Of a stretch of DNA of 64,000 bases, positions 1 to 64,000 are shown one piece after another (within the stretch, counting starts at the first letter, position 1; each line of letters opens with the position of its first letter). This stretch comes from Mycoplasmatota bacterium (GTDB lineage: Bacteria; Bacillota_I; Bacilli_A; Izemoplasmatales; Izemoplasmataceae). The position numbers were made by a program, and so were the translations under genes. Location of the stretch: contig JAUVLT010000002.1 of the NCBI GenBank assembly GCA_030600605.1, positions 259-64,258 on the forward strand. Direction: 5' to 3'. Under the pieces are notes generated by a model. That model ran no database searches, was not told where the DNA came from, and saw only the letters and a list, made by a program, of their open reading frames with translations.

Positions 1-123
1 ATCTAAATAAAATCTTGAAAATATTAAAAAACAAACAACACTAATTACCATTAATATTGTAAAAAAATACATTGCTTTCCAAGAAAACAAATAATAAAAA
101 TGTAGTTTAAACATACTAATCAT
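1..123 (-). CDS. Membrane protein, N-terminal fragment (probable permease partner of the adjacent ABC ATPase); continues beyond window start
   Basis: Minus-strand ATG at 121-123 overlaps the TGA stop of the ATPase gene (ATGA). 41 codons (MISMFKLHFYYLFSWKAMYFFTILMVISVVCFLIFSRFYLD) stay open to position 1 and are strongly hydrophobic. Absent from the ORF track because it is truncated. Confidence 0.45.
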   Translation of the reverse strand, partial: MISMFKLHFYYLFSWKAMYFFTILMVISVVCFLIFSRFYLD

Positions 124-686
124 AGATAAAATACCTCATCACATATTTCTTTGAAATCATTATCTAAGTGCGTACTTATAACAAACATTTTCTTCGAGGC
201 TTTAATATACTCAATTAGGGATTTAACTCCGAGTTTATCTAATCCACTAATTGGTTCATCAAGCAAGTAGATATCTGCGTCTTCCATCAAACATTGAATA
301 ACGTTCACTTTAGCTTTCATTCCCTTAGATAAGCTATGTAAACTTTCATTTAGTTTATCCAGTATCCGAAAATTGACCAGTAGATTTGTCATCTCATTTT
401 CACTTAATAAATTCATACTTATCTTATTTAATTGTGTTAAAAAAGTATTTAGATCTAAATCTAAAGGATAACTAACAAACTCACTCATAAAACTTATTTT
501 ACAATCATTTAGTATTTGTCCCTCATGGTTTATTAATTTCGCCATTCCTTTGAGTAAAGTCGATTTACCACTACCATTTTTTCCGACTAACAAGTTAACT
601 CTTTTAGTAAATGTAATATCCTTGATACTAACTAAGTAATTATGATATTGTTTTTTAAAATCCTTGATTTCAATTATCGTATTCAT
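120..686 (-). CDS. ABC transporter ATP-binding protein (short, about 188 aa)
   Basis: Walker A GKNGSGKST, signature-like LSKGMKAKV, Walker B IYLLDEP. The ORF-track start at 707 is a TTG; the first ATG (684-686, MNTIIEIKDF) puts Walker A at a typical distance. The start is uncertain between 686 and 707. Confidence 0.85.
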   Translation of the reverse strand: MNTIIEIKDFKKQYHNYLVSIKDITFTKRVNLLVGKNGSGKSTLLKGMAKLINHEGQILNDCKISFMSEFVSYPLDLDLNTFLTQLNKISMNLLSENEMTNLLVNFRILDKLNESLHSLSKGMKAKVNVIQCLMEDADIYLLDEPISGLDKLGVKSLIEYIKASKKMFVISTHLDNDFKEICDEVFYL

Positions 687-1611
687 AGAAGTAATACCTA
701 CTTTCAAGTTCTTCTTTGTAATTAGTTGTATTTATATACGGGAAATCATCTATTATATATACTTTTTCTTCATTATTAACAACATAATGCACTTCAACGT
801 AAAATCGATAGAGATAACCAATATCTCCGGTATAACTAAAGGGAACATAAATCATTATCTCATTATTTTTTCTAAGCAATATATTATTTGGTAAATAATC
901 GCTATGATTATTATAGTTATAGTTTTCTATATTTAATATTTCTTCTGGATTTTCATCAATTTGTGGTAATGAATATATTTCTGATAAATAGTAATTATTA
1001 GCAACAACATTACTAGTTCCAAGTTCGACTTTACTAATAGTAATATTATAATCAGTAAGATTTCCTAAGTTGAGTAATAATCCACTAGCAGTATCAATAT
1101 CATTAATTAAAGTATGAGTTGATAGTAAATTGTTTAAACTGAAATCAGTATTAATTTCATCGTAAAAATAGTAGTTAAACTCACCTACAAAAAGATTTAT
1201 TTCAAAAGCATTTTTATAGGTAATATCTAAATGCGCTTCAGTCATACTAATAAGATAATCATCACTCTGAAAACCTAGTTTAAGCTCTAAAGTCATATAG
1301 TAATAAACATCATCGTTGTAAATATACTGTTCTTGACTTTTCTTAATTTCACTTAATACTAACGGAATAATTTCATCATTATTAGAAGATAGACTAATAC
1401 TAGAAATATAATCTTGGTTAAAATAATAACTGTCTAAATTACTAACTAACAAAGTGATATTAAACTTTTCATTATCACTGCTTTTTACAATAGAATATAT
1501 TTTAGGAGATACAATTATTTTTGTTTTGGGATTATCTTCTATAAATAATAAAATTGATAACGATATTAATAAAAATGATAGGACTCCGCCAATTATTTTA
1601 AGTCTCATCAA
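670..1611 (-). CDS. Hypothetical N-terminally membrane-anchored extracytoplasmic protein (313 aa)
   Basis: Long ORF with an N-terminal hydrophobic helix (IIGGVLSFLLISLSILLFI) followed by an Asn/Tyr/Ser-rich region. It overlaps both neighbours (1598-1611 and 670-707). No family recognised. Confidence 0.7.
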   Translation of the reverse strand: MMRLKIIGGVLSFLLISLSILLFIEDNPKTKIIVSPKIYSIVKSSDNEKFNITLLVSNLDSYYFNQDYISSISLSSNNDEIIPLVLSEIKKSQEQYIYNDDVYYYMTLELKLGFQSDDYLISMTEAHLDITYKNAFEINLFVGEFNYYFYDEINTDFSLNNLLSTHTLINDIDTASGLLLNLGNLTDYNITISKVELGTSNVVANNYYLSEIYSLPQIDENPEEILNIENYNYNNHSDYLPNNILLRKNNEIMIYVPFSYTGDIGYLYRFYVEVHYVVNNEEKVYIIDDFPYINTTNYKEELESRYYFYEYDN

Positions 1612-2236
1612 TTTTCACCTTTGTTAAGCTATAATATTCAGTTGTTATTACAAATATTTCCCAGCCACCTTTTTTTACATTTTTAAAAAAACGGAAATAT
1701 TTAGCTACTCCGTTACTTACTTTTCCTTCTCCTTGAATTGTAACGACTAATTTTGTCATTGGATCAACGTATACTTTGATTTCAAATTCTTCTTCAACAG
1801 TTGTTGTTTTTGTAGCTGTCATCGAAAATTTTAGTTGTTCTTCTAGCCCTAACTTGAATCCATAAGCTTTTCCTGAGATATCCATTCCAATTGTACCAGT
1901 AGCACTATATTGTTTCTTTATTTGTTCCTTGGATTGAAAACTAAAAGTCTCAATTATGGCTGATTCTCCTTGATTTTCAATAACGTAAAGCGTTTCTTTT
2001 GTAAAATATGTTTTTTCATTTTCGTAGGCAACATACGTTCTCCATCCCCAAAATCTTCTCTTTTTGATCTTTTTATAATACTTATCATAATCACTATTAC
2101 TATACTTTTCTAACATCTTTACTCCTGAATGTTCTGAAGTAATTTCTTGATAAGTAAGATAATCATTTGCTTTAATGTTTTGGTAATAAAAACTACTTAA
2201 AAAAATCAATAAACTTAATACAATTATTTTTTTCAT
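1598..2236 (-). CDS. Hypothetical secreted protein (212 aa)
   Basis: Signal-peptide-like N-terminus MKKIIVLSLLIFLSSFYYQNIKA. Has a Ser/Thr-rich alternating segment (SATGTIGMDISGKAYGFKLGLEEQLKFSMTATKTTTVEEE). First gene of the overlapping 4-gene cluster. Confidence 0.7.
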   Translation of the reverse strand: MKKIIVLSLLIFLSSFYYQNIKANDYLTYQEITSEHSGVKMLEKYSNSDYDKYYKKIKKRRFWGWRTYVAYENEKTYFTKETLYVIENQGESAIIETFSFQSKEQIKKQYSATGTIGMDISGKAYGFKLGLEEQLKFSMTATKTTTVEEEFEIKVYVDPMTKLVVTIQGEGKVSNGVAKYFRFFKNVKKGGWEIFVITTEYYSLTKVKIDET

Positions 2237-2287
2237 TAAAAAACACCTCCATTACTATATTAGTAATAAAGGCGGCTTTTTTCTTTA

Positions 2288-3106
2288 CTATTCAAAATCT
2301 TTTAAGTGTTTTTTAATCTTTTCCATTGTGTCTATATAGCCTAAATCAAATCTTCTCTGAATATATTTATTATTAAAATCCAGTACCCCTCTTAAACTTC
2401 TTCTTGGATGAACAGTAATCAATTTTACACCAGTAACAACTTTTTTCTTAATGAATGTTGCTTTGAATAAATCAATAATTATTATTACTTCGCAGCCAGC
2501 ATCAATTAAAGGTTGATAAGGTGTATTATCTAAAATACCACCATCATAAAACGTTTCATTCCCAATTCTAATTGGTCGAAAAGCTACTGGTATAGCACAC
2601 GACGCTAACATAACCTTTCTAATATCCTCATGTTTCATGTCTCTTAATAAATGATAATTAATTTGATTATCTGATTTAAAATAATGTTTATAATTAGTTC
2701 TTAACAAATCAAAGAAAGTACTTTTTTCTCCTCCTAAATAAGTAGTAGCTACATAAATTTCTTTATCTTTAATGTTATTATAATCAATGGTATTATCCAT
2801 TAACTTTTCTAATCTTTTAGTATTATATACTCCACGGTTTAAAAAGTTTAATTTTTCTCTAAAAATCCTTTTATAGATTTGTTTTTCAATATTAAACAGA
2901 CTATCTTTGTCTAATTTAAGCCAAATTTCTTTTGCTAAATCATAATCACCCATGGCAAACAACACAGCATTTAAACTACCTACACTGGCTCCTGAATAAA
3001 CACTTATATTATTAGTAATCCCTAATTCAGTCAGCGCTTTCCAAGCACCTATTTGGTATGCACCTCGTGCTCCACCACCAGCTAAGGCAAGCCCTATCTT
3101 TTTCAA
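2288..3106 (-). CDS. Patatin-like phospholipase
   Basis: Oxyanion motif GGGARGAY, nucleophile elbow GASVGS and a catalytic Asp in YDGG. The ORF-track start (GTG at 3115) abuts the GGGGG Shine-Dalgarno with zero spacing. The TTG at 3104-3106 (MKKIGLALAGGG) has an 8-nt spacing, so I prefer it. Confidence 0.85.
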   Translation of the reverse strand: MKKIGLALAGGGARGAYQIGAWKALTELGITNNISVYSGASVGSLNAVLFAMGDYDLAKEIWLKLDKDSLFNIEKQIYKRIFREKLNFLNRGVYNTKRLEKLMDNTIDYNNIKDKEIYVATTYLGGEKSTFFDLLRTNYKHYFKSDNQINYHLLRDMKHEDIRKVMLASCAIPVAFRPIRIGNETFYDGGILDNTPYQPLIDAGCEVIIIIDLFKATFIKKKVVTGVKLITVHPRRSLRGVLDFNNKYIQRRFDLGYIDTMEKIKKHLKDFE

Positions 3107-3118
3107 ATTTGCCACCCC

Positions 3119-3547
3119 CTATAAAATAACTATTTCTTTTATGACATCTCCTTGCGAAATATTAAAGACATCGTCCATTCCTTTCTCAACCTTCCCAAAT
3201 ACGGTATGAACTCCATCTAAATGAGGAAGTGGATTAAAACAAATAAAGAATTGTGATCCACCAGTATTTTTACCAGCGTGAGCCATTGATAAAGATCCTA
3301 TTTCATGTTTATTTGGATTGTTATCAGTTTCACATTTAATTTTATATCCTGGTCCACCAGTTCCATTTCCTAAAGGACACCCACCTTGAGCTACAAAACC
3401 AGTTATTACGCGATGAAAAGTAAGTCCATTATAAAACCCCTTTTCAATTAAACTCTTAAAATTTGCAACTGTAATTGGAGCATCTTTTTCAAATAGTTCA
3501 ATAATTACTTCTTTATTACCTTTTTCTAATATCATTTTTGCTTTCAT
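3119..3547 (-). CDS. ppiB: Peptidyl-prolyl cis-trans isomerase, cyclophilin type
   Basis: Cyclophilin motifs [18 protein letters not shown] and [16 protein letters not shown]. Confidence 0.9.
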
Positions 3548-3555
3548 AATTCCTC

Positions 3556-4689
3556 CTAGTATTTTCTTTTTTTATTATCTTTATATACTTCTTTTATGAA
3601 TCCACCACCAAGACAACGATCATCTTGGTAAATTACTGCTGCTTGACCAGGTGTAACTGCTCTAACATCTTCTAAAAATGTAATGAGTAATTCATCACCA
3701 ATATGTTTAATCAAAACCTTTGTATCTGGTTGTCTATAACTAAACTTAGCAGTATAAATATATTTGTTATCAAACTTATCATGATTAATCAAATTGACAT
3801 CATCAATCAAACAAGAATCACTGTACAATACAGGATGATGAAATCCTTGACCAACATACAATTCGTTCTTTGATAAATCTTTACCAATTACAAACCAAGG
3901 CTCATTACCATATACATTACTGCCACCAATTCCAAGACCTTTTCTTTGTCCAATTGTATAATACATAAGACCATTATGTTCGGCAATTTTAGTACCATCT
4001 TCAGTTAGTATTTTTCCCTTTTTACTTGGTAAATAGTTACTTAAGAATTTATCAAAATCACGTTCACCTATAAAACAGATACCTGTTGAATCTCTTTTAT
4101 CTTTAGTAGACAAATCATATTTGTAAGCAATATTTCTAACCTCTTTTTTAGTCAAATGCCCAATCGGAAATAATGTTTTAGAAAGTTGATATTCGGTCAA
4201 TTGACTAAGGAAATATGTTTGATCTTTATTATCATCAATTCCACGAAGTAAGGTCGGTTTTTTATCAATAATTTCAACTCTTGCGTAATGCCCCATTGCA
4301 ATATAGTCAGCATTAAATTTTTTCGCATATTCTAAAAAAGCATCAAATTTTATATATTTATTACATAAAATATCAGGATTTGGTGTTCTACCTTTTTTAT
4401 ACTCATCTAAAAAATAAGTGAATACATTTTCCCAGTATTCCTCAATAAAGTCAACTCTAAATATAGGCATTCCTATCTTCTTGGCAACATTTACTGCGTC
4501 TTGATAGTCAATCTCTTGAGGGCATATCTCATCATTAAGATCAGGATTGCCTAATAAATCATTATTAGTAGTACTATCCCAGTTTCTCATAAATAGTCCA
4601 ATAACATTATAACCTTGTTCTTTTAACAATACCGCTGCAACACTACTATCTACTCCACCACTAAGTCCTATTACCACTGTTTTTGACAT
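3556..4689 (-). CDS. mnmA: tRNA 2-thiouridine(34) synthase MnmA
   Basis: PP-loop SGGVDSS plus a MnmA-like body (NPDILCN, DQTYFL, GQAAVIY). The ATG at 4687-4689 lies 5 nt after AGGAGG; the upstream GTG at 4695 is less likely. Confidence 0.93.
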
Positions 4690-4779
4690 ATACACCTCCT
4701 AGTTTTGACATATATAATTTTATTTTCTTGAAATATTTTTTCACTTTTTTTAATAAAATCTTTAATACTTTTAAGTATG

Positions 4780-6642
4780 TTAATAATCAATATCACTTGG
4801 CAATCTGAGATCTCCTCTTGGAGAAATACTGATATCGATAATTTTTGGTGAATCTGGTAAAGCTTGTCTTTTAAATTGTTGAGAATAAAATCTCTTAAAA
4901 AAGTTTCTTGTATACTTTTCACTTTCTGTTTTATTCAATTTAAAAACAATTTCTAATAGCCACATAATTCGTTGTTCAGAATCTCCATGACGAAATACTC
5001 GATGGATTATATAATCATTGACCAGATACTTCCCGATAGCGTCTTCTGTCTTTTGATTTGAAGTTAATTCCGGAGTAATTGGAGTATCTAAAATACTTAA
5101 TAAAGTTTCTCTAACATCCTTTTTAAATCTATTAATTGCGTAGTTATAAATCATAAATTTTACTAGTGTTTTAGGAATTCCAGCGTTAATCCCATACATA
5201 CTCATTTGATCGCCACTATATGTACACCATCCAAGTACAAGTTCACTTAAATCTCCAGTTCCAAGTACAATTCCTTTATACTTATTTGCTAAATTCATTA
5301 AAATTGCTGTTCTGATTCTAGCTTGGGTATTTTCGTATGTAATATCTTCTGTAACTCCATCATGCCCTATTAAATCAAAATGAGCTTTAACATGACTATT
5401 AATATCTATCTCTAAAACAGCAACTCCTAAATTATTCATTAAATCAAGTGCATTTTTCTTTGTTATTTCAGAAGTGTGAAGTCCTGGCATCGTTACTGCG
5501 ATTATTTTCTTTCGATCTATCTTTAAATTATCAAAACTTCTAATTGCGATTAACAATGCTAAAGTAGAGTCAAGTCCACCACTCACTCCAATAACTAAAC
5601 TATCAGCACGCACATGTTTAATTCTTTTAATCAATGCATTTTCTTGTAAAGCTGCTATTTTTTCAAAATCAGCTAACACATTTTCTTTAGGAACAAATGG
5701 CGTGCTATCAAACTTTTTTGAGAAGCTGTATTCCTGTGTTTCTTTTATTTCAAATATTACTTCTTGATAATTGTGTTCAAAACGATTTAATGTATCTCGA
5801 TAAGAAGAATTGTTTCTTCTCTTAAAATCAATTTGCTGTAAATCAATATCTCCATAAAGTATTTCTGACTCTTGATTAAAGTTTTCAGTTTCAACAATCA
5901 ACAAGCCGTTTTGGGCAATTATGTTATGCCCACTAAAAACTGTTTCACTTGTTGATTCATTAACTCCAGCACTACTATAAATATAAGCCCCTTCGTTTCT
6001 TCTAGAGTGCTCTAGAATTGTTCTCTTTCTAATTTCTCTTTTACCAAGAACCTCGTTTGATGCCGATAAATTGATAATAATCTTCGCTCCGTTAATCGCT
6101 AAGATATTACCAGGACTAATTGGAGCCCACATATCCTCACAAATTTCAATTCCGAAACTAATTTGTCCATCTATACTTTTAAAGATTAAATTACCAAATG
6201 GAATTGTATTACCTAAATAGTTAACGCTTGATTTTTGTTTAACAATCTCAAATCCACTTTGAAACCATCTCTTCTCATAAAATTCACAAGTATTAGGTAA
6301 GTAAAACTTAGGAATTATTCCTAATATTTTATTTTCTTTAATTACAAAAGCAGAGTTATATAATACCCCATCAACTTCTAAAGGAGCTCCAATAACTACT
6401 ATTCCTTTATACTTGTTATTTTTTAGTAAATACTTTATTGCTTTTGTAGTTTCTCCAAGCAAACTCTCTTTAAAAAAGAGATCATTACAAGTATAAGCAC
6501 TAACACCAAGTTCTGGAAAAACAGTAATGCTCGCTTGAACCTCATCAAGTATTTTAAGCATTTCGTTAACGTTATATGTTGGATTACCAACTTTCAGTTT
6601 TGGTGTTACACTTGCTATTTTAACAAATCCTTTACTATACAT
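4780..6642 (-). CDS. nadE: Glutamine-dependent NAD+ synthetase (N-terminal CN-hydrolase domain plus NAD synthetase domain)
   Basis: Nitrilase-type catalytic Cys context EICEDMW and synthetase PP-loop GVSGGLDST. The ATG at 6640-6642 follows GAGGTGA. It overlaps the nadD stop by 8 nt. Confidence 0.9.
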   Translation of the reverse strand: MYSKGFVKIASVTPKLKVGNPTYNVNEMLKILDEVQASITVFPELGVSAYTCNDLFFKESLLGETTKAIKYLLKNNKYKGIVVIGAPLEVDGVLYNSAFVIKENKILGIIPKFYLPNTCEFYEKRWFQSGFEIVKQKSSVNYLGNTIPFGNLIFKSIDGQISFGIEICEDMWAPISPGNILAINGAKIIINLSASNEVLGKREIRKRTILEHSRRNEGAYIYSSAGVNESTSETVFSGHNIIAQNGLLIVETENFNQESEILYGDIDLQQIDFKRRNNSSYRDTLNRFEHNYQEVIFEIKETQEYSFSKKFDSTPFVPKENVLADFEKIAALQENALIKRIKHVRADSLVIGVSGGLDSTLALLIAIRSFDNLKIDRKKIIAVTMPGLHTSEITKKNALDLMNNLGVAVLEIDINSHVKAHFDLIGHDGVTEDITYENTQARIRTAILMNLANKYKGIVLGTGDLSELVLGWCTYSGDQMSMYGINAGIPKTLVKFMIYNYAINRFKKDVRETLLSILDTPITPELTSNQKTEDAIGKYLVNDYIIHRVFRHGDSEQRIMWLLEIVFKLNKTESEKYTRNFFKRFYSQQFKRQALPDSPKIIDISISPRGDLRLPSDIDY

Positions 6643-7219
6643 TCTTTTCACCTCTATACAGGTTATTATCAATAATGTATTGATATACCTCTTTATTTAC
6701 TTGTGTTCTATCAAATTCTTCTCTAAATAAGGTACTACTTATATTAACATCAAAATCATCAAATATAATAAATTTATGGAAATATTTTTTCAAGATAGGA
6801 TTACCTTTAATACTTCCTTTTATATCAATACCTAATCTTCCAAGTACGATGATATTAAACTCTGATAAAATACCTTCAATATTAATCCATTTATGCATAT
6901 TAAATAAATTATCAGCTCCAATAACAAAACCTATTTCACATTGATCACTATCAGATAATCTAATTAATGATTGATATGTCCCTAAGAAATCAGTATCGTC
7001 TATCTCTAGTTTACTAATCTTTATATTACTTAAATTCTTAACAGCAATATTTAACATATTGACACGATGATAATTACTAGCTAGTTCACTTTTAGTATAT
7101 GCGCTACTGACTGGTAAAAAGATAAACTCATCAACACTTAGTCTAGAAGTTACATATTCATAAACTAATATATGAGCATTTGTTACGGGATTAAAAGCTC
7201 CCCCAAAAACAATTTTCAT
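6635..7219 (-). CDS. nadD: Nicotinate-nucleotide adenylyltransferase
   Basis: GGAFNPVTNAH (the (H/T)xGH nucleotidyltransferase motif) and a C-terminal ISST motif. The ATG at 7217-7219 is preceded by GGAGGTGA. Confidence 0.9.
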   Translation of the reverse strand: MKIVFGGAFNPVTNAHILVYEYVTSRLSVDEFIFLPVSSAYTKSELASNYHRVNMLNIAVKNLSNIKISKLEIDDTDFLGTYQSLIRLSDSDQCEIGFVIGADNLFNMHKWINIEGILSEFNIIVLGRLGIDIKGSIKGNPILKKYFHKFIIFDDFDVNISSTLFREEFDRTQVNKEVYQYIIDNNLYRGEKNV

Positions 7220-7271
7220 AATTATCACCTCCAAAATTATTATATCATATATTTATTTTATTACATATTTT

Positions 7272-7280
7272 TGTTATAAT
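7272..7280 (+). promoter_or_regulatory. Extended -10 promoter element TGTTATAAT upstream of the M42 peptidase gene
   Basis: TGnTATAAT match 17 nt upstream of the ATG at 7297; RBS GAGGTGA at 7286-7292. Confidence 0.4.
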
Positions 7281-7296
7281 ATATTGAGGTGATTTT

Positions 7297-8319
7297 ATGA
7301 ATTTAGATAGAGATTATATTTTAAACTTAGCAAAAGAGATATTACTTATTCCTAGTCCCAGTGGATTTACGAAAGAAATTGCAAAAAGAATTGAAACTGA
7401 GGCTGATAAATTTAATCTTGAGTACATCAGAACAAAAAAAGGAAACACTATAATTACTTACAACGGAACAACAGATTACACAGTTGGTTTAAGTGTTCAT
7501 GTTGATACTTTAGGTGCAATGGTTAGAAGTGTTTCTGCTACTGGAGAAATAAAATTCACAACTATTGGTGGCCCTATATGGCCAACATTAGATGGTGAAT
7601 ATTGTACTATTATTACAAGAGATAATAAATCTTATACCGGGACTTTCCTTTCTACAAGTCCAGCAGCACACGTTTTTAAAGATGCAAAAACAAAGGTTAG
7701 AGATCCAAAAAATATGTACGTTAGAATTGATGAAATTGTAAAAACAAAAGAAGATGTCTTAAAATTAGGAATTGAAGTTGGTAATTTTATTATTATCGAT
7801 CCTAAAACAACAATAACTAAAAGTGGTTTTGTTAAATCTAGATTTTTAGATGATAAAATAAATGTGGCAAGTATTTTTGGACTAATTAAATACTTAAAAG
7901 ATAATAATATTACTCCAAAATATACCATAAAGTTTATTATTTCAACATATGAAGAAGTCGGACATGGTGCTTCTTTTATCCCCGAACTTGATGAAATGAT
8001 TGCTGTTGATATGGGATGTATTGGCGATGATTTGACATGCACAGAATATGATGTATCAATCTGCCCTAAGGACTCATCTGGTCCTTACGATTACGAATTA
8101 ACTAATAAGTTAGTAAAAATTGCTAAGGATAAGAAAATCAATCATGCAATTGATATATATCCTTATTATAGTAGTGATGTTTCCGCAGCTATTAGAGGTG
8201 GAAACGACTTTAAAGGAGCTTTACTAGGCCCAGGAGTTCACGCTTCTCACGGTATGGAGAGAACACACGTAAAAGGGATTGAAAACACAATAGAGTTATT
8301 ACTTAATTATATAATCTAA
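7297..8319 (+). CDS. M42 family metallopeptidase (glutamyl aminopeptidase / FrvX-like)
   Basis: Length and motifs typical of M42: SVHVDTLG, FLDDK, YEEVGHGAS, GPGVHASHGMERTH. Confidence 0.85.
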   Translation: MNLDRDYILNLAKEILLIPSPSGFTKEIAKRIETEADKFNLEYIRTKKGNTIITYNGTTDYTVGLSVHVDTLGAMVRSVSATGEIKFTTIGGPIWPTLDGEYCTIITRDNKSYTGTFLSTSPAAHVFKDAKTKVRDPKNMYVRIDEIVKTKEDVLKLGIEVGNFIIIDPKTTITKSGFVKSRFLDDKINVASIFGLIKYLKDNNITPKYTIKFIISTYEEVGHGASFIPELDEMIAVDMGCIGDDLTCTEYDVSICPKDSSGPYDYELTNKLVKIAKDKKINHAIDIYPYYSSDVSAAIRGGNDFKGALLGPGVHASHGMERTHVKGIENTIELLLNYII

Positions 8320-8362
8320 CAAAAATATTATATTTTCGTTTTCTCATTCAATAAAATATTAT

Positions 8363-8390
8363 TTGATTTCATTTTTTTCTATGCTATAAT
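8363..8390 (+). promoter_or_regulatory. Candidate sigma-70 promoter (TTGATT, 16-nt spacer, TGCTATAAT)
   Basis: -35-like TTGATT at 8363-8368 and extended -10 TGCTATAAT at 8382-8390, 26 nt before the ATG at 8416 (RBS GGAGGT). Confidence 0.4.
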
Positions 8391-8415
8391 TTAATGAAAT
8401 ATCGGAGGTCACAAT

Positions 8416-9525
8416 ATGAAAATAGTATACCCAAATTACAAAAATTCAATTATGAATGTCTCAAATTCAATCTTAAAACATTATAGAGTAAAGAACAAAT
8501 ACGCTTCTATAAAAGCATTGGATAAAGAACTTAGTAAAGGTTATAATCATGTAATCTATATATTGTTAGATGGAATGGGAAGTAATCTTATTAAAAACCT
8601 ATTAAACAAAGATGATGCTTTAAATAAATATATGATAAGTGAAATCACAAGCGTTTTTCCACCAACAACAGTCGCAGCTACTGACGCAGTTCTTTCAGCT
8701 GTTCCACCTATTGTTAATGGTCATTTAGGATGGGTTCAGTATTTTGAGAATGAAGATGTAAATCTTGTTGTTTTTCAAAATCGGGATTTTTATGATGAAA
8801 AACGTATTATCGTCGAAGATTTAAGAAGTAAATATTTATCTTTCGAAAGAATAGGTGAAAAAATTCACAAACAAAATCCCAATATTATTACTAACGAGTT
8901 ATTCCCTTCTTTTGTTAAAAATGGATCTGAAAGTTTCAAAGATGAAATTGAGAAAGTCTTATTAATCACTCACAACACTGACGAAAGTTTTAATTACTTG
9001 TATTGGATTGAACCAGATTTAATCGAACATAAAACAGGAATCTATAGTAAAGAAACAAAAAAAGTTGTAACCGATTTAAATAGTGACTTCGAAGAACTTA
9101 TAAACAATATTAGTGATGATACAATTGTCATCTGTATTGCTGATCATGGTCTTACAGATATTAAAGAAATTCCTTTATTTGACAACAAAGAATTAATTAA
9201 AATGCTAGTGAGATTTCCTTCAATGGAGCCAAGAGCTATTAATTTCTTTGTTAAAGAAGGAAAATTGAAAGAATTCAAAGATTTATTTAATAGTAGTTAT
9301 GGAAAATATTACAAACTTTATTCTAAACAAGAAATTCTAGATTCTAAAATCTATGGAGAAGGAGAGAAACATAAAATGATTGACTCTTTTTTAGGAGATT
9401 ATATGGGACTCGCAATTGATAAATATATGTTCACATTAAACAATGGAAATGGCTATATTGCTCATCATGCAGGAATGTCTGAAGATGAAATGATGGTACC
9501 ACTTGTAATTTATTCAAAAAAATAA
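8416..9525 (+). CDS. Alkaline phosphatase superfamily protein (type I phosphodiesterase / nucleotide pyrophosphatase-like)
   Basis: Metal/nucleophile motifs LLDGMGSN, FPPTTVAATD and ADHGLTD, characteristic of the AP superfamily. Exact substrate unknown. Confidence 0.75.
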   Translation: MKIVYPNYKNSIMNVSNSILKHYRVKNKYASIKALDKELSKGYNHVIYILLDGMGSNLIKNLLNKDDALNKYMISEITSVFPPTTVAATDAVLSAVPPIVNGHLGWVQYFENEDVNLVVFQNRDFYDEKRIIVEDLRSKYLSFERIGEKIHKQNPNIITNELFPSFVKNGSESFKDEIEKVLLITHNTDESFNYLYWIEPDLIEHKTGIYSKETKKVVTDLNSDFEELINNISDDTIVICIADHGLTDIKEIPLFDNKELIKMLVRFPSMEPRAINFFVKEGKLKEFKDLFNSSYGKYYKLYSKQEILDSKIYGEGEKHKMIDSFLGDYMGLAIDKYMFTLNNGNGYIAHHAGMSEDEMMVPLVIYSKK

Positions 9526-9547
9526 GGTCTGCAAATTTTTGCAGACC
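9526..9547. terminator. Bidirectional rho-independent terminator
   Basis: GGTCTGCAAA/TTTGCAGACC hairpin flanked by an A-run upstream and a T-run downstream, between convergent genes. Confidence 0.7.
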
Positions 9548-9559
9548 TTTTTATTAATA

Positions 9560-9943
9560 TTAAATCATAAAATCAATTAATATATATGTCTTATTAAAAA
9601 CACTTTTAATCCCAGTTACTTCTACTTCAACAAAGGAAACAACAAAATCAACTTCCGATCCATCGACAGTTAAATAAACAATAAGTGTATCACCACTAGT
9701 AACTGTACTAGTAACAACTACAGTATGATCTTTTAATAATTCAGTCATCGCTGCACAATGTCCTTGCGTTTCTTCATTGAAATGGTCTAAACAAACATCA
9801 GAACTATTCAAATTATCGACATATCCATTTACCAAATCATTTTTATCAACGTAACCACCCGGCATTACCATCAACATATACACAGCATATAATACTCCAA
9901 TAATACCAACAAAGATTAAAACTCTCTTACCAAATTTTTTCAT
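9560..9943 (-). CDS. Hypothetical N-terminally anchored small protein (127 aa)
   Basis: ORF with one N-terminal TM helix (VLIFVGIIGVLYAVYMLMV). Its start abuts the stop of the upstream gene. Confidence 0.6.
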   Translation of the reverse strand: MKKFGKRVLIFVGIIGVLYAVYMLMVMPGGYVDKNDLVNGYVDNLNSSDVCLDHFNEETQGHCAAMTELLKDHTVVVTSTVTSGDTLIVYLTVDGSEVDFVVSFVEVEVTGIKSVFNKTYILIDFMI

Positions 9944-10875
9944 TATTCTTTATCCTCAGCTTTTTTAGCACGCTTTCTAAATGGTTTAATAAACACACTA
10001 GATATTCCTTTTGGAAATACTGCCAATCCATCTTTCACTATAATCGGCATCATTTTTATTGATTCAATATATGCCATTCTTCTTATTTCTCTTTTTGTTA
10101 ATAGTTTGTTGTCATTAAACAAATATTTTCTTGTTACAACTCCCACACGACAAGTTAACATTCCGTTAGCTATTCCACCTAAAATCGAAGAAGAAATTGT
10201 TTTTAAGAACGGTAACTCTGTTAATGTCTCACTAACCTTATTTGGAAGAAGTTCACTAACCTCAATGTCTTCTATTCCTTCAGCTATTAAACTAGTAACA
10301 AGTACATTTAAACTGAGTTTCGCAAGATTAGGATAAGTTGGTCTAAATCCTGAAAGTTGGACAATCTCTTTAATCATCTTTAGATTTATCGCCACAACAC
10401 TTAACATATCTAAATTACCATTTTGAGATAAAGCTGTTGATACTAATACAGTTGTTGAATTTTTAATAATCAGCTTATTTATTTCTTCTTTAATTGTTGT
10501 GTCAAACACAACAGTTAAAGCACTTTTAAGCTCATCTTTATTATTCATATTAGTCGTGAGATTCTCTTTATCTTCATCTGTTAAATAATCATTTTTTATT
10601 AATATCTTCGCAGCGTCTTTATAGATTTTGAATCTTTTGTTATCATCATCTAGTATTGCATCAATACTAAAAGTAGGCGCAAAAGTAATTACTCGTACAG
10701 GATTGATAATTAAAACGTAAACCAAAATAATTGAAAGTCCATAAAAACCATACTCAACATATTCATGAATTCCTCTTAACTTTTCTCCAACACTAATTAT
10801 GTTACTTAAAAGGATAAAAGCAAAAAGAATTACAACTCCAATTCCTATCAATATCCAAAATCGTTTCTTCTGCAT
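9943..10875 (-). CDS. Membrane protein, DUF697/YcjF-like (tentative)
   Basis: Two N-terminal TM helices, then a segment (VSTALSQNGNLDMLSVVAINLKMIKEIVQLSGFRP) resembling the DUF697 core. The ATG at 10873-10875 follows GAGGTGA. Confidence 0.55.
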   Translation of the reverse strand: MQKKRFWILIGIGVVILFAFILLSNIISVGEKLRGIHEYVEYGFYGLSIILVYVLIINPVRVITFAPTFSIDAILDDDNKRFKIYKDAAKILIKNDYLTDEDKENLTTNMNNKDELKSALTVVFDTTIKEEINKLIIKNSTTVLVSTALSQNGNLDMLSVVAINLKMIKEIVQLSGFRPTYPNLAKLSLNVLVTSLIAEGIEDIEVSELLPNKVSETLTELPFLKTISSSILGGIANGMLTCRVGVVTRKYLFNDNKLLTKREIRRMAYIESIKMMPIIVKDGLAVFPKGISSVFIKPFRKRAKKAEDKE

Positions 10876-10937
10876 AGTAATCACCTCTTATAATATTTTA
10901 TCACATATCTTTACCTTTACAAAATAAAGATAAAGAA

Positions 10938-10961
10938 AACACCAATCTCGTGATTGGTGTT
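10938..10961 (-). terminator. Rho-independent terminator after the M29 aminopeptidase gene
   Basis: AACACCAATC/GATTGGTGTT 10-bp stem with a 4-nt loop, followed by a T-run on the minus strand. Confidence 0.65.
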
Positions 10962-10965
10962 AATT

Positions 10966-12078
10966 TTATAATAAGTTTTCTGGATTTAATCCAAATAATC
11001 CTTCAATAACAAAGCGTCCATCTTTTCTTATTAAAATATCATCAAAATAGATTTCTCCTCCACCATATTCGGGTGTTTGAATTAAAACTAAATCCCAGTG
11101 AATAGCTGATACATTTCCATTACTTGCCTCTTCATAACACATTCCAGGAGTAAAATGAATACTTCCAGCAATCTTCTCATCAAACAAAATATTTCCCATG
11201 GGCTTTGTAACAAGAGGGTTCACTCCTATTGCAAATTCTCCAACGTATCTTGCCCCTTCATCTGTATCAAATATTTTATTTAACTTTTCTTGATCTCCTG
11301 ATTCACTACTTGCTTCAATAATTTTACCATCTTTAAATGTTAATTTAATATTAGAATATACATCTCCTCTTTGAGGTGATGGAGTATTATATTGGATAAT
11401 TCCATTAACAGAATCCTTTATTGGCGCAGTAAATATTTCACCATCCGGTATATTAAACTCACCAGCACAAGGAATTGCACTAATTCCTTTAATTCTAAAT
11501 GATAAATCAGTTCCTGGTGAAACAATTCTTACTTTATCAGTTTTTTCCATTAATTCTTTCAAAGGAATAAAAGCATCATTCATACGTGAATAATCTACTC
11601 CCGAAACATCAACAACATAATCATAAAAATCTTCATTACTCATTTTTGCTTTTTGAGCTTGAGCAGGTGTCGGATAAATTAGTATTACCCATTTTTTCTT
11701 AAGCATTATATTCGAAACAGATCGCATAGATTTTGAAAAATTCATTAAAGTTTCTTGAGGTACATCAACGATAGAATAATCGTTATTTGAAGCACCAATT
11801 CTTATTGAACAATCAGCATCTTCATATACGCCTATTGCCCACTCTTTAGTCTTTTCTAATCTTTTTTCATCCATTTCTAGCATTGTCAATCTTGTAATAT
11901 CAGGATCAGTTATTGAAATACGTGGAACTGCCCCAATTTTATTAATCTCCTTAACAAGTTCAAGCATTAAAGGTTTAGCATCAATTGGTCCTTGAATAAA
12001 AACAACTTCCCCTTTTTTAGCGGTAATCGAGTAATTAACCAAACTACTCGCAAGCTTTTGGAGACGTGGATCTTTCAT
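10966..12078 (-). CDS. M29 family aminopeptidase (AmpS/PepS type)
   Basis: 370 aa. The N-terminus (MKDPRLQKLASSLVNYS) and the C-terminal motifs GEFAIG and IHFTPG / HWDLV are typical of thermophilic-metalloprotease M29 enzymes. Confidence 0.88.
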   Translation of the reverse strand: MKDPRLQKLASSLVNYSITAKKGEVVFIQGPIDAKPLMLELVKEINKIGAVPRISITDPDITRLTMLEMDEKRLEKTKEWAIGVYEDADCSIRIGASNNDYSIVDVPQETLMNFSKSMRSVSNIMLKKKWVILIYPTPAQAQKAKMSNEDFYDYVVDVSGVDYSRMNDAFIPLKELMEKTDKVRIVSPGTDLSFRIKGISAIPCAGEFNIPDGEIFTAPIKDSVNGIIQYNTPSPQRGDVYSNIKLTFKDGKIIEASSESGDQEKLNKIFDTDEGARYVGEFAIGVNPLVTKPMGNILFDEKIAGSIHFTPGMCYEEASNGNVSAIHWDLVLIQTPEYGGGEIYFDDILIRKDGRFVIEGLFGLNPENLL

Positions 12079-12080
12079 AA

Positions 12081-12611
12081 TTATTTTTTCCTTCCGTGAT
12101 ATTTTTTTTCAGGAAGTAATTTATAAATAACATACACATTATAGAATAAATAAATAGTGATAAATAAATAACTAAAGTTAAAGGCAATAACTTTATCATC
12201 AATCAATCGATAAAAATTACTATGGAAAACACTGTGAGAAATTTCTCCATTTACAGCATTAGGTATTTGAAGATAAAAAGCTAAATGAGCTACTATTAAT
12301 AAAAAGCTTATAATTGTATTATAAAATGCCCCCTCAGCTAATAATCCTTCTAATGAATCACCTACTAAAGTAAAAATCAATGCTCCTAAATTAATAAGAA
12401 ACACAACAAAAAAGATAATTAATACAGAATTAAATACAACAGCATTTTCACCGTATGCTATTCCAAAATCTAATGAAAATAATTTCTTTGTAATTTCTCC
12501 ATTCATTTCTTTAGGAAATTCTTTTAAATACAAAAACAAACTAAGCATTGCTCCCATTCCAACAAACACACACATCTTGTAATAAATACTCATTAAATTC
12601 TCTTTACTCAT
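12081..12611 (-). CDS. Hypothetical polytopic membrane protein (176 aa)
   Basis: 4-5 hydrophobic helices. Overlaps the upstream gene by 4 nt. Confidence 0.6.
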   Translation of the reverse strand: MSKENLMSIYYKMCVFVGMGAMLSLFLYLKEFPKEMNGEITKKLFSLDFGIAYGENAVVFNSVLIIFFVVFLINLGALIFTLVGDSLEGLLAEGAFYNTIISFLLIVAHLAFYLQIPNAVNGEISHSVFHSNFYRLIDDKVIAFNFSYLFITIYLFYNVYVIYKLLPEKKYHGRKK

Positions 12612-13138
12612 TTTAGACCCCCGTTAGTATATTTACTGTACCAATCCATTACCACTTCATCATTAAATGGTCCTTCAGTATTTTCAATCATATGAATTAG
12701 TTTAAGTAATTCTTTTTCAATAATAACTTTTAATTCTTGAGAATATCCCATTTTCTCTTGATGTTTATTATATTCATTACGATCAAGTGTTGTATAAGTA
12801 CGGTTACAAAGAACCTTAACATCTAAATCATAATCAATATATTTTAATGCCTCCTCATCAATTAGATAAGGTGAAGCAATATTACAATAATAAGCAACTC
12901 CATCTCGCTTAATAATACCGATAATATTAAACCACTTGTCCTTAAAAAACCAAGTTACTGATGGTTCTCTAGTATGCCAAAAACGACCATTTGCTTCAAT
13001 AACTTTTGTTCTTTTATTTGCTACTATTATAACCTTATCATTAGAATACAAAACAGTAGCTTTTTCCCATATTCGGTGTAATGTTTCATCATGTTTATAA
13101 CTTTGAATTTGGATATCTTGATTTATCATAGGAATCAT
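12608..13138 (-). CDS. ntdp: Nucleoside tri-/diphosphate phosphatase Ntdp (DUF402/YgaC family)
   Basis: IQSYKHDETLHRIWE ... YYCNIASP ... ALKYIDYDLDVKV closely resembles the Bacillus YgaC family. The ATG at 13136-13138 (MIPMINQ) follows GAGGAAGTGA; the upstream ATG at 13156 has no RBS. Confidence 0.8.
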   Translation of the reverse strand: MIPMINQDIQIQSYKHDETLHRIWEKATVLYSNDKVIIVANKRTKVIEANGRFWHTREPSVTWFFKDKWFNIIGIIKRDGVAYYCNIASPYLIDEEALKYIDYDLDVKVLCNRTYTTLDRNEYNKHQEKMGYSQELKVIIEKELLKLIHMIENTEGPFNDEVVMDWYSKYTNGGLK

Positions 13139-13192
13139 TTTTTCACTTCCTCTCATAACAATTATATCAATATCTATATATTAATGAAAGTC

Positions 13193-13705
13193 TTATTTCA
13201 ACAACCAGTCTTTTCCTTTCATAGTGTCTGGTTCGTATTCAAATAATCCCTTATATCCTTGTTGTCTTAGTACTTCATAAGCCAATATTGCAACTGTATT
13301 ACTAAGGTTTAAACTTCTAACTTTATCAGTCATTGGAAGTCTTAAACACTTATTTAAATGATCTTTTAAGATTTCTTTTGGCATTCCACTACTTTCACTA
13401 CCAAATATTAAGTAAATATCTCTATCTTTAACATTATAATCCATAACATCTGGAGTTTTCTGTCCATATCTTGTAATAAAATAAAAATCCCCTGTATTTT
13501 CTTTTACAAACTGTGCAAAATTTTTATATACTTTATACTCTACATGTTCTAAATAGTTAGCAGCGCTTCTTTTTACATGCTTAGTATCTAAACTAAATCC
13601 TAAGGGTTCAATTAGATGAAGCATCATATTTGTAGCTGCGCAAGTTCTCATAATATTTCCTGTATTCTGTGGAATTTCAGGATGATATAACACGATATGA
13701 TTCAT
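13193..13705 (-). CDS. trmL: tRNA (cytidine/uridine-2'-O)-methyltransferase TrmL (SpoU family)
   Basis: HIVLYHPEIPQNTGNIMRTC, LIFGSESSG and SLNLSNTVAI are SPOUT motifs. ATG at 13703-13705. Confidence 0.85.
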   Translation of the reverse strand: MNHIVLYHPEIPQNTGNIMRTCAATNMMLHLIEPLGFSLDTKHVKRSAANYLEHVEYKVYKNFAQFVKENTGDFYFITRYGQKTPDVMDYNVKDRDIYLIFGSESSGMPKEILKDHLNKCLRLPMTDKVRSLNLSNTVAILAYEVLRQQGYKGLFEYEPDTMKGKDWLLK

Positions 13706-13710
13706 ACATA

Positions 13711-14664
13711 TCACTCACTTTCTAACATTTTTAAAACTTTACTTGCTGTTTCATTATACCATAAAACATCCTTATATTTTTCAATACTTTTTTTAATATC
13801 TTTGGTTGATTCTTTTATTTTTTGGTTACCTAATAAACAAACAGCATTTCTTTTTAAAACAAGGGCCCCAGTCCAACTTGATGCATTATTTTTGTAAACT
13901 TTTTCAAACTCTTTATTAGTCATATTTAATAATTCAATTAAATCAACGTTCTCTATTCCCGAAGGTTCATTTTCCTTGTGTAAATGATAATCAATTCCTA
14001 TATTTTTAGGACATACTATTTGACAAATATCACATCCATAAATCATCTTTTTAAAATACCCTATTTCTAAATTGCTTAAACTGTTTTTTTCCTGACTTAT
14101 ATCTGATATACATAAACTTCTATTAAAACCATTATCTAAAGCATTGCTAGGGCAAGCCTCAATACAAAGAGTGCAATCTAAACAAGTACTACTATCAATA
14201 ATGTTACTATCTATTTCAATATCAACTAATATTGTAGCTAAATTTAAATATGTTCCATATTTTTTATTTATCAACAGCTGATTTTTTCCAATATAGCCAA
14301 GTCCAGCTAACGAAGCTGCTTGTTTTTCAAGAATATCGGAAACATCCACAGAAAAATGACTTTTTATTTTTAGTTGTTCTAATTCTTTTTCAATAGCTTT
14401 AAAAATATTGTTAAATACAAGATGATAATCCATCCCGTATGCATATCTTGAAAGAATACCATATCCAATTCCTTTGTTTTCAACTTCTTTACTTGGATAA
14501 CTAAGCCCTAAAACAATGATTGTCTGATATTCTTCAAAATCAGGTATCCTACTAAAAGAGTCTTTTTTGTCATGTAATAATCTGTTTTCAAGATACCGTT
14601 TTACACTAACAAATCCAAAGACATCAACATATTTATTTAAGATATTCGAAATTATTTCTTTCAT
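13711..14664 (-). CDS. queG: Epoxyqueuosine reductase QueG
   Basis: Two 4Fe-4S ferredoxin motifs (CLDCTLCIEACP, CDICQIVCP) in a QueG-like context. The ATG at 14662-14664 follows AGGTGA. Confidence 0.85.
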   Translation of the reverse strand: MKEIISNILNKYVDVFGFVSVKRYLENRLLHDKKDSFSRIPDFEEYQTIIVLGLSYPSKEVENKGIGYGILSRYAYGMDYHLVFNNIFKAIEKELEQLKIKSHFSVDVSDILEKQAASLAGLGYIGKNQLLINKKYGTYLNLATILVDIEIDSNIIDSSTCLDCTLCIEACPSNALDNGFNRSLCISDISQEKNSLSNLEIGYFKKMIYGCDICQIVCPKNIGIDYHLHKENEPSGIENVDLIELLNMTNKEFEKVYKNNASSWTGALVLKRNAVCLLGNQKIKESTKDIKKSIEKYKDVLWYNETASKVLKMLESE

Positions 14665-14774
14665 AAATATCACCTATATCTAATATAATATTTCTTTGTG
14701 TTATTGTCAAAATATTATAAGTAAAATTGTATTTTTCTTATTATTGAATGTTCTTTTTATACTACAGACCAAAA

Positions 14775-14817
14775 TTTATGTGCTTATTATATTACAAACA
14801 GCGTGTTTTATGTGCTT
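14775..14817 (+). promoter_or_regulatory. Pair of exact 11-bp direct repeats TTTATGTGCTT upstream of the XRE gene (candidate operator)
   Basis: Copies at 14775-14785 and 14807-14817, 32 bp apart. The second lies just upstream of TGCTACAAT (extended -10-like, 14821-14829). Confidence 0.35.
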
Positions 14818-14845
14818 TTTTGCTACAATATAAGCGGTGATGAAT

Positions 14846-15130
14846 ATGAAAACATTAGGTGAAAGATTAAAAGAAATAAGAGAATTAAGAGGCTTTCCTC
14901 AAAAACAAGTTGCTGATTTTTTAGGGCTTCAAAGACCAAATTATTCAAAAATTGAGAATAATCATCAAAACATGAGTCATAAACAATTGAGACTTTTTTG
15001 TGAATTTTGTGATGTGAGTGCTGATTATTTGCTTGGAATAACAAGTAATAATAAAAAGACATTTTCGCTAGACTCACTTAAAGAAATTGAAGAGAAATTA
15101 GAGTATATAAAAGACGTTATTGGCCAATAA
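14846..15130 (+). CDS. XRE-family helix-turn-helix transcriptional regulator
   Basis: HTH_3 signature [36 protein letters not shown]. The ATG at 14846 lies 5 nt after GGTGA. Confidence 0.8.
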
Positions 15131-15138
15131 CGTCTTTT
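15109..15138. terminator. Perfect palindrome / bidirectional terminator embedded in the 3' ends of two convergent genes
   Basis: GACGTTATTGG|CCAATAACGTC (15113-15134) with A/T arms. It contains the last codons and TAA stops of both the XRE gene and nfo. Confidence 0.7.
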
Positions 15139-16043
15139 TTTCTGATTTTATTTAATATTTCTTTATCAAATTTTTGTTTTCTAAACATCTCAATTTCTTC
15201 CTTATATGGCGGAAATACTCTTTCTTTTGAGTCAGGTGTTTTAGTAACATATGGTGTTTCGAGTATTTTTGGAATATCTTTGAAATCTGGATGATTGACA
15301 ATATAGTTTAAAGCTTCAAATCCAATATAGCCAAACCCAATATTTTCATGGCGATCTTTTCCTGCGCTTTTTTCATTCTTTGAATCATTAATATGAAAAA
15401 CACTGATTTTTTCTTTTCCAATTATTTCATCAAATTCTTTAATAACTTTATCAAAATCTGTTTTAGTATCATATCCAGCATCATGAGTATGACAAGTATC
15501 AAAACAAACACTTAGTTTTGAATTATCTTTTACACCATTAATTATTTGGGCTAACTCTGAAAAGTTACGTCCACATTCTGTTCCTTTTCCTGCCATTGTT
15601 TCAAGTGCTATTAAGACATTTAAATCTTTCGTATTTTCGATTACTTTGTCAAGCCCTTCAATTATATAGGCAATTCCAATATCAGCTCCCTGCTTAACGT
15701 GAGCCCCTGGATGCAACACTATTTGTTTAGCACCAATTTTTGCAGTTCTTTCAATTTCACTTGTAAAGAATTTTACTGCAAAATCACGTTTTTCAGGATC
15801 AGGATTAGCTAGATTCATAACATAAGGAGCATGAACAACTACATTTTCTAAGTCTAATCCATTTTCTTCCATTAATGAAACAGCTTCTTTTATTCTTAAT
15901 TCTTCAATTGGTTTTCTTCTTGTATTTTGAGGAGCTCCTGTATATATCATAAAACTATTAGCATTATAGTTTAGTGTTTCTTTAACACTTCCGAGTAACA
16001 TTTCGCTTCCTTTTAATGAAACATGTGATCCTATTTTTAACAT
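15117..16043 (-). CDS. nfo: Deoxyribonuclease IV (endonuclease IV)
   Basis: [32 protein letters not shown] and HINDS are the Nfo metal-binding motifs. Confidence 0.9.
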
Positions 16044-16051
16044 AAAAACTC

Positions 16052-17338
16052 CTATCCTTTTTTGTTTCTTGAATCTCTTATTTTAGCTCTTTGTAGCTTC
16101 GCATTATATTTTTTCTTATATCCTGGTTTAACTTTTTTATTTCTTTTAATATTTAATTTATCACCATCTACTGGGACGAATGCTTTTTTTCTTCTAGTTC
16201 TTTCATCTCTAATTCTTCTGTTAACTAAAGCATTATTTTTAATATCTTTATATAGTATTTTTATACCTTTTTTCTCTAAAAAATCAAGATAATCACCATC
16301 TGTTGGTGCATAAAAACTAATCGCAAGACCAGTATAATTAGCTCTTCCTGTTCTTCCAGTTCGGTGAATATAAAATTCCATTTCTTTTGGTAATTCATAA
16401 TTAATAATATGACTTACACCATCAATATCAATTCCCCTACTTGCAATATCTGAAGCAACAACATATTGATATTCAGCTTTGTTGATACGATTCATTACTT
16501 GTTTTCTTTCTCTCGAGCTTAAATCACCATGAAGTTTAGCTACGTTATATCCATTAGAAAGCAAAAACGATACTACCTCATCAACTGTTCCTTTTCTATT
16601 ACAAAAGATAATTCCAATATAAGGATTAATACTTTTTAATAAATCAAGAAGATTAGTTTTATTATCTTTACTTTTAACAGGAATAAAGATATGTTCAATA
16701 TTTAAACTTGATAATTCTTTTGGCTTAATAAAAATTTCGGCTGGACTGTTCATATATTTTCTTAAGAATGGTCTAATCTTTTCCGGTATTGTTGCACTAA
16801 ACACTAGCATTTGTAAATCATCACTCATTAATCCAGCAATCAAATCAATATCTTCTAAAAACCCTATTTCTAATGACATATCAGCTTCATCAATTACAAA
16901 TACATTAGCTTTATAGATATTTAAAACATTTTCTTTAACAGCTAAATCCTTAATTTTACCAGGAGTTCCAATAACAATCATTGGTTGTGATTTTTTCAAC
17001 CTTTCAATCTCTTTGTCTCGGTTGCTACCCCCAGTATACTTTCTCACATCAATAAAAGTATCACTGCGTTTTGCGATGAAGACAGCATTATTATATATTT
17101 GTTGTGCAAGTTCTCTAGTTGGGGTAGTAATTACTACCTGAACATCATTTAATGAAGTATCTAATTTTTCAAAAATCGGTATTAAAAAAGCATGCGTTTT
17201 CCCAGTACCTGTCTGGCTACACCCAATAATATCACTACCATTTAAAACTTTCGGAATTACTAAGTTTTGAACCTCAGTATACTTTTTAAATCCAAGATCT
17301 GAAATAGCTTTTATAACGTATTTTTGCTTAATATCCAT
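16052..17338 (-). CDS. DEAD-box ATP-dependent RNA helicase
   Basis: Q motif (TEVQ), motif [19 protein letters not shown] variant [18 protein letters not shown], and a basic C-terminal tail. Confidence 0.9.
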
Positions 17339-17425
17339 AGTATCTCTCCTTACTTATATTATACAATATTCACATAACATTTCCAAATCATTTGACTATA
17401 ATATATAATAGATTTAGGTGATATT

Positions 17426-18370
17426 ATGAAAACAATAAAAATCACACCACGAGGTTATTGTCATGGTGTAGTAAACGCTATTAATACAATATCAAATCTA
17501 GATATATTGTCAACTAAAAAACCAATTTATATCTTAGGAATGGTAATTCACAACAAACAAATTGTAGAATCTTTAAATCATTTAGATCTAATCACTCTTC
17601 ATGACGACTCCAAAACAAGACTTGAATTACTTGATGAAATCGACTCTGGAACAGTCATTTTTACAGCTCACGGTGTAAGCCCACAAGTCTATAAAAAAGC
17701 AATAGATAAAGGTTTAGATATTATTGATACGACTTGTAAAGATGTTATCACAAGTCAAAATACTATCAAGAACTTTATAACTAATGGCTATAGTGTTATC
17801 TTTATCGGAAAACATACTCATCCTGAAAGTGAAGCAGCAATTGGGATTAATTCTAATGTTCACATAGTTGAAACAATTGAAGATATTAAAAATCTTTCAA
17901 TTAATAATAACTTAGTGGCTCTAACAAACCAAACAACAATGAGTATTTTTGATATTTACTATTTAAGTGAAGAAGCTAAAAAACATTATCCAAACATTGT
18001 AATTATTGAGGAAATATGTAATTCAACAAGAATTAGACAAGAAGCATTGTTAAAACAAGATTCATCAATTGATCATTGTTTTGTAGTTGGAGATAAGTTA
18101 TCTAACAACTCTGCGAAACTTGTTCAAGTTTCGATAAAAGAAGCTAATATAAATTCATCATTAATTGAATCAGTTGAAGGTATTGATATTGAAAAACTTA
18201 AAACATATCAAAAAGTATCAGTTACAAGCGGGGCCTCTACTCCCACTAAGGTAACTAAAGAAGTTATTTCCTTCTTAGAACAATTTGATAAAAATAATCC
18301 TAAAACTCACATTAATAAATCGAAACTGAATTCCCGCAATTTATTGACAAAAAAAGCACTTCCAAGGTAG
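17426..18370 (+). CDS. ispH: 4-hydroxy-3-methylbut-2-enyl diphosphate reductase (MEP pathway)
   Basis: PRGYCHGV, TAHGVSP, NQTTMS and SGASTP with conserved Cys positions, typical of IspH/LytB. Confidence 0.9.
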   Translation: MKTIKITPRGYCHGVVNAINTISNLDILSTKKPIYILGMVIHNKQIVESLNHLDLITLHDDSKTRLELLDEIDSGTVIFTAHGVSPQVYKKAIDKGLDIIDTTCKDVITSQNTIKNFITNGYSVIFIGKHTHPESEAAIGINSNVHIVETIEDIKNLSINNNLVALTNQTTMSIFDIYYLSEEAKKHYPNIVIIEEICNSTRIRQEALLKQDSSIDHCFVVGDKLSNNSAKLVQVSIKEANINSSLIESVEGIDIEKLKTYQKVSVTSGASTPTKVTKEVISFLEQFDKNNPKTHINKSKLNSRNLLTKKALPR

Positions 18371-18379
18371 GAAGTGCTT
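18354..18379. terminator. Bidirectional rho-independent terminator between ispH and the repeat lipoprotein gene
   Basis: AAGCACTTCC/GGAAGTGCTT stem overlapping the ispH stop, with a T7 run on the minus strand. Confidence 0.7.
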
Positions 18380-18394
18380 TTAATATGTATTGTA

Positions 18395-21300
18395 TTAATT
18401 TGCTTCTATAAATGTAATTTCATCAAAGATGTAAAGTGTTGTTACTGTTCCATCATAATTAAAATTAGCATCTGCACGTATTAATATTTGATAACTATTA
18501 TTATCTGTATCAAGACCTGTAAACTGAATATTATTTGTTCCAGGTACAAGGATTATTTCTTGAATTACGGTACCTTCATCACCGTTAGCATAAATATAAG
18601 CTTTTAATGTTCCTACAATTACACCATCAAGATCATCGGCAACTTCAATTTCCAAATCGATCGTAGTTGAAGTTATAACTAGTCCGCCAGGATTATCTGC
18701 GATGTGGTATGGATCTCTATTTATTAAAATCGAAGGAATATCCAAAGCAACAGAATGGAATTCATGAGTATATACAACTTCTGTTACATCTCCAGTTCCA
18801 AGGTTATAAGTTGCTGAAATTTCAACATAATAATCATTATCTGAATAAAGCTGCATCAATAAAACTCCTGATGTAAGTGAAATAGTAATTGTATCTCCTA
18901 CAGCAATACCATTTAAATCAAATAATTGAACTTCTAGATTATTTGATGTGATTATTCCAAACTCATCATCTGTTTCTACTTTGAAGATAATTTGTTTTTT
19001 ATCTTCAGTGACATCACTTACAATAATGATTTGATGAGTAGTAGCTGTTTCACTAGTTAGTAAGGCCGAAGTTATATCTGCTTCACCACTATTTAAATTA
19101 TAGTCTGTTTCAACTTTTATTACGTATTCTTGTCCAAATTCAAGTCCTGTAAAGAATAGATTTGTATTATCGCCAACAACTAATACTTCTTCAGCTCCCG
19201 TAGCTACACCATCTTTATATAATACTGCCTTTAAATTATTAGTTACTGTGTCATCACTGTCTGTTACATTCACTTCATATTTAATCTCTGTGTCATATAA
19301 AGTTATAATTGTTATAACCGCAGAAGGATTTACTAAAGGATTAGTAATTGCTTCATAACTTCTTAATACTTCTGCCAATATTTCTCCTTCTCCATCATTC
19401 TTATCATAATCTGTTTCTACTCTAATTATATAATTTGAATCTGCTAATAATCCAGTAAATGCTTTGTCGATATTAGAACCAACTTCTAACGGTATTACAT
19501 CTCCTGTAGCAGTTCCATCTTTATATAAAACAGCTTGTAAATTAGTTGTATGTATTAAGTCATCATCATAAATATCAACACTAAATGTAATAACTGTTTT
19601 ACCAAGTACAACATCATATATTTCTTCAGCATAAATCATATCTTTTTCTACAGTTCTAGTATCTATTCTATCTAATTGATAATCTTCTTCAATAGCTTCA
19701 TTATCATTTAAATAATAATCAGTTACAATTTTAATTCTATATGCAGTATCTGATAATATACCATCAAATATAACACCAAAGTTTTCTCCAACGTTTAATA
19801 CTACTTCATCTCCAGTAGCTGTTGTTCCAATATATAATAATGCTTTTAAAGTTCCCACTTGGATTACATCATCATAATCGGTAATATCAACATTAAATGT
19901 GATACTACCTTTATCAGGACTAACATCACTTATTACTGCAGTTGGAACATCTTTAGCTACTGATCTAATTGAAGTATTTGTAAGTTCATATTCACTTATT
20001 ATTCCTTGCCCATCATCTAAATCATAAGCTACAATAATTCTTACCTCATATATTGTATTAGATAAAAGACCAGCAAATGTAATATCAAAATTTGGTCCAA
20101 CATCTAGTGCTATTTCGTCTCCAGTTGGTACATCTTGTAAATATAACATTGCTATAAGAGTTCCTGTTTCAATTACTCCATCAGGATCTTCAACATTAAT
20201 ATCAAAGATAATTGATTCAGTAGTTTTGCGTAAATCACTACCAACAATTCCAACTGGAATTGTTTTTTCTAATGTAGTAATGTTTCCAACTATTTGGACT
20301 TGATCAACTTGCAATCCTGATCCATCATCTAAATTATAATCAGAAGTTACAATGATCTCATATTCATTATTTGATAATAATCCACTAAATACTACTGTTT
20401 GAGTTCCAACAGCAAGTACTTCAAATTGTTTTAAAACTCCTTCTAAGTATAAATAAACAGTTATACTACCTGCTGCAACTGTATTATCAGCATCCATAAA
20501 ATTAACATCTAATGTTATATCATTATTAGTTGAAACGATATTAATCAATTCAGCAGCTGGAGCTTTTGGTTCTTGAGAAACCAAGATACTTCTAAACATT
20601 AAATAATCATCTACAGTCCCTAATCCGTCACGCAAATTATAATCAGCGGTGATTTCAAGACTATATACTTCACTATTTCTAACTAGATAACCTAATACTA
20701 ATTCTGTATCATCAATTCCAAATTGAATTGTAGCTACCGGAGTAACTCCCTCATAAAGTATCGCAGTTAAAGCACTCTTTAAAGTATCATTATCATCGAA
20801 CACTTCTAAATAAACTGTTACATAACCTTGTGTAACAATGATATCCTCCACTACTACACTAGGAATGGCATTTTGTAAAGTTGTAAACATTTCACTAAAA
20901 ATAACCATATCAGTTTGAATACCTTTTCCATCATTCAAATCATATGATGCTTCAATTTCAATAACAAAATCATAATTTGAAAAGAAATTGTACACTTCAA
21001 AATCAACAGAATATTCTCTAATATTTGCAGTTTCAACTAAAATATCATCAACATACAATTTCGCTACTAGAGTAGTTTCATTTATTAAGTCAAGAGGATC
21101 ATCAATTTCTAAATCAAATAACACTCTATTTTCTTCTACACTTAAATTAAGAATTCGTGGTTCTGGAACAATTCTAGGTAAAGTTAAAAATACATTTAAA
21201 GCTAAAACATTATTAACTAATACTCCGTGTCCATCATTTAAATTATAATCACTTAAAACTTTTAATGTATACTCGGTATCATTTAATAAATCTTCAAATA

Positions 21301-22204
21301 CTAATAATTCTACAGAACCCGTTATTTGTGTTTGACGAACTAGTATATCACCATTAAATACAGCGACACTTAATCCGCCTGATGATGTAACTTCATTATC
21401 ATCATGATAAACTACATCAAATACAATACTATTAGATGAAACTTCCAAATTAGTAATCGTTGCACTAGGTAAAGCATTAGCTAAAGTAGCAAATGCTCCA
21501 CTATATAATAATACATCATCAATATCACCATTTGAATCATCCAAATTATAATCAACTATTACTTTCACTTCATAGTTATGATCTGAAAGTAATCCTGTAA
21601 ATTCAACATTCGTTTGCCCAACAGCTAAGATTTTATTTGTTACTTTTGTTTCTCCAGAATATAGTTCAACTATTAAACTATTTGTCGCAATAACATTATC
21701 AACATCAATAGTATTAAAGTCTATTGATATAGAATCTCTATCCAAAGAGTAGTTTTCTCTCTCAATTGTCGGTGCATCTTTATAAACATAAACTTTAAAT
21801 TCATTATTCTCACTTACTAAGACAGTTTTAGTATTATCACCATCTTGATAAATAATTTCATCAACGCTATAAATAGTATCTTCAAGTGTTGATCCAGTAC
21901 TCATATAAAAATATATTATGGAATTAGTAGATTGATCAGTAAATCTTGTAAAACGGTATTTATACCCATCTATTACAATGGAATTAATTGTAAAATTAGA
22001 AGGATTATTTAATTCTATTCTTACAAACAAATCCTCATTTTTCCCTTTATAATAGATTGATAACTCAGTCCCATCAAAAGGATTTGTGCTTTCAATCATG
22101 ACGCTTGAGTATGATGGTATTACCTTTGTATCAGCAGTTCCATCACAAGCACTCAATGTAAGTCCTATCATTAAAATTGCCATAAATATTAATAGTTTTT
22201 TCAT
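18395..22204 (-). CDS. Large surface lipoprotein with 11 tandem ~100-aa Ig/FN3-like repeats (1269 aa)
   Basis: The ATG at 22202-22204 follows GGAGGA. Signal plus lipobox MKKLLIFMAILMIGLTLSAC. Repeats are each anchored by [DSAT]Y[ND]L[ND]DG-type motifs (DYNLDDSNG, DYNLNDGHG, SYDLNDGKG ...). Confidence 0.85.
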   Translation of the reverse strand: MKKLLIFMAILMIGLTLSACDGTADTKVIPSYSSVMIESTNPFDGTELSIYYKGKNEDLFVRIELNNPSNFTINSIVIDGYKYRFTRFTDQSTNSIIYFYMSTGSTLEDTIYSVDEIIYQDGDNTKTVLVSENNEFKVYVYKDAPTIERENYSLDRDSISIDFNTIDVDNVIATNSLIVELYSGETKVTNKILAVGQTNVEFTGLLSDHNYEVKVIVDYNLDDSNGDIDDVLLYSGAFATLANALPSATITNLEVSSNSIVFDVVYHDDNEVTSSGGLSVAVFNGDILVRQTQITGSVELLVFEDLLNDTEYTLKVLSDYNLNDGHGVLVNNVLALNVFLTLPRIVPEPRILNLSVEENRVLFDLEIDDPLDLINETTLVAKLYVDDILVETANIREYSVDFEVYNFFSNYDFVIEIEASYDLNDGKGIQTDMVIFSEMFTTLQNAIPSVVVEDIIVTQGYVTVYLEVFDDNDTLKSALTAILYEGVTPVATIQFGIDDTELVLGYLVRNSEVYSLEITADYNLRDGLGTVDDYLMFRSILVSQEPKAPAAELINIVSTNNDITLDVNFMDADNTVAAGSITVYLYLEGVLKQFEVLAVGTQTVVFSGLLSNNEYEIIVTSDYNLDDGSGLQVDQVQIVGNITTLEKTIPVGIVGSDLRKTTESIIFDINVEDPDGVIETGTLIAMLYLQDVPTGDEIALDVGPNFDITFAGLLSNTIYEVRIIVAYDLDDGQGIISEYELTNTSIRSVAKDVPTAVISDVSPDKGSITFNVDITDYDDVIQVGTLKALLYIGTTATGDEVVLNVGENFGVIFDGILSDTAYRIKIVTDYYLNDNEAIEEDYQLDRIDTRTVEKDMIYAEEIYDVVLGKTVITFSVDIYDDDLIHTTNLQAVLYKDGTATGDVIPLEVGSNIDKAFTGLLADSNYIIRVETDYDKNDGEGEILAEVLRSYEAITNPLVNPSAVITIITLYDTEIKYEVNVTDSDDTVTNNLKAVLYKDGVATGAEEVLVVGDNTNLFFTGLEFGQEYVIKVETDYNLNSGEADITSALLTSETATTHQIIIVSDVTEDKKQIIFKVETDDEFGIITSNNLEVQLFDLNGIAVGDTITISLTSGVLLMQLYSDNDYYVEISATYNLGTGDVTEVVYTHEFHSVALDIPSILINRDPYHIADNPGGLVITSTTIDLEIEVADDLDGVIVGTLKAYIYANGDEGTVIQEIILVPGTNNIQFTGLDTDNNSYQILIRADANFNYDGTVTTLYIFDEITFIEAN
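18398..21775 (-). repeat. In-frame tandem array of 11 diverged ~300-nt coding repeats
   Basis: Periodicity of about 101 aa between DYNL-type anchors (ORF-track residues 235, 336, 437 ...). Recurring pattern: FTGLLS..Y.V.V..DYNL.DG.G. Confidence 0.8.
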
Positions 22205-22347
22205 ATAACGTCCTCCAACTCTTATCTCTTTTACCTTAAATAAATAATAAATCATTATTTTCCCTTAAAAAGTTTTTACTTAATCTAATTAATTATTTTA
22301 CCATAAAACTATGCTTAAAGCAATATTTAATGCGTTTTAACGGCACT

Positions 22348-23520
22348 TTATTTAATTCCCTTTTTAATGATTTTATTCCCATAAGTGACATTAATATTAT
22401 TTAGCATCTTAATTACTTTTTCCTCTTTCGTTACTTCTTTTGAAACATCAAAGATATTTATCTGTCTAAAATTATTCACATTAGGTTTTATATTCGAGAC
22501 ACTTACACCTAATAATCTTATTGGTAAATCGCTTTGATTATCATCATATAATTGTTCTACAATTTGATATATTTCAAAGAAATTATCAGTATAAAAATCA
22601 AGTGTTTTACTTCGATTAATTTGTGTAAAATCACTATATCTTACTTGAATATTGATCGTCTTAACAACACTTTCATCTTTGATTACTCTATTCACTACTT
22701 TTTTTGTGAGACTTACAAGTTTCGTTAATACAGTTTGATACTCATAAATATCAGTCGCATATGTTTGAGAAGTACCAATACTTTTATATTCGACATAACG
22801 ATGTGGATCAACTGTTCTATTATCTGTTCCTTTCGCTTTTTCAATAAATTCCTTTACTCTATTTCCTAAAACCAATTTTAACTTTTTATGATCTTCATAA
22901 TTAACTAAATCGCCAATTGTATTTATTCCAATAAGTTTTAAATTAGGATAAGTTTTCTTCCCAATTCCGTACATATCCTCAATTGGAAGTGGCCATAATT
23001 TTTCTGCTAAATCTCGTTTTCTTAAAACTGTAATTCCAAGTGGTTTTTTCATATCTGAAGCCATTTTTGCCAAAAACATATTTGGTGCAATACCTATTGA
23101 TACAGGTAGTTTAAATTCATTAAGTAATCTTTTTTGAATTTCTTCAGCAATTTCAACAGGATGCACTTCTTCACTCATATCAGTCATATCTAAATAGCCT
23201 TCATCAATTGAACCTTTTTCAATAATATCTGAATATTCAGATAACAAATTAAAAAATATTTGACTGTATTTTTGATATAAAGCAAAGTTTACAGGCAATA
23301 ATAAAATACTAGGACAAAGTCGTTTTGCCTCAACAACATTCATACCGCTAGATACACCGTACTTTCTGGCAACATAATTAGCAGTTGTTAAAACTCCCCG
23401 ATTACTACTACCACCAATTCCAAGTGGTATTTTAATCAGGCTTTCGTCTTCAGCCATTTCACAACTTGCGAAAAAAGCATTTAAATCAATATGAAATATT
23501 ATTCTGTATTTTTTTTCCAT
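22348..23520 (-). CDS. dinB: DNA polymerase IV (Y-family)
   Basis: IFHIDLNAFFASCE, SIDEGYLD, and the little-finger/HhH region GIGKKT. Confidence 0.9.
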   Translation of the reverse strand: MEKKYRIIFHIDLNAFFASCEMAEDESLIKIPLGIGGSSNRGVLTTANYVARKYGVSSGMNVVEAKRLCPSILLLPVNFALYQKYSQIFFNLLSEYSDIIEKGSIDEGYLDMTDMSEEVHPVEIAEEIQKRLLNEFKLPVSIGIAPNMFLAKMASDMKKPLGITVLRKRDLAEKLWPLPIEDMYGIGKKTYPNLKLIGINTIGDLVNYEDHKKLKLVLGNRVKEFIEKAKGTDNRTVDPHRYVEYKSIGTSQTYATDIYEYQTVLTKLVSLTKKVVNRVIKDESVVKTINIQVRYSDFTQINRSKTLDFYTDNFFEIYQIVEQLYDDNQSDLPIRLLGVSVSNIKPNVNNFRQINIFDVSKEVTKEEKVIKMLNNINVTYGNKIIKKGIK

Positions 23521-23605
23521 AAAAAATCTTTCCTTTTTTTAAATTTTATAATATAATGTAAAAGACATAAATATTATATCACAGATATTTGAATGGGGTG
23601 AAAAT

Positions 23606-23779
23606 GTGCCAACTAGTAAAAAAAGAGTAAAAAAGAACTATGAAGAAGCAGTACCTATTACCAAAAATCCTTTAAAAACTAAATTAGGAAAAGTAGTAAT
23701 TATTATTTTAGCGGGAAGTTTCCTTCTATCAGGTCTTGTAGGTCTAATCTATATACTAATCAAAGGATTTGAAATGTAA
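23606..23779 (+). CDS. Small basic C-terminally TM-anchored protein (57 aa, GTG start)
   Basis: GTG at 23606 lies 4-5 nt after GGGGTGA. Product: MPTSKKRVKKNYEEAVPITKNPLKTKLGKVVIIILAGSFLLSGLVGLIYILIKGFEM. A TATAAT-like box lies upstream and a terminator follows directly. Below the ORF-track size cut-off. Confidence 0.45.
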   Translation: MPTSKKRVKKNYEEAVPITKNPLKTKLGKVVIIILAGSFLLSGLVGLIYILIKGFEM

Positions 23780-23793
23780 TTCAATTAACAAAA

Positions 23794-23815
23794 GTAGCAA
23801 GATTTTTCTTGCTAC
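23794..23815. terminator. Bidirectional rho-independent terminator (small ORF / recN)
   Basis: GTAGCAAGA/TCTTGCTAC stem with a TTTT loop and A/T runs on both sides. Immediately after the recN TAA. Confidence 0.7.
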
Positions 23816-23818
23816 TTT

Positions 23819-25495
23819 TTATTTTAATAATTCTTTAGCGCTTTCTAAAGATGCAGTCGTAACTTTTTCACCAGAAATCATTTGCGCAATTTCTAAAACT
23901 CTATCATCATTTAACAAAGTTTTAATATATGCTCTCGTTCTTTCTTCTTCAACATTTTTACTTATAAAAAGATGATGATCACTAACCGCGGCTACTTGTG
24001 GGATATGAGTTATGCAAATAACTTGAGTTGATTTCGATATTTCTTTAATCTTCTTAGCTACTTGATTAGCTACGAATCCACTAACTCCTGAATCAATCTC
24101 ATCAAAAATTATCAAAGATAAGTGAAGTGAAGTAACTAGTAAACTCTTTAATCCAAGCATTATTCGACTCATTTCTCCACCACTAGCTGCCTTACTTAAT
24201 GGTTTCAATGGTTCTCCAACATTTGTGGTTATTAAGAAATCAACTTCATCAATACCATCACTTAAAAATTGTTGATAATTCAAATGATTATTATCAATTT
24301 CATTTAAAAACTTAATCTTAAAACTACTCTTTTTAAGTTCTAAGTCTTCTAAGATTTTTAATAACTCACTTTCGATAAACAAACTAGTTTTCTTACGTAA
24401 ATCAGAAATTTTTAGAGCCTCTGTTTTTACAAATTCAAAATACTCATTTACTTTTATTTCTTGCTTATTGATAATTTCGTCAAAATTATCAATATTTTTT
24501 ATATCATCTTTCATCGTTTCTAAATAATCAATTAAATCAGGAAGTTCCTTACGGTACTTCCTTTTTAATGAATCTAGACTATTTAATCTATCTTGATATA
24601 CATCCAATAATTTAGGATCAAAATCTAATATTACCAATTGATTTTTAAGTGTTTCAAAAGTGTCATCCAGCTCATAATAAGACTCTAATAATCGTGTCTT
24701 TATTTTAATAAATGATTCTCCAAAATCTTCAATATCCTCAATTTTTTTTGCCGAAGTATATATATTATCTAAAGCACTTGTTGTTTCTAGTAAAACTTTC
24801 GCTTCATTTAAACTTTGATAAATTTTATCAAAGTTTTCCATTTTTTCAACTTGATCCTTCAGCGACTCTTCTTCTAACAAATCAAGATTGTATGATTCTA
24901 ATTCTTTTACTTGAAATTTCATCAAATCTAGTCTTTCTAGTAAATCATTATTTGAATTTTTTAGACGAACTAATTCTTTTAATTCAAAACGATAACTATT
25001 CAATCTATCACGATAGGTATTTAATAGTTGATTTGTTTCCTCGCTTGCAAATCCATCAATTATTTCAATATATGTTTGAGGATTTATCAATCTATGAGTG
25101 TCATGTTGTGTATGAATATCAGCTAGTAATGATGTTATTTCTTTTAATTGGCTTAAAGTTACAGTATGATTATTTATTTTTATAATATTATTATTTGAAG
25201 TTGTAATTTGTCTTTTAATTAATAATTGGTTATCTTCATTTTCAATACCGAAACTGTTTAATAAGCTCGTTATTTTAGGATTAGTAAAAACAAATATTCC
25301 TTCAACTTCAGCTTTTAAAGAACCTGTTCTTACAATGTTTGATGTAGCTCTATCGCCTAACAAGAGACCAATAGCGTCAATAAGCAAGCTTTTCCCAGCA
25401 CCGGTTTCCCCAGTTAAAGAAGTCATTCCCTTATTGAAGTCAACTTCAATATTTTCAATTATTGCAAAATTCTTAACTGAGATATAACTTAGCAT
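23819..25495 (-). CDS. recN: DNA repair protein RecN
   Basis: SMC-like Walker A GETGAGKS, long coiled-coil middle, signature SGGEMSR, Walker B IIFDEID. The ATG at 25493-25495 follows GGAG. Confidence 0.92.
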   Translation of the reverse strand: MLSYISVKNFAIIENIEVDFNKGMTSLTGETGAGKSLLIDAIGLLLGDRATSNIVRTGSLKAEVEGIFVFTNPKITSLLNSFGIENEDNQLLIKRQITTSNNNIIKINNHTVTLSQLKEITSLLADIHTQHDTHRLINPQTYIEIIDGFASEETNQLLNTYRDRLNSYRFELKELVRLKNSNNDLLERLDLMKFQVKELESYNLDLLEEESLKDQVEKMENFDKIYQSLNEAKVLLETTSALDNIYTSAKKIEDIEDFGESFIKIKTRLLESYYELDDTFETLKNQLVILDFDPKLLDVYQDRLNSLDSLKRKYRKELPDLIDYLETMKDDIKNIDNFDEIINKQEIKVNEYFEFVKTEALKISDLRKKTSLFIESELLKILEDLELKKSSFKIKFLNEIDNNHLNYQQFLSDGIDEVDFLITTNVGEPLKPLSKAASGGEMSRIMLGLKSLLVTSLHLSLIIFDEIDSGVSGFVANQVAKKIKEISKSTQVICITHIPQVAAVSDHHLFISKNVEEERTRAYIKTLLNDDRVLEIAQMISGEKVTTASLESAKELLK

Positions 25496-25514
25496 ATTCA
25501 CACTCCGTTCGATA

Positions 25515-27371
25515 TTAAATTAATTTTTCAATCGTTTTAATAATACTTGCTAAATCCAAATTTAACTCTTTTAATATTTCTTCTTTTGTACCTTGATTCA
25601 CAAATTGATCTTCAATACCCATTAAAGTAATATTTGTTATATTCAGTTTATTGTTAACAAAATATTCAAGTATTGCACTTCCGAATCCACCTTGTTTAGT
25701 AGATTCTTCATAGATAATAATTGGTACATTTTTCTCTGATACATATTTTAAAACTTCTTCATCTAAAGGCTTAATAAACTTACCATCAACAATACAAACA
25801 TCTAAATTAAGTTTAGTAACCTCTTCTTTTACTTGTTCTAAGATAGAACCAAAAGCTATAAATACTGCTTTCTCGCCATCCTTCATAATTTCCCATTTAG
25901 GAAGTTGATAAATGCTACTAGGAATGCCTTTACTAAAATCATAAAATATGTTTCCTTTTTCATAACGTATTGCGAATGGTCCTGTATTAACTTTAAAAGC
26001 ATAATTTAGTATTTTAAATGCTTCTATAGGATTTCTCGGATGAGCAATCTTTATATTTGGAATATGTCTTAAAAGCGGAATATCGTAAATACCTTGATGG
26101 GTTTCACCATCTGCTCCAACAATTCCTGCTCGATCTATTCCAAAAACAACTTTTAAATTTTGACGAGCAACATCATGATTAACTTGATCATATGCTCTTT
26201 GAATAAATGTTGAATAAATCGGTGTGAAAACATCAACATTACTTGTCGCAAATCCACTAGACATTGTCACAGCCATTTGTTCTGCTATTCCGACATCAAT
26301 TATTCTATCTGGATATAATTCTTTATATTTAAGAAAACTGCTACCACCAATCATTGCTGGAATAACAACTACAAACTCTTCTTTTTCTTTTGCATAATTA
26401 ATCATATATTCAGATATTATTTTACTCCAAGAATGAACATTATCCTTAACTGTACTTAGAGATTCTCCTGTTTTAACTGAAAACGGACTAACTCCGTGCC
26501 AATAACCTGACTGATCTGCTTCACTAAATTTGTAACCTTTTCCTTTTTCAGTTAACACGTGAATTACACATGGTTTACTTGATTTCTTAGCGCTTTCTAA
26601 ATACTTGATAAGCTCTTTAAAATCATGTCCATTTATCGGACCATAATAAGAAAATCCTAACTCATCAAAAAGAGTATTATTAATAAAAAATCCTTTAACT
26701 CCTCTTTCAACTTTACTAGTTAATTTAGTAAGAAATCTAGGTAATATTTTATATGTTTTTGCTTTTATTTTACGGTATGTTGTTTTACTTCTTATATTAT
26801 TTAAAATTCTAGATAAATAGCCAATATTTTCACCTATACTCATCTCATTATCATTTAGGATAATAATTGGTTGATGATCTTTGTTTCCCCCTAAAAAGTT
26901 AAGAGCTTCAAATGCCATTCCCCCAGTTAACGCTCCGTCTCCAATAATTGGAATTACTTTATGGGAATTACCATTATACTTCTTAGAAAACTCTATTCCT
27001 GCTGCCGCAGCAATACTAGTAGAACTATGTCCAGCTTCATAAATATCATGAACTGATTCTGTTTTCTTTAAGAATCCACTAAGACCTTTATATTGTCTTA
27101 ATGTATCAAAATCTTTAGCACGTCCTGTTAAAATTTTATGAGTATACCCTTGATGTCCAACATCAAAAATTATTTTATCTTTAGGGCTCTCAAAAACTTT
27201 ATGAAGAGCAATTGTTAATTCAACAACGCCTAAATTAGAAGACAAATGTCCTCCTGTTTTTGATACACTTTCAATTAAAAACGTTCTAATTTCTTTGCTT
27301 AATTCATTTAATTCTTTAATTGATAAATCAGATAAAAAACTGGGGTCTTTTATCTCTTTTAAATTTATCAT
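25515..27371 (-). CDS. dxs: 1-deoxy-D-xylulose-5-phosphate synthase (MEP pathway)
   Basis: GGHLSSNLG, DVGHQGY, the thiamine-PP motif GDGALTGG...NDN, and ADGETH. Confidence 0.95.
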   Translation of the reverse strand: MINLKEIKDPSFLSDLSIKELNELSKEIRTFLIESVSKTGGHLSSNLGVVELTIALHKVFESPKDKIIFDVGHQGYTHKILTGRAKDFDTLRQYKGLSGFLKKTESVHDIYEAGHSSTSIAAAAGIEFSKKYNGNSHKVIPIIGDGALTGGMAFEALNFLGGNKDHQPIIILNDNEMSIGENIGYLSRILNNIRSKTTYRKIKAKTYKILPRFLTKLTSKVERGVKGFFINNTLFDELGFSYYGPINGHDFKELIKYLESAKKSSKPCVIHVLTEKGKGYKFSEADQSGYWHGVSPFSVKTGESLSTVKDNVHSWSKIISEYMINYAKEKEEFVVVIPAMIGGSSFLKYKELYPDRIIDVGIAEQMAVTMSSGFATSNVDVFTPIYSTFIQRAYDQVNHDVARQNLKVVFGIDRAGIVGADGETHQGIYDIPLLRHIPNIKIAHPRNPIEAFKILNYAFKVNTGPFAIRYEKGNIFYDFSKGIPSSIYQLPKWEIMKDGEKAVFIAFGSILEQVKEEVTKLNLDVCIVDGKFIKPLDEEVLKYVSEKNVPIIIYEESTKQGGFGSAILEYFVNNKLNITNITLMGIEDQFVNQGTKEEILKELNLDLASIIKTIEKLI

Positions 27372-27384
27372 AAAACCACCTCTA

Positions 27385-27594
27385 TTATTCTTTAAAGTCG
27401 ATTAACTCATCATCTTTCATCATCTTAACAATAACACCTTCTGCATCCTTAAGTAAATCATGACAGTGTTTACTAAGTTTCATACCTTCATTATACTTCT
27501 TTACGGCTTGATTTAGTTCGATTTCACCATTTTCTAAATCTTTTACTAATGTTTCTAATTCTTCTAATGCTTGTTCAAAAGTCTTTTCCGCCAT
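27385..27594 (-). CDS. xseB: Exodeoxyribonuclease VII small subunit
   Basis: 69 aa; FEQALEELETLVKDLENGEI is the typical XseB N-terminus. Start/stop coupled to xseA. Confidence 0.9.
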   Translation of the reverse strand: MAEKTFEQALEELETLVKDLENGEIELNQAVKKYNEGMKLSKHCHDLLKDAEGVIVKMMKDDELIDFKE

Positions 27595-28871
27595 TATTTT
27601 TCACCCTTTCTTTTGTTAGTAATGTTTGCGTTTAATACTCCATCACTAACTAATATATCAATATTATCATTAATTTTTACATCATTAACGCTCTTAATAA
27701 GAAGACCGTCTTTTCTTAATACTGAATAACCTTTCTTCATTATTGTTAAAGGATTTAATAATTCTAATTTGTTGATTGACATAACATAACTATTTTGTTT
27801 TTTTATTAAATATCTTTCGTAATAATCATTTAATCTCTTAACTGTGGTAGATAAGTCTATTTTACTTTGTTTTAATCTGTTCTTAGGATTCAATAGCTCA
27901 AGTAATTCACTAGCGTGATCTAATCTTCTCGATTTTTTTTCAGTTACTCTTAGTGGATCACTAAAAACATATGAACTTTCTATTCTAGTTAATGATTCTA
28001 TTTTATATTTTAAAAGTTGATTCAAACTAACTTTATTTTGATTATTCATTCTCTCAATATAGTTTAATAATTCAATTTGATTAGGAACTGATAGTTCCGC
28101 ACCACCTGATGGTGTAGGAGCTCTTAAATCCGCTACAAAATCACTTATTGTAAAATCAGTCTCATGTCCGACACTTGATATTATTGGTACCAATGAATTA
28201 TATATTGCATAAGCAACTTCTTCTTCATTAAACGGCCATAAATCTTCAATACTTCCTCCACCTCTACCCAAAATGATTACATCAGCTAACTTTTGCTTAT
28301 TCACTAATTCTAATTGTTTAACTATTGAATCTTTTGCATTTGGTCCTTGTACTAATGTTGGATAAACAATAATACTAGCCAAAGGATATCTTCTATTAAC
28401 AATGTGAATTACGTCTCTAACTGCAGCCCCTGTTGGACTTGTTAAAACGGCAATTGTTTTAGGAAATTTCGGAATAGCAATTTTATGAGTATCATCAAAT
28501 AAACCTTCACTTGATAATTTCTTTTTAAGTTGTTCATACGCTAAATACAAATTACCAAGTCCATCTTCACTCATTTTGTGAACGTATATTTGATAATTTC
28601 CACTACTCTCAAATACTGATATATAACCCTCAACCAAAATACTCATTCCATTTGTTGGTGTAAAAATCACCTTATTAGCACTAGACGCAAACATAATTGC
28701 ACTTATCTGTGCTTTATCGTCTTTTAAAGTGAAATAATAATGCCCTCTTGAATGATGCTTAAAATTAGAAATTTCCCCTTTTAAAAGCACATTTTTTAAA
28801 TGTGTATCATTATCAAACTTATATTTTATATATTTTGTTAAAGCTGTTACAGTAAGATATTTTTTTTCCAT
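27594..28871 (-). CDS. xseA: Exodeoxyribonuclease VII large subunit
   Basis: N-terminal OB fold (LKGEISNFKHHSRGHYYFTLKD), catalytic region RGGGSIEDLWPFN and GHETDFT. Confidence 0.92.
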   Translation of the reverse strand: MEKKYLTVTALTKYIKYKFDNDTHLKNVLLKGEISNFKHHSRGHYYFTLKDDKAQISAIMFASSANKVIFTPTNGMSILVEGYISVFESSGNYQIYVHKMSEDGLGNLYLAYEQLKKKLSSEGLFDDTHKIAIPKFPKTIAVLTSPTGAAVRDVIHIVNRRYPLASIIVYPTLVQGPNAKDSIVKQLELVNKQKLADVIILGRGGGSIEDLWPFNEEEVAYAIYNSLVPIISSVGHETDFTISDFVADLRAPTPSGGAELSVPNQIELLNYIERMNNQNKVSLNQLLKYKIESLTRIESSYVFSDPLRVTEKKSRRLDHASELLELLNPKNRLKQSKIDLSTTVKRLNDYYERYLIKKQNSYVMSINKLELLNPLTIMKKGYSVLRKDGLLIKSVNDVKINDNIDILVSDGVLNANITNKRKGEK

Positions 28872-28878
28872 AATAGGC

Positions 28879-29274
28879 CTACTTTTTCAAATATATTTTA
28901 ATATTGTCTAAAACTTTATTCGTAAAACCAACCATCTTACTATCACCCTCATCAGAATACTTTCGAGTTAGATTAAGGGCTTCATTTATAACGATCTCAA
29001 AAGCAGTATCTGTATAATATAATTCATATACCGCAAAACGAATAATCGCTCTATCTACAAACGATAACCGATTAATTTTCCAATTAACTAAGTTATTGAT
29101 AATAATTTCATCAATTTTATGCAAATTGCTTAAAACTCCTTCAATTGATTCAGTAATATATTCATATTTTGAATCACTATCCAAAAATTCTTTATTAATG
29201 TCAATCTCAAACAATTTTTGGATAATTTGTTCTCTTTGTTCTCTTCTGCTTAAATTACTTTTTTCGTCCATCAT
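28879..29274 (-). CDS. nusB: Transcription antitermination factor NusB
   Basis: RREQREQIIQKLFE ... AIIRFAVYEL ... INEALNLTRKY. The ATG at 29272-29274 follows GAGGT. Confidence 0.88.
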   Translation of the reverse strand: MMDEKSNLSRREQREQIIQKLFEIDINKEFLDSDSKYEYITESIEGVLSNLHKIDEIIINNLVNWKINRLSFVDRAIIRFAVYELYYTDTAFEIVINEALNLTRKYSDEGDSKMVGFTNKVLDNIKIYLKK

Positions 29275-29446
29275 ATTTACCTCTTTATTATACATATTAT
29301 AAAATATATCATATTATAGGTAAAATAAAAAGCATAATATAATGATTTTACTTGAATAATATGTTGGGAATATGAACTAATTAATTCGATAAATAATGAA
29401 ATATACACTTGTTATTCTTATGTTGACCATATTAAATAAAATTATA

Positions 29447-29478
29447 AAGAAAGCAGTCTTTTGCAAGACTGCTTTCTT
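29447..29478 (-). terminator. Rho-independent terminator after the esterase gene
   Basis: 14-bp stem AAGAAAGCAGTCTT/AAGACTGCTTTCTT with a TTGC loop. Overlaps the stop codon. Confidence 0.7.
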
Positions 29479-30247
29479 ATCCATTAAAAAGGAATTTTAT
29501 AATTTCTGGGAATCTTTTCTCCCAGGCAGATTCATGGTGAATTGCGTCTTTTACTATTTCAAATTTAATAACTTCAGGATCTAATTTATCTTTTAATATA
29601 TCAAATATCTCTTGATTTGATTCTAAATACTCTGTGACACGTTCTTTACTTTCCGATTCTTTAGTTCCAACATCTAAATATATTTTCTTTATTTTTGAGA
29701 CATCTGCTTGTTTGGTCAGTTTAATCATCTCTTTTTGAATCGGAAAATATGCATTTGATATACATCCAAATCTAGTAAAATATTTCGAATATTTTAAAGC
29801 TGCATAAGTGGAGCATACTCCACCAAAAGACGATCCCATAATTCCAGTATTTTTAGAGCTCTTAAATGTTCTATATGTTCTATCAATATACACTTTCAAA
29901 GTGTTAATGATAAATGCAATGTAGTCATCTGTTTTTCCTCCGAAAAACTCTCCATCTTTATCAAATTTAAATTTGTAAGGTACTAACTCGTCACTTCTTG
30001 ATTCTCCAGATTCAATTCCAACAATTATAATTTCTGGTAAATCAGAGTGATTTTCATAAGTTTCTAAAATCCCCCAACTTTTCCCATACTTTGTTAGTAT
30101 ATCATCAAATAGATTTTGACCATCATGCATATATAATACTGGATAGAATTTATCCGTCTTATAATAACTCTTTGGCAACGATACAAAAATTCTTATCTCT
30201 CTTTTTAATTCTACAGAATAGATTTTAAAAACAGTGTATTCTTTCAT
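29477..30247 (-). CDS. Alpha/beta-hydrolase, 'putative esterase' (esterase D-like) family
   Basis: YPVLYMHDGQN, nucleophile elbow GSSFGG, C-terminal His (AIHHES). Lies 9 nt downstream of the oligo-1,6-glucosidase stop, so probably co-transcribed. Confidence 0.75.
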   Translation of the reverse strand: MKEYTVFKIYSVELKREIRIFVSLPKSYYKTDKFYPVLYMHDGQNLFDDILTKYGKSWGILETYENHSDLPEIIIVGIESGESRSDELVPYKFKFDKDGEFFGGKTDDYIAFIINTLKVYIDRTYRTFKSSKNTGIMGSSFGGVCSTYAALKYSKYFTRFGCISNAYFPIQKEMIKLTKQADVSKIKKIYLDVGTKESESKERVTEYLESNQEIFDILKDKLDPEVIKFEIVKDAIHHESAWEKRFPEIIKFLFNG

Positions 30248-30256
30248 TTAATCACC

Positions 30257-31939
30257 TTATTTCTTATATTTATATATTAAAGCCTCATATGGTAAAAGCT
30301 TTAATTCATTAGATAATTCTCTTTTAATATAATTATACATTATATTTTGGTATCCTGCTATATTTATATCTAAGTTAACTTTTATTTTCTTTGATTTAAA
30401 ATTAGCGAGTACTAGAAATTTCGCATTAACTGTCTCGTTAATATATGTGAAAGTATTCTCATTTTCAATATCAATAAAATGAAGAATACCGTCATTTAAC
30501 TTTTCTTCTTTTCGTAATCTTATTAATTGTTTATAGGTAGAAAATATAGAATTAATATCTGCTTGTTGTTTTTTCAAATTAATGAAAGTAGAATTTCCGT
30601 TGATATTCATCCAAGGATTAATATCGCTAAATCCAGCATACAGTGAATCATCCCATTGGAAAGGACTTCTTGCATTATCACGAGAACGATCTCTTAAAGC
30701 TTGCATTGCAATTTCGTGAGTAGCACCAAAGCTTAGAAAGTTTTCATACTCAGTATATACTTCGACATCTCTAAAGTCATTTAATTCTTTATAGTCAACA
30801 TTTGTCATTCCGATTTCTTCACCCTGATAAATTATCGGAGTGCCTGGCATCATATATAAACTATACGCAAGCATTTTCCCCGATTCAGTATGATAAACCA
30901 AATCATTCCCGTAATGACTTATGATACGTGGATGATCGTGATTATGCCAATAAATTAAATTCCAGCCATCACCATTCAACATTCTAAACCATCTGTTGAA
31001 ACTATTTTTTATATGATTAATATTTATTTTCCCTTTTGACCACTTACCAGGAGTAAGATGATTTTCACCATCGTAATCAGCCCAACAATGTCCGAAATGA
31101 ATCAACATATCAAACTCATTGCTTTCAAATCCACAATATGCCAATGCTTCTTCTTTTGTAGCTCCTCCAGCTTCTCCCATCGCCATAACATCGTGAGGAC
31201 CAAAAACTTCAATCCCAAATTCCTCTAAATACTTATGATGTTCTGGTAATCCTGAAAAGTTCTCATATCCTGGATGTCCTTCAGGAAAATCCCAATTTTT
31301 TTCTAAATGATTCGATGCATCAACTCTAAAGCCATCAACTCCTAGATTGATCCACCATTTCGCAACATTTTTCATATCTCTTTTCATATCTTGGTTATGC
31401 CAATTTAAATCCGGCATTTTCTTACTAAAAATATGAAGATAGTATTCATCAGTCGGAGGATTATATTCCCAAACAGGTCCCCCAAACCAAGAACGCCATT
31501 GAGTTGGCATTTGTCTTTCTCCATTTTTATCATATTTTGGCTTTTGCCAAATATAGTAATCATGATATTTATGATGATCTAAATGAACTGGATCTTTTGC
31601 TGCTTGAAACCACTCATGTTCATCAGAGGTATGATTTAATACAAGATCAAAGATTACTTTCATATTTTTAGAATGTGCAATTCTTATAAAATCTTTAACA
31701 TCTTCAATTGTTCCATAATCCTCACTTACTTTAAAAAAGTTAGAAATATCATAACCATTATCGTCCATTGGAGATTCATAATGAGGTGAAACCCAAATAG
31801 CTGTCACACCTAAATCACTTAAGTAATCCAATTTACTAATTAACCCCCTAAAATCTCCAATTCCATCATTATTAGAATCCTTAAAACTTCGTAAATATAT
31901 TTGATATATTATTGCGTCTTGCCACCATTTTCTTGTCAT
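30257..31939 (-). CDS. malL: GH13 oligo-1,6-glucosidase / alpha-glucosidase (cytoplasmic)
   Basis: WWQDAIIYQIY; GH13 regions DLVLNHTSDEH, GFRVDASNH, MGEAGG and YWHNHDHPR. No signal peptide. Confidence 0.9.
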   Translation of the reverse strand: MTRKWWQDAIIYQIYLRSFKDSNNDGIGDFRGLISKLDYLSDLGVTAIWVSPHYESPMDDNGYDISNFFKVSEDYGTIEDVKDFIRIAHSKNMKVIFDLVLNHTSDEHEWFQAAKDPVHLDHHKYHDYYIWQKPKYDKNGERQMPTQWRSWFGGPVWEYNPPTDEYYLHIFSKKMPDLNWHNQDMKRDMKNVAKWWINLGVDGFRVDASNHLEKNWDFPEGHPGYENFSGLPEHHKYLEEFGIEVFGPHDVMAMGEAGGATKEEALAYCGFESNEFDMLIHFGHCWADYDGENHLTPGKWSKGKININHIKNSFNRWFRMLNGDGWNLIYWHNHDHPRIISHYGNDLVYHTESGKMLAYSLYMMPGTPIIYQGEEIGMTNVDYKELNDFRDVEVYTEYENFLSFGATHEIAMQALRDRSRDNARSPFQWDDSLYAGFSDINPWMNINGNSTFINLKKQQADINSIFSTYKQLIRLRKEEKLNDGILHFIDIENENTFTYINETVNAKFLVLANFKSKKIKVNLDINIAGYQNIMYNYIKRELSNELKLLPYEALIYKYKK

Positions 31940-32043
31940 AATGTGTTCTCCTTAAATATAATTGAAAAATCATCGTTTTTAAAGACACTTCTATACTTTA
32001 ATTATACTACAAAATTGTCTAAAATAGTCATATTTTCGGAAAA

Positions 32044-32058
32044 ATGAAACCGCTACCA
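32044..32058. promoter_or_regulatory. cre / LacI-family operator-like site ATGAAACCGCTACCA in the divergent GH13 promoter region
   Basis: Matches the CcpA cre consensus WTGNAANCGNWNNCW at every position. Shares the half-site TGGTAGCG with the site at 53228-53241. Confidence 0.5.
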
Positions 32059-32218
32059 TCTACTTATTACATGATTTTATGTTATAATAATGTATATTTT
32101 CTTATTCAATTAATATTTATCCACAATAATACTATAATAATTGAAAAAAATGAAACATTATTCAAACATCTTTTAATATAAGAAAATAATAAAAATCTTT
32201 CTAATACGAGGTGAAACT

Positions 32219-34042
32219 ATGTTGAATTACACAATTTATCATGAAGCTAAAAGTAAGTTTGCATATATGTTTGATAAAGATACTATTCATTTAAGACTTA
32301 TAACAAGTAAGGACAAAATTCATAAAATTGAAGTTATTTGTGGAGATCCTTTTTATTTTAGATTTGAAGAATTAGAAAAAGATAAATATATTATGGTGAA
32401 AGAGTATGAAACAGAAACATACAATCATTATTTTATTGCTATAAAACCCAAATACAAGAGAATGAAATATTCATTTATAATTGATGATCAATATTTATAC
32501 GGTTCTCATGAGATAATTGACATATTAGTAAATCCTAATTCAAAAAAGAACCTTTTTAACTTTTTTAATTTCCCTTACTTAAATGAGGAGGATCTTTTCA
32601 ATGCTCCATCCTGGGTTCAAGATCAAGTGTGGTATAGTATTTTCCCAGAAAGGTTTAAGAATGGAGATAGTTCAATAAACCCAGAAAACACTCTTTCTTG
32701 GGGAGAAACTGATCGTTATTCCAATAGTCAAAGATTTGGAGGAGATCTTCAAGGAATTATAGATAAACTACAATATATAAAAGATATTGGATTTACAGGT
32801 ATTTATATGACTCCAATATTTGAAGCTGACAGTTCGCATAAGTATGATACAACTAATTATTTCAAAATTGATAAGGACTTCGGTGATAATGAAAAATTTA
32901 AAGAATTAGTTGAAAAAGCTCATAATTTAGGTATTAAAGTTATGCTTGATGCTGTTTTTAACCATTCAGGGTTTAGACACCCCTTCTTTCTTGATGTAGT
33001 TAAGAATGGTAAAAAATCCAAATATTATGATTGTTTTTATATTATCAATGGCAAATTACCAGTAACTACTATTAAACTAAATGAAAATATGACAATAAAA
33101 AAAGAGAGTGCTTCTAAATATCATCACAATCCTGATCATTTAAATTACCGGACTTTTGCTTTTACACCATATATGCCAAAACTGAATACAAACAATAAAA
33201 TTATGAAAGAACATTTAATGAAAGTTACTAAATACTGGATTGAAGAATATGATATTGATGGGTGGAGATTAGATGTCAGTAATGAAGTGAGCCATCAATT
33301 TTGGCGTGAATTTAGACAAACTGTTAAAACCTTGAAAAATGACGCTTACATTGTTGGAGAAAATTGGGATAATTCAAATCCTTGGCTTCAAGGAGACCAA
33401 TACGATGGTGTAATGAATTACGAGATATTATTCCCTATTTGGAATTACTTTGGAACAAATATTGATAATAATCCCTATACAAGTACACAATTTATGTATA
33501 AAATAAATAAAGTTCTAACAGATTATCCCAAAAATGTTTTGAAAGCTTTATATAATTTAGTTGATTCCCATGACACAACAAGAATTTTAGAAATATGTTC
33601 AAATAATATTGAATTAGTTAAACTTCCGTATTTATTCTTATTCACCTTTCCCGGTGCACCAAGTATCTATTATGGTGGTGAAATAGGACTGAGTGGTAAA
33701 CACGATCCTGACAATAGAAGATGTATGGAATGGAATTCAAGTATTCAAAACAGCAAATTGCTTAATCATATCAAGAAATTAATAAAATTACGTAATGAGT
33801 ATTGTGATTTTAAAACAACTGATTTCAGATGGTTAGCAACTAATGACAAAGACAAATACATTATATACAACAAAGGAACTCTCTACTTCATAATAAACAA
33901 TAACCCTAATTCAATTACTATCTCCTTGCCACTAGAACTTTCTAACTCTAAATTCAAAGATATTTATAATGAGACATATATTGAATTTAATGACAAATTA
34001 AAGATTAACCCATTACAGTTTTATATAATAGAAAAAATATAA
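32219..34042 (+). CDS. GH13 cyclomaltodextrinase / neopullulanase / maltogenic amylase type enzyme (cytoplasmic)
   Basis: N-terminal domain typical of the CDase group; GH13 regions DAVFNHSG, GWRLDVSNE, VGENWD and LVDSHDTTR. No signal peptide. Confidence 0.88.
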   Translation: MLNYTIYHEAKSKFAYMFDKDTIHLRLITSKDKIHKIEVICGDPFYFRFEELEKDKYIMVKEYETETYNHYFIAIKPKYKRMKYSFIIDDQYLYGSHEIIDILVNPNSKKNLFNFFNFPYLNEEDLFNAPSWVQDQVWYSIFPERFKNGDSSINPENTLSWGETDRYSNSQRFGGDLQGIIDKLQYIKDIGFTGIYMTPIFEADSSHKYDTTNYFKIDKDFGDNEKFKELVEKAHNLGIKVMLDAVFNHSGFRHPFFLDVVKNGKKSKYYDCFYIINGKLPVTTIKLNENMTIKKESASKYHHNPDHLNYRTFAFTPYMPKLNTNNKIMKEHLMKVTKYWIEEYDIDGWRLDVSNEVSHQFWREFRQTVKTLKNDAYIVGENWDNSNPWLQGDQYDGVMNYEILFPIWNYFGTNIDNNPYTSTQFMYKINKVLTDYPKNVLKALYNLVDSHDTTRILEICSNNIELVKLPYLFLFTFPGAPSIYYGGEIGLSGKHDPDNRRCMEWNSSIQNSKLLNHIKKLIKLRNEYCDFKTTDFRWLATNDKDKYIIYNKGTLYFIINNNPNSITISLPLELSNSKFKDIYNETYIEFNDKLKINPLQFYIIEKI

Positions 34043-34057
34043 ATATTAAACAAAAAA

Positions 34058-34085
34058 GGTTCAACGTAAATGATAACGTTGAACC
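34058..34085. terminator. Bidirectional rho-independent terminator closing the 7-gene operon and the neopullulanase gene
   Basis: GGTTCAACGT/ACGTTGAACC 10-bp stem with A/T runs on both sides. Confidence 0.75.
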
Positions 34086-34092
34086 TTTTAAA

Positions 34093-35259
34093 TTATTCTC
34101 CTGTAATACCTGATTTATCAATACTTTCAATAAAGTATCTTTGTACAATTCCGTACATAATAACCAAAGGCATTATTGATAACATTGTTCCTGCAAAAGC
34201 TTTTGCTTCAGTAAAATCAACATTTACAAAATCACCACCAACTGAATAATCTGCTGCGCTACCCCAAGCGGCTTGCAAGCCTTGCAATAGCATTGGAATT
34301 GTTTTGATGTTTCCATCTAAGTATATATTTGTTAAGAATAATTCATTCCAATTTACAGCGAATCCATAAGTCAATGCAATTACAAATGCTGGTACAGCCA
34401 TAGGAACAGCAATTCTAAAGAAAATACTAAGTGTATTTGCTCCATCTAAATATGCTGATTCTTCAATTTGCTTTGGCATCATTTTAAAGAATTGAAAGAA
34501 AATCAAAATGAAAAATGTTGCTTGAACTCCTTGTCCCATAAATGATGGTACCCACAAAGCAAACATTGTCCCCTTCAAACCTAAAGTACTATAAAGCTGA
34601 CTTCTAGAAATAAAGAGCAAAGTTTTTGGTAAAACATAAACCAGTAACATCAATGCTAGTATAAGTTTCTTTAATTTAAAATCAAATCTTGCAAGTCCAT
34701 AGCCAATAATTGCACTACTAAACACAGTAACTAATGTAACTGTACCTGCTACGTACAAACTATCCACATAACTTTTTGGTAAAACAAGAATAACGATAAC
34801 AATTAAACTACTAACAGCAAATAATTTCCCTTTATTTTTGAAATATATTCCCCCACCCATTACCGTAATAGGAATAATTGAAATAATAACAATTAGCTTT
34901 CTAACTTCAACCATATAAGGAGATGCAATAATCAACTCTTTATGCAAGAAAATATTAATTACCGTCTTAAAGTACGATTCATTTAGATTAAGTCCATTCA
35001 CGGCATATAAATAATTTTGGTAATAGATACTTGATGGTATCCACAATATCGTGCTATCTACTAAATCAGTATTTGACATCAGACTAATCATAAACATATA
35101 AAATATTGGATAAATAAAGACAAAAGCGAATGTAATAGATAGGAAATAAATAGCAATTTTGTATAAAACACCGTTGGCATTTCCATTACCAATTAGATGT
35201 TTCTTCCATGTTGGTATTCTATTTCTTATTTTTCTTTTAAATTCATCATATCTATTCAT
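34093..35259 (-). CDS. Carbohydrate ABC transporter permease (MalG-like) with an inserted extra hydrophobic hairpin (388 aa)
   Basis: EAA loop QIEESAYLDGANTLSIFFRIAVP. The ATG at 35257-35259 follows AAGGGAAGGG; the longer ORF-track start would overlap the upstream gene by 80 nt. About 90 extra residues with 2 hydrophobic helices sit between TM1 and the conserved core. Confidence 0.85.
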   Translation of the reverse strand: MNRYDEFKRKIRNRIPTWKKHLIGNGNANGVLYKIAIYFLSITFAFVFIYPIFYMFMISLMSNTDLVDSTILWIPSSIYYQNYLYAVNGLNLNESYFKTVINIFLHKELIIASPYMVEVRKLIVIISIIPITVMGGGIYFKNKGKLFAVSSLIVIVILVLPKSYVDSLYVAGTVTLVTVFSSAIIGYGLARFDFKLKKLILALMLLVYVLPKTLLFISRSQLYSTLGLKGTMFALWVPSFMGQGVQATFFILIFFQFFKMMPKQIEESAYLDGANTLSIFFRIAVPMAVPAFVIALTYGFAVNWNELFLTNIYLDGNIKTIPMLLQGLQAAWGSAADYSVGGDFVNVDFTEAKAFAGTMLSIMPLVIMYGIVQRYFIESIDKSGITGE

Positions 35260-35263
35260 ATTA

Positions 35264-36358
35264 TCACGCCCTTCCCTTTTTATTTGAGCGATCTCTTGTA
35301 AGTAAGAACAATAATGAAATAACAACAATTTGAAGCGATCCATATATTAATGCCATCGCAGATGCATATCCATCACGACGTGATCCATCATTCTTTGATT
35401 GCAATATTAATAAATTAATAGGATTTCCATCAAAGTTAGCTAAGAATACTACAATAAAAATAATTGAAACACTAACAGCAGGATATATCGCTGGTAAAAC
35501 TATTTTCCAAAATATACTCCAGCTGTTTGCTCCATCTATTGAAGCAGCTTCGTACAGACTCTTATCAACCTTTTGGAGCATTGCCAAGAAAATTAATATG
35601 GGCACTCCACAATACCATAGTATTTCGACGATTATTTCAAAAAGTCCAATGAATAAGTTCACAGCTAATTCCGGAATGATTGTATTAATAACATCAATAA
35701 CAAAGAAACTTAGATTTATATCCATTCCTCCATAGTTACTCATGTTTTCTAATAACTCTCCATTCAAAATAATAATTGGTAAAAAGAATATCATTCTAAA
35801 AAAGCCTTTACCCTTTATATCTTGATTTAACAACATCGCAATAATTATCGATAAAGCAATAATGACTGGAGTATAAAGTACTACTCTAGCTAAGAAGTTT
35901 TGAACTTCAAGTACAAAATCAATATCTTCAAATAAAATACGTTCAAAATTTCTTAACCCTACCCATTCATAAGTATAGTTTTGTTGGTACAAACTTACAT
36001 TATTTAAACTCATATAAACAATTCTACCAAATGGATAAAGAACTAATCCTAAGAATCCTAAGATCCATGGAGATACAAACAAATATCCTGTGATTGCTCT
36101 TTTATTAGCAAAACTTGCATTATTCCATTTATTTCTAATTATTTTTCCAATTGTCTTATCAATTACATTTTCATAAAACCATTTTGCCGGCAAGATAAAA
36201 ATATAAGATAATATTTTAATAAAGAATTTTCTTATTTCTATAAACACTTTTAATTCATACAGTTTATCAATAAATCCTACTATATTAGCTAATACTTTAA
36301 CTATGAATTCTTTTATTTTTCTAAACCCATTTACCATTATAATAATTAATTTCTTCAT
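35264..36358 (-). CDS. Carbohydrate ABC transporter permease (MalF-like) with an ~85-aa N-terminal extension (364 aa)
   Basis: EAA loop SLYEAASIDGANSWSIFWKIVLP. ATGA overlap with the upstream 771-aa gene. Confidence 0.85.
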   Translation of the reverse strand: MKKLIIIMVNGFRKIKEFIVKVLANIVGFIDKLYELKVFIEIRKFFIKILSYIFILPAKWFYENVIDKTIGKIIRNKWNNASFANKRAITGYLFVSPWILGFLGLVLYPFGRIVYMSLNNVSLYQQNYTYEWVGLRNFERILFEDIDFVLEVQNFLARVVLYTPVIIALSIIIAMLLNQDIKGKGFFRMIFFLPIIILNGELLENMSNYGGMDINLSFFVIDVINTIIPELAVNLFIGLFEIIVEILWYCGVPILIFLAMLQKVDKSLYEAASIDGANSWSIFWKIVLPAIYPAVSVSIIFIVVFLANFDGNPINLLILQSKNDGSRRDGYASAMALIYGSLQIVVISLLFLLTRDRSNKKGRA

Positions 36359-38670
36359 GATAACACCACATAACTATTCGGAGGAACCATTTCACCCATA
36401 TAAAATATTTCAACATCATTATAATTAACTAATATTTGAATAGTATTATCATATTCTACTAAGCTAACTCCTTTATCTAAGAAAATATGATTTGTCATTT
36501 CTTTGCCTATAGTAACTCCTAATCCTGGGTTTAAAAAATCATAATAATCACTGATTCTTCTTGATAAAACATCATATTGACTAATATAAACATTACTTGA
36601 ATTAGTAGTTTTTAAATCATATGTTGATCCTCCAGTAAGAATATACGAAGGAAATACTCCATATTCTACCATTCTCAATAATGATGTTGATTCATCAGAT
36701 ACAAAGTTTAAATATGGTGAATACATATCAACATATCCCCCTAACACTAATTGTAAGAAGGGAATTGATGCTGATTGAAAACTAAATTCTGACGATGATA
36801 TCGGTGCATCATAATACTCATTCACATATTTATATAAATAAGCATCCGGTAAATATATATTTGTATAAACATCATTATCTTCAAAGTATTTTAACGCTTC
36901 TATGATTTCTGACATGTTTTGTGAACTCGATACTATACCATCTTTGTAACTAGTAAATATAGCGCGATCAAATCCATTCAAAGATATTCCTTCAATATTA
37001 TACTCATTTAAATTCTTAACATCATCTTTAGCAAACTCATCATAATATCTTGTGCTTGTTACACTATGAGCATAAAACATCCAAGATAATTCAATATAGT
37101 AAATTGATCTCTTACTTAGTGTTTGAGCGTGAGATTTTGAATAATCATCATAACTTCTAACATAATCACTATAATAACTAAAAATTATATTATTTTCATC
37201 TAAAAAACTAATCATATCTTCAAAGTCATTTGATCCACCAAGTTGTCTAAAGACTTTAAATCGATAAGAATCTTCATTCATATTGTATGTTTTATATGAT
37301 GTGATTATATTCTTATATCCATCCTCTTTCATTTGAGCTAGTATTTCTGTAACTTCATTATATGTTGTTATTTCTGTTGTTTTCGCAGTTAAAATCCCTG
37401 GAGTTATTTCTGAACCAATAAAATCAACTTTTGTTGGTGTAGATGAATAAATACTTCTTCTCATATCTCCAAGTTGATCATTATCAATTAAATATTCTTG
37501 ATATGTTTTAGCAAGACCTACATAATTTGCTTCAGTACCACTCAAGAATATGTATTTTTGAACTAAATCATAATCATTTATATTTTCTTGAAAAGCAATT
37601 CTATATTGATCTTCATTTGCTCGTGATTGATATTGTTCGTATGATTCACGGTAACGATAACTAAAATAACTATTATAATAATCATTTATTAATCCCGTTG
37701 ATTTAAAATTAAATATTGCGTAATTTGCACCGGATTCACTAACAACTAAGAACCCTGTATTATCAACATCATGAACCACCCCGTAAACTGGCATAGTAAC
37801 ACGTGAAATAGGCTTAACACTCAGCGCTCTAGTTCTAAATGATTGTGACATATAACCTAAGTCAGATCCATAAACATCTAATGAAAATGATGCTTTAATA
37901 TCTGGTGATGATTCTAGTGAAATAAGTGCTCCACTTCCATCAGGTATAACAACATAACCATCTGTTTCAGATTTAGTTGAACCAAAATATGGGAAAACAA
38001 CTATATTTCTCAAAATATAGTATTGTTCTGATGAATCCCAAATATTCGGATTGTATTCCTTTATTGATTCGGCTGGAATATCAACAATCAATGTTCCATC
38101 CTCTATTGATACAATTAAATCAAATTTTATCATAATTTCTGAAAAATCAAAATCTATTTCAGCCTTAAATCCATTTGAAATATCAACAATATTAGCGGTA
38201 GCAACTCTTACATCTTTTGCCCCTTGATCATCAAATACTTCTCTTGTATCTAAATATGATTGAGATGTTGGTGTAGTTTCTTTATAAAGTTCAAGTGTTA
38301 CTCCAGACTTAATAGGATTAACAACTGAATCACTTTCCGAATAGAATCCATCAGCAAAATTATATGATGAATAAACATATCCATTAGCTTTTACTCTTAC
38401 CGCAATTGCCAGTGTTTCTTCTTCTAAGTATAACTGTAATTTATCATCTTCTGCTTTCAATTCAAAAGAAGGCGGAATCACTATATTATAAGTTAGTTCT
38501 TCTTTATTAGGAACTTCAATGTATGAGTTAGAATAGTAATCACTACTGTCTAAATCATTTCCATATCTTAACTCGTAATCAATATCCTTTGCTGATACAG
38601 TTTGAACCAACACGATTATCATTAAGATAGTTAGGGGAATAGCCCCAAGTAACAATGCTTTTTTTATCAT
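36355..38670 (-). CDS. Orphan 771-aa extracytoplasmic protein (N-terminal signal/anchor); function unknown
   Basis: MIKKALLLGAIPLTILMIIVLVQTVSA followed by a large soluble region (e.g. VIPDGSGALISLES, PVYGVVHD). ATGA overlaps on both sides. No catalytic family recognised by eye; it may correspond to a DUF family seen beside sugar ABC permeases (unverified). Confidence 0.8.
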   Translation of the reverse strand: MIKKALLLGAIPLTILMIIVLVQTVSAKDIDYELRYGNDLDSSDYYSNSYIEVPNKEELTYNIVIPPSFELKAEDDKLQLYLEEETLAIAVRVKANGYVYSSYNFADGFYSESDSVVNPIKSGVTLELYKETTPTSQSYLDTREVFDDQGAKDVRVATANIVDISNGFKAEIDFDFSEIMIKFDLIVSIEDGTLIVDIPAESIKEYNPNIWDSSEQYYILRNIVVFPYFGSTKSETDGYVVIPDGSGALISLESSPDIKASFSLDVYGSDLGYMSQSFRTRALSVKPISRVTMPVYGVVHDVDNTGFLVVSESGANYAIFNFKSTGLINDYYNSYFSYRYRESYEQYQSRANEDQYRIAFQENINDYDLVQKYIFLSGTEANYVGLAKTYQEYLIDNDQLGDMRRSIYSSTPTKVDFIGSEITPGILTAKTTEITTYNEVTEILAQMKEDGYKNIITSYKTYNMNEDSYRFKVFRQLGGSNDFEDMISFLDENNIIFSYYSDYVRSYDDYSKSHAQTLSKRSIYYIELSWMFYAHSVTSTRYYDEFAKDDVKNLNEYNIEGISLNGFDRAIFTSYKDGIVSSSQNMSEIIEALKYFEDNDVYTNIYLPDAYLYKYVNEYYDAPISSSEFSFQSASIPFLQLVLGGYVDMYSPYLNFVSDESTSLLRMVEYGVFPSYILTGGSTYDLKTTNSSNVYISQYDVLSRRISDYYDFLNPGLGVTIGKEMTNHIFLDKGVSLVEYDNTIQILVNYNDVEIFYMGEMVPPNSYVVLS

Positions 38671-41060
38671 CTTTCAAACATCTCCCTAACTATTTCAGTC
38701 GAAACAGTAAAAATTTGACTATTCAATGAGTACACAACAAAGATGAAGATTCCCATAATCAACATTGTGAACATACTTTTAAAGATAATTCCAACTGTTT
38801 CTCCTACTTCATAATTATGAATTTCTTTAATCATGAAGAAAAAGTAAATAGCTACCCATATAAAAGTGAAAGTAAATGGGACACTATAAAATACAGCTTC
38901 TTGATATGTTAAGACATTACTAATAATAATAAGTATTGGAGCAATAAATAATATTGGTGTAAAACTCATTGCAGTAGAAACATAAACATTTTTGAACGAT
39001 CCTTCTCCATCATTTATTAAACAAACAAAGTAATTAGCAATTACCCAAAGTATTAATATACTTCCTAAGATAATTAGTTCATATAAAATATTTACATTAA
39101 TTTGATCTAAGAAAATTACATTTGTTATTTTATAATACATAACAAATATTGCTGCTAATGCCAGATAAATAACACTTGCAGTCTTAACTGATACCCGCTC
39201 ATTTTGTTTTATTATATAGTACCCATCTAATGGATGTTTAATAAAAGTCGGAATATAACTTAGTTCATCAATTACTTGACTTTTTTCTCTTATCTTCGTG
39301 AATTTTTTACCAAGTATTTTAGTATAATGATATTTCTTATTAAAGAATTTTAAAATCCATCTTAAAACAATCAATCCTAATAAAGTAGCAAAAACAGTTT
39401 CAAGATTTTGTTCCATCCAATCTTGTCTTACTTGCCAATATGTATCTGATATTCCGTCTTTGTAAGATGCATAAGTATACTCAACTAAAGCTGTTTCATA
39501 ATCTTCTTGACGAACATAAGCATCTCCAAGACCAATATGAGCCAAATCAAATACAGTAGTATATTCAAGTGAATAACTCCAGTTTTCTTGTGCTAAGACC
39601 TCATCACCATCCTGATACGCTTGTAAAGCCGTATGAACTGCATCAGTAAACAATGTGGGTTCATATACTTGTAATAATTTATTACCTTGATCAATAACAA
39701 ATAGACTATCAGATGAGTTTATAGCAATACTTTTTGGTAAACTCAATAACCCTTCTCGATCAATTCCTCGATCACTGACACTGAAACTAAAGATTAATTG
39801 TCCATTTGAATTATATTCATTAATCCATCCGAATTCTTCTACCACAATTACATTACCATAATTTCCAACCCAAAGATCAACTGCACCAATCCATCCAACT
39901 GCATCTTGACTAAAATAGTTTTTACCCGATACATTAAATTTCTTTATTACATTATCTTCCAAAGTTGATGTAACAGTATAAATAAACCCCTTTTCATCAA
40001 TAGCTACACTACTGACAAAATCGACATCAATTTGTGATTCTGTTCTTAATTGTTTTTTCTGTACCTCAGTTAAAATAAGTGATCTTATTTGATCCAGTAT
40101 TGGAGTTCTAAGTGGATTACCACCAAAAAATGTTAGAAACTCTCCTTCGTAATTCAGCATTATTAGTCCATTACTAGACTGTGCTCCTACGATATACATA
40201 TTTCCTCTAGTATCAACAACTACCTTTTTAGGCGCAAAAGTATACCCTTCTTGAAATACTGGAGCTGTAGGTGTTTTTATTATTTGAATTGGTACATTTT
40301 TTTGAGCATATATAGTATGTTTCAATAATGTTTTATTATCATAATCTGCTGTTACCCAAGAAAGAATTCTACCAATCATATCGTTTTTATCTATCTTTTC
40401 AAATAGTGGTTCTTTTGTTTCATAATCTTTAAATAATATAATATCTCTACCTGAATCTGTTTGTCCTGTTATTTCAATTTCATAAACCGGAGACCCTGTA
40501 GGTGTATCAACACCACTAACATTTTTACTACTGTAAAAAAGATCACCAGTCGTCAAAGTGTCAGATAGATCAACATCATCTAGCCATAAATAGTATTGTG
40601 GAGCACGACTAAGTGCTTCCTCTCGATCAAAAATGAAGATACTTTTACGAAAACTATCTGGAACATAGATTTTATCTTCAGTTACAAAAACACTATTAAC
40701 AGCATTAAACCCATCTTTTTCTCCAACACTAGATTCAAAGTATTCAATTGTATCAATAAAATTCAAATCTTGATCAAAGATAAACACTTTCGCATGTCCA
40801 GAATCAGTAATATATACATAATCCTCATGATCTACATAAACATATTCAAGTGTCTTAAAAGCTACTCCTCCCGCATCAAGTATTTGACCTTCAGGAGTAT
40901 AAGCATCACTTGTTCTAACCCATCCATCTTCATTATCAGTTGTATATGTATAATATGGTGCTGTACTTGCTAATACACCTTTAGTAGATGAGAAAACAAC
41001 AAGTAAAATAACTGTAAAGAATAATAACATCGCTACTGCTTGGTTAACAAAACCTTTCAT
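38667..41060 (-). CDS. Fusion membrane protein: extracytoplasmic NHL-like beta-propeller plus TPR-like segment plus C-terminal Yip1-like 5-TM domain (797 aa)
   Basis: N-terminal anchor. Repeated NHL-like blades (YVYITDSGHAKVFIFDQDLNFI, IYVPDSFRKSIFIFD, MYIVGAQSSNGLIMLNYEGEF, FIYTVTSTLEDNVIKKFNVSG, LFVIDQGNKLLQVYEP). A TM at residues ~553-572 is followed by a basic loop and 5 further TM helices. Confidence 0.8.
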   Translation of the reverse strand: MKGFVNQAVAMLLFFTVILLVVFSSTKGVLASTAPYYTYTTDNEDGWVRTSDAYTPEGQILDAGGVAFKTLEYVYVDHEDYVYITDSGHAKVFIFDQDLNFIDTIEYFESSVGEKDGFNAVNSVFVTEDKIYVPDSFRKSIFIFDREEALSRAPQYYLWLDDVDLSDTLTTGDLFYSSKNVSGVDTPTGSPVYEIEITGQTDSGRDIILFKDYETKEPLFEKIDKNDMIGRILSWVTADYDNKTLLKHTIYAQKNVPIQIIKTPTAPVFQEGYTFAPKKVVVDTRGNMYIVGAQSSNGLIMLNYEGEFLTFFGGNPLRTPILDQIRSLILTEVQKKQLRTESQIDVDFVSSVAIDEKGFIYTVTSTLEDNVIKKFNVSGKNYFSQDAVGWIGAVDLWVGNYGNVIVVEEFGWINEYNSNGQLIFSFSVSDRGIDREGLLSLPKSIAINSSDSLFVIDQGNKLLQVYEPTLFTDAVHTALQAYQDGDEVLAQENWSYSLEYTTVFDLAHIGLGDAYVRQEDYETALVEYTYASYKDGISDTYWQVRQDWMEQNLETVFATLLGLIVLRWILKFFNKKYHYTKILGKKFTKIREKSQVIDELSYIPTFIKHPLDGYYIIKQNERVSVKTASVIYLALAAIFVMYYKITNVIFLDQINVNILYELIILGSILILWVIANYFVCLINDGEGSFKNVYVSTAMSFTPILFIAPILIIISNVLTYQEAVFYSVPFTFTFIWVAIYFFFMIKEIHNYEVGETVGIIFKSMFTMLIMGIFIFVVYSLNSQIFTVSTEIVREMFER

Positions 41061-41935
41061 TACTTAATACCCGAATGAGCCATTGAGGCCATTACTTTAT
41101 TTTGCATAATTATGAAAATAATTATATTTGGTATGAACATTATAAGTTGTGCGGCAGCACCAACACCGGCAGTAACTACGATGTTTCCTTGCTGACTTAT
41201 CACAGTTGACATATAAAACGGTAATGTTCTTAAAGATTCTTTATCGACAAATAAATTTGATCCCTCAGTATTAGCCCAAGCAATTTGGAAAGCTAAAATT
41301 GCTACTGTAACAATTGCTGGCTTAACTAATGGAAGGGCAATACTCCAGTAAACTCTCCAGTTACCAGCCCCATCAATTTTTGCTGCTTCAATCAATTCCT
41401 TTGGAACTGATGTATCCATAAATTGTTTGATTAAAAAGATTCCCACAGGCATAGCTAATAAAGGAATAATATGTGCAAAGTAAGTGTTATATATTCCAAT
41501 ATTAATTAAAACTAGGAAACGTGGAATCATCACAGCGATTGGAACAAACATCAAACTATATGTATTAATTTTATTTAGCACTATTTTACCTTTAAATTCT
41601 AACTTAGATAAAGCAAAGGCTGCCAAACTACTAATAATTAATGATGCAACTATCACAGCTGCAGTTGTTATTACACTATTAAAAATATATCTACTTATTG
41701 GAATACCTGATTCACTCGAAAATCTTATTAACCTTGAAAAGTTTTCAGTAGTAGGTCTTCGAACAAAAAATGTTGGTGGATATGCAAATAACTCACTAAA
41801 AGGCTTAAATGCATGATTAAAAATGAACACTATTGGTGATCCCATAAATAAAGATAATACAATTAAGAATGCATGAAATCGCCATTGATTTTTATGAAAA
41901 CGATCTGGATTAAATGTTATACCTGATTTTGCCAT
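41060..41935 (-). CDS. Carbohydrate ABC transporter permease (MalG-like, 291 aa)
   Basis: EAA loop ELIEAAKIDGAGNWRVYWSIALP; 6 TM helices. Its stop shares one base with the next start (TAATG). Confidence 0.9.
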   Translation of the reverse strand: MAKSGITFNPDRFHKNQWRFHAFLIVLSLFMGSPIVFIFNHAFKPFSELFAYPPTFFVRRPTTENFSRLIRFSSESGIPISRYIFNSVITTAAVIVASLIISSLAAFALSKLEFKGKIVLNKINTYSLMFVPIAVMIPRFLVLINIGIYNTYFAHIIPLLAMPVGIFLIKQFMDTSVPKELIEAAKIDGAGNWRVYWSIALPLVKPAIVTVAILAFQIAWANTEGSNLFVDKESLRTLPFYMSTVISQQGNIVVTAGVGAAAQLIMFIPNIIIFIIMQNKVMASMAHSGIK

Positions 41936-41940
41936 AATAT

Positions 41941-42846
41941 CTAACCCCTCTCTCCAAATAATCGATATGCTATTTTATTAAACAAAAGAACAATAACTAG
42001 TAAAATTACAGTTACTGCAGAAGCATATCCCATTTCAAATCTCGTAAACCCAAAATCATTCGCATGGTCTACGATAAGCCAGCCAGCATATTGTGGTGGG
42101 GTTCCCCCACCCGATAAAGCAGATGCCAATCCAGCAGCATTAAAAGTACCAATAATACTCATAACTGCTCCAAATAACATTTGTGGTTTTATAGATGGAA
42201 TAGTAATGTAAAATATTTCTTGCCATCTGTTTCTCATCCCATCAATCGCAGCTGCTTCATATAAACTACGATCAATATTTAAAATACCAGCGAGCATTGC
42301 TAAAAATCCAAGTCCCATACTTCCCCATAATGATACGATAATCATAATCGGAAATAGGTAATCAGCATCTTGTAAAAATTGAATTGGTGAATCAATACTA
42401 AACATATTTATTAACATACTATTGATATATCCTGTTTCATCACCACTAAAGATTATTCTCCATACAAAGGCCATCATAATTGGTCCTGTAATAGATGGTG
42501 AATAAATAATTACGGCATAAATAGTTCTAGCTTTATGTGGTACTTGTGCTAACATCCATGCAAGGAAGAAGGCCATCATATAACCAATAGGTCCAACAAC
42601 AACACTAAATAAGATAGTATTTGAAACAGCATTTTGTAAAAATACTGTATCACCTGTAAAAATATCCACATAGTTTTTTAGTCCAATAAATGTTGGTGTT
42701 TCAATTGTATTAAAAGACGTAAAACTAAGTCCCATAGCTACAAGTACTGGTAAAGCAATTACCAATATAAATAAGATAGCATAAGGTGCAATGAATAAGT
42801 AAGGTGATTGTAGTAATCTTTTAAATCCTTTACTCTTCATCATCAT
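41941..42846 (-). CDS. Carbohydrate ABC transporter permease (MalF-like, ~300 aa)
   Basis: EAA loop SLYEAAAIDGMRNRWQEIFYITIP. Three consecutive ATGs follow AGGAGGTA; the 2nd or 3rd is the more likely start. Overlaps the upstream stop. Confidence 0.9.
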   Translation of the reverse strand: MMMKSKGFKRLLQSPYLFIAPYAILFILVIALPVLVAMGLSFTSFNTIETPTFIGLKNYVDIFTGDTVFLQNAVSNTILFSVVVGPIGYMMAFFLAWMLAQVPHKARTIYAVIIYSPSITGPIMMAFVWRIIFSGDETGYINSMLINMFSIDSPIQFLQDADYLFPIMIIVSLWGSMGLGFLAMLAGILNIDRSLYEAAAIDGMRNRWQEIFYITIPSIKPQMLFGAVMSIIGTFNAAGLASALSGGGTPPQYAGWLIVDHANDFGFTRFEMGYASAVTVILLVIVLLFNKIAYRLFGERG

Positions 42847-45800
42847 TACCTCCTAGCCACAGATGAATATTCTCATAAGTAGGAACAATATATGGTTCCA
42901 CCATAACTCCATCTTCATAATATCCAAACTCAGTTAATTTTCTTTTAAGTTCCCTGTTTATAATTATAACCGCATCATCAATTGCCACACGTGGATTTAC
43001 TCCATCGTTTACAACTTTGTTCCAAGCGTTACTAAGTTCTCGTTCAAGTAAATAATCACCAGGAACTCGTCCTGTTGTTCGAACCCAGTTCCATTGTTCT
43101 AATACTTCATATTTCGAGTCACTTGGCCAAGCACTTGTTTTAAATGCTTCAATATTTGCAGTCATATACAAGAATTCATCTCCAAGTAAAGACTGAAGTT
43201 GATATGTAAAATCACTTTGTACATCTTTACTAAACCACCAAGCAAAATATTCCCATGCTAGATCTTGTTTTGATGAATCTGAAAAAATTATACTACTAGT
43301 CCCATAAGTTGGATCCCATCTTTCGATACATCTGTCACCAGTTAGTGGTCCAGGACATGTTGTTTCATCTTTATCAGTTTCAATACCAGGAATAGGCATT
43401 ACTCCCCATTGTCCCGCAAGTTCAGGAGCAGCATATTTTAATTGAATATACATATTTCCGTCCCCTATACCAAGAGGAACTTGTCCATCTCTAAACTTTT
43501 GGAAAAATCTTGATGTCGTAATTGGTACATTATAAACACTAAACAAATCTGTCATAAATTCAAATGCATCATACGATCCATCTTCATTAATAATTGTTTT
43601 ATCTCCAGTTTCATTATATAAAACTCCACCATATTGATAAATAAATGGTGTCGTTTCTCCAAATGTTTTAAAAGCATTATCTCCACCTAGTGGAGTATAA
43701 AAATAATAATTATACTTTTGCATTACAGGAATTAAACTAACTACTTCTTCCCATGTTTCAGGTGGCTCAACACCTAAAAATTCTAAAATATCTTTTCGAT
43801 AAAATAGTAATTTAACATCTTGAGTTTCAGGAATAGAATAAATTCCTCCTTCATATACAAAAGGTATAAAAGAATTTTCATTGAATTCAGCTGATAAATC
43901 ATAAAATCCATCAAATTCAGAAAGATCAGTTACTATTCCTCTTAAAGCGAATTCAAAAGGCCTTGTAACACTTAATCCCATTGCAGCATCAGGTGTAGTG
44001 CCTGCAGCATTCGCAAGAACTATTTTATTTTCATCAGGCATGACTGATAATTGAACTTTCACTCCAGTTTCTGATGTGAATTCCTCATCAATCATTCTTT
44101 GCATTACTTCAATATATAATCTTGAATTTCTAACCCATATTTCAACAGTTTCTTCATCGGTAATAGAAGCATCGTTATATTTTGGATCAAAAAACGAATA
44201 AACAAATGCTCTTATTCCTTCCCAACTTCTTATAAAAATATTGACATTAGGTTTAGGTAATTCGATATTTTCACCATGAATATAAATCGAATCTAATTGA
44301 AGTGGATTATCAATTAAGCTCGGTAATATAATATTGATACGTCCATAAATGGATGTATCTCCAACATTATATCTAGATTGATATGGTGGTATTTCATCAG
44401 GATCCTCAATAAATTGATTCATATATTTAATAGCAATATTTAATTCAGTAATTATCGCCATGTCATCAGATTCATATATTTCAATTAACTGGTTTCTACT
44501 ATCAATTATTTCGTCTCTTTGTCTAGTTAGTTCTCCTACAATATTTGGAATATAGACATCAAGTTTGTAGTTACGATATCTGTCAGTTAATCCACCAGTA
44601 ATTTTGTTAACTTCGCGTGCTAAATCATTAATATCACTTAATACTTCTACCAATTGATGGTATACATCATCAACATCTTCATTTACTGCGGTAAGCGTTA
44701 GTGAATGTGTTCCAGCTGTAAAATAAAACTCAAATGCTTCACCATCAAGATGCAATGTTTCATTTCGATAATTTCTTGAATAAGGAAAATCATAATTTTT
44801 TAAATCCTCAAACAAAATATCGCCATCAATTAATATACGGCGACTAGTTGAGAGATCTTCATTTTCACTTTGAAGATATTTTAAAGAAAGGTTATAAATA
44901 CCTGTTTCTGCAATTTCAAATATATACGTTATACTATCTCCACTCTTACGATAAGATGATTGATCTACCACATTTAAAACACGATTCTTGTAAGAATATG
45001 GTGTAAGTCCAGGATTTCTTTGAAACTTAGCTCTAATATTTTGTTTGCTTTCATATGTATATCTTTCAGCATCAATTACTAATAAAGAATCAGCTTTTGA
45101 AGAAGTTTCTAATGAAGAAAGGTATTCAGAATAACTAGGAATATCAGAAGATAGGTTTCCTATTTCTATATCCCCTAACAAAATATACCCTTCATTTATT
45201 ATAATTGATAATTCGTTTTCTCCAGCTTGTAAGAAAAATTTAAGAGGCTCATTGAAAAAATAGTTTGGATCGGATAAAGCAAAAACACTCCATTCTTGAA
45301 ATAAAGAACTATCTGGAGTTATTTCATCACCAAATCGATCAAACAGCTTTTCTGAATCAACTTCCCACTTTAATGGTATTTCTAAATTGTACATTTCATT
45401 ATATTGAACAATATCATTTACTTTAAATGTAAGTGTTGGTCTAAGTAATGTTTCTTCTAATAGATAATAATTTAAATATAACTCATAAAGTCCCTCTTCA
45501 GACACATTTACTGTAAAAGTGATTTCATCTTTAGGAGTAACTTTTATTGTCTCACGATTATATCCTCGACTATAATAAGGCGAGATTTCTTCTCCTCCCA
45601 CTATATCTTCAACATTAATTAAATAAACATCACTAGGTGATAAAATGTTTAATTCTTGCCAATAATTATAAACACCATAGTAATTATTACTTTCGTCATA
45701 TCCTTCTAAATAAGCAGAACTAGAATCAACAATACTTTCAAACTTAACATTTGCTACTTCTTCTAAAATACTATTAGCGCTTGCCACGTTATGAAAATGT

Positions 45801-45865
45801 GACAACACTTTGTCTCCGAATATCAATGAAAATAATAGAACAATTATTAAAATTTTTCTATACAT
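42830..45865 (-). CDS. Giant extracellular solute-binding protein: two CBM-like beta-sandwich modules plus helical linker plus family-1 SBP domain (1011 aa)
   Basis: Signal peptide without a lipobox Cys. Two ~200-aa modules show CBM6/35-like patterns (EGLYELYLNYY..., TGIYNLSLKYLQ...). The C-terminal ~450 aa are SBP-like (VEIWVRNS..., PDAAMGLS..., WGVMPIPG). Confidence 0.8.
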   Translation of the reverse strand: MYRKILIIVLLFSLIFGDKVLSHFHNVASANSILEEVANVKFESIVDSSSAYLEGYDESNNYYGVYNYWQELNILSPSDVYLINVEDIVGGEEISPYYSRGYNRETIKVTPKDEITFTVNVSEEGLYELYLNYYLLEETLLRPTLTFKVNDIVQYNEMYNLEIPLKWEVDSEKLFDRFGDEITPDSSLFQEWSVFALSDPNYFFNEPLKFFLQAGENELSIIINEGYILLGDIEIGNLSSDIPSYSEYLSSLETSSKADSLLVIDAERYTYESKQNIRAKFQRNPGLTPYSYKNRVLNVVDQSSYRKSGDSITYIFEIAETGIYNLSLKYLQSENEDLSTSRRILIDGDILFEDLKNYDFPYSRNYRNETLHLDGEAFEFYFTAGTHSLTLTAVNEDVDDVYHQLVEVLSDINDLAREVNKITGGLTDRYRNYKLDVYIPNIVGELTRQRDEIIDSRNQLIEIYESDDMAIITELNIAIKYMNQFIEDPDEIPPYQSRYNVGDTSIYGRINIILPSLIDNPLQLDSIYIHGENIELPKPNVNIFIRSWEGIRAFVYSFFDPKYNDASITDEETVEIWVRNSRLYIEVMQRMIDEEFTSETGVKVQLSVMPDENKIVLANAAGTTPDAAMGLSVTRPFEFALRGIVTDLSEFDGFYDLSAEFNENSFIPFVYEGGIYSIPETQDVKLLFYRKDILEFLGVEPPETWEEVVSLIPVMQKYNYYFYTPLGGDNAFKTFGETTPFIYQYGGVLYNETGDKTIINEDGSYDAFEFMTDLFSVYNVPITTSRFFQKFRDGQVPLGIGDGNMYIQLKYAAPELAGQWGVMPIPGIETDKDETTCPGPLTGDRCIERWDPTYGTSSIIFSDSSKQDLAWEYFAWWFSKDVQSDFTYQLQSLLGDEFLYMTANIEAFKTSAWPSDSKYEVLEQWNWVRTTGRVPGDYLLERELSNAWNKVVNDGVNPRVAIDDAVIIINRELKRKLTEFGYYEDGVMVEPYIVPTYENIHLWLGGNDDEE

Positions 45866-45890
45866 TTTTATTCTCCCTTCAATACTAACA

Positions 45891-45927
45891 AACCAATAAC
45901 CCTTCAGAAGGTGAAGAGTTATTGGTT
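45891..45927 (-). terminator. Strong intercistronic stem-loop between the two SBP genes (partial terminator / mRNA stabiliser)
   Basis: The minus-strand RNA AACCAAUAACUCUUCA-CCUUC-UGAAGGGUUAUUGGUU forms a ~16-bp stem (one G-U pair). It is followed by a poor U-tract (UGUUAGUAUUG). Confidence 0.5.
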
Positions 45928-45946
45928 AATTTCTAGTATTTTCTAA

Positions 45947-47764
45947 TTATTTATTTACGCCAATGTAGTATTGTAAATATCTTACAATTTCTTCATTTAA
46001 TGTTAATTCTCTTTCTGGTGCAATGTCAACCCAGCTTAAACTCTCATCTCTCATTTCATCCTTAATACTCCAAGGATCAAATGCATTTGCTACTGACGCG
46101 AACGCCGGTATTTGACGTGGATAAGGGTTTGCATTTGACATTTGATACTGGAACGCTACGTTTCGGAATGCATCAAAATTATAACGAGCCAATACTGAAT
46201 TACTATCAAATCCTTTTACTAGTGGATGCATTGCCATAACTGCAGGATTACTAGTAATTGGCCATCCTTGAATATAATCCATTAAATATAAAGTTCCATC
46301 TGTAAAGCTAACAGGATCAGCAGCATAAACCATGTCCCATCTACTTTCGAGACCTTCTTCACCAAATGTTAACCATTTAACTAATTGGAATGCAGCTTCT
46401 GCTTTTACTCTATCTTCTTCTAGTACTTTTGAAATACTATAATAATCATGATAAGTATAAGTAGCAGTTTGTCCACCTTCAGGTGCAATTGGATAAGGAT
46501 AAATATCAATTGTTTGTCCTTTATCTACCATTGTATTAACAGATGCATTGAATGCCCATAAGTAAATTGTGTTAATTGCACGTACACCATCTGTCCATGA
46601 ATCAGTTACATCTGGACAAAGTGTTTCGCGATCTGCTTCAAGTAAATCATAGAAATGCCATCCTTGTTTTGCTTCTGTAGCAACACTTTCAAGCCAAGCT
46701 CCATAATTAGTAGCATTAGCAAAATCAAATCTTTGTGTAATAGTGTTATATCCTTTATATCCATTTGGGACACTATCGAAATAATTAGAACCTTGAATTG
46801 AAAAATCAATTACACCAGGGAATACACATTGCCCTGCGTTAGTGATTAATCCAACTTCATTACGGATTTCTTCATATTCAGCATATGTCCAATCGTATGA
46901 TGGAGCATCAATACCAAGAGTTTCTAATAAGCCTGTATTAACAGCTACAATTGGTCCAACACCTTGCCATGGGATACCCCACATTTCAAGGTTATCATAA
47001 GTCATCATACCAGATACTGCATTTGGTGTAATGAATTGAGCTTCTTCATCAGTTTTAATGTATGGCCATAAATCAATAGTCATACCTTTATCATATGTTT
47101 CAGCGCCTTTAGGATTGAAGAAAATATCAGGTAAAGTTCCTTCTAATAATGCGTTTTCTTGAATTAACAATAAACCATCATCACCATTTTCCCAACCACT
47201 TGAGTAAAGTGGATTACGAGTTACATTTATATTTGGATATTTTTCCATGAACTCAAGAACATTTTTCCAAATAGCGTTATCTTCATCAACGTCACCATAA
47301 TAGCTGAATCCCATTTCTAAATCAATAGTATCCACTTGCCAATCTGGTGTTCCATCACTGTTCTTATCCACATTGTAAATTGTACCTTCATATAGTTCAC
47401 GGGCTTTATCAAGTTCTGTTTTACAAATATCTTGTGTAGGATCTTCTTCACAAGTTAAAGCCAGTACTACCAAAATAACATTTAAACTTACTTTGAATCC
47501 AGAATCATCAGTAGCACTAAGTACAATGTCATATTCACCGATAGTAGTTAAATCGTAACTACCAGTGATTTTTACATCAACAGCATTTCCATCTTTATCC
47601 ACAGCTGAAATTCCTTCTAAAGAAATTCCAGATGCATTTAGTTTCACTTCTAATGTTCCATTTTCTACAATACCAGCAATCGTTGGAGGTGTAGTATCTG
47701 TGCTACACCCAACAAACACAATTGCAAATACCATAGTAACGGCAATTAATAATATTTTTCTCAT
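45947..47764 (-). CDS. Lipoprotein solute-binding protein with N-terminal Ig-like (DUF5011-like) module and Cys-loop linker (605 aa)
   Basis: Lipobox-like AIVFVGC; Ig-like module (GEYDIVLSATDDSGF); CEEDPTQDIC; then an SBP family-1-like region. The RBS AGGAGGTAA lies directly after the upstream stop. Confidence 0.8.
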   Translation of the reverse strand: MRKILLIAVTMVFAIVFVGCSTDTTPPTIAGIVENGTLEVKLNASGISLEGISAVDKDGNAVDVKITGSYDLTTIGEYDIVLSATDDSGFKVSLNVILVVLALTCEEDPTQDICKTELDKARELYEGTIYNVDKNSDGTPDWQVDTIDLEMGFSYYGDVDEDNAIWKNVLEFMEKYPNINVTRNPLYSSGWENGDDGLLLIQENALLEGTLPDIFFNPKGAETYDKGMTIDLWPYIKTDEEAQFITPNAVSGMMTYDNLEMWGIPWQGVGPIVAVNTGLLETLGIDAPSYDWTYAEYEEIRNEVGLITNAGQCVFPGVIDFSIQGSNYFDSVPNGYKGYNTITQRFDFANATNYGAWLESVATEAKQGWHFYDLLEADRETLCPDVTDSWTDGVRAINTIYLWAFNASVNTMVDKGQTIDIYPYPIAPEGGQTATYTYHDYYSISKVLEEDRVKAEAAFQLVKWLTFGEEGLESRWDMVYAADPVSFTDGTLYLMDYIQGWPITSNPAVMAMHPLVKGFDSNSVLARYNFDAFRNVAFQYQMSNANPYPRQIPAFASVANAFDPWSIKDEMRDESLSWVDIAPERELTLNEEIVRYLQYYIGVNK

Positions 47765-47780
47765 ATTTTTTTACCTCCTA

Positions 47781-50700
47781 CTAAAATGGTTTCTTAAGAA
47801 AGAATAATATTCCTCCACCAACAACTGCTACTCCACCAACAACAATACCAACGATTGCTCCTGGACTTAAAGCTGGAGTTTCAGCAGCAGCTTCGATAAC
47901 TACTTCTAAGCTGTATGTTGATGTATTACCTGCATCATCAGTTGCAGTATAAATTACATAGAATGAACCAGCATTTGCCATATTAACTTGTGATTCATCT
48001 ATTGTTATAGTACCTTCATTAACTGAAGCGAATGTTGCCCAATCAGGTTCAGTGTCTCCTGCTGTATAAGTTAAAGTATCATCTGCAGTAAAGACTGGAG
48101 CAGTAATATCTAAAACTGTAAATACAAATGAACTTGTTGTTACATTCATCCAAGCATCAGTTGCTGTAATAATTACTGTTTGTACACCTGGTGTACTAGT
48201 ATCTAAGCTAGTAGTAATTTCATAATCAATTTCACCATCACGGTTATCTACAAATTGTAATTGAGTGAAATAATCCATAATATCAAAAGTTTCACCTTCA
48301 TCAATTTCAAATACTACATCCGGAACTACTGAATCAAATAATTCTGGTGCTTCATTATCAATATCAAGATTAATATAAACAATAAATCCATTTTCATCAG
48401 TAAATACTAATCGATATGTTTCAGTTACATCTAGTTTATTAGCTTCAAGTAAAGTAATTGAATGATTTACTGATCCAGCAGCGTTTCCGCCTTCTTCAAC
48501 ATAAACATGTGTATCTCCATCAAAATTAAATCCAATATCTCCTGGAGTAATTTCTGGGTCTAATACTGAATCCCAAGTAATTCCATCAAGATCCTTATCA
48601 TATTTAATTTTGAATGTTCCACTTGTTGTTGAATCCGAAACACATAATTGAATTACATAGTTTCCATTAGAATCAATTCCGATAGATGGAACAGTATTTC
48701 CGATATCCCATCCTTGAACATCTCCAACTAATCTAATTTGTGATAAAGAGATTGGATTAGCTTCAAATAAGTTAACATGAACAGTTAATTTGTTTTCATT
48801 TGCTGCGCAAGTTAATTGACTTGTAAAATCACCAATAGCTCCATTTGTATATTCATATGTTGCAAAATCAATAACAGTACCTGTTGAATCTTGTAATTCT
48901 AATCCAGACATTGGTAATGTACCATTTTCGAATGCAACTAAAATACTTGTTGGAGAAATTGCGTAAGTACCAGTTTCATCAATTACAACAGGTGCAACAA
49001 AGTTATTACTTACATCAAATGTAAGTTCTTCAGATTCAATAACTACTGCATCTTCTGTACCTGTAGCTAAAGCATCTGTATATTGAATATAGAATACTTC
49101 ACCATACTGAAGTTCATTCGCAGTAACTAAGTTCAAAGTAACCATTGCTGTACTTAAATCAGTTATTTCTGAACCAAGAACTACTACTTGTACAGTAGGA
49201 TCTAATTCATCAACAAATAAGATTATTGAATCATCTTCACCCATATCAAATGCTTGATCAGATGTCGTAATTTCTGTGTCTCCCCAATTAAATCCATTGT
49301 CGTCATTATCAAATAAAATTTTAAATGATCCTGTACTTCCATCAATAACAAATTCAAATATTGCTTGTCCATAACTATCATCTTTTGTTGATAATATTGG
49401 ATTTACAACATCCCAACCTTGAATAGTTCCAACTAGACCAAGTTTAGTATGATCTAATGCTGAATCTACATATATAACAACATATTTTTGTGCTTCTTTA
49501 GGAAATACTTCTTGAGTATAAGATTTAACATCATGTTCAGTTCCTAAATCAACAACTACAGCTGTAGGATCTAATTCATCAATAAATAGAATTATTGAAT
49601 CATCATCACCCATATCAAATGATTGATCTTCTGTAGTTACTTCAACGTCATCTGCATTATCCCATGCAAATCCGTCTCCTGAAGTATCAAATAATATTTT
49701 AAATGTTCCTGTGCTTCCCACAATTGCAATTTCAAATACTGCGTATCCATTAACATCGTCTTGAGTTGACATAATTGGATTGTTAATATCCCAACCTTGA
49801 ACATCTCCGACAAGTCCTAATAAAGAATGATCTAATGCAGAATCAACATATATTAAGACATATGATTCTTTTACATCAGGTATTACTGTTTGTGTAAATG
49901 TACCTGTATTATGTCCTGAACTTGCGATAACAACTTCGACAGTTGGATCACTTTCATCAACATATAAAGATAACTCCATTTCAGTACCTAAATTATAAGC
50001 TTGATTACTTGGTGTAATTTGAACATCATCTACGTTATCCCAAGTTAATCCATCATCAGATGTATCAAACATAATTTTAAATTCACCTGTTGTTCCTGTA
50101 GTTACAAATTCAAATACAGCAAGTCCAGTTGAACTATCTCCGGTAGACGAAATTGGATTATCAATATCCCATCCTTGCATATCTCCAACAAGTCTAAGTA
50201 ATGAATGATCTAATGCTGAATCTACATAGATTACAACATATTTTTCATCTACGTTAACTGGAGTAAGTGTAGCTGTATAAGTTCCAACAGCAGGTCCAGT
50301 AGCTGCAATAACAATCTCAGCTGTAGGTGATGCTTCATCTATAAATAATGATAACTCAGTTTCTCCATCAAAATCAAATGCTTGATCAGCCGGAGTTATT
50401 TCTGTATCTCCCCAGTTAAACCCATTATCATCGTTATCAAATATAATTTTAAATCCTCCAGAAAGAGCAGTTGTATCAACTTCAAATACAGCTAATCCAT
50501 TTGCATCATCTCCTGAAGATGTAATTGCAGATGCAGGATCCCATGCAGTTGTTTGCATATCTCCTACAATACCAATTTTTGTATGATCTAATGCAGAATC
50601 AAGATAAATAACTAAATAATTATTTACAGGTGTAACTGCATGTGTATAAGAACCAATCGTATGACCTGATCCTAATGTAAGAACTTGAACATCAGGTGAT

Positions 50701-53132
50701 GTTTCATCTACAAATAAATAGATTTCAGTATCAGTTCCCATATCAAATAATTGATTAGATCCATGAATTGAATCTGCCCATGTAAATCCATTATCATCAG
50801 CATCAATTAATACTTTGAATGCTCCAGTAGTATCAGTAGTTACAAATTCAAATACAGCGAGTCCATTACTGTCATCTCCTGTAGATGTAATAGCTCCTAC
50901 GTCGTTCCAGCCATTTAATGTCCCAACAATACCAATTTTAGTATGATCGGCAGCTGAATCAACATAAATTCTAACGTAGTTTTCAGATACATTAACTGGT
51001 GTAACAGTTTGTGTATAAGTACCAACGTCATGTCCACTACCAATAATTACAACTTCAACATCAGGTGAAGTTTCATCTACAAATAAGTAGATTTCATCAT
51101 CAGTTCCCATGTCGAACAATTGATCAGATCCATGAATTGAATCTCCCCAATCAAATCCATCATCACTATTATCAATTAACACTTTAAATGCTCCAGTAGT
51201 ATCAGTAATTGCGAATTCAAATACGGCAAATCCATTACTGTCATCTCCTGTAGAAGTAACTGCATTTACTTGATCCCAGCCATTTAATGTTCCAACAATA
51301 CCAATTTTAGTATGATCGGCAGCTGAATCAACATAGATTCTAACATAATTTTCTTTTACTGTAGGGAATACTTCTTGAGTATAAGCACCAACATCATGTC
51401 CAGTTCCTAAATCAACAACTTCGGCAGTTGGTGTTAATTCATCAATAAATAAAATTAATGAATACTCGCTTCCCATATCAAATGATTGATCATCTGGAGT
51501 TACTTCTGCATCTCCCCAATCAAATCCATCATCACTATTATCAAATAAAACTTTAAATGTTCCGGTAGCTCCCAAAATTACAAACTCGAATACAGCGTAC
51601 CCCATTGCGTCATCTTGAGTCGAAGTAATCGCTTCAGCTGGAGTCCAAGCATTTTCTTGAACATCTCCAACGATACCAAGTTTAGTATGATCTAATGCTG
51701 AATCAACATATACAACAATATGTCTTTCAGCGTCATCAGGAAATACTTCTTGAGTATAAGTTCCTACTTGAATGTCTGAAACATTAATATAATAATAAAC
51801 AGTTGTTTCACCTTCAAAATCAAATTCTTGATCTTCTAATGTAATATGAGGATCTAATTCTTGATTCCAAGAATCATCAAATCCATCTCCATCAGGATCA
51901 TAAACAAGTTTAAATTTACCACTAGTTTCAGTAGTACAAATTTCAAATACAGCATTTCCATTAACATCATCTTTTGTTGATGCTATAGAAGTTTCAATGT
52001 CCCAACCTTGTAAACTTCCCACAATACCAAGTAATGAATGGTCTAGTGAAGAAGTAACATAAAGAACAAACATGTTTTCACCCGCACCACAAGTTGTATC
52101 TGAAGTGTATGATCCAAGACCAGCCATACTTCCAATTGTTACAGATTCAATTGGTACATTAGCACCTAGAATATCAACAATTTTAAATCTAGATAAGTCA
52201 TAAGAAATTGGATTCTTAGGCATTAAGAATTCAACTTTTACAGCCGTTGGAGTAGAAACAATTGTTCCACTCATAAATCTGTTTCCGGCATTTAAATCAT
52301 AAGCAGTTGCAACACTAGTTAAGAATAAACTTCCATCAGTGTAATCAGCATTAACGCCCGCTTCAAAATAAATAACATCTGCCCCTGATCCACGGATATC
52401 AGTATTATCATATTCAACATCCGATGTTTGGCTTGTCCAACTGTTTCCACCAGTTCTAAATAAGAATCCAGTGTCATCAGCTATATCAGCTGCAACTTCA
52501 ATAATTGCAAGTTTAGCAGGAATTTCATATTCCCCTGCTTTTAAAACCATATCTTGATTGAAATCAGTTGCAATACCATCTCCTGCACCAAACCAAGACC
52601 ACATATCCCAACCATCATAGACAGTTGCATCAGCTGCAACAATAGGATTAGCATAAACAATAAATAATAATCCTTTATCTGTAACAGCTTCTACGAATCC
52701 AGTAGCACCTTCAACGTAGTATACTTCTAAGTTAGTAATGCTTCCATCTTTTAAAGAAGAAACATCTAACATTATTTTCCCTTCCCCCGGTGACAAGTAA
52801 TTAGCTTGAGCTATTGTATCGTCATCACTAGTGCTTTCACTAGTAAGCTCAAACTGTATTTCAGCATTAACTGCATTAATTTCTGCAGCTGTGTACTCTT
52901 TTACAATCACACCACCAAAATCGTCAGTCGAATCAACAAGATCGCCCCAACCATTCCAGGTTATGCCATCCCAAATTCCGGCTCCTGTGTTTGTATAAAC
53001 ACCATCATATTGATGGACATGAATAGTAATTGTCACATCTTCTGTCGCTTCAGCTACAACATTCGTAAAACTGAATCCTACAAACAAAACAGAAAGTGTA
53101 AAAATAAGTGCAAAATTCAAAATTTTTCTCAT
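47781..53132 (-). CDS. 1783-aa multi-module cell-surface protein: signal peptide, 2 CBM41-like modules, 9 starch-binding-like ~120-aa modules, 2 Ig-like (DUF5011-like) modules, C-terminal TM anchor
   Basis: The ATG at 53130-53132 lies 7 nt after AGGAGG. CBM41-like VTITIHVHQYDG... and YDGWDMWSWFGAGDG...GFLFRTGGNSWTSQ. Repeated YVDSALDHTKIGIVG.LQGWD...GLAVFEF...TGAFKVLFDN.DDGF.WGD. C-terminus GAIVGIVVGGVAVVGGGILFFLKKPF. Confidence 0.85.
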   Translation of the reverse strand: MRKILNFALIFTLSVLFVGFSFTNVVAEATEDVTITIHVHQYDGVYTNTGAGIWDGITWNGWGDLVDSTDDFGGVIVKEYTAAEINAVNAEIQFELTSESTSDDDTIAQANYLSPGEGKIMLDVSSLKDGSITNLEVYYVEGATGFVEAVTDKGLLFIVYANPIVAADATVYDGWDMWSWFGAGDGIATDFNQDMVLKAGEYEIPAKLAIIEVAADIADDTGFLFRTGGNSWTSQTSDVEYDNTDIRGSGADVIYFEAGVNADYTDGSLFLTSVATAYDLNAGNRFMSGTIVSTPTAVKVEFLMPKNPISYDLSRFKIVDILGANVPIESVTIGSMAGLGSYTSDTTCGAGENMFVLYVTSSLDHSLLGIVGSLQGWDIETSIASTKDDVNGNAVFEICTTETSGKFKLVYDPDGDGFDDSWNQELDPHITLEDQEFDFEGETTVYYYINVSDIQVGTYTQEVFPDDAERHIVVYVDSALDHTKLGIVGDVQENAWTPAEAITSTQDDAMGYAVFEFVILGATGTFKVLFDNSDDGFDWGDAEVTPDDQSFDMGSEYSLILFIDELTPTAEVVDLGTGHDVGAYTQEVFPTVKENYVRIYVDSAADHTKIGIVGTLNGWDQVNAVTSTGDDSNGFAVFEFAITDTTGAFKVLIDNSDDGFDWGDSIHGSDQLFDMGTDDEIYLFVDETSPDVEVVIIGSGHDVGTYTQTVTPVNVSENYVRIYVDSAADHTKIGIVGTLNGWNDVGAITSTGDDSNGLAVFEFVTTDTTGAFKVLIDADDNGFTWADSIHGSNQLFDMGTDTEIYLFVDETSPDVQVLTLGSGHTIGSYTHAVTPVNNYLVIYLDSALDHTKIGIVGDMQTTAWDPASAITSSGDDANGLAVFEVDTTALSGGFKIIFDNDDNGFNWGDTEITPADQAFDFDGETELSLFIDEASPTAEIVIAATGPAVGTYTATLTPVNVDEKYVVIYVDSALDHSLLRLVGDMQGWDIDNPISSTGDSSTGLAVFEFVTTGTTGEFKIMFDTSDDGLTWDNVDDVQITPSNQAYNLGTEMELSLYVDESDPTVEVVIASSGHNTGTFTQTVIPDVKESYVLIYVDSALDHSLLGLVGDVQGWDINNPIMSTQDDVNGYAVFEIAIVGSTGTFKILFDTSGDGFAWDNADDVEVTTEDQSFDMGDDDSIILFIDELDPTAVVVDLGTEHDVKSYTQEVFPKEAQKYVVIYVDSALDHTKLGLVGTIQGWDVVNPILSTKDDSYGQAIFEFVIDGSTGSFKILFDNDDNGFNWGDTEITTSDQAFDMGEDDSIILFVDELDPTVQVVVLGSEITDLSTAMVTLNLVTANELQYGEVFYIQYTDALATGTEDAVVIESEELTFDVSNNFVAPVVIDETGTYAISPTSILVAFENGTLPMSGLELQDSTGTVIDFATYEYTNGAIGDFTSQLTCAANENKLTVHVNLFEANPISLSQIRLVGDVQGWDIGNTVPSIGIDSNGNYVIQLCVSDSTTSGTFKIKYDKDLDGITWDSVLDPEITPGDIGFNFDGDTHVYVEEGGNAAGSVNHSITLLEANKLDVTETYRLVFTDENGFIVYINLDIDNEAPELFDSVVPDVVFEIDEGETFDIMDYFTQLQFVDNRDGEIDYEITTSLDTSTPGVQTVIITATDAWMNVTTSSFVFTVLDITAPVFTADDTLTYTAGDTEPDWATFASVNEGTITIDESQVNMANAGSFYVIYTATDDAGNTSTYSLEVVIEAAAETPALSPGAIVGIVVGGVAVVGGGILFFLKKPF
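49173..52085 (-). repeat. Eight tandem in-frame ~360-378-nt coding repeats (residues ~350-1320); a ninth diverged copy lies at 48489-48812
   Basis: YVDSA[AL]DH anchors at residues 358, 475, 600, 723, 843, 969, 1095 and 1221. Copies 3 and 4 are near-identical at the nucleotide level (compare 50935-51000 with 51295-51360). Confidence 0.85.
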
Positions 53133-53155
53133 TCATATTCCTCCTAAAAATTTTT

Positions 53156-53170
53156 TTAAAACGCTTTCAT
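53156..53170 (-). promoter_or_regulatory. cre-like site (minus strand ATGAAAGCGTTTTAA) just upstream of the RBS of the 1783-aa gene
   Basis: One mismatch to WTGNAANCGNWNNCW. Lies 11 nt upstream of the AGGAGG RBS. Confidence 0.35.
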
Positions 53171-53227
53171 AACTATATATATAATTCTACATTTTTTGAA
53201 TTAAATAGTCAAAAGATTTACAAAAGA

Positions 53228-53241
53228 TGGTAGCGTTACCA
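53228..53241. promoter_or_regulatory. Perfect 14-bp palindrome TGGTAGCGTTACCA (LacI-family operator-like)
   Basis: Exact dyad with a central CG. With flank A it has one mismatch to WTGNAANCGNWNNCW. Confidence 0.45.
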
Positions 53242-53323
53242 CAAAAAAAAGTCTACATTCAAAGGGGAAAATAAGCACTTGCAAGTCCGAAAATAAGGAA
53301 TATATTTTCTTAATAATTATAGC

Positions 53324-53337
53324 TGTAATCGTTTTCA
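53324..53337. promoter_or_regulatory. cre / LacI-type operator TGTAATCGTTTTCA overlapping a candidate promoter of the 1783-aa gene
   Basis: Full match to TGWAANCGNTNWCA. It sits between a minus-strand TATAAT (53316-53321) and a TTACAA -35-like hexamer (53341-53346). Confidence 0.5.
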
Positions 53338-53356
53338 AATTTGTAAAAAATATTAT

Positions 53357-53381
53357 AAAAAAAGCACGAATAAATTCGCAC
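53357..53381 (-). terminator. Rho-independent terminator after the pullulanase gene
   Basis: The minus-strand RNA GUGCGAAUUUAUUCGUGC forms a 7-bp stem (two G-U pairs) followed by U7. Confidence 0.6.
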
Positions 53382-53387
53382 TATTTT

Positions 53388-56300
53388 TTATAATAATAGT
53401 TTTCTAATAAAATATAAACCTGCCCCTAATCCTCCAACTCCAGTTGTAATTGCAATTACAATAATTACCGTTTTATTTTCATCCACAGGTTCTTCTTGAC
53501 ATCTATCTTGTGTTGGATCCTCATCACACGTTGGAGGTTCTGTTTGGCATTTATCTTGTGTTGGATCTTCTTCACATGTAAGAGGATCTACTTGACATTT
53601 ATCTTGTGTTGGGTCTTCTTCACATGTCAATTCTGTTGTTGTATTTTCTAAAACTGTTAAGGAAAATATATCAGATATTCCACCATAAATATCTTTTACT
53701 CTAAACTCGTAATCACCAACTACTAAATCTGATATCTTTACGAATGTTGAAGGAGTATCTAAAACAATATACTCTCCATTATTAATTTGATATTCGGCAA
53801 TTTCAGTATTTGAACCTAAAACAAATTCTCCTCCTTCAAACATAACCCCAATAATGTTTGTAATCTCTGGGGAATGGAATGGAGAATCAATTATATCTTC
53901 AACATGGCCTTTTACAAAAACAAGAGTTTCAGCTTTTTCAATTGGATATCTAACGGCAAATGTTCCTAAACTAACAAGCCCTGCTTTATCTTGATCACTT
54001 ATCAACATCCAAGCTCCAGCTGGCAAACTAACATCATTTGTATATTTCCCACCATTATGATAGACCAATATATCTTCATTGTTTTTTGTTAAATTGTAAC
54101 CAATCATTCCATATCCTTCAGGATTAAGGAATGTTAGGTTTGCTGCTATATCACTTTCATCAGTCATTTTAAATGATTCATATGCTTTTCTAATCTCAAT
54201 AATACCTTTGTAATATTCAAAAGATTCAATGTTTGTTGATTTGCGAACCCAGTTTAATTGATTTACTAAATCACTAGCATCATAGCTATTATGATTTCCA
54301 CCTTTAGTTCTCAAGAAATCAACTCCAGCATGTAAAAATGGAACTCCTTGACTAAACATTATTATCGAATTAGCAAGTCTGGCTTGATAATCAACTTCTT
54401 CTGTATATCCAGATGCTGAATTAGTAGCGAGTAATTTGTCATAAAGTGTTAAATTATCGTGAGCGGAAACATAGTTAATTGTTTGAGAAGAAGTTAATCC
54501 CCAATTATCACTACCTGATATTCCATATTTAACACCAGCTATACCGGCACTATTTGTAACATATCCAGCTCCATTTGCATCCCAAGTAGAACCTTTAATA
54601 GCGTCTCTAAATCCATCATTAAAAGCTGATATTAGTGGCATATTAGTTAAATTATTTTTCCCAGCTTGTAAATTATAATCTAAGGCGATTGTTCCACCAC
54701 CCCAAGGTTCACCATAAACAAAAATATCTTCATCAATTAATTCAAGTTCACTAGCAAGTGTATTCATAGTAGCAACATCATGAATAGCCATTAAATCAAA
54801 TCTAAATCCATCAATATGATATTCTTCTGCCCACATTTTAACTGAATCAACAATATACTTAGAAACCATATATCTTTCACTCGCAGTTTCGTTACCTACA
54901 CCACTACCATTACTATATGATCCGTCTGGATTTAATCTAAAAAAGTAATCTGGAACAATCTTATTAAAACAATAAGCTGAACCATTACCGGTATGATTAT
55001 AAACAACATCTAAAATAACGTTTATACCGTTATCATGTAATGCCATTACCATTTGTTTATATTCATTAACTCTAACTGATCCATCAAATGGATTAGTTGA
55101 GTATCCCCCTTCAGGACTATTATAATGTTCTGGATTATATCCCCAGTTAAAAACAAAATTGTTTTCATCATTCCATGAGTCTTGATCATATGTTGGTAAT
55201 AAATGAACATGGGTAATTCCAAGTTCTACTAAATGATCTAATCCTGTTGTTACTGTTATATCATTATAAGGATTTGTAAATGTTGTCCCACTTACAGTAA
55301 ACCCCATATATGTTCCACTATACTCACTAGGTCCTCCCCAAGAATCTTGAGTTGTAAGATCGCGAACATGAAGCTCATAAATAATTGAATCATTAATATT
55401 TGTATAGCCATTAATTCCTGTATCTATATCCCAACCAATTGGATTTATTTGATCAAAATCAATAACCATAGCTCTCTTACCATTAAGCCCAAAAGTTTGT
55501 CCATAAGGATCTGGAATATCACTTACTTTTGATCCACTATTCGTGACATTATATGTATAGTAAACACCATGTAAATCTCCTAACACCGTAACTTCCCAAA
55601 CACCTTTTTCAAGATATACCATCGGAATTGTAAGATAAGGATTATCTACTCCATCAACTCTAGAAGCAACACTGTGTCCTGCGCTATATAAATTAAGTTC
55701 TACCTCACTTGAAACAGGAGCCCAAAGTTTAAATGTTGTTTCTGTAGAACTATATAAGAATCCTAATTCACCATTATAGTTATAAGCATTATTAAAAACA
55801 ACAGAATCGTAATCGTCACCAAATCTAATTATATTTGTTACAATTTCTGTTCCTAAATCAATAGATATCTCATATTTTTTAGAAACATCTACTCCACCTA
55901 TTATTGTTAGAGTTCCACTTGTTCCACTACTAAAACCAGTAAATGAAACTGAAACTCCTTCTTTTAAAATTGTAATATCTGAACTATCCACTACAACACT
56001 TGTCATAAAATAGACATCTAAGCTATTATTAAAATAAGCATCTAATAATCTTACTCCAATAACTTGTGCACAGTTATAAGGATCATTAAATACATCTCTA
56101 TTACAACTTGGTGTATCTTCTAAAACATATGAAATAAAATCTTCTGTTTGTAATAGATAGACATGAACTTCTCCATTTCCATTAGGGTTAGTCATATCAA
56201 TAAAACGATCAATTTCGCCATCTCTTTCTGTCCATCCTCCAATAGATCTAACAATAACTCCAACACTATTATATCCATCTAAGTTAGTACTTGAAATGTC

Positions 56301-56525
56301 AACTGTAGCTGTAACTCCATAACTATCAGTTCCATTAAAAGAATAACTATTTCCTTCTAATGCACCTGCCCAAAGCCATAGTTCAAACTCATCTTCTCGA
56401 TCATCATATCGATGATAATGAACTACTAAGGTATCAGCATTCCCAGCAAAAATAGTTTGAACATTTGAAAATATAAATATACTCAAAGTTAAAATAAGTA
56501 ATAATCCTAATTTAATATTTTTCAT
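53388..56525 (-). CDS. pulA: Type I pullulanase (CBM41-X-CBM48-GH13), C-terminally TM-anchored
   Basis: Signal peptide. CBM41 motif TLVVHYHRYDD...ELWLWAG...VGVIVRS.GGW. CBM48 TTFKLWAP. Pullulanase motif FNWGYNPEHYNSPEG. GH13 regions DVVYNHTG, GFRFDLM, YGEPWGG and YVSAHDN. Three Cys-loop repeats, then TM VIIVIAITTGVGGLGAGLYFI. Confidence 0.92.
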   Translation of the reverse strand: MKNIKLGLLLILTLSIFIFSNVQTIFAGNADTLVVHYHRYDDREDEFELWLWAGALEGNSYSFNGTDSYGVTATVDISSTNLDGYNSVGVIVRSIGGWTERDGEIDRFIDMTNPNGNGEVHVYLLQTEDFISYVLEDTPSCNRDVFNDPYNCAQVIGVRLLDAYFNNSLDVYFMTSVVVDSSDITILKEGVSVSFTGFSSGTSGTLTIIGGVDVSKKYEISIDLGTEIVTNIIRFGDDYDSVVFNNAYNYNGELGFLYSSTETTFKLWAPVSSEVELNLYSAGHSVASRVDGVDNPYLTIPMVYLEKGVWEVTVLGDLHGVYYTYNVTNSGSKVSDIPDPYGQTFGLNGKRAMVIDFDQINPIGWDIDTGINGYTNINDSIIYELHVRDLTTQDSWGGPSEYSGTYMGFTVSGTTFTNPYNDITVTTGLDHLVELGITHVHLLPTYDQDSWNDENNFVFNWGYNPEHYNSPEGGYSTNPFDGSVRVNEYKQMVMALHDNGINVILDVVYNHTGNGSAYCFNKIVPDYFFRLNPDGSYSNGSGVGNETASERYMVSKYIVDSVKMWAEEYHIDGFRFDLMAIHDVATMNTLASELELIDEDIFVYGEPWGGGTIALDYNLQAGKNNLTNMPLISAFNDGFRDAIKGSTWDANGAGYVTNSAGIAGVKYGISGSDNWGLTSSQTINYVSAHDNLTLYDKLLATNSASGYTEEVDYQARLANSIIMFSQGVPFLHAGVDFLRTKGGNHNSYDASDLVNQLNWVRKSTNIESFEYYKGIIEIRKAYESFKMTDESDIAANLTFLNPEGYGMIGYNLTKNNEDILVYHNGGKYTNDVSLPAGAWMLISDQDKAGLVSLGTFAVRYPIEKAETLVFVKGHVEDIIDSPFHSPEITNIIGVMFEGGEFVLGSNTEIAEYQINNGEYIVLDTPSTFVKISDLVVGDYEFRVKDIYGGISDIFSLTVLENTTTELTCEEDPTQDKCQVDPLTCEEDPTQDKCQTEPPTCDEDPTQDRCQEEPVDENKTVIIVIAITTGVGGLGAGLYFIRKLLL
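53481..53624 (-). repeat. 3 x 48-nt tandem coding repeat encoding CEEDPTQDKCQ-x5 units
   Basis: Encodes CEEDPTQDKCQVDPLT / CEEDPTQDKCQTEPPT / CDEDPTQDRCQEEPVD immediately before the C-terminal TM anchor. The nucleotide repeat is visible as ...catttatcttgtgttgg(a/g)tcttcttcacatgt... Confidence 0.85.
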
Positions 56526-56642
56526 ATAATCTCTCCTAAATACAAAATAATTATATTGTAATTATCACAAATTATATACTATATAGAGTTATTAAACAAG
56601 TGAGTAAATGGTTACATATTGCTTATTATTTTTATAATGATA

Positions 56643-56651
56643 TGATATAAT
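56643..56651 (+). promoter_or_regulatory. Extended -10 element TGATATAAT upstream of the alpha-amylase gene
   Basis: TGnTATAAT match 24 nt before the ATG at 56675. Confidence 0.4.
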
Positions 56652-56674
56652 GTGATAGAAATGAGAGTGGTTTT

Positions 56675-58888
56675 ATGAGAAAAGTAATTATCTTAAGTTT
56701 ATTTCTAATATTTTTATTAAGTGCTTGTTCTAAAGATGATAGAACTATTACTTTTAATATTGAAGATAATTATGAGATCGATATTCTTCTTGGTGAAGAT
56801 GATATAGATCTTAATTTTATCGAAGCAATTGATGAAGATGGTATGAATCTCTCTCCATTTTTGGAAATAGTCGGAGAATATGATTTAAATACTGTTGGTA
56901 CATATAATCTAACTATTACTGTTACTGATAATTTTGGAACACAAGGCTCAGTTGATATAATTCTTAATGTTATCGAGTTATCTTGTGAACAAGATAGTAC
57001 TCAAGATAAATGCATTATTTCAGTAACTAATATTTCATTTACTGAAGAAAGTGCTTTAGTAAATGAATTATATGTAAATGATTTTATTAAATTAAAATGG
57101 AACATCACTCCAAGTGATGCATTAAATAAAGATGTAATTATTACATCAAGCAATCCCTTAATTGCTACTGTCAATATCTATGGTTATGTTTTTGGAATTA
57201 GTGAGGGTAGTGTTGATATTACCATCAAAACAGTCGATGGAAACTTTACTTTGATAAAAACAATAAATATTATCGAAAAAAGTTGTGCACTTGATCCTTA
57301 CCAAGATAAGTGTATCAATCTATTTTTGTCTGATACAACAAGAATAATAACTTTACAAGATGAAAACATTAGTGGAACTGATTATACACAAGTCTATCTA
57401 AACAACAAAATTTATTATCAAATATTTGTAAGAAGTTTTGCTGATAGTGATGGCGATAATATTGGTGATTTCCAAGGTATTATTGATAATTTAACATATT
57501 TAAAAAGTTTAGGTGTTGGTGGTCTTTGGTTAATGCCAATGATGCAATCACGCGCAGACCACGGCTATGAAACTGATGATTATTATGATGTTGATGATGA
57601 ATATGGAACAATGGTTGACTTTAAAGAATTAGTAAGCGCAGCTGAGTTAGTTGGTATTGATATTATTATCGATTTAGTCATTAATCATATGGGTGCTCAT
57701 AATGATATTTTCCAAGATGTTTTAAAAAACGGTACAAGTAGTATCTATTATGATTGGTTCACTTGGATTGATAATACTGATTCAAGATATGGAACAAAAG
57801 GATCTTGGGGACAAACTATTTGGTGGAACCCATCTAGTAATCCCTACATAAAGAAAACAACTTTTTCTGTTCATTCATCTTTAAATGGGAAATACTTCGC
57901 AGGATATTTTTCAGAATGGATGCCAGATTTAAACTTCACAAATACAGAAGTAGTTAATTATATTTATGATGTTGGAACATGGTGGCTTGAAGAAACAGGT
58001 ATAAAAGGATATCGAATGGATGCGATAGCTCATATTTATGGATATAATGAATACCTTGGTATTAGTGATACACATCAAGCTAATATCGATCTCTTAACAA
58101 ATTTTAGAAATAATTGTTTACTTGCTAATTCTAATGTCTATATTGTTGGTGAAGTTTGGGATAGTTATTATACATATAGTAAGTATTACGAAGCAGGAAT
58201 TAGCACTTTTAACTTTGCAGTTGGTGATTATATAATTTCAGCAGTTAACGGGAATTTAGGAACTAGCTACAGTTCTGTTTTAGATCAGGTTTATAATGAA
58301 ATTGAAAAATATTCAACGGAGTATATTGATGCTCCATTCCTGAAAAATCATGATCAAGATAGAATTGCTAGTATCTTAGATAATGATGATAAACTAAGAA
58401 TGGCAGCTGAAGCATTATTATTTTTACCAGGTAATCCCTATATCTATTATGGTGATGAAATCGGAATGCTAGGAACAAGAACTAACTTCTTATGGGGAAC
58501 TTATTATGATTCTCTCTATGCTGATTACGCCGATCGATATGTCGATACAGTTAGTGAACAATTAGCACTTCCAGATTCTTTACTAAATGCATATATTGCA
58601 ATGGGTGAAACTAGAACAAATAGTTTGGCTTTAATGTATGGAGATTATCAAGCATATTCAGAAGGGGGACTAGATGGTTTCTTCCGAATATTTGAAAATG
58701 GTGAAGATAAAGAACTTGTTATTGTATTATTTAACTTCAGTTCAGTTTATAGTAAACCAATTCCTCCAGGATTTACAAGCTATGAAATACTATACAGTAG
58801 TTATGAAAATAACTTTGGGGGAATATCTCCAAAAGGAACTATTGTATTAAAAATACCTTATGAACTTAAAGATACATTTATCAATTAA
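56675..58888 (+). CDS. Lipoprotein GH13 alpha-amylase with N-terminal Ig-like module, two Cys-loops and a Big_2 domain (737 aa)
   Basis: Lipobox LLSAC. Ig-like module (GTYNLTITVTDNFG). CEQDSTQDKC. Big_2-like ITPSDALNKDVIITSSNPLIATV...GSVDITIKT. CALDPYQDKC. GH13 regions DLVINHMG, GYRMDAIAH, VGEVWD and FLKNHDQDR. Confidence 0.9.
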   Translation: MRKVIILSLFLIFLLSACSKDDRTITFNIEDNYEIDILLGEDDIDLNFIEAIDEDGMNLSPFLEIVGEYDLNTVGTYNLTITVTDNFGTQGSVDIILNVIELSCEQDSTQDKCIISVTNISFTEESALVNELYVNDFIKLKWNITPSDALNKDVIITSSNPLIATVNIYGYVFGISEGSVDITIKTVDGNFTLIKTINIIEKSCALDPYQDKCINLFLSDTTRIITLQDENISGTDYTQVYLNNKIYYQIFVRSFADSDGDNIGDFQGIIDNLTYLKSLGVGGLWLMPMMQSRADHGYETDDYYDVDDEYGTMVDFKELVSAAELVGIDIIIDLVINHMGAHNDIFQDVLKNGTSSIYYDWFTWIDNTDSRYGTKGSWGQTIWWNPSSNPYIKKTTFSVHSSLNGKYFAGYFSEWMPDLNFTNTEVVNYIYDVGTWWLEETGIKGYRMDAIAHIYGYNEYLGISDTHQANIDLLTNFRNNCLLANSNVYIVGEVWDSYYTYSKYYEAGISTFNFAVGDYIISAVNGNLGTSYSSVLDQVYNEIEKYSTEYIDAPFLKNHDQDRIASILDNDDKLRMAAEALLFLPGNPYIYYGDEIGMLGTRTNFLWGTYYDSLYADYADRYVDTVSEQLALPDSLLNAYIAMGETRTNSLALMYGDYQAYSEGGLDGFFRIFENGEDKELVIVLFNFSSVYSKPIPPGFTSYEILYSSYENNFGGISPKGTIVLKIPYELKDTFIN

Positions 58889-58890
58889 AA

Positions 58891-58911
58891 AATAGAGCAG
58901 ATTGCTCTATT
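58891..58911. terminator. Bidirectional rho-independent terminator (amylase / pheA)
   Basis: AATAGAGCA/TGCTCTATT stem flanked by A- and T-runs. The pheA stop codon lies in the right arm. Confidence 0.65.
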
Positions 58912-59716
58912 TTTTCTTAGAATAATAAGAACCAAGTATTCTCAGTAAATCCGATTTATACTTTATTACCTCTAGTGCTTCTTTTATCAAAGGATCATCA
59001 ATATTACCATAAAAATCTAAATAAAATAAATATTCTCCTAAAGCACTTTTTCTTGGTCTTGATTCAATTTTCGCTAAATCAATATTTCTAATCGCAAATT
59101 CATGTAAGATATCATATAACGCTCCTGGTTTATTTGTCTTAGAAGCACAAACAATTGATGTTTTATTATGAAAGCCAATCACTTCAAGTGACTTCGTAAT
59201 AAAGATAAATCTTGTTGAGTTATATTTACTATCTCTAACATTTTCAAGTAATATATTTAAACTACTAGAGATACCGTTTTTAGATGCTACTGCGCCATAA
59301 CTGTCATCTAGATCAGCAAGCTTTTTAATAGCATCAGATGTCGAAGTTGTAGTTACTTCTCTAAATTTGCCAAGTTTCTTTCTTAGTGTATTACGACATT
59401 CTGCTAAAGCATGGGGATTAGAAATAATATTTTTTATTTTTGATAAATCACGATTTTTAGAAATTAGAGATAACTGAATATCCATTACTATTTCACGATT
59501 AATATGAAAATCAGAATCAGTAAGTTTATCTAGTACTTCAGTAATAGATCCATCAATTGAATTTTCAATTGGTACAACTATTCCAATCACTTCATCATTT
59601 CTTAAAGCCTCAAATAGCTTAAAAATATTTTTATATGAAACCAGTTCTTTTTTAACGTAAAATGACGCAGCTGCGAAATATGTGAAAGAATTCTCTGGTC
59701 CTAAATAACCAATCAT
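58907..59716 (-). CDS. pheA: Prephenate dehydratase (PDT plus ACT domains)
   Basis: MIGYLGPENSFTY, VVPIENSIDGSI, TRF, and the ACT region KPGALYDILHEFAIRNIDLAKIESRP. Confidence 0.88.
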   Translation of the reverse strand: MIGYLGPENSFTYFAAASFYVKKELVSYKNIFKLFEALRNDEVIGIVVPIENSIDGSITEVLDKLTDSDFHINREIVMDIQLSLISKNRDLSKIKNIISNPHALAECRNTLRKKLGKFREVTTTSTSDAIKKLADLDDSYGAVASKNGISSSLNILLENVRDSKYNSTRFIFITKSLEVIGFHNKTSIVCASKTNKPGALYDILHEFAIRNIDLAKIESRPRKSALGEYLFYLDFYGNIDDPLIKEALEVIKYKSDLLRILGSYYSKKK

Positions 59717-59750
59717 ACAACTACCTCACTTTCTATAATAATTATCTTTA

Positions 59751-60245
59751 TTAAATATTCTCAATCGTAATATTTGTTTCTGCTTCTTTGAATGTATATT
59801 CAATAGAATCATCTGTAATATTTAGTATTAAATATGATGGAGCCATTTTTGATCTAGGATTACGAATACTTCCTGGATTTATTAAAAGTAAATCTCCAAC
59901 TTTGTCAACCTTTGCAACATGTGTATGACCATAAAGAGCAATATCACATTCAATTGCTAGTGCATGTTGCAGTAATTTTTTAAGTGACTTATGAACACCA
60001 TATTTATGTCCATGAGTTAAAAATAATTCTTTATTTCCTACTTGTAATGTACTTTCAAATACAAATCCACTATCTCTTGGATAATTACCCTTAATAGCAA
60101 TTATATCTAAATCCATTAAAAAACTTATCGGAAGTTCACTATCACCTAGTGAAACTAAAAAATCAGCATCAGGGTTAAAACTTATAATTCTTTCTATTAT
60201 TGTTTTATTACCGTGTGCATCGCTGAAAACAACAACTTTCATCAA
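59751..60245 (-). CDS. yfcE: YfcE/MJ0936-family metallophosphoesterase
   Basis: Motifs FSDAHGN, GDSE, GNYPRD, THGH and GHTH. Confidence 0.85.
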   Translation of the reverse strand: MMKVVVFSDAHGNKTIIERIISFNPDADFLVSLGDSELPISFLMDLDIIAIKGNYPRDSGFVFESTLQVGNKELFLTHGHKYGVHKSLKKLLQHALAIECDIALYGHTHVAKVDKVGDLLLINPGSIRNPRSKMAPSYLILNITDDSIEYTFKEAETNITIENI

Positions 60246-60315
60246 ATCACCTTCTTCTTTATAATTATATCAAATTATTATAAAAATACTATGAAATCAA
60301 CAATATTTAAAAATT

Positions 60316-60344
60316 AAGAGTAGAGAAAATAGCTCTCTACTCTT
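60316..60344 (-). terminator. Rho-independent terminator after rubrerythrin
   Basis: AAGAGTAGAGA/TCTCTACTCTT 11-bp stem, followed by a T-rich run on the minus strand. Confidence 0.7.
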
Positions 60345-60352
60345 AATAAATT

Positions 60353-60925
60353 TTAATAATTAGTTTTTACTTTTTCAAAATACGCTTTAGGATGCAAACA
60401 AACAGGGCACATTCCCGGAGCTCTTTTTCCGAAATGAATATGTCCACAATTTCTGCAGAACCAAGCTGTTTCTTTTTCACTAACAAAGACAATATCCTTT
60501 TCAATGTTACTTAATAATTTACGATATCTTTCTTCATGTTCTTTTTCGATTTTAGCAATCATTTTGAATGATGCAGCAATTTTTGGGAACCCTTCTTTTG
60601 CAGCAATTCTAGCAAATTCTGGATATAATTCATCCCACTCTTCAAATTCACCTTCAGCAGCAGCTAATAGATTTTCAGTTGTTGATCCTTCAATTCCTGC
60701 GGGATAAGTAGCAGTAATCTCAACAGCTCCACCTTCTAAATGTCTAAAAAAGATTTTAGCATGTTCATATTCATTTGCAGCTGTTTCCAAAAATAACGCA
60801 GCAATTTGTTCATACCCTTCTTTTTTAGCTATTTTAGCAAACATTGTATAACGATTTCTAGCTTGTGATTCTCCAGCAAAAGCTTTAAGTAGGTTTTGTT
60901 CAGTTTGTGTTCCTTTTATTGACAT
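60353..60925 (-). CDS. rbr: Rubrerythrin
   Basis: Ferritin-like diiron motifs (ESQARNRY, EYEHAKIF, EGEFEEW, EKEHEERY) plus a C-terminal rubredoxin CRNCG...CPVC. Confidence 0.92.
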   Translation of the reverse strand: MSIKGTQTEQNLLKAFAGESQARNRYTMFAKIAKKEGYEQIAALFLETAANEYEHAKIFFRHLEGGAVEITATYPAGIEGSTTENLLAAAEGEFEEWDELYPEFARIAAKEGFPKIAASFKMIAKIEKEHEERYRKLLSNIEKDIVFVSEKETAWFCRNCGHIHFGKRAPGMCPVCLHPKAYFEKVKTNY

Positions 60926-60968
60926 AATAACCCTCTTTTCTTTTCTATTATTTAAATTATAACACTAG

Positions 60969-61553
60969 TTATTTACTTTTTAAATGATTAATTAATTTTA
61001 ACAAACACTTTCCTCGGTGACTTATTTTATTTTTTTCTTCTAAACTTATTTCAGCTAAATTCTTATTTAACTCTGGTACATAAAAAATGGGATCGTATCC
61101 AAATCCATTGCTCCCAGCGTGCTTTTCACTGATTTCACCATATAGATAATCTTCAAAGAAAACAGGATCATTATTAGGGTGATACAAACACATTGAAGTT
61201 ACAAAGCGAGCAGAACGGTCGCTTTTTCCTTTTAAGTTTTTTAGAAGAAGCTCATTATTCTTTTCATAGTTTCTTGTATCCCCAGCGTACCTGGCAGAAT
61301 ACACTCCTGGCTCATTATTTAAAGCAATAACTTCAAGTCCTGAATCATCAGCTAATACTATCTTATTTAGATAATCAGATAACTCTTTTGCTTTCTTAAA
61401 AGCATTAGCTTTAAAAGTTTTTCCATCTTCAATAATTTCTGGGAACTCGTCAAAATCAAACAAAGTTAACACTTTATAACCTAGGGGTTCTAGCATCTTC
61501 TTCATTTCAATTATCTTATGTTCGTTTTTTGTTGCGATTACTATTTCTTTCAT
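60969..61553 (-). CDS. rdgB: XTP/dITP diphosphatase (RdgB/HAM1 family)
   Basis: IVIATKNEHKIIEM, DDSGLEV, PGVYSARY, GFGYDPIF and SHRG. Confidence 0.9.
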   Translation of the reverse strand: MKEIVIATKNEHKIIEMKKMLEPLGYKVLTLFDFDEFPEIIEDGKTFKANAFKKAKELSDYLNKIVLADDSGLEVIALNNEPGVYSARYAGDTRNYEKNNELLLKNLKGKSDRSARFVTSMCLYHPNNDPVFFEDYLYGEISEKHAGSNGFGYDPIFYVPELNKNLAEISLEEKNKISHRGKCLLKLINHLKSK

Positions 61554-61604
61554 CGTTTATCACCTAAAATCATTATAACATACTAAAAAACATTCTTGTC
61601 AATT

Positions 61605-61632
61605 TACAAAAAAAGAAGTCAGTAATGACTTC
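61605..61632 (-). terminator. Rho-independent terminator after the 138-aa orphan gene
   Basis: GAAGTCA/TGACTTC stem with a 4-nt loop, followed by T7-8 on the minus strand. Confidence 0.65.
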
Positions 61633-61730
61633 TAAATTATAGAAAAAGACACAAAGAACTAGTTTTTATCTAAATGTATCATTTTGTGTCTACTAAGTCT
61701 TGACAAGTTCATTCTCTGTTTCTTTTAGAT

Positions 61731-62147
61731 TTAATTATCGATTTCCATATTAATGGAATCGATCCCTTTAAGTTCCTTTTTAAAGAAATCCATTGCTTTG
61801 CTCAAGTTCTGCTTATGATATGGATATGATTTGGATTGATTTAAATAAATTATCTTATTTATTTTCTTCCAATGACTATACCCTAAATTCTTAAGATCTT
61901 TATGTTTACTGCTTAAAATGAAGTAAACGAATTCTCTACCTTTAAGACGATGATTTTTCTTTTTTTGGGTTCCATAGATTTCAAGTAAATGTTTTAATAC
62001 TATTGAACAACGTACTAAATCATCCGCTTTAAAATGTTTTTCCATCATTTTAACATTCACTTTAAGTGTTCCTCCTGTAGCCTCTTCTTTGTGAACTGGG
62101 CTTTTTTTAAACATTTTTTTTAAAGAATTAATAAATTTTTTGTCCAT
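61731..62147 (-). CDS. Hypothetical basic protein (138 aa)
   Basis: Lys-rich ORF with an RBS (AAGGAGTATAAAATG) and a downstream terminator. No family recognised. Confidence 0.55.
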   Translation of the reverse strand: MDKKFINSLKKMFKKSPVHKEEATGGTLKVNVKMMEKHFKADDLVRCSIVLKHLLEIYGTQKKKNHRLKGREFVYFILSSKHKDLKNLGYSHWKKINKIIYLNQSKSYPYHKQNLSKAMDFFKKELKGIDSINMEIDN

Positions 62148-62186
62148 TTTATACTCCTTATTTATATACTTTTTTTTACACTCTAG

Positions 62187-62270
62187 CTATATAATAATAC
62201 TAGTGTATGAAATAATCAATATGATATGTTTAGAAAAAGAAAGTTTATTTAATATTATTTTAACTAACAT
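62187..62270 (-). CDS. Candidate 27-aa hydrophobic small peptide
   Basis: ATG at 62268-62270 lies 5 nt after AAAGGAGAG. Product: MLVKIILNKLSFSKHIILIISYTSIII. Has its own extended -10 at 62297-62305. Not in the ORF track (too short). Confidence 0.3.
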   Translation of the reverse strand: MLVKIILNKLSFSKHIILIISYTSIII

Positions 62271-62296
62271 CAAATCTCTCCTTTCCTTTCTCTCTT

Positions 62297-62305
62297 ATTA
62301 TATCA
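62297..62305 (-). promoter_or_regulatory. Extended -10 element (minus strand TGATATAAT) upstream of the 27-aa ORF
   Basis: TGnTATAAT match about 27 nt upstream of the ATG at 62270. Confidence 0.35.
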
Positions 62306-62397
62306 CGTAAGATATAAGTATACATTAAGATTTGACACTAAGGTAAATGACTTCTGTTTTGTTATAACGGTGTTGGAGACCTATAATGCATCTTAGA

Positions 62398-62805
62398 TCA
62401 TGACTTTTCAATAATCATTTTTCTTTTCATCTCATATTCGTTCTTAGTTATTATACCTTTATCATGTAACGATTTTAGCTCAATTAATTGAATTTCCATA
62501 TATGATGAGTTACTCTCGACGTTTGATTCATGATTTCCTACTAAAACTAATATGCCTCCAAGAACACTGCTAAATATCCCAAGAATACCCACTATTTTAT
62601 AATTTTTCACAACATTGACATGATACAAAAATGTCACTATCAAACTTAACTGAGAAATAATAAATAAAAAGAATAGAAAATAAATTAGTCCATCATCAAT
62701 ATTATTATTATCAAATATTCCCATTAAATTTATTATAACAGTTATAGACCCTAAATATATAATTATTATTCCAGCCAAATCTAATCCTTTGTGTGATTTT
62801 TGCAT
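62398..62805 (-). CDS. Membrane protein with C-terminal SHOCT domain (135 aa)
   Basis: 3-4 TM helices followed by LKSLHDKGIITKNEYEMKRKMI (SHOCT-like short oligomerisation motif). Confidence 0.7.
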   Translation of the reverse strand: MQKSHKGLDLAGIIIIYLGSITVIINLMGIFDNNNIDDGLIYFLFFLFIISQLSLIVTFLYHVNVVKNYKIVGILGIFSSVLGGILVLVGNHESNVESNSSYMEIQLIELKSLHDKGIITKNEYEMKRKMIIEKS

Positions 62806-62949
62806 AATATCATCTCCTTCACTTCTATTTTATCATAAAAAATTAGATAAGGAAAATCAATATAAATAAGAAATTTATTCATATCAAAAAAATCGCATAC
62901 TTAAAAAACTAGAATAAACTAGTTATTTAAGATATAATTAAATTAGGTT

Positions 62950-64000
62950 TTAATTGCGGAATAATTCTCCGCTCATATGCATACTATAAATTATTCGTAG
63001 TAATTTGTTTGCACATGCAATTAAGGCAGCTTTATAGGCCATAGGCTTATCTTGCTGTCTTTTTTTATTATAGTAATCTACTATCAAGTTTTGTTGTCCT
63101 GTTCTAATATTTGATGCAACTGCTAAATACAATAAAGTTCTCAAATTCTTATTTCCTTTTTTGGTGATTCGAAGATGTTCACCTGTCATCTTACCTGATT
63201 GATATACAATCGGATCTATTCCTGCGTACGCCACTAATTGACGTTTATTACTAAATCTTGATAAGTCTCCAAGTTCTGCTAGAATTCTTATTGCTAGATT
63301 TTCACCTATTCCTGGTATTGATAATAATTGAATATATAATGGATTTCTTTTACTTATAGTCTTCATATTTTTAAGAAGATTTTTGATTTCAATTTGTTTT
63401 AATTCTATCAGACTAATTAAACTTTTGAGAATAGTTACTTCAATACTATCCTTGTCACAACCAGAAAGAGCCTTTAGACTATACTCCTTTAATTTATTTG
63501 CTTGATGTATATTATAATTCTCTTTATGAGTTGTATGCTTTGTTAAGTATTTAACTATGGTATCCACCCTATGTCTTTCTAAGCTGTCTGGATGTGGGTA
63601 TTTCTTTAAAATTGTTATAGGCACTATCAAATATGGATTGTCAAATAATTCATCAAACCTTGGGTAAACTATATCAAGATAATTTCTAAAACTAACCTTC
63701 ATTACTCTTAACTGATCAATCAGAAAATTATAATGTCGATTCATTATCTTTAGTGTCTCATAAACCATATTTTGTCTCATGTAAATTCTATAGTCTTTCA
63801 AAAAATATGCTTTAGCGATGCTTTCACAATCTTTTTTATCCGTCTTTGTTGATCGTAAACTGCTTTTCCTTATCTTTGCTGCTTCAAGAGGATTTAGTAT
63901 TATATATTTTTGTTGTTGTACTTCTAAAAACTGTTGAAGACTTCTATGATATATTCCTGTAGCTTCAAATACATAGACAACTTCATTATGTTGTTCTCGT
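62950..64000 (-). CDS. IS110-family transposase (DEDD recombinase), 5' end outside the window
   Basis: C-terminal Transposase_20 motifs IPGIGENLAIRILAELGDLSRF and DPIVYQSGK...ITKKGNKNLR. The frame stays open upstream of the ORF-track TTG start (63801) to position 64000, encoding ...VYVFEATGIYHRSLQQFLEVQQQKYIILNPLEAAKIRKSSLRSTKTDKKDCESIAKAYF, the IS110 N-terminal domain. Confidence 0.88.
   Translation of the reverse strand, partial: REQHNEVVYVFEATGIYHRSLQQFLEVQQQKYIILNPLEAAKIRKSSLRSTKTDKKDCESIAKAYFLKDYRIYMRQNMVYETLKIMNRHYNFLIDQLRVMKVSFRNYLDIVYPRFDELFDNPYLIVPITILKKYPHPDSLERHRVDTIVKYLTKHTTHKENYNIHQANKLKEYSLKALSGCDKDSIEVTILKSLISLIELKQIEIKNLLKNMKTISKRNPLYIQLLSIPGIGENLAIRILAELGDLSRFSNKRQLVAYAGIDPIVYQSGKMTGEHLRITKKGNKNLRTLLYLAVASNIRTGQQNLIVDYYNKKRQQDKPMAYKAALIACANKLLRIIYSMHMSGELFRN
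62950..64000 (-). mobile_element. IS110-family insertion sequence (partial; ends not defined)
   Basis: Contains the transposase gene. IS110-family elements lack classical terminal inverted repeats, so the boundaries cannot be set from this window. The 3' end lies somewhere in 62806-62949. Confidence 0.6.

Follow-up and report, generated by a model that had tools for sequence, protein, structure and literature searches.

A widespread seven-gene glycan-import cassette with two permease pairs in an Izemoplasmatales-like genome

Introduction

The closest described systems are the CUT1 importers (TC 3.A.1.1), such as MalEFGK2 and the MsmX/MsmK-energised systems of Firmicutes, which likewise have MalF/MalG-type permeases with EAA loops; in MsmX-type systems the ATPase is commonly encoded elsewhere. 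The sophoro-oligosaccharide importer Lin1841-1843 of Listeria innocua provides, in Lin1841, the nearest solved relative of the family-1 domain of the giant binding protein described below. In contrast to both, the gene cassette reported here unites two pairs of permeases with two binding proteins in one invariant unit, adds CBM35-like modules and a coiled-coil-like stretch to one of the latter, and carries two large conserved non-transporter membrane and ectoproteins between the pairs. The Lmo0181/TdCIBP-type binding proteins for cycloalternan and cycloisomalto-oligosaccharides, of which Lmo0181 is related to the lipoprotein family encoded upstream of the cassette, are described as serving ordinary transporters with one binding protein and one permease pair (PMC13084667), compared with two and two here. 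Some cassettes adjoin GH66 genes, and large or cyclic glucans are a plausible, in the cyclic case putative, cargo.

Genetic coupling of a Yip1-type polytopic membrane protein to an ABC transporter has a precedent in Bacillus subtilis, where the Yip1-family protein YknW is reported to modulate assembly of the YknXYZ transporter (PMC4887032, citing Yamada et al. 2012). YknYZ is, however, a MacB-type exporter with a membrane-fusion protein, whereas the partners in the cassette are type-I importers, and the cassette Yip1 domain bears an extracellular NHL propeller and TPR region of ~520 aa. The second non-transporter protein, DUF5696, is closest in predicted fold to GH129 (NagBb alpha-N-acetylgalactosaminidase and the Zobellia 3,6-anhydro-D-galactosidase) and to the GH101 endo-alpha-GalNAc-ases, but identity is only 11-13% and the pair of conserved acids expected in the barrel is missing; unlike those enzymes it is membrane-anchored, and its gene is always flanked by genes for ABC permeases.

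Gram-positive polysaccharide utilisation loci and the SusCD systems of Bacteroidota offer a functional analogy only: there too the transport core is constant while flanking CAZymes and regulators vary with substrate, and surface glycan-binding proteins adjoin the transporter. Unlike SusCD, the cassette has no TonB-dependent transporter or SusD, and employs ABC translocators in a single membrane. We know of no counterpart of the DUF5696 and propeller-Yip1 accessory proteins in described loci.

Results

Seven tightly packed genes occupy the minus strand at positions 34093-45865 of the window, the whole 64-kb stretch of DNA analysed. They and the features around them are as follows, in the order of transcription:

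47781-53132, minus strand: 1783-aa repeat-rich surface protein, N-terminal signal/anchor and C-terminal TM helix
45947-47764, minus strand: SBP605, 605-aa lipoprotein solute-binding protein, lipobox VGC at Cys20, SBP_bac_1 E=1e-5
45891-45927, minus strand: 16-bp hairpin with a poor T-tail, within the 81-nt spacer separating the two binding-protein genes
42830-45865, minus strand: SBP1011, 1011-aa giant binding protein, SBP_bac_1 at 588-883, E=5e-28
41941-42846, minus strand: permA1, 301 aa, canonical CUT1 MalF/UgpA-type permease, BPD_transp_1 1.2e-13, UgpA 4.8e-23, EAA loop at residue 197
41060-41935, minus strand: permA2, 291 aa, canonical CUT1 MalG/UgpE-type permease, BPD_transp_1 2.5e-12, UgpE 2.4e-23, EAA loop at residue 183
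38667-41060, minus strand: 797-aa polytopic membrane protein, Pfam Yip1 26.3 bits, weak NHL
36355-38670, minus strand: 771-aa DUF5696 ectoprotein, PF18952 E=3.3e-133
35264-36358, minus strand: permB1, 364 aa, divergent MalF/GlcT-type permease, BPD_transp_1 1.5e-6, GlcT 3.9e-12, EAA loop at residue 270
34093-35259, minus strand: permB2, 388 aa, divergent MalG/GlcU-type permease, GlcU 7.7e-13, MalG 4.7e-11, loop at residue 266
34054-34089, both strands: bidirectional intrinsic terminator, 14-bp stem with 5 GC pairs, T-run on each strand

The ORF list and the junction sequences, read base by base, reproduce every overlap and gap given in the original prediction. The SBP1011 and permA1 genes share 17 nt (42830-42846), with AGGAGG preceding ATGATGATG; permA1 and permA2 are separated by 5 nt (41936-41940; TAG ATATT ATG); permA2 and the 797-aa gene have the single base 41060 in common (TAATG); and ATGA overlaps join the 797-aa and DUF5696 genes (38667-38670) and the DUF5696 and permB1 genes (36355-36358). 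The gap between permB1 and permB2 is 4 nt (35260-35263) if permB2 starts at 35259; its longest ORF starts at 35343, and the ribosome site GGGAAGGG before 35259 favours the shorter form. The strong terminator predicted to end the block is indeed present, and it also closes the convergent GH13 gene.

Consensus scans for promoter-like and terminator-like sites, on which the reading of a single transcript is based, suggest that the transcription unit probably reaches further upstream, into the 605-aa and 1783-aa genes, because these two are joined by a 16-nt spacer containing AGGAGG and because the sole strong upstream sites are a terminator-like one at 53382-53363, past the end of the preceding gene, and a promoter-like one at 53212-53184. 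The 1783-aa gene, which lies outside the conserved seven-gene core, is thus probably the first of the transcript. It contains 369-nt (123-aa) tandem repeats, and its product has only a weak Bact_surface_Ig-like match and found no match in a PDB sequence search.

The four permeases form two pairs of MalF/UgpA-like and MalG/UgpE-like proteins, as originally proposed. EAA-x3-G loops occur in all four and are conserved across 67 orthologue sets; that of permB2 reads EESAYLDGA, and its Pfam match is sub-threshold (18.5 bits). PermB1 has an N-terminal extension in this clade (orthologues are 282-350 aa). Mean identity is 57-60% for pair A and 41-45% for the faster-evolving pair B. The lack of an ATPase noted earlier was borne out by a tblastn search with a MalK/MsmX-type query, which found none within the 64-kb window; a MalK-type ATPase adjoins the cassette in 7 loci. 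From what is established for CUT1 systems, we infer that both pairs are powered by a MalK/MsmX-type ATPase encoded elsewhere.

SBP1011 begins with a TM/signal anchor (5-23) without a lipobox, followed by a CBM35-like beta-sandwich (~90-395), a coiled-coil-like region (~400-550) and a family-1 sugar-binding domain (~560-1000). Its family profile (A3) matches Lin1841 (1.6e-24), the CBM35 insert of CITase (2.6e-7, positions 275-393) and, at 400-550, designed coiled coils in the PDB, and its orthologues match CBM_35, Golvesin_C and GH115_C. The original prediction had overlooked a second binding protein upstream, SBP605, strong orthologues of which lie immediately 5' of the cassette in loci L001-L004, L007 and L008. 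Of the 58 members of this lipoprotein family, spread over 57 loci, 55 have a lipobox and 47 lie immediately upstream; in some loci the lipoprotein is not adjacent to the cassette. The family profile matches 22hh in the PDB at E=4e-127, with Lmo0181 second best at 2.5e-41; the lipoprotein is a genuine family-1 binding protein, and 22hh is a relative of known structure. SBP605 can be regarded as an eighth, usually present, component. The hairpin at 45891-45927 is possibly a partial terminator or mRNA stabiliser that would give an excess of lipoprotein transcript.

The description of the 797-aa protein as an NHL-propeller/Yip1 protein agrees with the AF2 model (pLDDT 82), with Foldseek and with profile searches of the PDB. 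It scores just under the Pfam Yip1 cut-off of 28.6 bits, and its homologues carry PF04893. TM1 (8-26) is followed by an extracellular six-bladed NHL propeller (38-468) with a clade-specific insertion of ~100 aa at 150-255, TPR-like helices (470-530), TM2 (552-570) and a Yip1-type 5-TM domain (623-776). The best Foldseek matches are the NHL domains of TRIM71/TRIM2 (TM 0.76), and the family profile finds the PknD-derived Pizza proteins (1e-32) and TPR proteins. We do not know YknW to have an NHL propeller and TPR region.

The 771-aa protein, taken to be an orphan on first inspection, is instead a member of DUF5696, a family of ~5,800 clusters at 50% identity. An N-terminal TM anchor (5-23) precedes a beta-sandwich (70-377), a (beta/alpha)8 barrel (~410-690) and a C-terminal beta-sandwich (725-770). 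The AF2 model (pLDDT 84.3, pTM 0.87) predicts a GH129/GH101-like fold: Foldseek returns 5opq (GH129, E=1.4e-30) and 5wzn (TM 0.73), then GH101, GH36 and GH31, and the predicted three-domain arrangement of beta-sandwich, TIM barrel and beta-sandwich matches that of GH129/GH101 best, at E=1e-30 and TM 0.69-0.74. The loop P243-D244-G245-x-G247 in the first beta-sandwich is invariant, as are the acids D244, E421 and E669; D416 is conserved, and position 502 is acidic in 81% of orthologues, whole subclades having N, E, K or S there instead of D. No acid is universally conserved among orthologues at the usual beta4/beta6 positions of GH-D-like barrels, and profile searches gave no sequence link from DUF5696 to any GH family. 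At the top of the barrel, positions 609 and 634 set the alpha-glucan clade apart from the others.

The genome_contigs collection contains at least 579 DUF5696-encoding stretches. We retrieved 79 loci from Bacilli, Mycoplasmatota, Erysipelotrichia, Clostridia and Chloroflexota, and four from look-ups brought the total to 83. All seven genes are co-linear on one strand in 67 of them, the remaining 16 being cut by contig ends, so that every locus with enough sequence (67/67) has the same seven genes in identical order; gene calls made separately and labelled by Pfam give this content as well. The junction between the Yip1 and DUF5696 genes is overlapping in 100% of loci and that between the DUF5696 and permB1 genes is ≤20 nt in 100%. 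The components co-diverge (distance-matrix correlations 0.81-0.94), most tightly Yip1, DUF5696 and pair B (0.87-0.94), with the maximum of 0.94 between Yip1 and DUF5696. The seven-gene block is one copy of a widespread cassette of single-membrane bacteria, and the proposed partnership of the two large proteins with the transporter is upheld at the genomic level: the neighbourhood survey supports the 797-aa and DUF5696 proteins as obligate genomic partners of both permease pairs. What conserved order and co-divergence show is inheritance together and a shared function, as distinct from a physical complex. In the open-access literature we found no paper describing the cassette or any characterised example, consistent with what had been surmised.

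The neighbouring glycosidases vary by lineage. Beta-1,2-glucan enzymes are commonest, and the families beside cassettes comprise PF10091 (which we take to be GH144), GH3, SOGP, GH94, GH35-like, GH16, GH130, GH31, GH51, GH66 and GH13, the last in this clade. Histidine-kinase/AraC or LacI regulators often adjoin the cassette and vary by locus while the cassette is constant. Among the flanking genes here are those for a secreted pullulanase, for GH13 amylases and for a neopullulanase-type GH13. Judged by these enzymes, the cargo would be a starch- or pullulan-derived oligosaccharide; elsewhere the cassette would serve loci for beta-1,2-glucan, dextran, mannosides or arabinan and, probably, for beta-1,3-glucan.

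Discussion

We consider it moderately probable that the block represents, in this genome, a mobile glycan-import cassette of ancient origin with seven strictly co-linear genes, whose products are assembled as follows. The CBM modules of the giant binding protein would tether polymeric or long oligosaccharide substrates at the membrane surface; the chain would be bound or trimmed by the DUF5696 ectodomain, with a pocket that varies with substrate class; the propeller/TPR/Yip1 protein may, by analogy with the comparable role of YknW in YknXYZ, act as the scaffold on which both ABC translocators assemble with the ectoproteins; and the two translocators would receive the oligosaccharides, possibly with differing chain-length preferences. 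A possibility that we take seriously, while holding it to be short of probable, is that the parts are co-regulated and physically independent, as two ordinary binding protein-dependent CUT1 importers (for short and long oligosaccharides, for example), with a DUF5696 surface enzyme or lectin and a separate membrane protein in the operon for co-expression only. Each permease pair is complete and has its EAA loops, two binding proteins are at hand, and the far stronger conservation of pair A suggests different constraints on the pairs. Genes that are merely co-expressed normally shuffle, however, while order, strand and overlapping junctions here stay the same in at least three phyla and through changes of substrate, and the tightest co-divergence unites Yip1 and DUF5696 with pair B.

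It is doubtful that import is coupled to catalysis, with DUF5696 forming a new GH family, akin to GH129/GH101, of active tethered hydrolases or transglycosylases that dock on pair B, perhaps replacing a binding protein, and feed product into the channel while pair A uses SBP1011. The high-confidence predicted three-domain fold shared with GH129, GH101, GH36 and GH31, the invariant PDGSG loop, the conserved acids, the clade differences at 609 and 634, and a gene order (Yip1-DUF5696-permB1-permB2) that parallels the usual order of binding protein and two permeases speak for such coupling; the lack of a conserved pair of acids at the canonical positions of the barrel, the substitutions of D502 and the missing sequence link to GH families speak against it, and the structural relatives are alpha-retaining, yet beta-glucan loci hold most cassettes. 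Because universal acids are absent at the usual beta4/beta6 positions, both an enzyme and a binding module stand as readings of DUF5696. A non-transporting sensor is unlikely. In that reading a PknD-like propeller and a pseudo-enzyme would let pair B, Yip1 and DUF5696 detect glycan outside the cell and adjust either importer A or gene expression. In profile, the propeller comes closest to the sensor domain family of PknD, DUF5696 may lack catalytic activity, and regulators are often next door; but these change between loci, no kinase or DNA-binding output domain is fused to any cassette protein, and pair B keeps its EAA coupling loops in all lineages, which implies ATPase-driven cycling. Least credible, and very improbable, is the composite machine originally envisaged for feeding polymeric alpha-glucan to a wall-less cell. 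GH13, pullulanase and putative surface proteins abound at the locus, and the host is Izemoplasmatales-like (best matches Candidatus Izimaplasma and Xianfuyuplasma). Alpha-glucan use stands as a local specialisation; as a general role it fails on the beta-1,2-glucan loci that are the main setting and on the GH16, GH130, GH31, GH51 and GH66 loci, and the link to a missing wall falls with the equal presence of the cassette in walled Bacillaceae, Paenibacillaceae and Clostridia, and in Chloroflexota.

With the upstream lipoprotein counted, the system comprises two binding proteins and two permease pairs. Because the adjacent glycosidases change between lineages, the cassette is a generic glycan-import module, placed here in a starch/pullulan locus.

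Organization of the operon

Seven genes at 34093-45865 form a minus-strand block, as both the open reading frame table and the junction sequences confirm.

Genes of the operon, in gene order (window coordinates)
42830-45865, minus strand, 1011-aa giant solute-binding protein (SBP1011)
41941-42846, minus strand, permease permA1 (pair A)
41060-41935, minus strand, permease permA2 (pair A)
38667-41060, minus strand, 797-aa propeller-TPR-Yip1 protein
36355-38670, minus strand, 771-aa DUF5696 ectoprotein
35264-36358, minus strand, permease permB1 (pair B)
34093-35259, minus strand, permease permB2 (pair B)

Each of the tight junctions is reproduced. SBP1011 and permA1 overlap by 17 nt (42830-42846), permA1 and permA2 are 5 nt apart (41936-41940), and permA2 shares one base with the 797-aa protein gene at 41060 (TAATG). 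Two ATGA overlaps follow, at 38667-38670 and 36355-36358, and then 4 nt between permB1 and permB2 (35260-35263), a spacing that holds if permB2 starts at 35259, a start preceded by a GGGAAGGG ribosome site. An alternative permB2 start at 35343 gives an 80-nt overlap with permB1. The terminator at the end of the block is present as a T-tailed hairpin with a 14-bp stem (34054-34089), which also terminates a convergent GH13 gene.

These junctions, together with the EAA loops of the permeases and the lack of an ATPase gene in the window, uphold the original prediction as an observation, with two amendments. One is that a 605-aa lipoprotein binding protein (45947-47764), encoded upstream, belongs to the system; its gene is translationally close-coupled to that of a 1783-aa surface protein (47781-53132) and is probably co-transcribed with it, judging from a 16-nt AGGAGG spacer and from terminator-like and promoter-like sites at 53363-53382 and 53184-53212, respectively; the promoter scan is uninformative where AT content is this high, with 125 sites detected versus 118 expected. 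The other is a perfect 16-bp hairpin with a weak T-tail (45891-45927, minus strand) within the 81 nt that separate the two binding-protein genes; it may act as a partial terminator or an mRNA-stabilising element and so yield an excess of binding-protein transcript.

The window has a GC content of about 29%, with a GC skew that is steadily negative on the plus strand, and its host is an Izemoplasmatales-like, free-living, wall-less organism. A Mycoplasma host using genetic code 4 was rejected, as the reading frames are intact under table 11. An assembly artefact was likewise rejected, given the existence of close orthologous loci and of a 100% identical DUF5696 protein on record (P0001).

Permeases and ATPase

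The EAA-x3-G loop is present in all four permeases and is kept, as judged by column conservation, in 67 orthologue sets. Family models bear out the two predicted pairs, each MalF/UgpA-like plus MalG/UgpE-like, so that the permease heterodimer typical of the CUT1 family (TC 3.A.1.1) occurs twice, as the UgpA/UgpE-like pair A and the GlcT/GlcU-like pair B. The Pfam score of permB2 lies below the cut-off (18.5 versus 26.4 bits); NCBIfam permease models do match it. Compared with most orthologues (approximately 285-300 and 305-335 aa), both pair-B permeases of the window are long (364 and 388 aa), the extra length consisting of N-terminal extensions with additional hydrophobic segments. The extracellular family-1 (cluster D) binding protein expected of CUT1 importers is represented by both the 1011-aa protein and the 605-aa lipoprotein family.

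Few transporters are better understood than the ABC sugar importers, whose textbook unit combines two permeases and two ATPase subunits with a single binding protein. A tblastn search found no MalK/MsmX-type ATPase gene in the operon or anywhere in the 64-kb window, including any with the C-terminal TOBE/OB domain of the CUT1 family, in agreement with the original prediction. A MalK-type gene (ABC_tran, OB_MalK and TOBE_2) adjoins the cassette in seven related loci. Orphan MsmX-type ATPases are commonly shared among importers, and the missing gene is therefore compatible with CUT1 membership; from what is known of this family, both permease pairs would be powered by an MsmX/MalK-type ATPase encoded elsewhere. 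An exporter function was rejected, since the architecture is EAA-loop and binding-protein dependent.

Two binding proteins

The 1011-aa protein matches SBP_bac_1 (E=5e-28), and its profile matches Lin1841 and MalE-type structures. It consists, in order, of a transmembrane or signal anchor, a CBM35-like region, a coiled-coil-like stretch and the binding domain, whose closest solved relative is Lin1841, a sophoro-oligosaccharide binding protein of Listeria innocua. The CBM35-like region has its match (2.6e-7) in the CBM35 insert of cycloisomalto-oligosaccharide glucanotransferase, and orthologues match CBM_35, Golvesin_C and GH115_C.

A lipoprotein of approximately 490-600 aa adjoins the cassette in 57 loci, lying directly upstream in 47; of the 58 members, 55 have a lipobox. 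The family profile marks it as a family-1 sugar-binding protein, with matches to Lmo0181 and to PDB 22hh (E=4e-127), one of five entries (22hh-22hl) for a 474-aa 'Extracellular solute-binding protein family 1'. The 22hh chain is 70-73% identical to the lipoproteins encoded upstream of the Chloroflexota cassettes L013, L032, L042, L045 and L047. We found no publication for these five entries in the searchable literature; their ligand would show the cargo of the commonest cassette type.

A DUF5696 protein with a predicted GH129-like fold

The 771-aa protein, taken for an orphan in the original prediction, belongs from end to end to DUF5696 (PF18952; E=3e-133), with a score of 445.8 bits versus a 25.6-bit Pfam gathering cut-off and an alignment that runs from position 6 of the model to its end at position 612. 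When 1.84 billion representatives were searched with a profile, 5,805 clusters at 50% identity were returned. The AlphaFold (AF2) model (pLDDT 84, pTM 0.87) predicts an N-terminal transmembrane anchor followed by a (beta/alpha)8 barrel set between two beta-sandwiches, the second of them C-terminal, and a Foldseek search with it places GH129 closest (5opq, E=1.4e-30; 5wzn, TM 0.73), followed by GH101, GH36 and GH31. With TM-scores of 0.69-0.74 to 5opq and 5wzn, the model has the GH-D-like fold of GH129 and GH101. At the level of sequence, 23 DUF5696 members gave no glycoside hydrolase Pfam match even at E<=10, and the DUF5696 profile matched no PDB sequence.

Catalytic residues were sought by setting conservation in a MAFFT alignment (fast settings) against the predicted barrel strands. 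Invariant across 80 orthologues are a P-D-G-x-G loop (243-247), E421, N655, E669 and N749, the invariant acids thus being D244, E421 and E669; none follows the fourth or sixth barrel strand. At the candidate barrel acid D502, only 81% of orthologues have an acidic residue, and some subclades have replaced it throughout. Two positions at the top of the barrel are candidate specificity determinants: position 634 is Asp or Glu in 88% of orthologues but Ala or Ser in those of the alpha-glucan/dextran clade, the window protein having Ala, and at position 609 this clade has Asp where most others have Asn. DUF5696 might found a new glycoside hydrolase family. One homologue record, P0048 (707 aa, on a 2.4-kb ENA contig), has an Asn_synthase match (PF00733) fused to DUF5696, probably a gene-calling or assembly artefact of the short contig.

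The propeller-TPR-Yip1 protein

The AlphaFold model of the 797-aa protein (pLDDT 82) predicts a transmembrane helix, a six-bladed NHL propeller, TPR-like helices, a second transmembrane helix and a five-helix membrane-spanning Yip1-type domain, the last with its helices at residues 623-776. The propeller assignment is strong in structure (Foldseek TM 0.76 to the NHL domains of TRIM71 and TRIM2) and in profile searches of the PDB (PknD-derived Pizza proteins, 1e-32; PknD, 8.7e-18); the Pfam NHL match of the single sequence is marginal. The window protein also scores below the Yip1 cut-off (PF04893; 26.3 versus 28.6 bits, model positions 6-171 of 173), and most of its homologues carry a precomputed PF04893 match and are named 'YIP1 family protein'. 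In the Izemoplasmatales clade a beta-rich insertion of about 100 residues (approximately 150-255) is present that is absent from the Haloplasma, Paenibacillus and Vallitalea homologues (about 675 aa).

In the searchable literature, the one precedent that we found for cooperation between a Yip1 protein and an ABC transporter is YknW, which is reported to act with YknXYZ (PMC4887032). The cassette shares only the Yip1 element with YknWXYZ, in which a MacB-type permease is accompanied by an ATPase, a membrane-fusion protein and the Yip1 protein; the cassette permeases are BPD_transp_1 type-I importer subunits, and domain searches of the cassette products revealed neither a MacB-type domain nor a membrane-fusion protein.

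Conservation of the cassette

The closest DUF5696 homologues are in Candidatus Izimaplasma (69%) and Xianfuyuplasma (60%), followed at about 40% by Haloplasma, Niallia, Paenibacillus and Anaerobacillus. When GTDB species were scanned, each represented by one genome, at least 579 stretches encoding a DUF5696 relative were found, and the 79 loci kept derive from Bacillaceae, Paenibacillaceae, Amphibacillus, Alkalibacterium, Erysipelotrichaceae, Mycoplasmatota, several Clostridia families and Chloroflexota. When the reading frames of 83 loci were searched with eight window proteins, 67 were found to encode the binding protein (about 1000 aa), permA1, permA2, the Yip1 protein, DUF5696, permB1 and permB2 in the same order on one strand, and the other 16 are all interrupted by contig ends. 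Thus both large proteins co-occur with duplicated permease pairs in every locus long enough to judge (67 of 67), and separate gene calls with Pfam labels give the same content. The Yip1 and DUF5696 genes overlap in every locus, and the distance from DUF5696 to permB1 is at most 20 nt throughout. Mean identities are 57-60% for pair A, 41-45% for pair B, 35% for the Yip1 protein and 29% for DUF5696. The pairwise-distance matrices of the components other than the giant binding protein, whose reading frame is split in some metagenome-assembled genomes, correlate at 0.81-0.94, the highest values being Yip1-DUF5696 (0.94), Yip1-permB1, Yip1-permB2 and permB1-permB2 (0.92 each). This distribution, spanning Bacillaceae, Paenibacillaceae, Clostridia and Chloroflexota, contradicts the proposal that the system is an adaptation of wall-less cells to alpha-glucan.

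Genomic context and substrates

The flanking genes vary by lineage; the cassette is constant. The commonest arrangement (GH94, lipoprotein binding protein, cassette, PF10091, LacI, GH35-like, GH3 and 1,2-beta-oligoglucan phosphorylase) is a beta-1,2-glucan locus, its PF10091 members being what we take to be GH144 beta-1,2-glucanases. Other loci combine GH16, a weakly GH94-like protein and GH3, or carry GH130, GH31 or GH51; those of Niallia and Paenibacillus have GH66 and a histidine kinase/AraC pair, and those of Haloplasma and Xianfuyuplasma, like the window, have GH13 and pullulanase genes. The window copy sits within an alpha-glucan locus, its neighbors including four GH13-family genes, one of them a pullulanase, and the repeat-rich surface protein. 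Among the window neighbors scanned there is no regulator of the LacI, AraC or histidine-kinase type, in contrast to many related loci.

Genes flanking the operon (window coordinates)
29477-30247, esterase gene
30257-31939, minus strand, oligo-glucosidase-like GH13
32219-34042, plus strand, neopullulanase/cyclomaltodextrinase-like GH13
47781-53132, minus strand, 1783-aa surface protein, about ten repeats of approximately 123 aa (369-nt tandem repeat in the DNA)
53388-56525, minus strand, pullulanase, GH13 with PUD and CBM48
56675-58888, plus strand, amylase, GH13 with Big_2

The 1783-aa protein has an N-terminal signal or anchor and, in place of a wall-sorting motif, a C-terminal transmembrane helix. 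It matched no PDB sequence, and Pfam gave a weak Ig-like match only; inspection by eye gives the impression that its repeats are putative starch-binding modules. Large Ig-like surface proteins also lie beside the cassette in five related loci (L023, L028, L071, L084 and L085).

Discussion

The cassette is a conserved, horizontally spread and substrate-agnostic glycan-import module of single-membrane bacteria, in which two complete permease pairs are combined with a pair of binding proteins and a pair of obligatory accessory proteins. How its parts work together can be proposed in outline: all would join in one assembly, in which the CBM-bearing binding protein would hold polymer or long oligosaccharides, DUF5696 would bind or trim them, with barrel-top positions 609 and 634 differing between the alpha-glucan clade and the others, and the propeller-TPR-Yip1 protein would serve as a scaffold for the translocators.

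Rival readings are that the parts are independent and co-expressed, that import is coupled to the enzyme through pair B, or that the role is that of a sensor. Returning to the single assembly, we regard it as possible, if somewhat doubtful, that the cassette represents an undescribed class of multi-component glycan importer, in which a GH129-fold enzyme or pseudoenzyme and a propeller-TPR-Yip1 scaffold hold two ABC translocators and a pair of binding proteins physically together to capture and import long or cyclic glucans, as a monoderm functional counterpart of SusCD. If so, the glucans captured would be beta-1,2-glucan, dextran or cyclodextran, and maltodextrin or pullulan fragments.

Each component belongs to a known superfamily, and many genomes already carry piecemeal annotation of the cassette. 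In the searchable literature, outside which most subscription papers lie, we found neither the seven-gene unit nor DUF5696 nor the propeller-Yip1 protein described, and the cassette is mentioned neither in PMC12102758 and the paper on the cycloisomalto-oligosaccharide cluster nor in the papers retrieved on oligoglucan phosphorylase gene clusters and on beta-1,2-glucan binding proteins. What sets this CUT1 importer system apart is an invariant set of accessory parts that has no precedent, together with a duplicated translocator.

The cassette departs from the textbook importer in its two permease pairs, its CBM-fused binding protein and its two conserved accessory proteins, and it is kept gene for gene in all testable loci, across at least three phyla, accompanying whichever glycosidases a lineage needs. 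Its distribution is wide and its conservation strict; it is uncharacterised and occurs in culturable genera, among them Niallia, Paenibacillus and Metabacillus, and some loci lie beside enzymes of defined substrate (dextran, beta-1,2-glucan); the hypothesis is therefore directly testable, provided that the hosts are genetically tractable. DUF5696 and the bacterial propeller-Yip1 proteins thereby gain a concrete and testable functional context. The finding is also relevant to polysaccharide feeding by the free-living, wall-less Izemoplasmatales, and suggests that the cassette is a general way for bacteria without an outer membrane to retain and import large glycans.

What the first reader, a model, noticed from the sequence alone, without database searches (positions are those of the whole stretch)
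38667..41060. NHL-like beta-propeller fused to a Yip1-like polytopic membrane domain
Seen in sequence: an N-terminal anchor is followed by ~520 extracytoplasmic residues. These contain at least five segments with the NHL blade pattern (hydrophobic-Y-V/I-x-D-x-x-x-x-hydrophobic-x-x-F/Y-D/N), e.g. YVYITDSGHAKVFIFD and LFVIDQGNKLLQVYE. Next comes a TPR-like helical stretch (GLGDAYVRQEDYETALVEYTYA). A TM helix is followed by a Lys-rich, positive-inside loop, then five more TM helices arranged like Yip1/DUF1282-type domains. Established knowledge: in B. subtilis YknWXYZ, the Yip1-family protein YknW is an accessory subunit of an ABC transporter. An accessory role for a Yip1 domain in ABC systems therefore has precedent, though there it is an exporter. 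Inference: the propeller could bind glycan chains or dock the surface enzymes and binding proteins, while the Yip1 domain tethers them to the permeases.
Basis: partly seen in the sequence, partly recalled or inferred. Interest (0 to 1): 0.7.

Follow-up and report, generated by a model that had tools for sequence, protein, structure and literature searches.

The report
Propeller–TPR–Yip1 subunit of sugar-uptake cassette
The gene encodes a membrane protein with an outward-facing six-bladed propeller on a Yip1-type five-helix membrane domain; it always sits at the same place in a widespread, unstudied seven-gene sugar-uptake cassette of Firmicutes-type bacteria, so it is probably a built-in accessory part of that uptake machine.

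Summary
ORF 38667-41060 (-) encodes 797 aa: an N-terminal hydrophobic segment; a six-bladed NHL propeller (res ~31-468) with a clade-specific ~105-aa beta-rich insert (150-255); two TPR-like hairpins (470-531); a stalk helix running into a TM helix (555-573); a Lys-rich cytoplasmic loop; and a five-TM Yip1 domain. Pfam, PDB profile search, an AlphaFold2 model and Foldseek all agree.

The family is large and unstudied. At least 469 species genomes carry it, across Bacilli, Lachnospiraceae, Izemoplasmatales and Haloplasma. RefSeq calls it 'YIP1 family protein', and I found no paper on it.

The main new result is the gene context. In every locus with enough flanking DNA the order is giant SBP, permease, permease, NHL-TPR-Yip1, DUF5696, permease', permease'. 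This held whether I started from this protein or from DUF5696. The stop/start overlap with DUF5696 occurs in 99% of loci. DUF5696 is predicted to fold like GH129 glycosidases. Flanking CAZymes vary (GH13 here; GH66, GH15 or GH130 elsewhere).

An accessory or scaffold role in a multi-component glycan ABC importer is therefore well supported by context. It is not shown physically. Glycan binding by the propeller is untested. I rate it a new variant of a known kind (YknW-type Yip1 accessory).

The parts
38667..41060 (-). Full gene for the NHL-TPR-Yip1 membrane protein (797 aa plus stop codon)
   Evidence: ORF list. 88 homologues, full length at 60-76% identity in Izemoplasmatales. AF2 model with pLDDT 82.9.
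40983..41039 (-). N-terminal hydrophobic segment (res 8-26): signal peptide or uncleaved anchor
   Evidence: Kyte-Doolittle mean hydropathy 2.49. Helix 2-29 in the model. Whether it is cleaved could not be tested.
39657..40970 (-). Six-bladed NHL beta-propeller (res ~31-468), predicted to face outward
   Evidence: Pfam NHL and SBBP hits. PDB profile hits to NHL domains. Foldseek best matches TRIM71/TRIM2 NHL, E 3e-13, TMt 0.72-0.76. Strand pattern of six four-stranded blades.
40296..40613 (-). Clade-specific beta-rich insertion in blade 2 (res 150-255)
   Evidence: Present only in the ~795-aa Izemoplasmatales-type forms; it is a gap in all 660-730-aa homologues. Seven strands in the model, pLDDT 52-84. 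No Pfam match.
39462..39656 (-). Two TPR-like helical hairpins (res 469-533)
   Evidence: Helices 470-483, 487-500, 505-517 and 521-531. Family profile hits consensus TPR proteins at E 5e-20. TPR_16 found in 17 of 36 members. TPR plus stalk (res 469-554) is the best-conserved segment of the protein.
39330..39461 (-). Stalk helix continuing into TM2 (res 534-577; TM 555-573)
   Evidence: A single helix 534-577 in the model. Hydropathy peak at 555-573.
39195..39329 (-). Lys-rich cytoplasmic linker (res 578-622)
   Evidence: 11 K/R within residues 574-622. Short helices 579-620 in the model.
38670..39194 (-). Yip1-type five-TM bundle (res 623-797), with the conserved DGEG loop (684-687) predicted to be cytoplasmic
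   Evidence: Pfam Yip1 over residues 609-772, E 7.6e-6; 36 of 36 family members match. Five hydropathy peaks. Conservation map.
36355..38670 (-). Obligate downstream partner: membrane-anchored DUF5696 protein (771 aa) with a GH129-like fold
   Evidence: Pfam DUF5696 at E 3e-133. AF2 pLDDT 88.9. Foldseek GH129 matches 5opq/5wzr, E 4e-29 to 1e-24, then GH101, GH36 and GH31. Profile against PDB gives GH129 at E 8e-4. Start/stop overlap with the NHL-Yip1 gene in 99% of 77 loci.
41060..41935 (-). ABC importer permease (MalG-like, 291 aa) with an EAA loop
   Evidence: Pfam BPD_transp_1. EAA motif at residue 183.
41941..42846 (-). ABC importer permease (MalF-like, 301 aa) with an EAA loop
   Evidence: Pfam BPD_transp_1. 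EAA motif at residue 197.
42830..45865 (-). Giant solute-binding protein (1011 aa; SBP domain 588-886 after a ~580-aa N-terminal extension)
   Evidence: Pfam SBP_bac_1 at E 5e-28. Conserved in all cassettes.
45947..47764 (-). Second, lipoprotein-type SBP-like protein (605 aa)
   Evidence: Weak SBP_bac_1 hit plus an Ig-like domain. Lipobox-like VFVGC. Lies upstream or downstream of the core in other loci.
35264..36358 (-). Second-pair permease (MalF-like, 364 aa) with an EAA loop
   Evidence: BPD_transp_1. EAA motif at residue 270. 29% identical to the 301-aa permease.
34093..35343 (-). Second-pair permease (MalG-like, 416-aa ORF; the likely start is Met29 at 35259)
   Evidence: BPD_transp_1. 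ESA/EAA motif at residue 295. 22% identical to the 291-aa permease.

Best explanation
The protein is a dedicated accessory (scaffold or assembly) subunit of a conserved multi-component glycan ABC import cassette.

Shown:
- It is a bitopic-plus-polytopic membrane protein. The six-bladed NHL propeller and two TPR hairpins sit on a stalk helix outside the cell, and the C-terminal five-helix Yip1 bundle sits in the membrane.
- Its gene is always located between the first permease pair and the DUF5696 gene.
- The cassette contains a ~1000-aa binding protein, two permease pairs that all keep the ATPase-coupling EAA loop, and a membrane-anchored protein with a predicted GH129-like fold.

Inferred:
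- The Yip1 bundle packs against the permease helices, as YknW does in YknWXYZ.
- The TPR/propeller platform holds DUF5696 and/or the giant binding protein over the translocators, so that oligosaccharides are processed and captured at the pore.
- In this window the substrate is most likely alpha-glucan oligosaccharides from starch or pullulan. The cassette is flanked by a pullulanase and three other GH13 enzymes.
- The ATPase is supplied from elsewhere in the genome, as the shared MsmX/MsmK ATPases are in other Firmicutes (established knowledge, not tested here).
For: Architecture.

Invariant gene order, starting from this protein: every one of the 82 loci examined that is long enough has SBP-permease-permease-NHL/Yip1-DUF5696-permease'-permease' (79 plus 3). 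Hosts include Bacilli, Lachnospiraceae, Izemoplasmatales, Haloplasma and a Thermotogota MAG.

Invariant gene order, starting independently from DUF5696: 53 of 53 metagenome loci with room upstream carry the NHL-Yip1 gene directly upstream.

Coupling: the stop/start overlap between NHL-Yip1 and DUF5696 occurs in 99% of 77 loci.

One copy per cassette: genomes with two cassettes have one NHL-Yip1 in each (L010/L017, L040/L044, L008/L046).

Co-variation: pairwise identities of NHL-Yip1 track those of DUF5696 (r=0.98) and the giant SBP (r=0.97) more closely than those of either permease pair (0.82-0.94).

Substrate independence: the cassette core is conserved while flanking CAZymes change (GH13 here; GH66; GH15; GH130). 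This fits a structural role better than a substrate-specific one.

Conservation: TPR plus stalk is the most conserved segment.

Precedent: Yip1-family YknW modulates assembly of an ABC transporter (PMC4887032). Yip1 proteins also recur in bacteriocin ABC exporter clusters (PMC10707071).
Against: - No physical interaction, expression data or phenotype is available.
- Synteny and correlated divergence are expected for any genes inherited as one unit, so they do not prove contact.
- The known precedent (YknW) belongs to a MacB-type exporter with a membrane-fusion protein, not a type I importer.
- No fusion of this protein with a permease, SBP or DUF5696 was found among longer family members.
- The AF2 pTM of 0.65 means the relative orientation of the domains is uncertain.
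- No ABC ATPase was found among the 33 window ORFs scanned against Pfam.
Confidence: 0.55

Rival explanations
1. The propeller itself is the functional head. It would be either a surface glycan-binding module that captures polysaccharide chains, or an enzyme (lyase, lactonase or esterase type, as in some NHL/SGL propellers) acting on the substrate. The Yip1 domain would then be only a membrane anchor.
For: Some family members give weak hits to SGL/gluconolactonase, strictosidine-synthase-like and arylesterase propeller families. Foldseek also lists virginiamycin B lyase (rank 28, E 8e-10). The clade-specific beta-rich insert (150-255) could be a carbohydrate-binding add-on. The protein lies in a glycan-utilisation locus.
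Against: The propeller is conserved across cassettes flanked by unrelated CAZymes (GH13, GH66, GH15, GH130). That is unexpected for a substrate-specific binder or enzyme. Most invariant propeller residues sit at the structural NHL consensus positions (Y-V-x-D at strand ends). No conserved His/Cys or metal-ligand set is evident in the alignment. A five-helix conserved Yip1 bundle with an invariant DGEG loop is far more than an anchor requires. The weak enzyme-family hits are shared by any six-bladed NHL-type fold.
Confidence: 0.2
2. It is a sensor or gate. The extracellular NHL propeller senses substrate or envelope state, as the NHL sensor domain of the kinase PknD is thought to do. The Yip1 domain passes this on to regulate activity or assembly of the two translocators.
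For: The family profile matches the PknD extracellular NHL sensor domain (1rwi, E 2.8e-17). The only run in the membrane domain that is at least 95% conserved (DGEG, 684-687) lies in a loop predicted to be cytoplasmic. YknW is described as modulating complex assembly.
Against: There is no recognisable signalling output domain. Where regulators are present they are separate and ordinary: a histidine kinase plus AraC-type response regulator in L001, and LacI or AraC types in L003. Tight translational coupling with a structural ectoprotein fits a stoichiometric subunit better than a regulator.
Confidence: 0.12
3. The gene is functionally unrelated to the transporter and is merely a neighbour (a chance or hitch-hiking gene).
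For: No direct functional data exist.
Against: Its position is invariant in about 160 loci from several bacterial classes, with overlapping start/stop codons and one copy per cassette.
Confidence: 0.02

Closest known systems
YknW of Bacillus subtilis/B. amyloliquefaciens YknWXYZ (Yip1-family accessory protein of an ABC transporter)
   Same: It has a Yip1-type five-TM domain, is encoded inside an ABC transporter operon, and is described as modulating complex assembly (PMC4887032). The role proposed here is of the same kind.
   Different: YknW is a small stand-alone Yip1 protein serving a MacB-type exporter with a membrane-fusion protein. The protein here carries a ~530-residue external NHL propeller plus TPR. 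It sits in a type I importer cassette with binding proteins, two permease pairs and a GH129-like protein. Sequence relatedness to YknW itself was not tested.
Yip1-family proteins in bacteriocin ABC exporter clusters (e.g. BawG)
   Same: A five-TM Yip1 protein recurrently encoded beside ABC transporter components (PMC10707071).
   Different: These are ~220-aa proteins without an ectodomain, in exporter/immunity contexts. None has been shown to work with importers.
Extracellular NHL beta-propeller of Mycobacterium tuberculosis PknD; NHL domains of TRIM2, TRIM3 and TRIM71
   Same: The six-bladed NHL fold. The family profile hits PknD (3e-17) and TRIM3 (4e-19). Foldseek gives target TM-scores of 0.72-0.76 to TRIM71 and TRIM2. 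In PknD the propeller is likewise external and tethered by a TM helix.
   Different: PknD links the propeller to a cytoplasmic kinase, and the TRIM proteins are cytosolic RNA- or protein-binding ubiquitin ligases. Here the partner is a Yip1 membrane domain, the propeller carries an inserted beta-rich domain, and two TPR hairpins follow it.
Eukaryotic Yip1/YIPF proteins
   Same: The same Pfam family (PF04893). Five TM helices with a cytoplasmic N-side and an external or lumenal C-terminus.
   Different: The eukaryotic proteins act in ER-Golgi trafficking with a cytosolic N-terminal domain. There is no propeller and no transporter context.
CUT1-type carbohydrate ABC importers of Firmicutes (MalEFG/MsmEFG-like, using the shared ATPases MsmX/MsmK)
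   Same: Two permeases with EAA loops, lipid- or TM-anchored binding proteins, no ATPase gene in the operon, and glycoside hydrolases alongside.
   Different: Canonical systems have one permease pair and one ~420-aa binding protein with no extra membrane subunit. This cassette adds a second permease pair, a 1000-aa binding protein, DUF5696 and the NHL-TPR-Yip1 protein, all in fixed order.

Membership tests
NHL repeat beta-propeller (PF01436) | Match to the NHL repeat HMM at or above the curated cut-off | tested here: met
   The window protein scores 20.9 bits against a cut-off of 20, E 3.6e-4. 35 of 36 family members match, best 7.2e-20. The family profile hits NHL structures in the PDB down to 1e-39.
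NHL repeat beta-propeller (PF01436) | Six four-stranded blades forming a closed propeller | tested here: met
   The AF2 model has six groups of strands between residues 38 and 468. Foldseek's best hits are six-bladed NHL domains, E 3e-13, TMt 0.72-0.76. This is a predicted structure, not an experimental one.
Yip1 domain (PF04893, includes former DUF1282-type bacterial proteins) | Match to the Yip1 HMM at or above the curated cut-off | tested here: inconclusive
   The window protein alone scores 26.3 bits, E 7.6e-6, just below the 28.6-bit cut-off, though it covers 166 of 173 model positions. At family level the feature is met: 36 of 36 members hit, best 1.8e-14, and relatives score 35-53 bits.
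Yip1 domain (PF04893, includes former DUF1282-type bacterial proteins) | Five transmembrane helices with a cytoplasmic N-side | tested here: met
   Five hydropathy peaks between 623 and 776 and five long helices in the model. The preceding loop has 11 K/R.
Tetratricopeptide repeat | Helix-turn-helix pairs that match TPR profiles | tested here: met
   Four helices between 470 and 531. The family profile hits consensus TPR proteins at E 5e-20 to 1e-10. TPR_16 is found in 17 of 36 members. The window sequence alone gives no Pfam TPR hit.
YknW-type accessory subunit of an ABC transporter | Yip1-family membrane protein encoded in an ABC transporter operon | tested here: met
   It lies between ABC permease genes with overlapping or abutting codons. 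The order is conserved in about 160 loci.
YknW-type accessory subunit of an ABC transporter | Partner is a MacB-type exporter (YknYZ) with a membrane-fusion protein (YknX) | tested here: not met
   The partners are BPD_transp_1 type I importer permeases and solute-binding proteins. No MacB/FtsX or HlyD-type gene was found among the cassette and flanking ORFs scanned (34093-59716).
YknW-type accessory subunit of an ABC transporter | Physical association with the transporter and an effect on its assembly | not testable with these tools
   This needs pull-down, two-hybrid, cryo-EM or multimer prediction. Only single-chain prediction was available.
CUT1-type carbohydrate ABC importer (context of the gene) | Permease pair with EAA coupling loops plus an extracellular solute-binding protein | tested here: met
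   All four permease-like proteins carry EAA-x3-G...LP motifs. SBP_bac_1 matches at E 5e-28.
CUT1-type carbohydrate ABC importer (context of the gene) | ABC ATPase subunit | tested here: not met
   No ABC_tran domain was found in any of the 33 window ORFs scanned against Pfam; 17 of the 50 ORFs of 120 aa or more were not scanned. In Firmicutes the ATPase is often shared and encoded elsewhere (established knowledge), so this does not exclude function.
GH129-like glycoside hydrolase (for the partner DUF5696) | N-terminal beta-domain, (beta/alpha)8 barrel and C-terminal beta-domain resembling GH129, GH101 and GH36 | tested here: met
   AF2 pLDDT 88.9 and pTM 0.88. Foldseek matches 5opq and 5wzr at E 4e-29 to 1e-24, TM 0.58-0.73. 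Profile against PDB gives GH129 at E 8e-4.
GH129-like glycoside hydrolase (for the partner DUF5696) | Conserved catalytic acidic pair on the barrel | tested here: inconclusive
   The conserved acids are E205, D244, E312, D368, E421 and E669. Without a residue-level structural alignment I could not map them onto the GH129 catalytic residues. The best-conserved block (199-314) lies ahead of the predicted barrel.

The most novel reading that the evidence does not exclude
The seven-gene unit encodes a previously undescribed class of Gram-positive glycan-import supercomplex. The unit is: giant SBP, permease pair, NHL-TPR-Yip1, GH129-like DUF5696, second permease pair. In this reading the NHL-TPR-Yip1 protein is the organising hub. 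It physically joins two ABC translocators to a surface processing or handling protein. That would make it a Firmicute counterpart, in logic though not in ancestry, of the Bacteroidetes Sus-type 'utilisome', and the first Yip1-family subunit of an ABC importer.
Probability: 0.3. Interest if true: 0.8.

Novelty: new variant of a known kind. Interest (0 to 1): 0.62.

Why it matters
Carbohydrate ABC importers of Gram-positive bacteria are usually drawn as one binding protein, two permeases and a shared ATPase. This cassette adds four further fixed components. It is present in at least 469 species-level genomes, among them rumen, caecal and faecal Lachnospiraceae MAGs, Paenibacillus, Bacillus relatives and wall-less Izemoplasmatales; cassettes also turn up on human-gut metagenome contigs. 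Yet no paper in the searched library mentions its signature families.

If the NHL-TPR-Yip1 protein does tie surface glycan handling to two translocators, three things follow:
- it would give bacterial Yip1 proteins a defined role beyond the single YknW exporter case;
- it would explain a very common 'YIP1 family protein' annotation;
- it would point to a new, experimentally tractable organising principle for oligosaccharide uptake in Firmicutes.

If it proves to be only a passive anchor or a minor accessory, the finding reduces to a correct domain annotation.

Tried and rejected
- **Fusion search.** I looked for 'Rosetta-stone' fusions of this protein with a permease, SBP or DUF5696 among the longer family representatives (P0253, P0309, P0322, P0350, P0238). 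Only Yip1, NHL, TPR and SGL-propeller domains appeared, so the extra length comes from insertions.
- **Yip1 domain alone as query.** Searching the big protein database with the Yip1 region alone (res 594-797), to find stand-alone relatives such as YknW, returned only six fragments of the same family.
- **PDB searches for Yip1.** Sequence and profile searches found no solved Yip1-type structure.
- **Literature.** DUF5696 and PF18952 appear in no paper. 'YIP1 family protein' returns only eukaryotic, bacteriocin and YknW papers. Yip1 together with 'polysaccharide utilization' and 'ABC transporter' returns none. The recent paper on a cycloisomaltooligosaccharide binding protein (PMC13084667) mentions neither component.
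- **ATPase.** No ABC ATPase was found among the 33 window ORFs scanned against Pfam.
- **NCBIfam.** It gave only a meaningless partial hit to ScyF, 28 bits against a cut-off of 350.
- **Haloplasma homologue.** Its exact sequence was not in the contig index.
- **Antisense ORF.** I rejected the 125-aa ORF at 40596-40973 (+) as spurious, because it lies inside a well-conserved coding region.
Full report
**1. The observation**

Its ATG shares one base with the stop of the upstream permease gene (TAATG). Its stop overlaps the ATG of the downstream gene (ATGA).

The three quoted peptides lie at residues 81-96, 453-467 and 510-531. Hydropathy analysis gives seven hydrophobic segments: 8-26, 555-573, 623-645, 662-680, 700-718, 726-744 and 758-776. 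The 49-residue loop after the second segment holds 11 Lys/Arg. The loops predicted to face outward hold none. The topology is therefore N-terminal anchor or signal, about 528 external residues, one TM helix, a basic cytoplasmic linker, then five TM helices with the C-terminus outside.

**2. Domain assignments**

- Pfam on the single sequence gives Yip1 (res 609-772, E 7.6e-6, 26.3 bits, just under the 28.6-bit cut-off), NHL (res 439-466, 20.9 bits against a cut-off of 20) and the SBBP propeller repeat.
- On 36 aligned family members, Yip1 hits 36 of 36 (best 1.8e-14), NHL 35 of 36 (best 7.2e-20) and TPR_16 17 of 36.
- A profile of the family searched against PDB sequences hits designed and natural NHL propellers: Pizza 1e-39, TRIM3 4e-19, and the PknD extracellular domain 3e-17. 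It also hits consensus TPR proteins at 5e-20, at the profile positions that correspond to residues ~470-531. No Yip1-type structure was found.
- The AlphaFold2 model built on that alignment has mean pLDDT 82.9 and pTM 0.65. It shows six four-stranded blades between residues 38 and 468, four helices at 470-531, one continuous helix at 534-577 that includes TM2, short cytoplasmic helices, and five long helices to the C-terminus.
- Foldseek against the PDB ranks six-bladed NHL domains first: TRIM71 and TRIM2, E 3e-13, target TM-score 0.72-0.76.

There are six blades. Blade 2 carries a ~105-residue beta-rich insertion (150-255) found only in the ~795-aa Izemoplasmatales-type proteins. It is a clean gap in all 660-730-aa homologues. 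The insertion has no Pfam match.

**3. How widespread the family is**

The first homology search found 88 clusters. They are 60-76% identical and full-length in Izemoplasmatales-type MAGs (Candidatus Izimaplasma HR2, Xianfuyuplasma). They are 46-49% identical in Paenibacillus, Vallitalea, Bacillus relatives and Haloplasma (39% to the Haloplasma contractile protein itself). Where these carry a name, it is 'YIP1 family protein' or 'hypothetical protein'.

They include many Lachnospiraceae, Butyrivibrio and Acetatifactor MAGs and one Thermotogota MAG.

An exhaustive profile search of 1.84 billion 50%-identity representatives gave 2,816 hits at E <= 1e-30. Of the best 150, about 145 are single-stretch, full-length matches of 640-850 aa.

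The window's own sequence is in the collection, on a 64,792-bp NCBI contig. The base composition of about 29% G+C and the nearest relatives place the host among Izemoplasmatales-like wall-less Bacilli.

**4. The context is the main result**

In the window, ten genes run on the minus strand, in this order:

1. pullulanase (53388-56525)
2. a 1783-aa surface protein
3. a 605-aa lipoprotein-type SBP-like protein
4. a 1011-aa SBP
5. a permease (301 aa)
6. a permease (291 aa)
7. the NHL-TPR-Yip1 protein
8. a DUF5696 protein (771 aa, Pfam E 3e-133)
9. a further permease-like protein (364 aa)
10. a further permease-like protein (416 aa)

I compared these proteins by tblastn with the 82 loci recovered via the NHL-Yip1 protein. 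Every locus long enough shows the same order: SBP(~1000 aa), permease, permease, NHL-Yip1, DUF5696, permease', permease'. The second SBP-like gene lies either upstream or downstream.

I then started independently from DUF5696. Two distant DUF5696 proteins (27-30% identity) sit in the same cassette. In 80 metagenome loci found with DUF5696 patterns, 53 of 53 with room upstream have the NHL-Yip1 gene directly upstream. The 10 loci without it all lacked upstream room, and another 17 short loci still caught its 3' end.

The NHL-Yip1 stop and the DUF5696 start overlap, or lie within 10 bp, in 99% of 77 loci. The corresponding figures are 93% for DUF5696 to permease' and 72% for SBP to permease. Genomes with two cassettes have one NHL-Yip1 gene in each: Paenibacillus thermotolerans L010/L017, Izemoplasma sp. 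B36 L040/L044, and a Haloplasma MAG L008/L046.

**5. What the partners are**

All four permease-like proteins keep a canonical EAA coupling loop. The 364-aa protein resembles the 301-aa (MalF-like) permease. The 416-aa protein resembles the 291-aa (MalG-like) one. The cassette therefore encodes two complete transmembrane pairs. No ABC ATPase domain was found in any of the 33 window ORFs scanned against Pfam; 17 of the 50 ORFs of 120 aa or more were not scanned. This matches the usual Firmicute arrangement of a shared MsmX/MsmK-type ATPase (established knowledge).

DUF5696 has an N-terminal anchor and no sequence match in the PDB. Its AF2 model is confident (pLDDT 88.9, pTM 0.88). Foldseek's best matches are GH129 enzymes: the Zobellia 3,6-anhydro-D-galactosidase 5opq at E 4e-29, and the Bifidobacterium alpha-N-acetylgalactosaminidase 5wzr at about 1e-24, with TM 0.58-0.73. 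GH101, GH36 and GH31 follow. A family profile reaches GH129 weakly by sequence (E 8e-4).

Its conserved acids are E205, D244 (in an invariant PDGSG motif), E312, D368, E421 and E669. I could not map these onto GH129 catalytic residues, so its catalytic status is open.

**6. Substrate context**

The enzymes that flank the cassette differ between organisms:

- four GH13 enzymes here, including the pullulanase and a cyclomaltodextrinase-type protein;
- GH66 in Paenibacillus;
- GH15 in Vallitalea;
- GH130 plus giant Ig-like surface proteins in Acholeplasmataceae-type contigs.

The core cassette is thus a general module that different glycan-specific enzyme sets plug into. In this window, alpha-glucan oligosaccharides are the likely cargo. 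That last point is an inference.

**7. Conservation pattern**

I compared 58 loci that have all seven genes intact.

| Component | Positions at least 90% conserved | Median pairwise identity |
|---|---|---|
| First permease pair | 33-35% | 59-62% |
| NHL-Yip1 | 9% | 37% |
| Giant SBP | 13% | 37% |
| DUF5696 | 6.5% | 29% |

Within the NHL-Yip1 protein, TPR plus stalk is the best conserved segment (19% of positions at least 90% conserved). The propeller follows (12%) and then the membrane part (7%). In the membrane part, the only run conserved in at least 95% of sequences is DGEG (684-687), in a loop predicted to be cytoplasmic.

Pairwise identities of NHL-Yip1 correlate at r=0.98 with DUF5696 and r=0.97 with the giant SBP. 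The values are 0.93-0.94 with the first permease pair and 0.82-0.85 with the second pair. The two members of the second pair correlate at 0.96 with each other. This suggests the three large ectoproteins evolve as a set. All of these genes share one history and differ in rate, so it is not proof of contact.

**8. Mechanism**

*Best explanation (confidence about 0.55).* The protein is a stoichiometric accessory or scaffold subunit. The Yip1 bundle associates laterally with the permease helices. The stalk, TPR hairpins and propeller form an external platform that positions DUF5696 and/or the giant SBP over the translocators. The architecture, the fixed gene order and the codon overlaps are shown. 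The contacts and the functional consequence are inferred.

[quoted passage not shown] Yip1 proteins also recur beside ABC exporters in bacteriocin clusters (PMC10707071).

*Rivals.*
- The propeller is itself a glycan binder or an enzyme (about 0.2). Against this, it is conserved across cassettes with different substrates, and its invariant residues are of a structural type.
- It is a sensor or gate (about 0.12).
- It is an unrelated neighbour (about 0.02).

**9. Comparison with known systems, and novelty**

The protein is a member of the NHL, TPR and Yip1 domain families, with Yip1 membership secure at family level. It works like YknW only in the loose sense of being a Yip1 accessory of an ABC transporter. 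It fails the YknW-system test of a MacB-type exporter plus a membrane-fusion protein, because its partners are type I importer components.

I found no paper mentioning DUF5696 or PF18952, nor any describing this cassette or a Yip1 subunit of an ABC importer. The library lacks most subscription-journal papers, so absence is not proof.

I rate it a new variant of a known kind. The protein family is already annotated by name in RefSeq. Its fixed place in a seven-gene importer cassette with a GH129-like partner and a duplicated permease pair appears to be undescribed.

**10. Verdict**

Interest is 0.62.

This is not a surprise at the level of protein folds. It is a common, conserved and experimentally tractable unknown in Gram-positive glycan uptake, and it includes gut Lachnospiraceae.

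Noticed in passing
window 36355-38670 (-): The DUF5696 protein, a family with no assigned function, is predicted with high confidence to have a GH129/GH101/GH36-like three-domain glycosidase fold and an N-terminal membrane anchor. Its best-conserved block (res 199-314, with an invariant PDGSG motif) lies ahead of the predicted barrel. I could not place the conserved acids on the GH129 catalytic positions, so it may be non-catalytic or use a different site.
   Followed up: partly
window 34093-36358 (-): A second, diverged permease pair (364 aa and 416 aa) follows DUF5696 in every cassette and keeps the EAA coupling loops. Its divergence pattern correlates less well with the other five genes (r 0.79-0.85) than those genes do with each other. 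The annotated 416-aa ORF overlaps its neighbour by 80 nt, and its true start is probably Met29 (about 35259).
   Followed up: partly
window 42830-45865 (-): The cassette's main solute-binding protein is about 1000 aa in all lineages. It has a ~580-residue N-terminal extension with no significant Pfam match (only a sub-threshold Golvesin_C hit). Canonical sugar SBPs are about 420 aa.
   Followed up: no
window 47781-53132 (-) and 53388-56525 (-): The 1783-aa surface protein and the pullulanase both have an N-terminal signal and end in a C-terminal TM helix with a short basic tail. That anchoring mode suits a wall-less host. Comparable giant proteins rich in Ig-like domains (1,380-1,710 aa) flank cassettes in unrelated contigs (L083-L086).
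   Followed up: partly
window 29477-34042 and 56675-58888: The cassette is surrounded by alpha-glucan enzymes: a GH13 oligo-1,6-glucosidase-like protein (30257-31939), a cyclomaltodextrinase/neopullulanase-type GH13 with the N-terminal Ig-like domain (32219-34042, + strand), a Big_2-GH13 amylase (56675-58888, + strand) and a putative esterase (29477-30247). No regulator gene was recognised in the cassette.
   Followed up: partly
L001 (Paenibacillus) 1649-3433; L003 (Vallitalea) 948-1994: The closest non-Izemoplasma cassettes (46-49% identity) lie beside GH66 and GH15 genes. These are the enzyme families used to make cyclic and linear isomalto-oligosaccharides, so this cassette clade may import large alpha-1,6/alpha-1,4 glucan oligosaccharides.
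   Followed up: no
window 40596-40973 (+): A 125-aa ORF antisense to the gene, inside well-conserved coding sequence. It is almost certainly spurious.
   Followed up: yes
window 62950-63801 (-): An IS110/IS116/IS902-family transposase lies near the end of the window.
   Followed up: no

Follow-up and report, generated by a model that had tools for sequence, protein, structure and literature searches.

The stretch of DNA analysed here, 64,000 nucleotides long and referred to as the window, contains a roughly 29-kb alpha-glucan locus with genes for four GH13 enzymes, one of them a pullulanase, and for an ABC importer. Within this locus, on the minus strand at 47781..53132, lies an uninterrupted open reading frame of 1783 codons, which a preliminary description had reported without its strand and had placed, correctly, between PulA and the binding-protein and transporter genes. 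The neighbouring PulA is a type I pullulanase (TIGR02104, 648 bits) with a C-terminal transmembrane anchor, and the locus further includes genes for a GH13 lipoprotein, a MalE-like binding protein and permeases, as well as two more GH13 genes.

The 255 nt upstream of the gene (53133..53387, minus strand) hold the pulA terminator (53382-53363), a promoter-like TTGACT-17-TAGAAT (53212-53184) and an AGGAGG ribosome-binding site, all on the minus strand, together with three palindromes: a perfect cre/LacI-type site (53324-53337), which is the sole one in the window, a site of the same type with 1 mismatch (53156-53169), and the related TGGTAACGCTACCA (about 53227-53240). The earlier notion of an 'operator-rich promoter' is partly confirmed by the promoter-like site and these palindromes.

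The order PulA, a member of this protein family, a ~610-aa protein, a 1010-aa binding protein, two permeases, a Yip1 protein and a DUF5696 protein recurs in four other genomes, all of the Izemoplasmatales type, and the family gene sits in the starch operon at 5/5 loci examined (the window and these four). The relatives are environmental, many of them from marine-type sediments and enrichments; a search of genome contigs with an N-terminal alignment recovered relatives, and one with the whole 1783-aa protein returned none. Among those having the operon is Xianfuyuplasma coldseepsis, a cultured organism able to use starch, maltose and isomaltose for growth (bioRxiv 10.1101/2020.11.18.388454). 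Judged by these relatives, the window most likely comes from a bacterium of the wall-less Izemoplasmatales type and not from a gut Firmicute. In current annotation, members of the family go under 'hypothetical' or 'lamin tail domain-containing'.

Architecture of the 1783-aa surface protein

At its N-terminus, the protein has a signal peptide, which is followed by a pair of divergent CBM41-like modules (N1 and N2), an adapter, eight tandem modules of ~115 aa (R1-R8), a second adapter, a ninth module (R9), two Ig-like domains and a membrane helix; all coordinates below are on the minus strand. The order given in the preliminary description agrees with this for the modules that it listed, including the signal peptide and the C-terminal helix, both of which are visible in the sequence. 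It overlooked the two paralogous adapters (aa 264-350 and 1330-1444) and the build as two Cys-marked cassettes with R2-R8 between them. The signal peptide (aa 1-27, MRKILNFALIFTLSVLFVGFSFTNVVA; 53052..53132) has no lipobox Cys, and the N-terminus is kept across 15 homologues. At the opposite end, a hydrophobic transmembrane anchor (aa 1758-1779; 47796..47861) is followed by KKPF, the same type of anchor as at the C-terminus of PulA, and no LPXTG sortase signal could be seen by eye in the C-terminal sequence. The ectodomain is strongly acidic (D+E 305 vs K+R 47), and its modules are spaced by a conserved linker.

The absence of GH13 regions noted earlier extends to every catalytic family in the Pfam and NCBIfam scans, and each segment of the protein is assigned to beta-sandwich or adapter domains, with no alpha-amylase catalytic domain among them. 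The adapters were also considered as a place for a cryptic catalytic domain, an idea that was rejected, as they are paralogous segments of ~90-115 aa with no family match. Pfam scans at E<=1 also returned no match to cohesin or dockerin, which makes the label 'amylosome-like', used in the preliminary description, a loose one.

Both N-terminal modules are CBM41-like at sub-threshold strength. N1 (aa 28-150; 52683..53051) and N2 (aa 151-263; 52344..52682) match Pfam PUD (PF03714) with E-values of 0.0036 and 3.8e-4 and with 18.6 and 21.7 bits, respectively, under the gathering score of 25 bits; the N2 orthologues in five homologues pass this cut-off (25.6-33.1 bits). When aligned by hhalign with the PUD of the neighbouring PulA and its orthologues, N1 reached a probability of 53% (E 1.4e-4, 96 columns) and N2 one of 91.5% (E 9e-7). 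An AF2 model of aa 26-352, which covers N1, N2 and the adapter, found the T. maritima CBM41 2j72 as its best Foldseek match (E 2e-5, target TM 0.70) and 2j71 among the leading ones, the output being silent on which module was aligned. In CBM41, the aromatic residues of a W-x-W motif form the sugar platform; the YDGWDMWSW motif of N2 aligns with ELWLWAG of PulA in the hhalign comparison, and the corresponding motif of N1 is degenerate (GIWDGITWNGW). The two segments previously described as CBM41-like share a CBM41 fold and profile-level homology with pullulanase CBM41, N1 being the weaker in the hhalign comparison.

Adapter 1 (aa 264-350; 52083..52343) ends in TC(348) and adapter 2 (aa 1330-1444; 48801..49145) in TC(1442). 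They are paralogous to each other (blastp E 1e-4 over 93 aa), and Pfam has no match for either. The two Ig-like domains (aa 1593-1675 and 1676-1749; 47886..48356), described earlier as DUF5011-like, have weak Pfam matches only, all below cut-off: Bact_surface_Ig-like, which we take to be the same family as DUF5011, at E 2e-4 and 0.04, and also Big_3, Big_13 and InlK_D3. In P0016, a distant relative with 30% identity, Bact_surface_Ig-like lies above the Pfam cut-off (90 bits) at aa 1438-1498, near the C-terminus.

The repeat modules and their conserved triad

A family HMM recovers all nine copies of the repeat at domain E-values from 6e-30 to 2e-42, and it has no match among the window's other ORFs. 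The first, R1 (aa 351-461; 51750..52082; E 1.4e-37), is of a Cys-bearing subtype. It is followed by R2 (aa 469-577; 51402..51728; E 7e-40), R3 (aa 593-698; 51039..51356; E 1.5e-37), R4 (aa 716-821; 50670..50987; E 3e-38), R5 (aa 837-942; 50307..50624; E 2e-40), R6 (aa 962-1069; 49926..50249; E 3e-38), R7 (aa 1088-1199; 49536..49871; E 1e-39) and R8 (aa 1214-1321; 49170..49493; E 2e-42), and, beyond the second adapter, by the diverged and again Cys-bearing R9 (aa 1445-1559; 48456..48800; E 6e-30). The repeat period is 117-126 aa. Identities of 41-81% among R1-R8, with R3 and R4 the same at 81% of amino acid and 84% of nucleotide positions, and of 27-37% between R9 and the others bear out the earlier reading of eight tandem units and a diverged ninth; the motifs given for them (VG..QGW, AVFEF, FK[VIL] and DGFxW) are likewise present. 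Module number, which the preliminary description had proposed to compare across related strains, varies from 4-7 per protein in the relatives to 9 here. Descent of the repeat from the CBM41, CBM48 or C-terminal domains of PulA, or from N1 or N2, was rejected (hhalign probabilities of 0.2-3%).

Each copy contains a Trp-Lys-Trp triad (W28, K59 and W71 in module numbering), which is invariant in 9/9 modules: W377/K408/W422 in R1, W496/K527/W539 in R2, W619/K650/W662 in R3, W742/K773/W785 in R4, W864/K895/W907 in R5, W988/K1019/W1031 in R6, W1114/K1145/W1157 in R7, W1240/K1271/W1283 in R8 and W1475/K1508/W1520 in R9. Across the family, in 52 modules that come from 16 proteins and are 23-57% identical, both Trp residues are likewise invariant; in some homologue modules the Lys is replaced (FK to FV or YL). 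An alignment with the glucoamylase starch-binding domain (SBD) places the GxW, (F/Y)K and W motifs in the same register, where the glucoamylase residues are W543/K578/W590. Through an intermediate family, the triad further aligns with W100/K126/W133 of AMPK beta1, whose mutation abolishes or weakens glycogen binding (PMC6274970). Judged from these alignments, the triad is the likely conserved counterpart of the AMPK beta1 glycogen-binding residues, with a putative role in sugar binding.

Fold and family of the repeat

The preliminary description had proposed modelling a single module, and the AF2 model of R6 (pLDDT 92) is an eight-strand beta-sandwich whose Foldseek matches in the PDB are dominated by starch-binding modules, the best being CBM41, CBM20 and CBM25 entries at TM 0.6-0.66 (CBM41 2j72 at E 3e-4). 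Superposition on the CBM20 modules of STBD1, B. cereus beta-amylase, CGTases and glucoamylases gave TM 0.60-0.66 and rmsd 2.6-3.0 A; values for CBM20-like entries include 0.66 (1cyg), 0.63 (1b90), 0.61 (1cqy) and 0.55-0.58 (8x8k). The predicted fold is CBM20-like, and it does not discriminate among these families, as CBM41 and CBM25 match comparably. Fold matches outside the CBMs were HGSNAT and pneumolysin-type toxins.

Direct sequence searches placed the repeat in no curated family. Pfam and NCBIfam returned no curated CBM match to the repeats, either in the whole protein or in single units; the CBM_48, AMPK1_CBM and CBM_20 profiles of Pfam did not match the repeats, and X25_BaPul_like (PF22058) and SusF_SusE (PF16411) matched none of the nine units at E<=10 in a Pfam set without PF26120. 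Sequence-profile searches of the PDB yielded nothing significant, the best match being SusF (E 0.11) for the nine units of the window and an unrelated acetyltransferase (E 0.05) for 52 family units. By hhalign, the repeat aligned with the A. niger glucoamylase SBD (CBM20) in the right register at only 6% probability (P 0.006), and with the CBM48 of the adjacent PulA at 0.2%.

Remote relationships emerged from a search of the module profile against a library of 1.84e9 proteins, which matched only 145. About 28 of these are close family members, and the remainder are tandem-repeat proteins at E-values from 1e-13 to 1e-4, their individual stretches scoring just 3-28 bits. Pfam assigned 15/20 sampled distant matches to AMPK1_CBM, CBM_48, X25_BaPul_like, CBM_20, CBM53 or CBM58. 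When 23 distant units were aligned with the family module alignment, hhalign gave a probability of 96.7% (E 4e-10; ~23% identity over 74 columns), a value that is partly circular because the units had been picked with this very module profile; free of that circularity are the E-values from the whole library and what Pfam assigns the proteins to. Among the 23 units, Pfam recognized X25_BaPul_like in eight and AMPK1_CBM in nine, and in the PDB they matched the AMPK beta CBM (1z0n, E 3e-6), SusF (4fe9, E 1e-4), the A. niger glucoamylase SBD (1ac0, E 5e-4) and the X25 module of B. acidopullulyticus pullulanase (2wan, E 7e-3). Faint precomputed matches to PF26120 were also present in 9/16 family proteins returned, including the 1783-aa protein; the name of this entry, CBM_1st_SusF, is taken from gene tables, and a literature search on it yielded nothing.

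By fold, library profile matches, profile-profile comparison and PF26120 matches, the repeat belongs in the starch-binding-domain superfamily. Its closest families are those of X25/SusF type and CBM48/AMPK type and not CBM20 proper. The CBM20/CBM48-type sandwich put forward in the preliminary description is supported by the fold, the remote homology and the triad, subject to this correction of the closest families. The analogy to SusE/F drawn there may go deeper: with SusF as the best PDB sequence match and the faint PF26120 matches in relatives, the repeats appear to be remote homologues of SusE/F modules.

A putative alpha-glucan capture protein and its known counterparts

Taking architecture, fold class, remote homology to starch-binding modules, triad conservation and operon context together, we infer that the 1783-aa protein is probably a non-catalytic, membrane-anchored, multivalent capture protein for an alpha-glucan such as starch, glycogen or pullulan. 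The signal peptide would export the protein and the single C-terminal helix would hold it in the cytoplasmic membrane, so that a long, very acidic chain of beta-sandwiches projects outward from the cell, with the two CBM41-like modules at its tip, followed by nine X25/CBM48-like modules that would each offer a Trp-Lys-Trp sugar-stacking platform. Each module may bind weakly, and the eleven jointly could provide high-avidity attachment to polymeric or granular alpha-glucan. The bound substrate would stay beside two enzymes of the locus, the type I pullulanase with its membrane anchor and the GH13 amylase that is a lipoprotein. Maltodextrins produced there would pass to the giant solute-binding protein and to the ABC permeases, whose genes lie downstream. 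By analogy, the protein would be the single-membrane functional counterpart of SusE/SusF.

The same architecture could belong to a structural stalk or a generic adhesin, in which the repeats have kept the starch-binding-domain fold and lost glucan binding, and which spaces the N-terminal CBM41 modules or another ligand site tens of nanometres off the membrane, or coats the wall-less cell. The lack of a curated CBM match for the repeats is consistent with this, as are the Ig-like domains and the extreme acidity and conserved inter-module linker, both as in stalk proteins. X25-like modules, moreover, do not always bind on their own: the X25 lobes of Sca5 failed to bind singly, and the modules of Sca3 retain just one Trp (PMC9112005). 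We nevertheless regard a stalk as unlikely. The conservation of the triad in all copies, and of both Trp across the family, disfavours a pure spacer role, as a mere spacer would have no reason to keep these residues; the closest relatives in sequence and fold are glucan-binding modules, and the gene is fixed in the starch operon at every locus examined.

Other binding partners seem more improbable still. The modules might recognize a glycan other than an alpha-glucan, such as a different polysaccharide of algal or marine origin or a surface glycan of a host or particle, making the protein a general particle adhesin co-transcribed with starch genes. The beta-sandwich CBM fold is common to families that differ in specificity, sequence alone does not reveal the specificity of so divergent a module, and the relatives are environmental, often from marine-type sediments and enrichments; yet the identifiable relatives, by sequence and among the closest folds, are overwhelmingly alpha-glucan-specific (CBM20, 25, 41, 48, 53, 58 and X25), the non-CBM fold matches suggest no alternative glycan, the protein itself carries CBM41-like modules, the flanking enzymes are all GH13 and the binding protein is MalE-like, which leaves this reading little credence. 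The least probable reading, in our judgement, is that of a scaffold that assembles PulA, the GH13 lipoprotein, the giant binding proteins and the Yip1 and DUF5696 proteins through protein-protein contacts, as an amylosome would without cohesins or dockerins. It gains from the co-conserved large surface or membrane proteins of obscure role (the ~610-aa lipoprotein, the 800-aa Yip1/NHL protein and DUF5696) and from the X25 modules of Sca3 and Sca5, two scaffoldins of R. bromii (PMC9112005). However, cohesin, dockerin and known interaction modules are absent from the 1783-aa protein (E<=1) and from the eight flanking proteins scanned (E<=1e-3), no other ORF of the window has a partner-like copy recognized by the module HMM, and the conserved, putatively sugar-stacking triad would be left unexplained; a scaffold is also compatible with glucan binding and not an alternative to it.

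If the capture protein does bind alpha-glucan, it would be a SusE/F-like glycan-capture surface protein in a wall-less, single-membrane bacterium, of which we know no other example; a literature search on Izemoplasmatales or Izimaplasma with pullulanase or starch surfaced no such protein. The non-catalytic tandem starch-binding strategy would then not be limited to Bacteroidota and gut Firmicutes but include free-living Izemoplasmatales, with apparently the same ancient module lineage in all three. There would be grounds for naming a CBM family that is new, or else an X25 subfamily of its own, overlooked by current Pfam and NCBIfam models, a natural series of 4, 5, 7 and 9 modules for avidity studies in polysaccharide capture, and a functional handle on a conserved operon in which the DUF5696 protein, the Yip1/NHL protein and the giant binding proteins are all uncharacterized. 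What is new in the protein is a sequence version of an established strategy and not the type of system; its mechanism is expected and overturns no concept.

A bolder and rather doubtful version holds that the ~115-aa module founds a new, lineage-restricted CBM family, confined to Izemoplasmatales-type wall-less bacteria (~28 clusters among 1.84 billion representatives), in which separate lineages raised the copy number from 4-5 to 7 and to 9, tuning avidity. Anchored in the membrane, the array would serve as a 'starch velcro' by which a cell with neither wall nor outer membrane adheres to insoluble alpha-glucan particles, and it might form an undescribed complex with three co-conserved proteins: the ~610-aa lipoprotein, the membrane protein of Yip1/NHL type and the one with DUF5696.

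Among known systems, SusE and SusF of Bacteroides thetaiotaomicron resemble the protein in being non-catalytic, surface-exposed and tethered by lipid or membrane, with tandem beta-sandwich modules of ~120 aa (two and three X25-type CBMs, respectively, each binding maltooligosaccharides) and a starch locus in which a GH13 enzyme and a transporter adjoin (PMC4173775, PMC9112005). They differ in having 2-3 modules against 9 + 2 here, an N-terminal lipid anchor and an outer membrane against a C-terminal transmembrane helix in a single-membrane wall-less cell, and SusC/D in place of an ABC importer; the two CBM41-like modules at the tip are found here, and sequence similarity lies under every curated threshold. 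The CBM48 of AMPK beta shares the beta-sandwich class and the Trp...Lys...Trp order at approximate spacing, whereas the direct match is not significant and the repeat is longer, at about 110-115 aa. CBM20 modules (A. niger glucoamylase, CGTase domain E, B. cereus beta-amylase and STBD1) give the best superpositions, over about 105 residues, yet at just 15-19% identity and with no evidence in the repeat of the second CBM20 binding site.

Surface adherence to starch through multiple modules is also known from lactobacilli, whose amylases carry tandem CBM26 modules. In R. bromii, another Gram-positive, it is brought about by the starch-specific CBMs of Sas20, Sca5 and Sas6, some on non-catalytic proteins and some of X25 type (PMC9112005; bioRxiv 10.1101/2022.11.20.514607). 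The protein described here differs from these in module family, in its much higher copy number, in its wall-less host and in having no dockerin or cohesin match in Pfam. The nearest detectable relatives of the module occur in similarly long arrays in Bacteroidota proteins (P0033, P0035, P0037, P0042 and others), which differ in being exported by type IX secretion (Por_Secre_tail) and in the Cys-rich C-terminal half of each unit. These proteins are uncharacterized, and they carry 4-12 tandem X25/CBM48-like modules, mostly with no recognized catalytic domain.

A membrane-anchored chain of β-sandwich modules

The gene at 47781-53132 (minus strand), in a window of about 29% G+C, is an unbroken reading frame of 1783 codons; the plus-strand reading of the same interval is full of stops. 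Its product, here called the capture protein after its proposed role, begins with a typical signal peptide without a lipobox Cys (MRKILNFALIFTLSVLFVGFSFTNVVA) and ends in a hydrophobic helix (GAIVGIVVGGVAVVGGGILFFLKKPF) followed by KKPF, and no catalytic family was detected in it with Pfam or NCBIfam. The translation and both searches agree with the preliminary description of a large protein with a signal peptide, a C-terminal transmembrane helix and no GH13 region. The ectodomain (47886-53051, minus strand) is extremely acidic, with 305 Asp and Glu against 47 Lys and Arg (11.9% Asp, 10.8% Thr), an acidity that fits a saline habitat. The capture protein is shown to be a secreted, C-terminally membrane-anchored, non-catalytic β-sandwich chain comprising two CBM41-like modules and nine modules of the X25/CBM48/CBM20 superfamily.

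Repeat units, located by anchoring on the motif [ILV][GR][ILV]VG, comprise nine copies of about 115 aa, eight in tandem (R1-R8; aa 351-1321, period 117-126 aa) and a ninth (R9) at aa 1445-1559. The tandem copies are 41-81% identical among themselves, R3 and R4 being the closest pair (81% protein, 84% DNA identity), and R9 shares 27-37% identity with the others. In twelve columns every copy has the same residue, including W28, K59 and W71 in module-column numbering, and the family HMM matches every copy with E-values from 6e-30 to 2e-42. On the basis of these identities, invariant columns and E-values, the array is real and far beyond chance, as eight tandem modules plus a diverged ninth, just as had been read from the sequence; the family HMM found no further copies elsewhere in the window in all six reading frames. 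Between tandem modules R2-R8 (49150-51750, minus strand) a linker G-[ST]-G-H-x-[VI]-G-x-Y-T-Q-x-V-x-P is conserved, whose invariant-looking His and YTQ motif could contribute an additional strand or touch a metal or a ligand.

The N-terminal modules N1 (aa 28-150) and N2 (aa 151-263) each have PUD, the Pfam name for CBM41, as their sole Pfam match, at 18.6 and 21.7 bits, both under the curated cut-off of 25, and the orthologous N2 scores above that cut-off in five homologues. When aligned locally with hhalign to the PUD of the neighbouring pullulanase PulA and two orthologues, N2 matched at 91.5% (E 9e-7) and N1 at 53% (E 1.4e-4, 96 columns). An AF2 model of aa 26-352 (pLDDT 82) retrieved the CBM41 of T. 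maritima PulA as its top two Foldseek matches (E 2e-5, target TM 0.70). These results uphold the CBM41-like pair proposed earlier; the W-x-W-type aromatic motif is kept in N2 (YDGWDMWSW) and degenerate in N1.

The two adapters at aa 264-350 and 1330-1444 have no family match and are mutual paralogues (blastp E 1e-4, 93 aa). Both end in '...TS..TC.A', followed by a module bearing one Cys (R1 or R9), and the four Cys of the whole protein form the pairs 348/399 and 1442/1497, each joining an adapter end to the next module. The pattern points to a pair of 'adapter + module' cassettes, each perhaps closed by a disulfide, with R2-R8 as an expanded middle block between them. Towards the C terminus, aa 1593-1749 match Bact_surface_Ig-like, Big_3, Big_13 and InlK_D3 in Pfam; the first is presumably the family that the preliminary description calls DUF5011, so that Ig-like character is retained for its two proposed modules, on matches that are all weak. 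In several orthologues (P0013/L001, Xianfuyuplasma coldseepsis QMS84226; P0003, P0010, P0012 and P0014) a Lamin Tail Domain (PF00932), absent from the window protein, is inserted after the tandem block and ahead of the last module, which explains the database name 'lamin tail domain-containing protein'.

Remote homology of the repeat module

None of the nine units has a Pfam match even at E<=10, and the module has no significant PDB sequence-profile match, the best being SusF 4fe9 (E 0.11, over VGDFTGWD...FKI...DW). A search of 5.8 billion clusters gave 16 homologues, from which we gathered 52 units, and an AF2 model of R6 built on these units is an eight-strand β-sandwich with a pLDDT of 92. 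Foldseek searches of the PDB with this model returned mainly starch-binding modules: CBM41 2j72 (E 3e-4), CBM25, and the CBM20 of STBD1, B. cereus β-amylase, CGTases and glucoamylases (TM 0.60-0.66, rmsd 2.6-3.0 Å, about 105 residues). Because E-values are modest and CBM41, CBM20 and CBM25 match about equally, the modelled fold assigns the module to a superfamily, not a family.

The module profile was also searched against 1.84 billion representative proteins (E<=1e-3), giving only 145 matches, about 28 of them close members of the family, each containing 3-5 units. The remainder match at E 1e-13 to 1e-4, with 4-12 matched stretches per protein, and 15 of 20 sampled distant matches bear AMPK1_CBM, CBM_48, X25_BaPul_like, CBM_20, CBM53, CBM26, SusF_SusE or CBM58 in Pfam, often together with a type IX secretion tail; no rival Pfam assignment fell on the matched stretches in the 20 scanned proteins. 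In a profile-profile comparison, 23 units from these distant tandem-repeat proteins aligned to the module at 96.7% (E 4e-10, 74 columns) with GW, FK and W in register, a value that is partly circular since the units were chosen by the module's own profile; the unbiased part of the sequence case for homology lies in the E-values from the whole library and in the Pfam identities, which were obtained independently. Taken singly, the 23 units match AMPK1_CBM (9/23), X25_BaPul_like (8/23) and CBM_48 (5/23), and against the PDB their profile matches the AMPK β CBM 1z0n (3e-6), SusF (1e-4), the A. niger glucoamylase SBD (5e-4) and the X25-bearing B. acidopullulyticus pullulanase (7e-3). A faint precomputed Pfam label, PF26120 'CBM_1st_SusF', is carried by 9/16 family proteins.

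Fold search, library relatives and profile comparison thus agree with the CBM20/CBM48-type sandwich suggested in the preliminary description, for which a model of one module had been proposed as a check, and by these comparisons the module is remotely homologous to modules of the X25/SusF and AMPK/CBM48 types. As it lies below every curated family threshold, we do not file it under CBM20, CBM48 or X25 and treat it instead as a divergent family of sequences, still unannotated, inside the X25/CBM48/CBM20 superfamily. Derivation from either CBM of the neighbouring PulA (CBM41 or CBM48), or from N1/N2, was also considered and rejected, with only 0.2-3% probability.

When the 23 units are aligned to 1z0n, the W, K and W of their profile coincide with chain positions 33, 59 and 66, that is, β1 W100, K126 and W133 counting from construct start residue 68. 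Glycogen binding is abolished by W100G and K126Q and weakened by W133 mutants (PMC6274970). Through the profile alignment these residues map onto module W28/K59/W71, found in 9/9 copies (W377/K408/W422 through W1475/K1508/W1520); both Trp are invariant in 52/52 family units, and the Lys is substituted in some homologue units. A direct, weak alignment to the glucoamylase SBD (sequence verified against 1ac0) places the triad on W543/K578/W590, the CBM20 site 1 residues. All nine modules keep this predicted sugar-stacking Trp-Lys-Trp triad.

A conserved α-glucan import operon

Upstream on the same strand lies the type I pullulanase PulA (TIGR02104, 648 bits; PUD, CBM48 and GH13), with a signal peptide and a C-terminal membrane anchor resembling that of the capture protein. 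Its C terminus (53388-53990, minus strand) has three 'CEEDPTQDKCQ'-like Cys-flanked acidic repeats before the helix, an arrangement suggestive of a short stalk with a membrane anchor. A GH13 lipoprotein gene (56675-58888) is divergent from pulA. Downstream, the next gene begins 16 nt past the capture-protein stop and encodes a 605-aa lipoprotein with only a weak SBP_bac_1 and Ig-like match, followed by a 1011-aa MalE-like binding protein with an N-terminal extension of about 570 aa, two permeases, a 797-aa Yip1/NHL membrane protein with NHL/SBBP-like repeats, a DUF5696 protein (771 aa), two more permease-like genes and two further GH13 genes. The latter encode a 607-aa protein with an Alpha-amylase_N domain and an N terminus unlike a signal peptide by eye (32219-34042, plus strand) and a 560-aa protein (30257-31939, minus strand), beside an esterase-family gene (29477-30247, minus strand); the α-glucan locus therefore reaches into 29477-34042, beyond the extent first described. 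The placement between pullulanase and binding-protein/transporter genes is as originally noted.

The order PulA, capture-protein family, ~610-aa protein, ~1010-aa binding protein, two permeases, Yip1 and DUF5696 recurs in four other genomes (Xianfuyuplasma coldseepsis CP048914, ERZ26802894 NODE_14, LGOV01000978 and one Logan contig), and the capture-protein gene is shown to head a conserved α-glucan import operon beside surface-anchored GH13 enzymes. The partners (36355-47764, minus strand) are conserved at loci L001, L003, L035 and L036, the lipoprotein at about 605-640 aa and the Yip1 protein at about 800 aa.

The 255-nt spacer ahead of the gene was said to hold its own operator-rich promoter, and this is borne out in part: a terminator-like hairpin follows pulA (53382-53363), and ahead of the capture-protein gene lie a promoter-like TTGACT-17-TAGAAT and a ribosome-binding site, AGGAGG. 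Within the spacer lie the window's only perfect copy of the cre/LacI-type palindrome TGNAANCGNTTNCA (53324-53337), a one-mismatch copy (53156-53169) and the related palindrome TGGTAACGCTACCA (~53227-53240), against a chance expectation of about 0.01. A similar site, TGAAACCGCTACCA, lies at 32045-32058, upstream of the GH13 gene at 32219, and the window ORFs scanned yielded no gene for a LacI-type regulator.

Full-length relatives in named genomes are all from Izemoplasmatales, Izimaplasma, Xianfuyuplasma or 'Mycoplasmatota' MAGs. Members of this lineage are described as lacking a cell wall, and starch, maltose and isomaltose each support growth of X. coldseepsis zrk13 (bioRxiv 10.1101/2020.11.18.388454); PulA is generally encoded by environmental Tenericutes (PMC7301438). 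Repeat number, whose comparison across relatives had been suggested, varies: 4-5 modules in most, 7 in Ca. Izimaplasma HR2 (L008, JRFF01000022 9878-14584) and 9 here, the highest seen. The 7 modules in HR2 imply that copies were gained in this lineage either independently or stepwise. No module matches were obtained in L011 and L012, two more distant N-terminal homologues (23-25% identity), which may have a different C-terminal architecture.

Probable multivalent glucan capture and its alternatives

We consider multivalent α-glucan capture the most likely mechanism, and hold it with reasonable confidence. Each module would bind α-1,4-glucan weakly, like single SusE/F X25 modules (Kd about 300 uM; PMC9112005), and with eleven modules acting together, polymeric or granular substrate would be captured with high avidity on the surface of a cell lacking both wall and outer membrane. 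Capture would hold the substrate close to PulA and the amylase, and their products close to the binding protein and ABC importer, a role that SusE and SusF perform for the Sus system (PMC4173775). A stalk or surface coat that does not bind glucan is unlikely; specificity for another glycan is rather less probable, and a protein scaffold, which would be compatible with glucan binding, marginally less so again. Multivalent capture would make the protein work like SusE/F and Sas-type starch adherence proteins. Unlike the R. bromii-type amylosome, it has no cohesin or dockerin match in Pfam at E<=1, so the label 'amylosome-like' is unjustified and we drop it.

New features are the module sequence family (~28 clusters, confined to a single lineage), the valency of 9 + 2 modules, the transmembrane anchoring in a wall-less host and the series of copy numbers. 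Surface proteins of starch loci with non-catalytic tandem starch-binding modules are already known, as are long uncharacterised SBD arrays, also in Bacteroidota. Four uncharacterised library proteins (P0033, P0035, P0037 and P0029) carry 9-12 tandem X25/CBM48-like modules each, P0033 and P0037 ending in a type IX secretion tail (Por_Secre_tail) and P0029 having only fn3-type Pfam matches; they are the nearest outgroup of the module, and themselves unstudied high-valency arrays.
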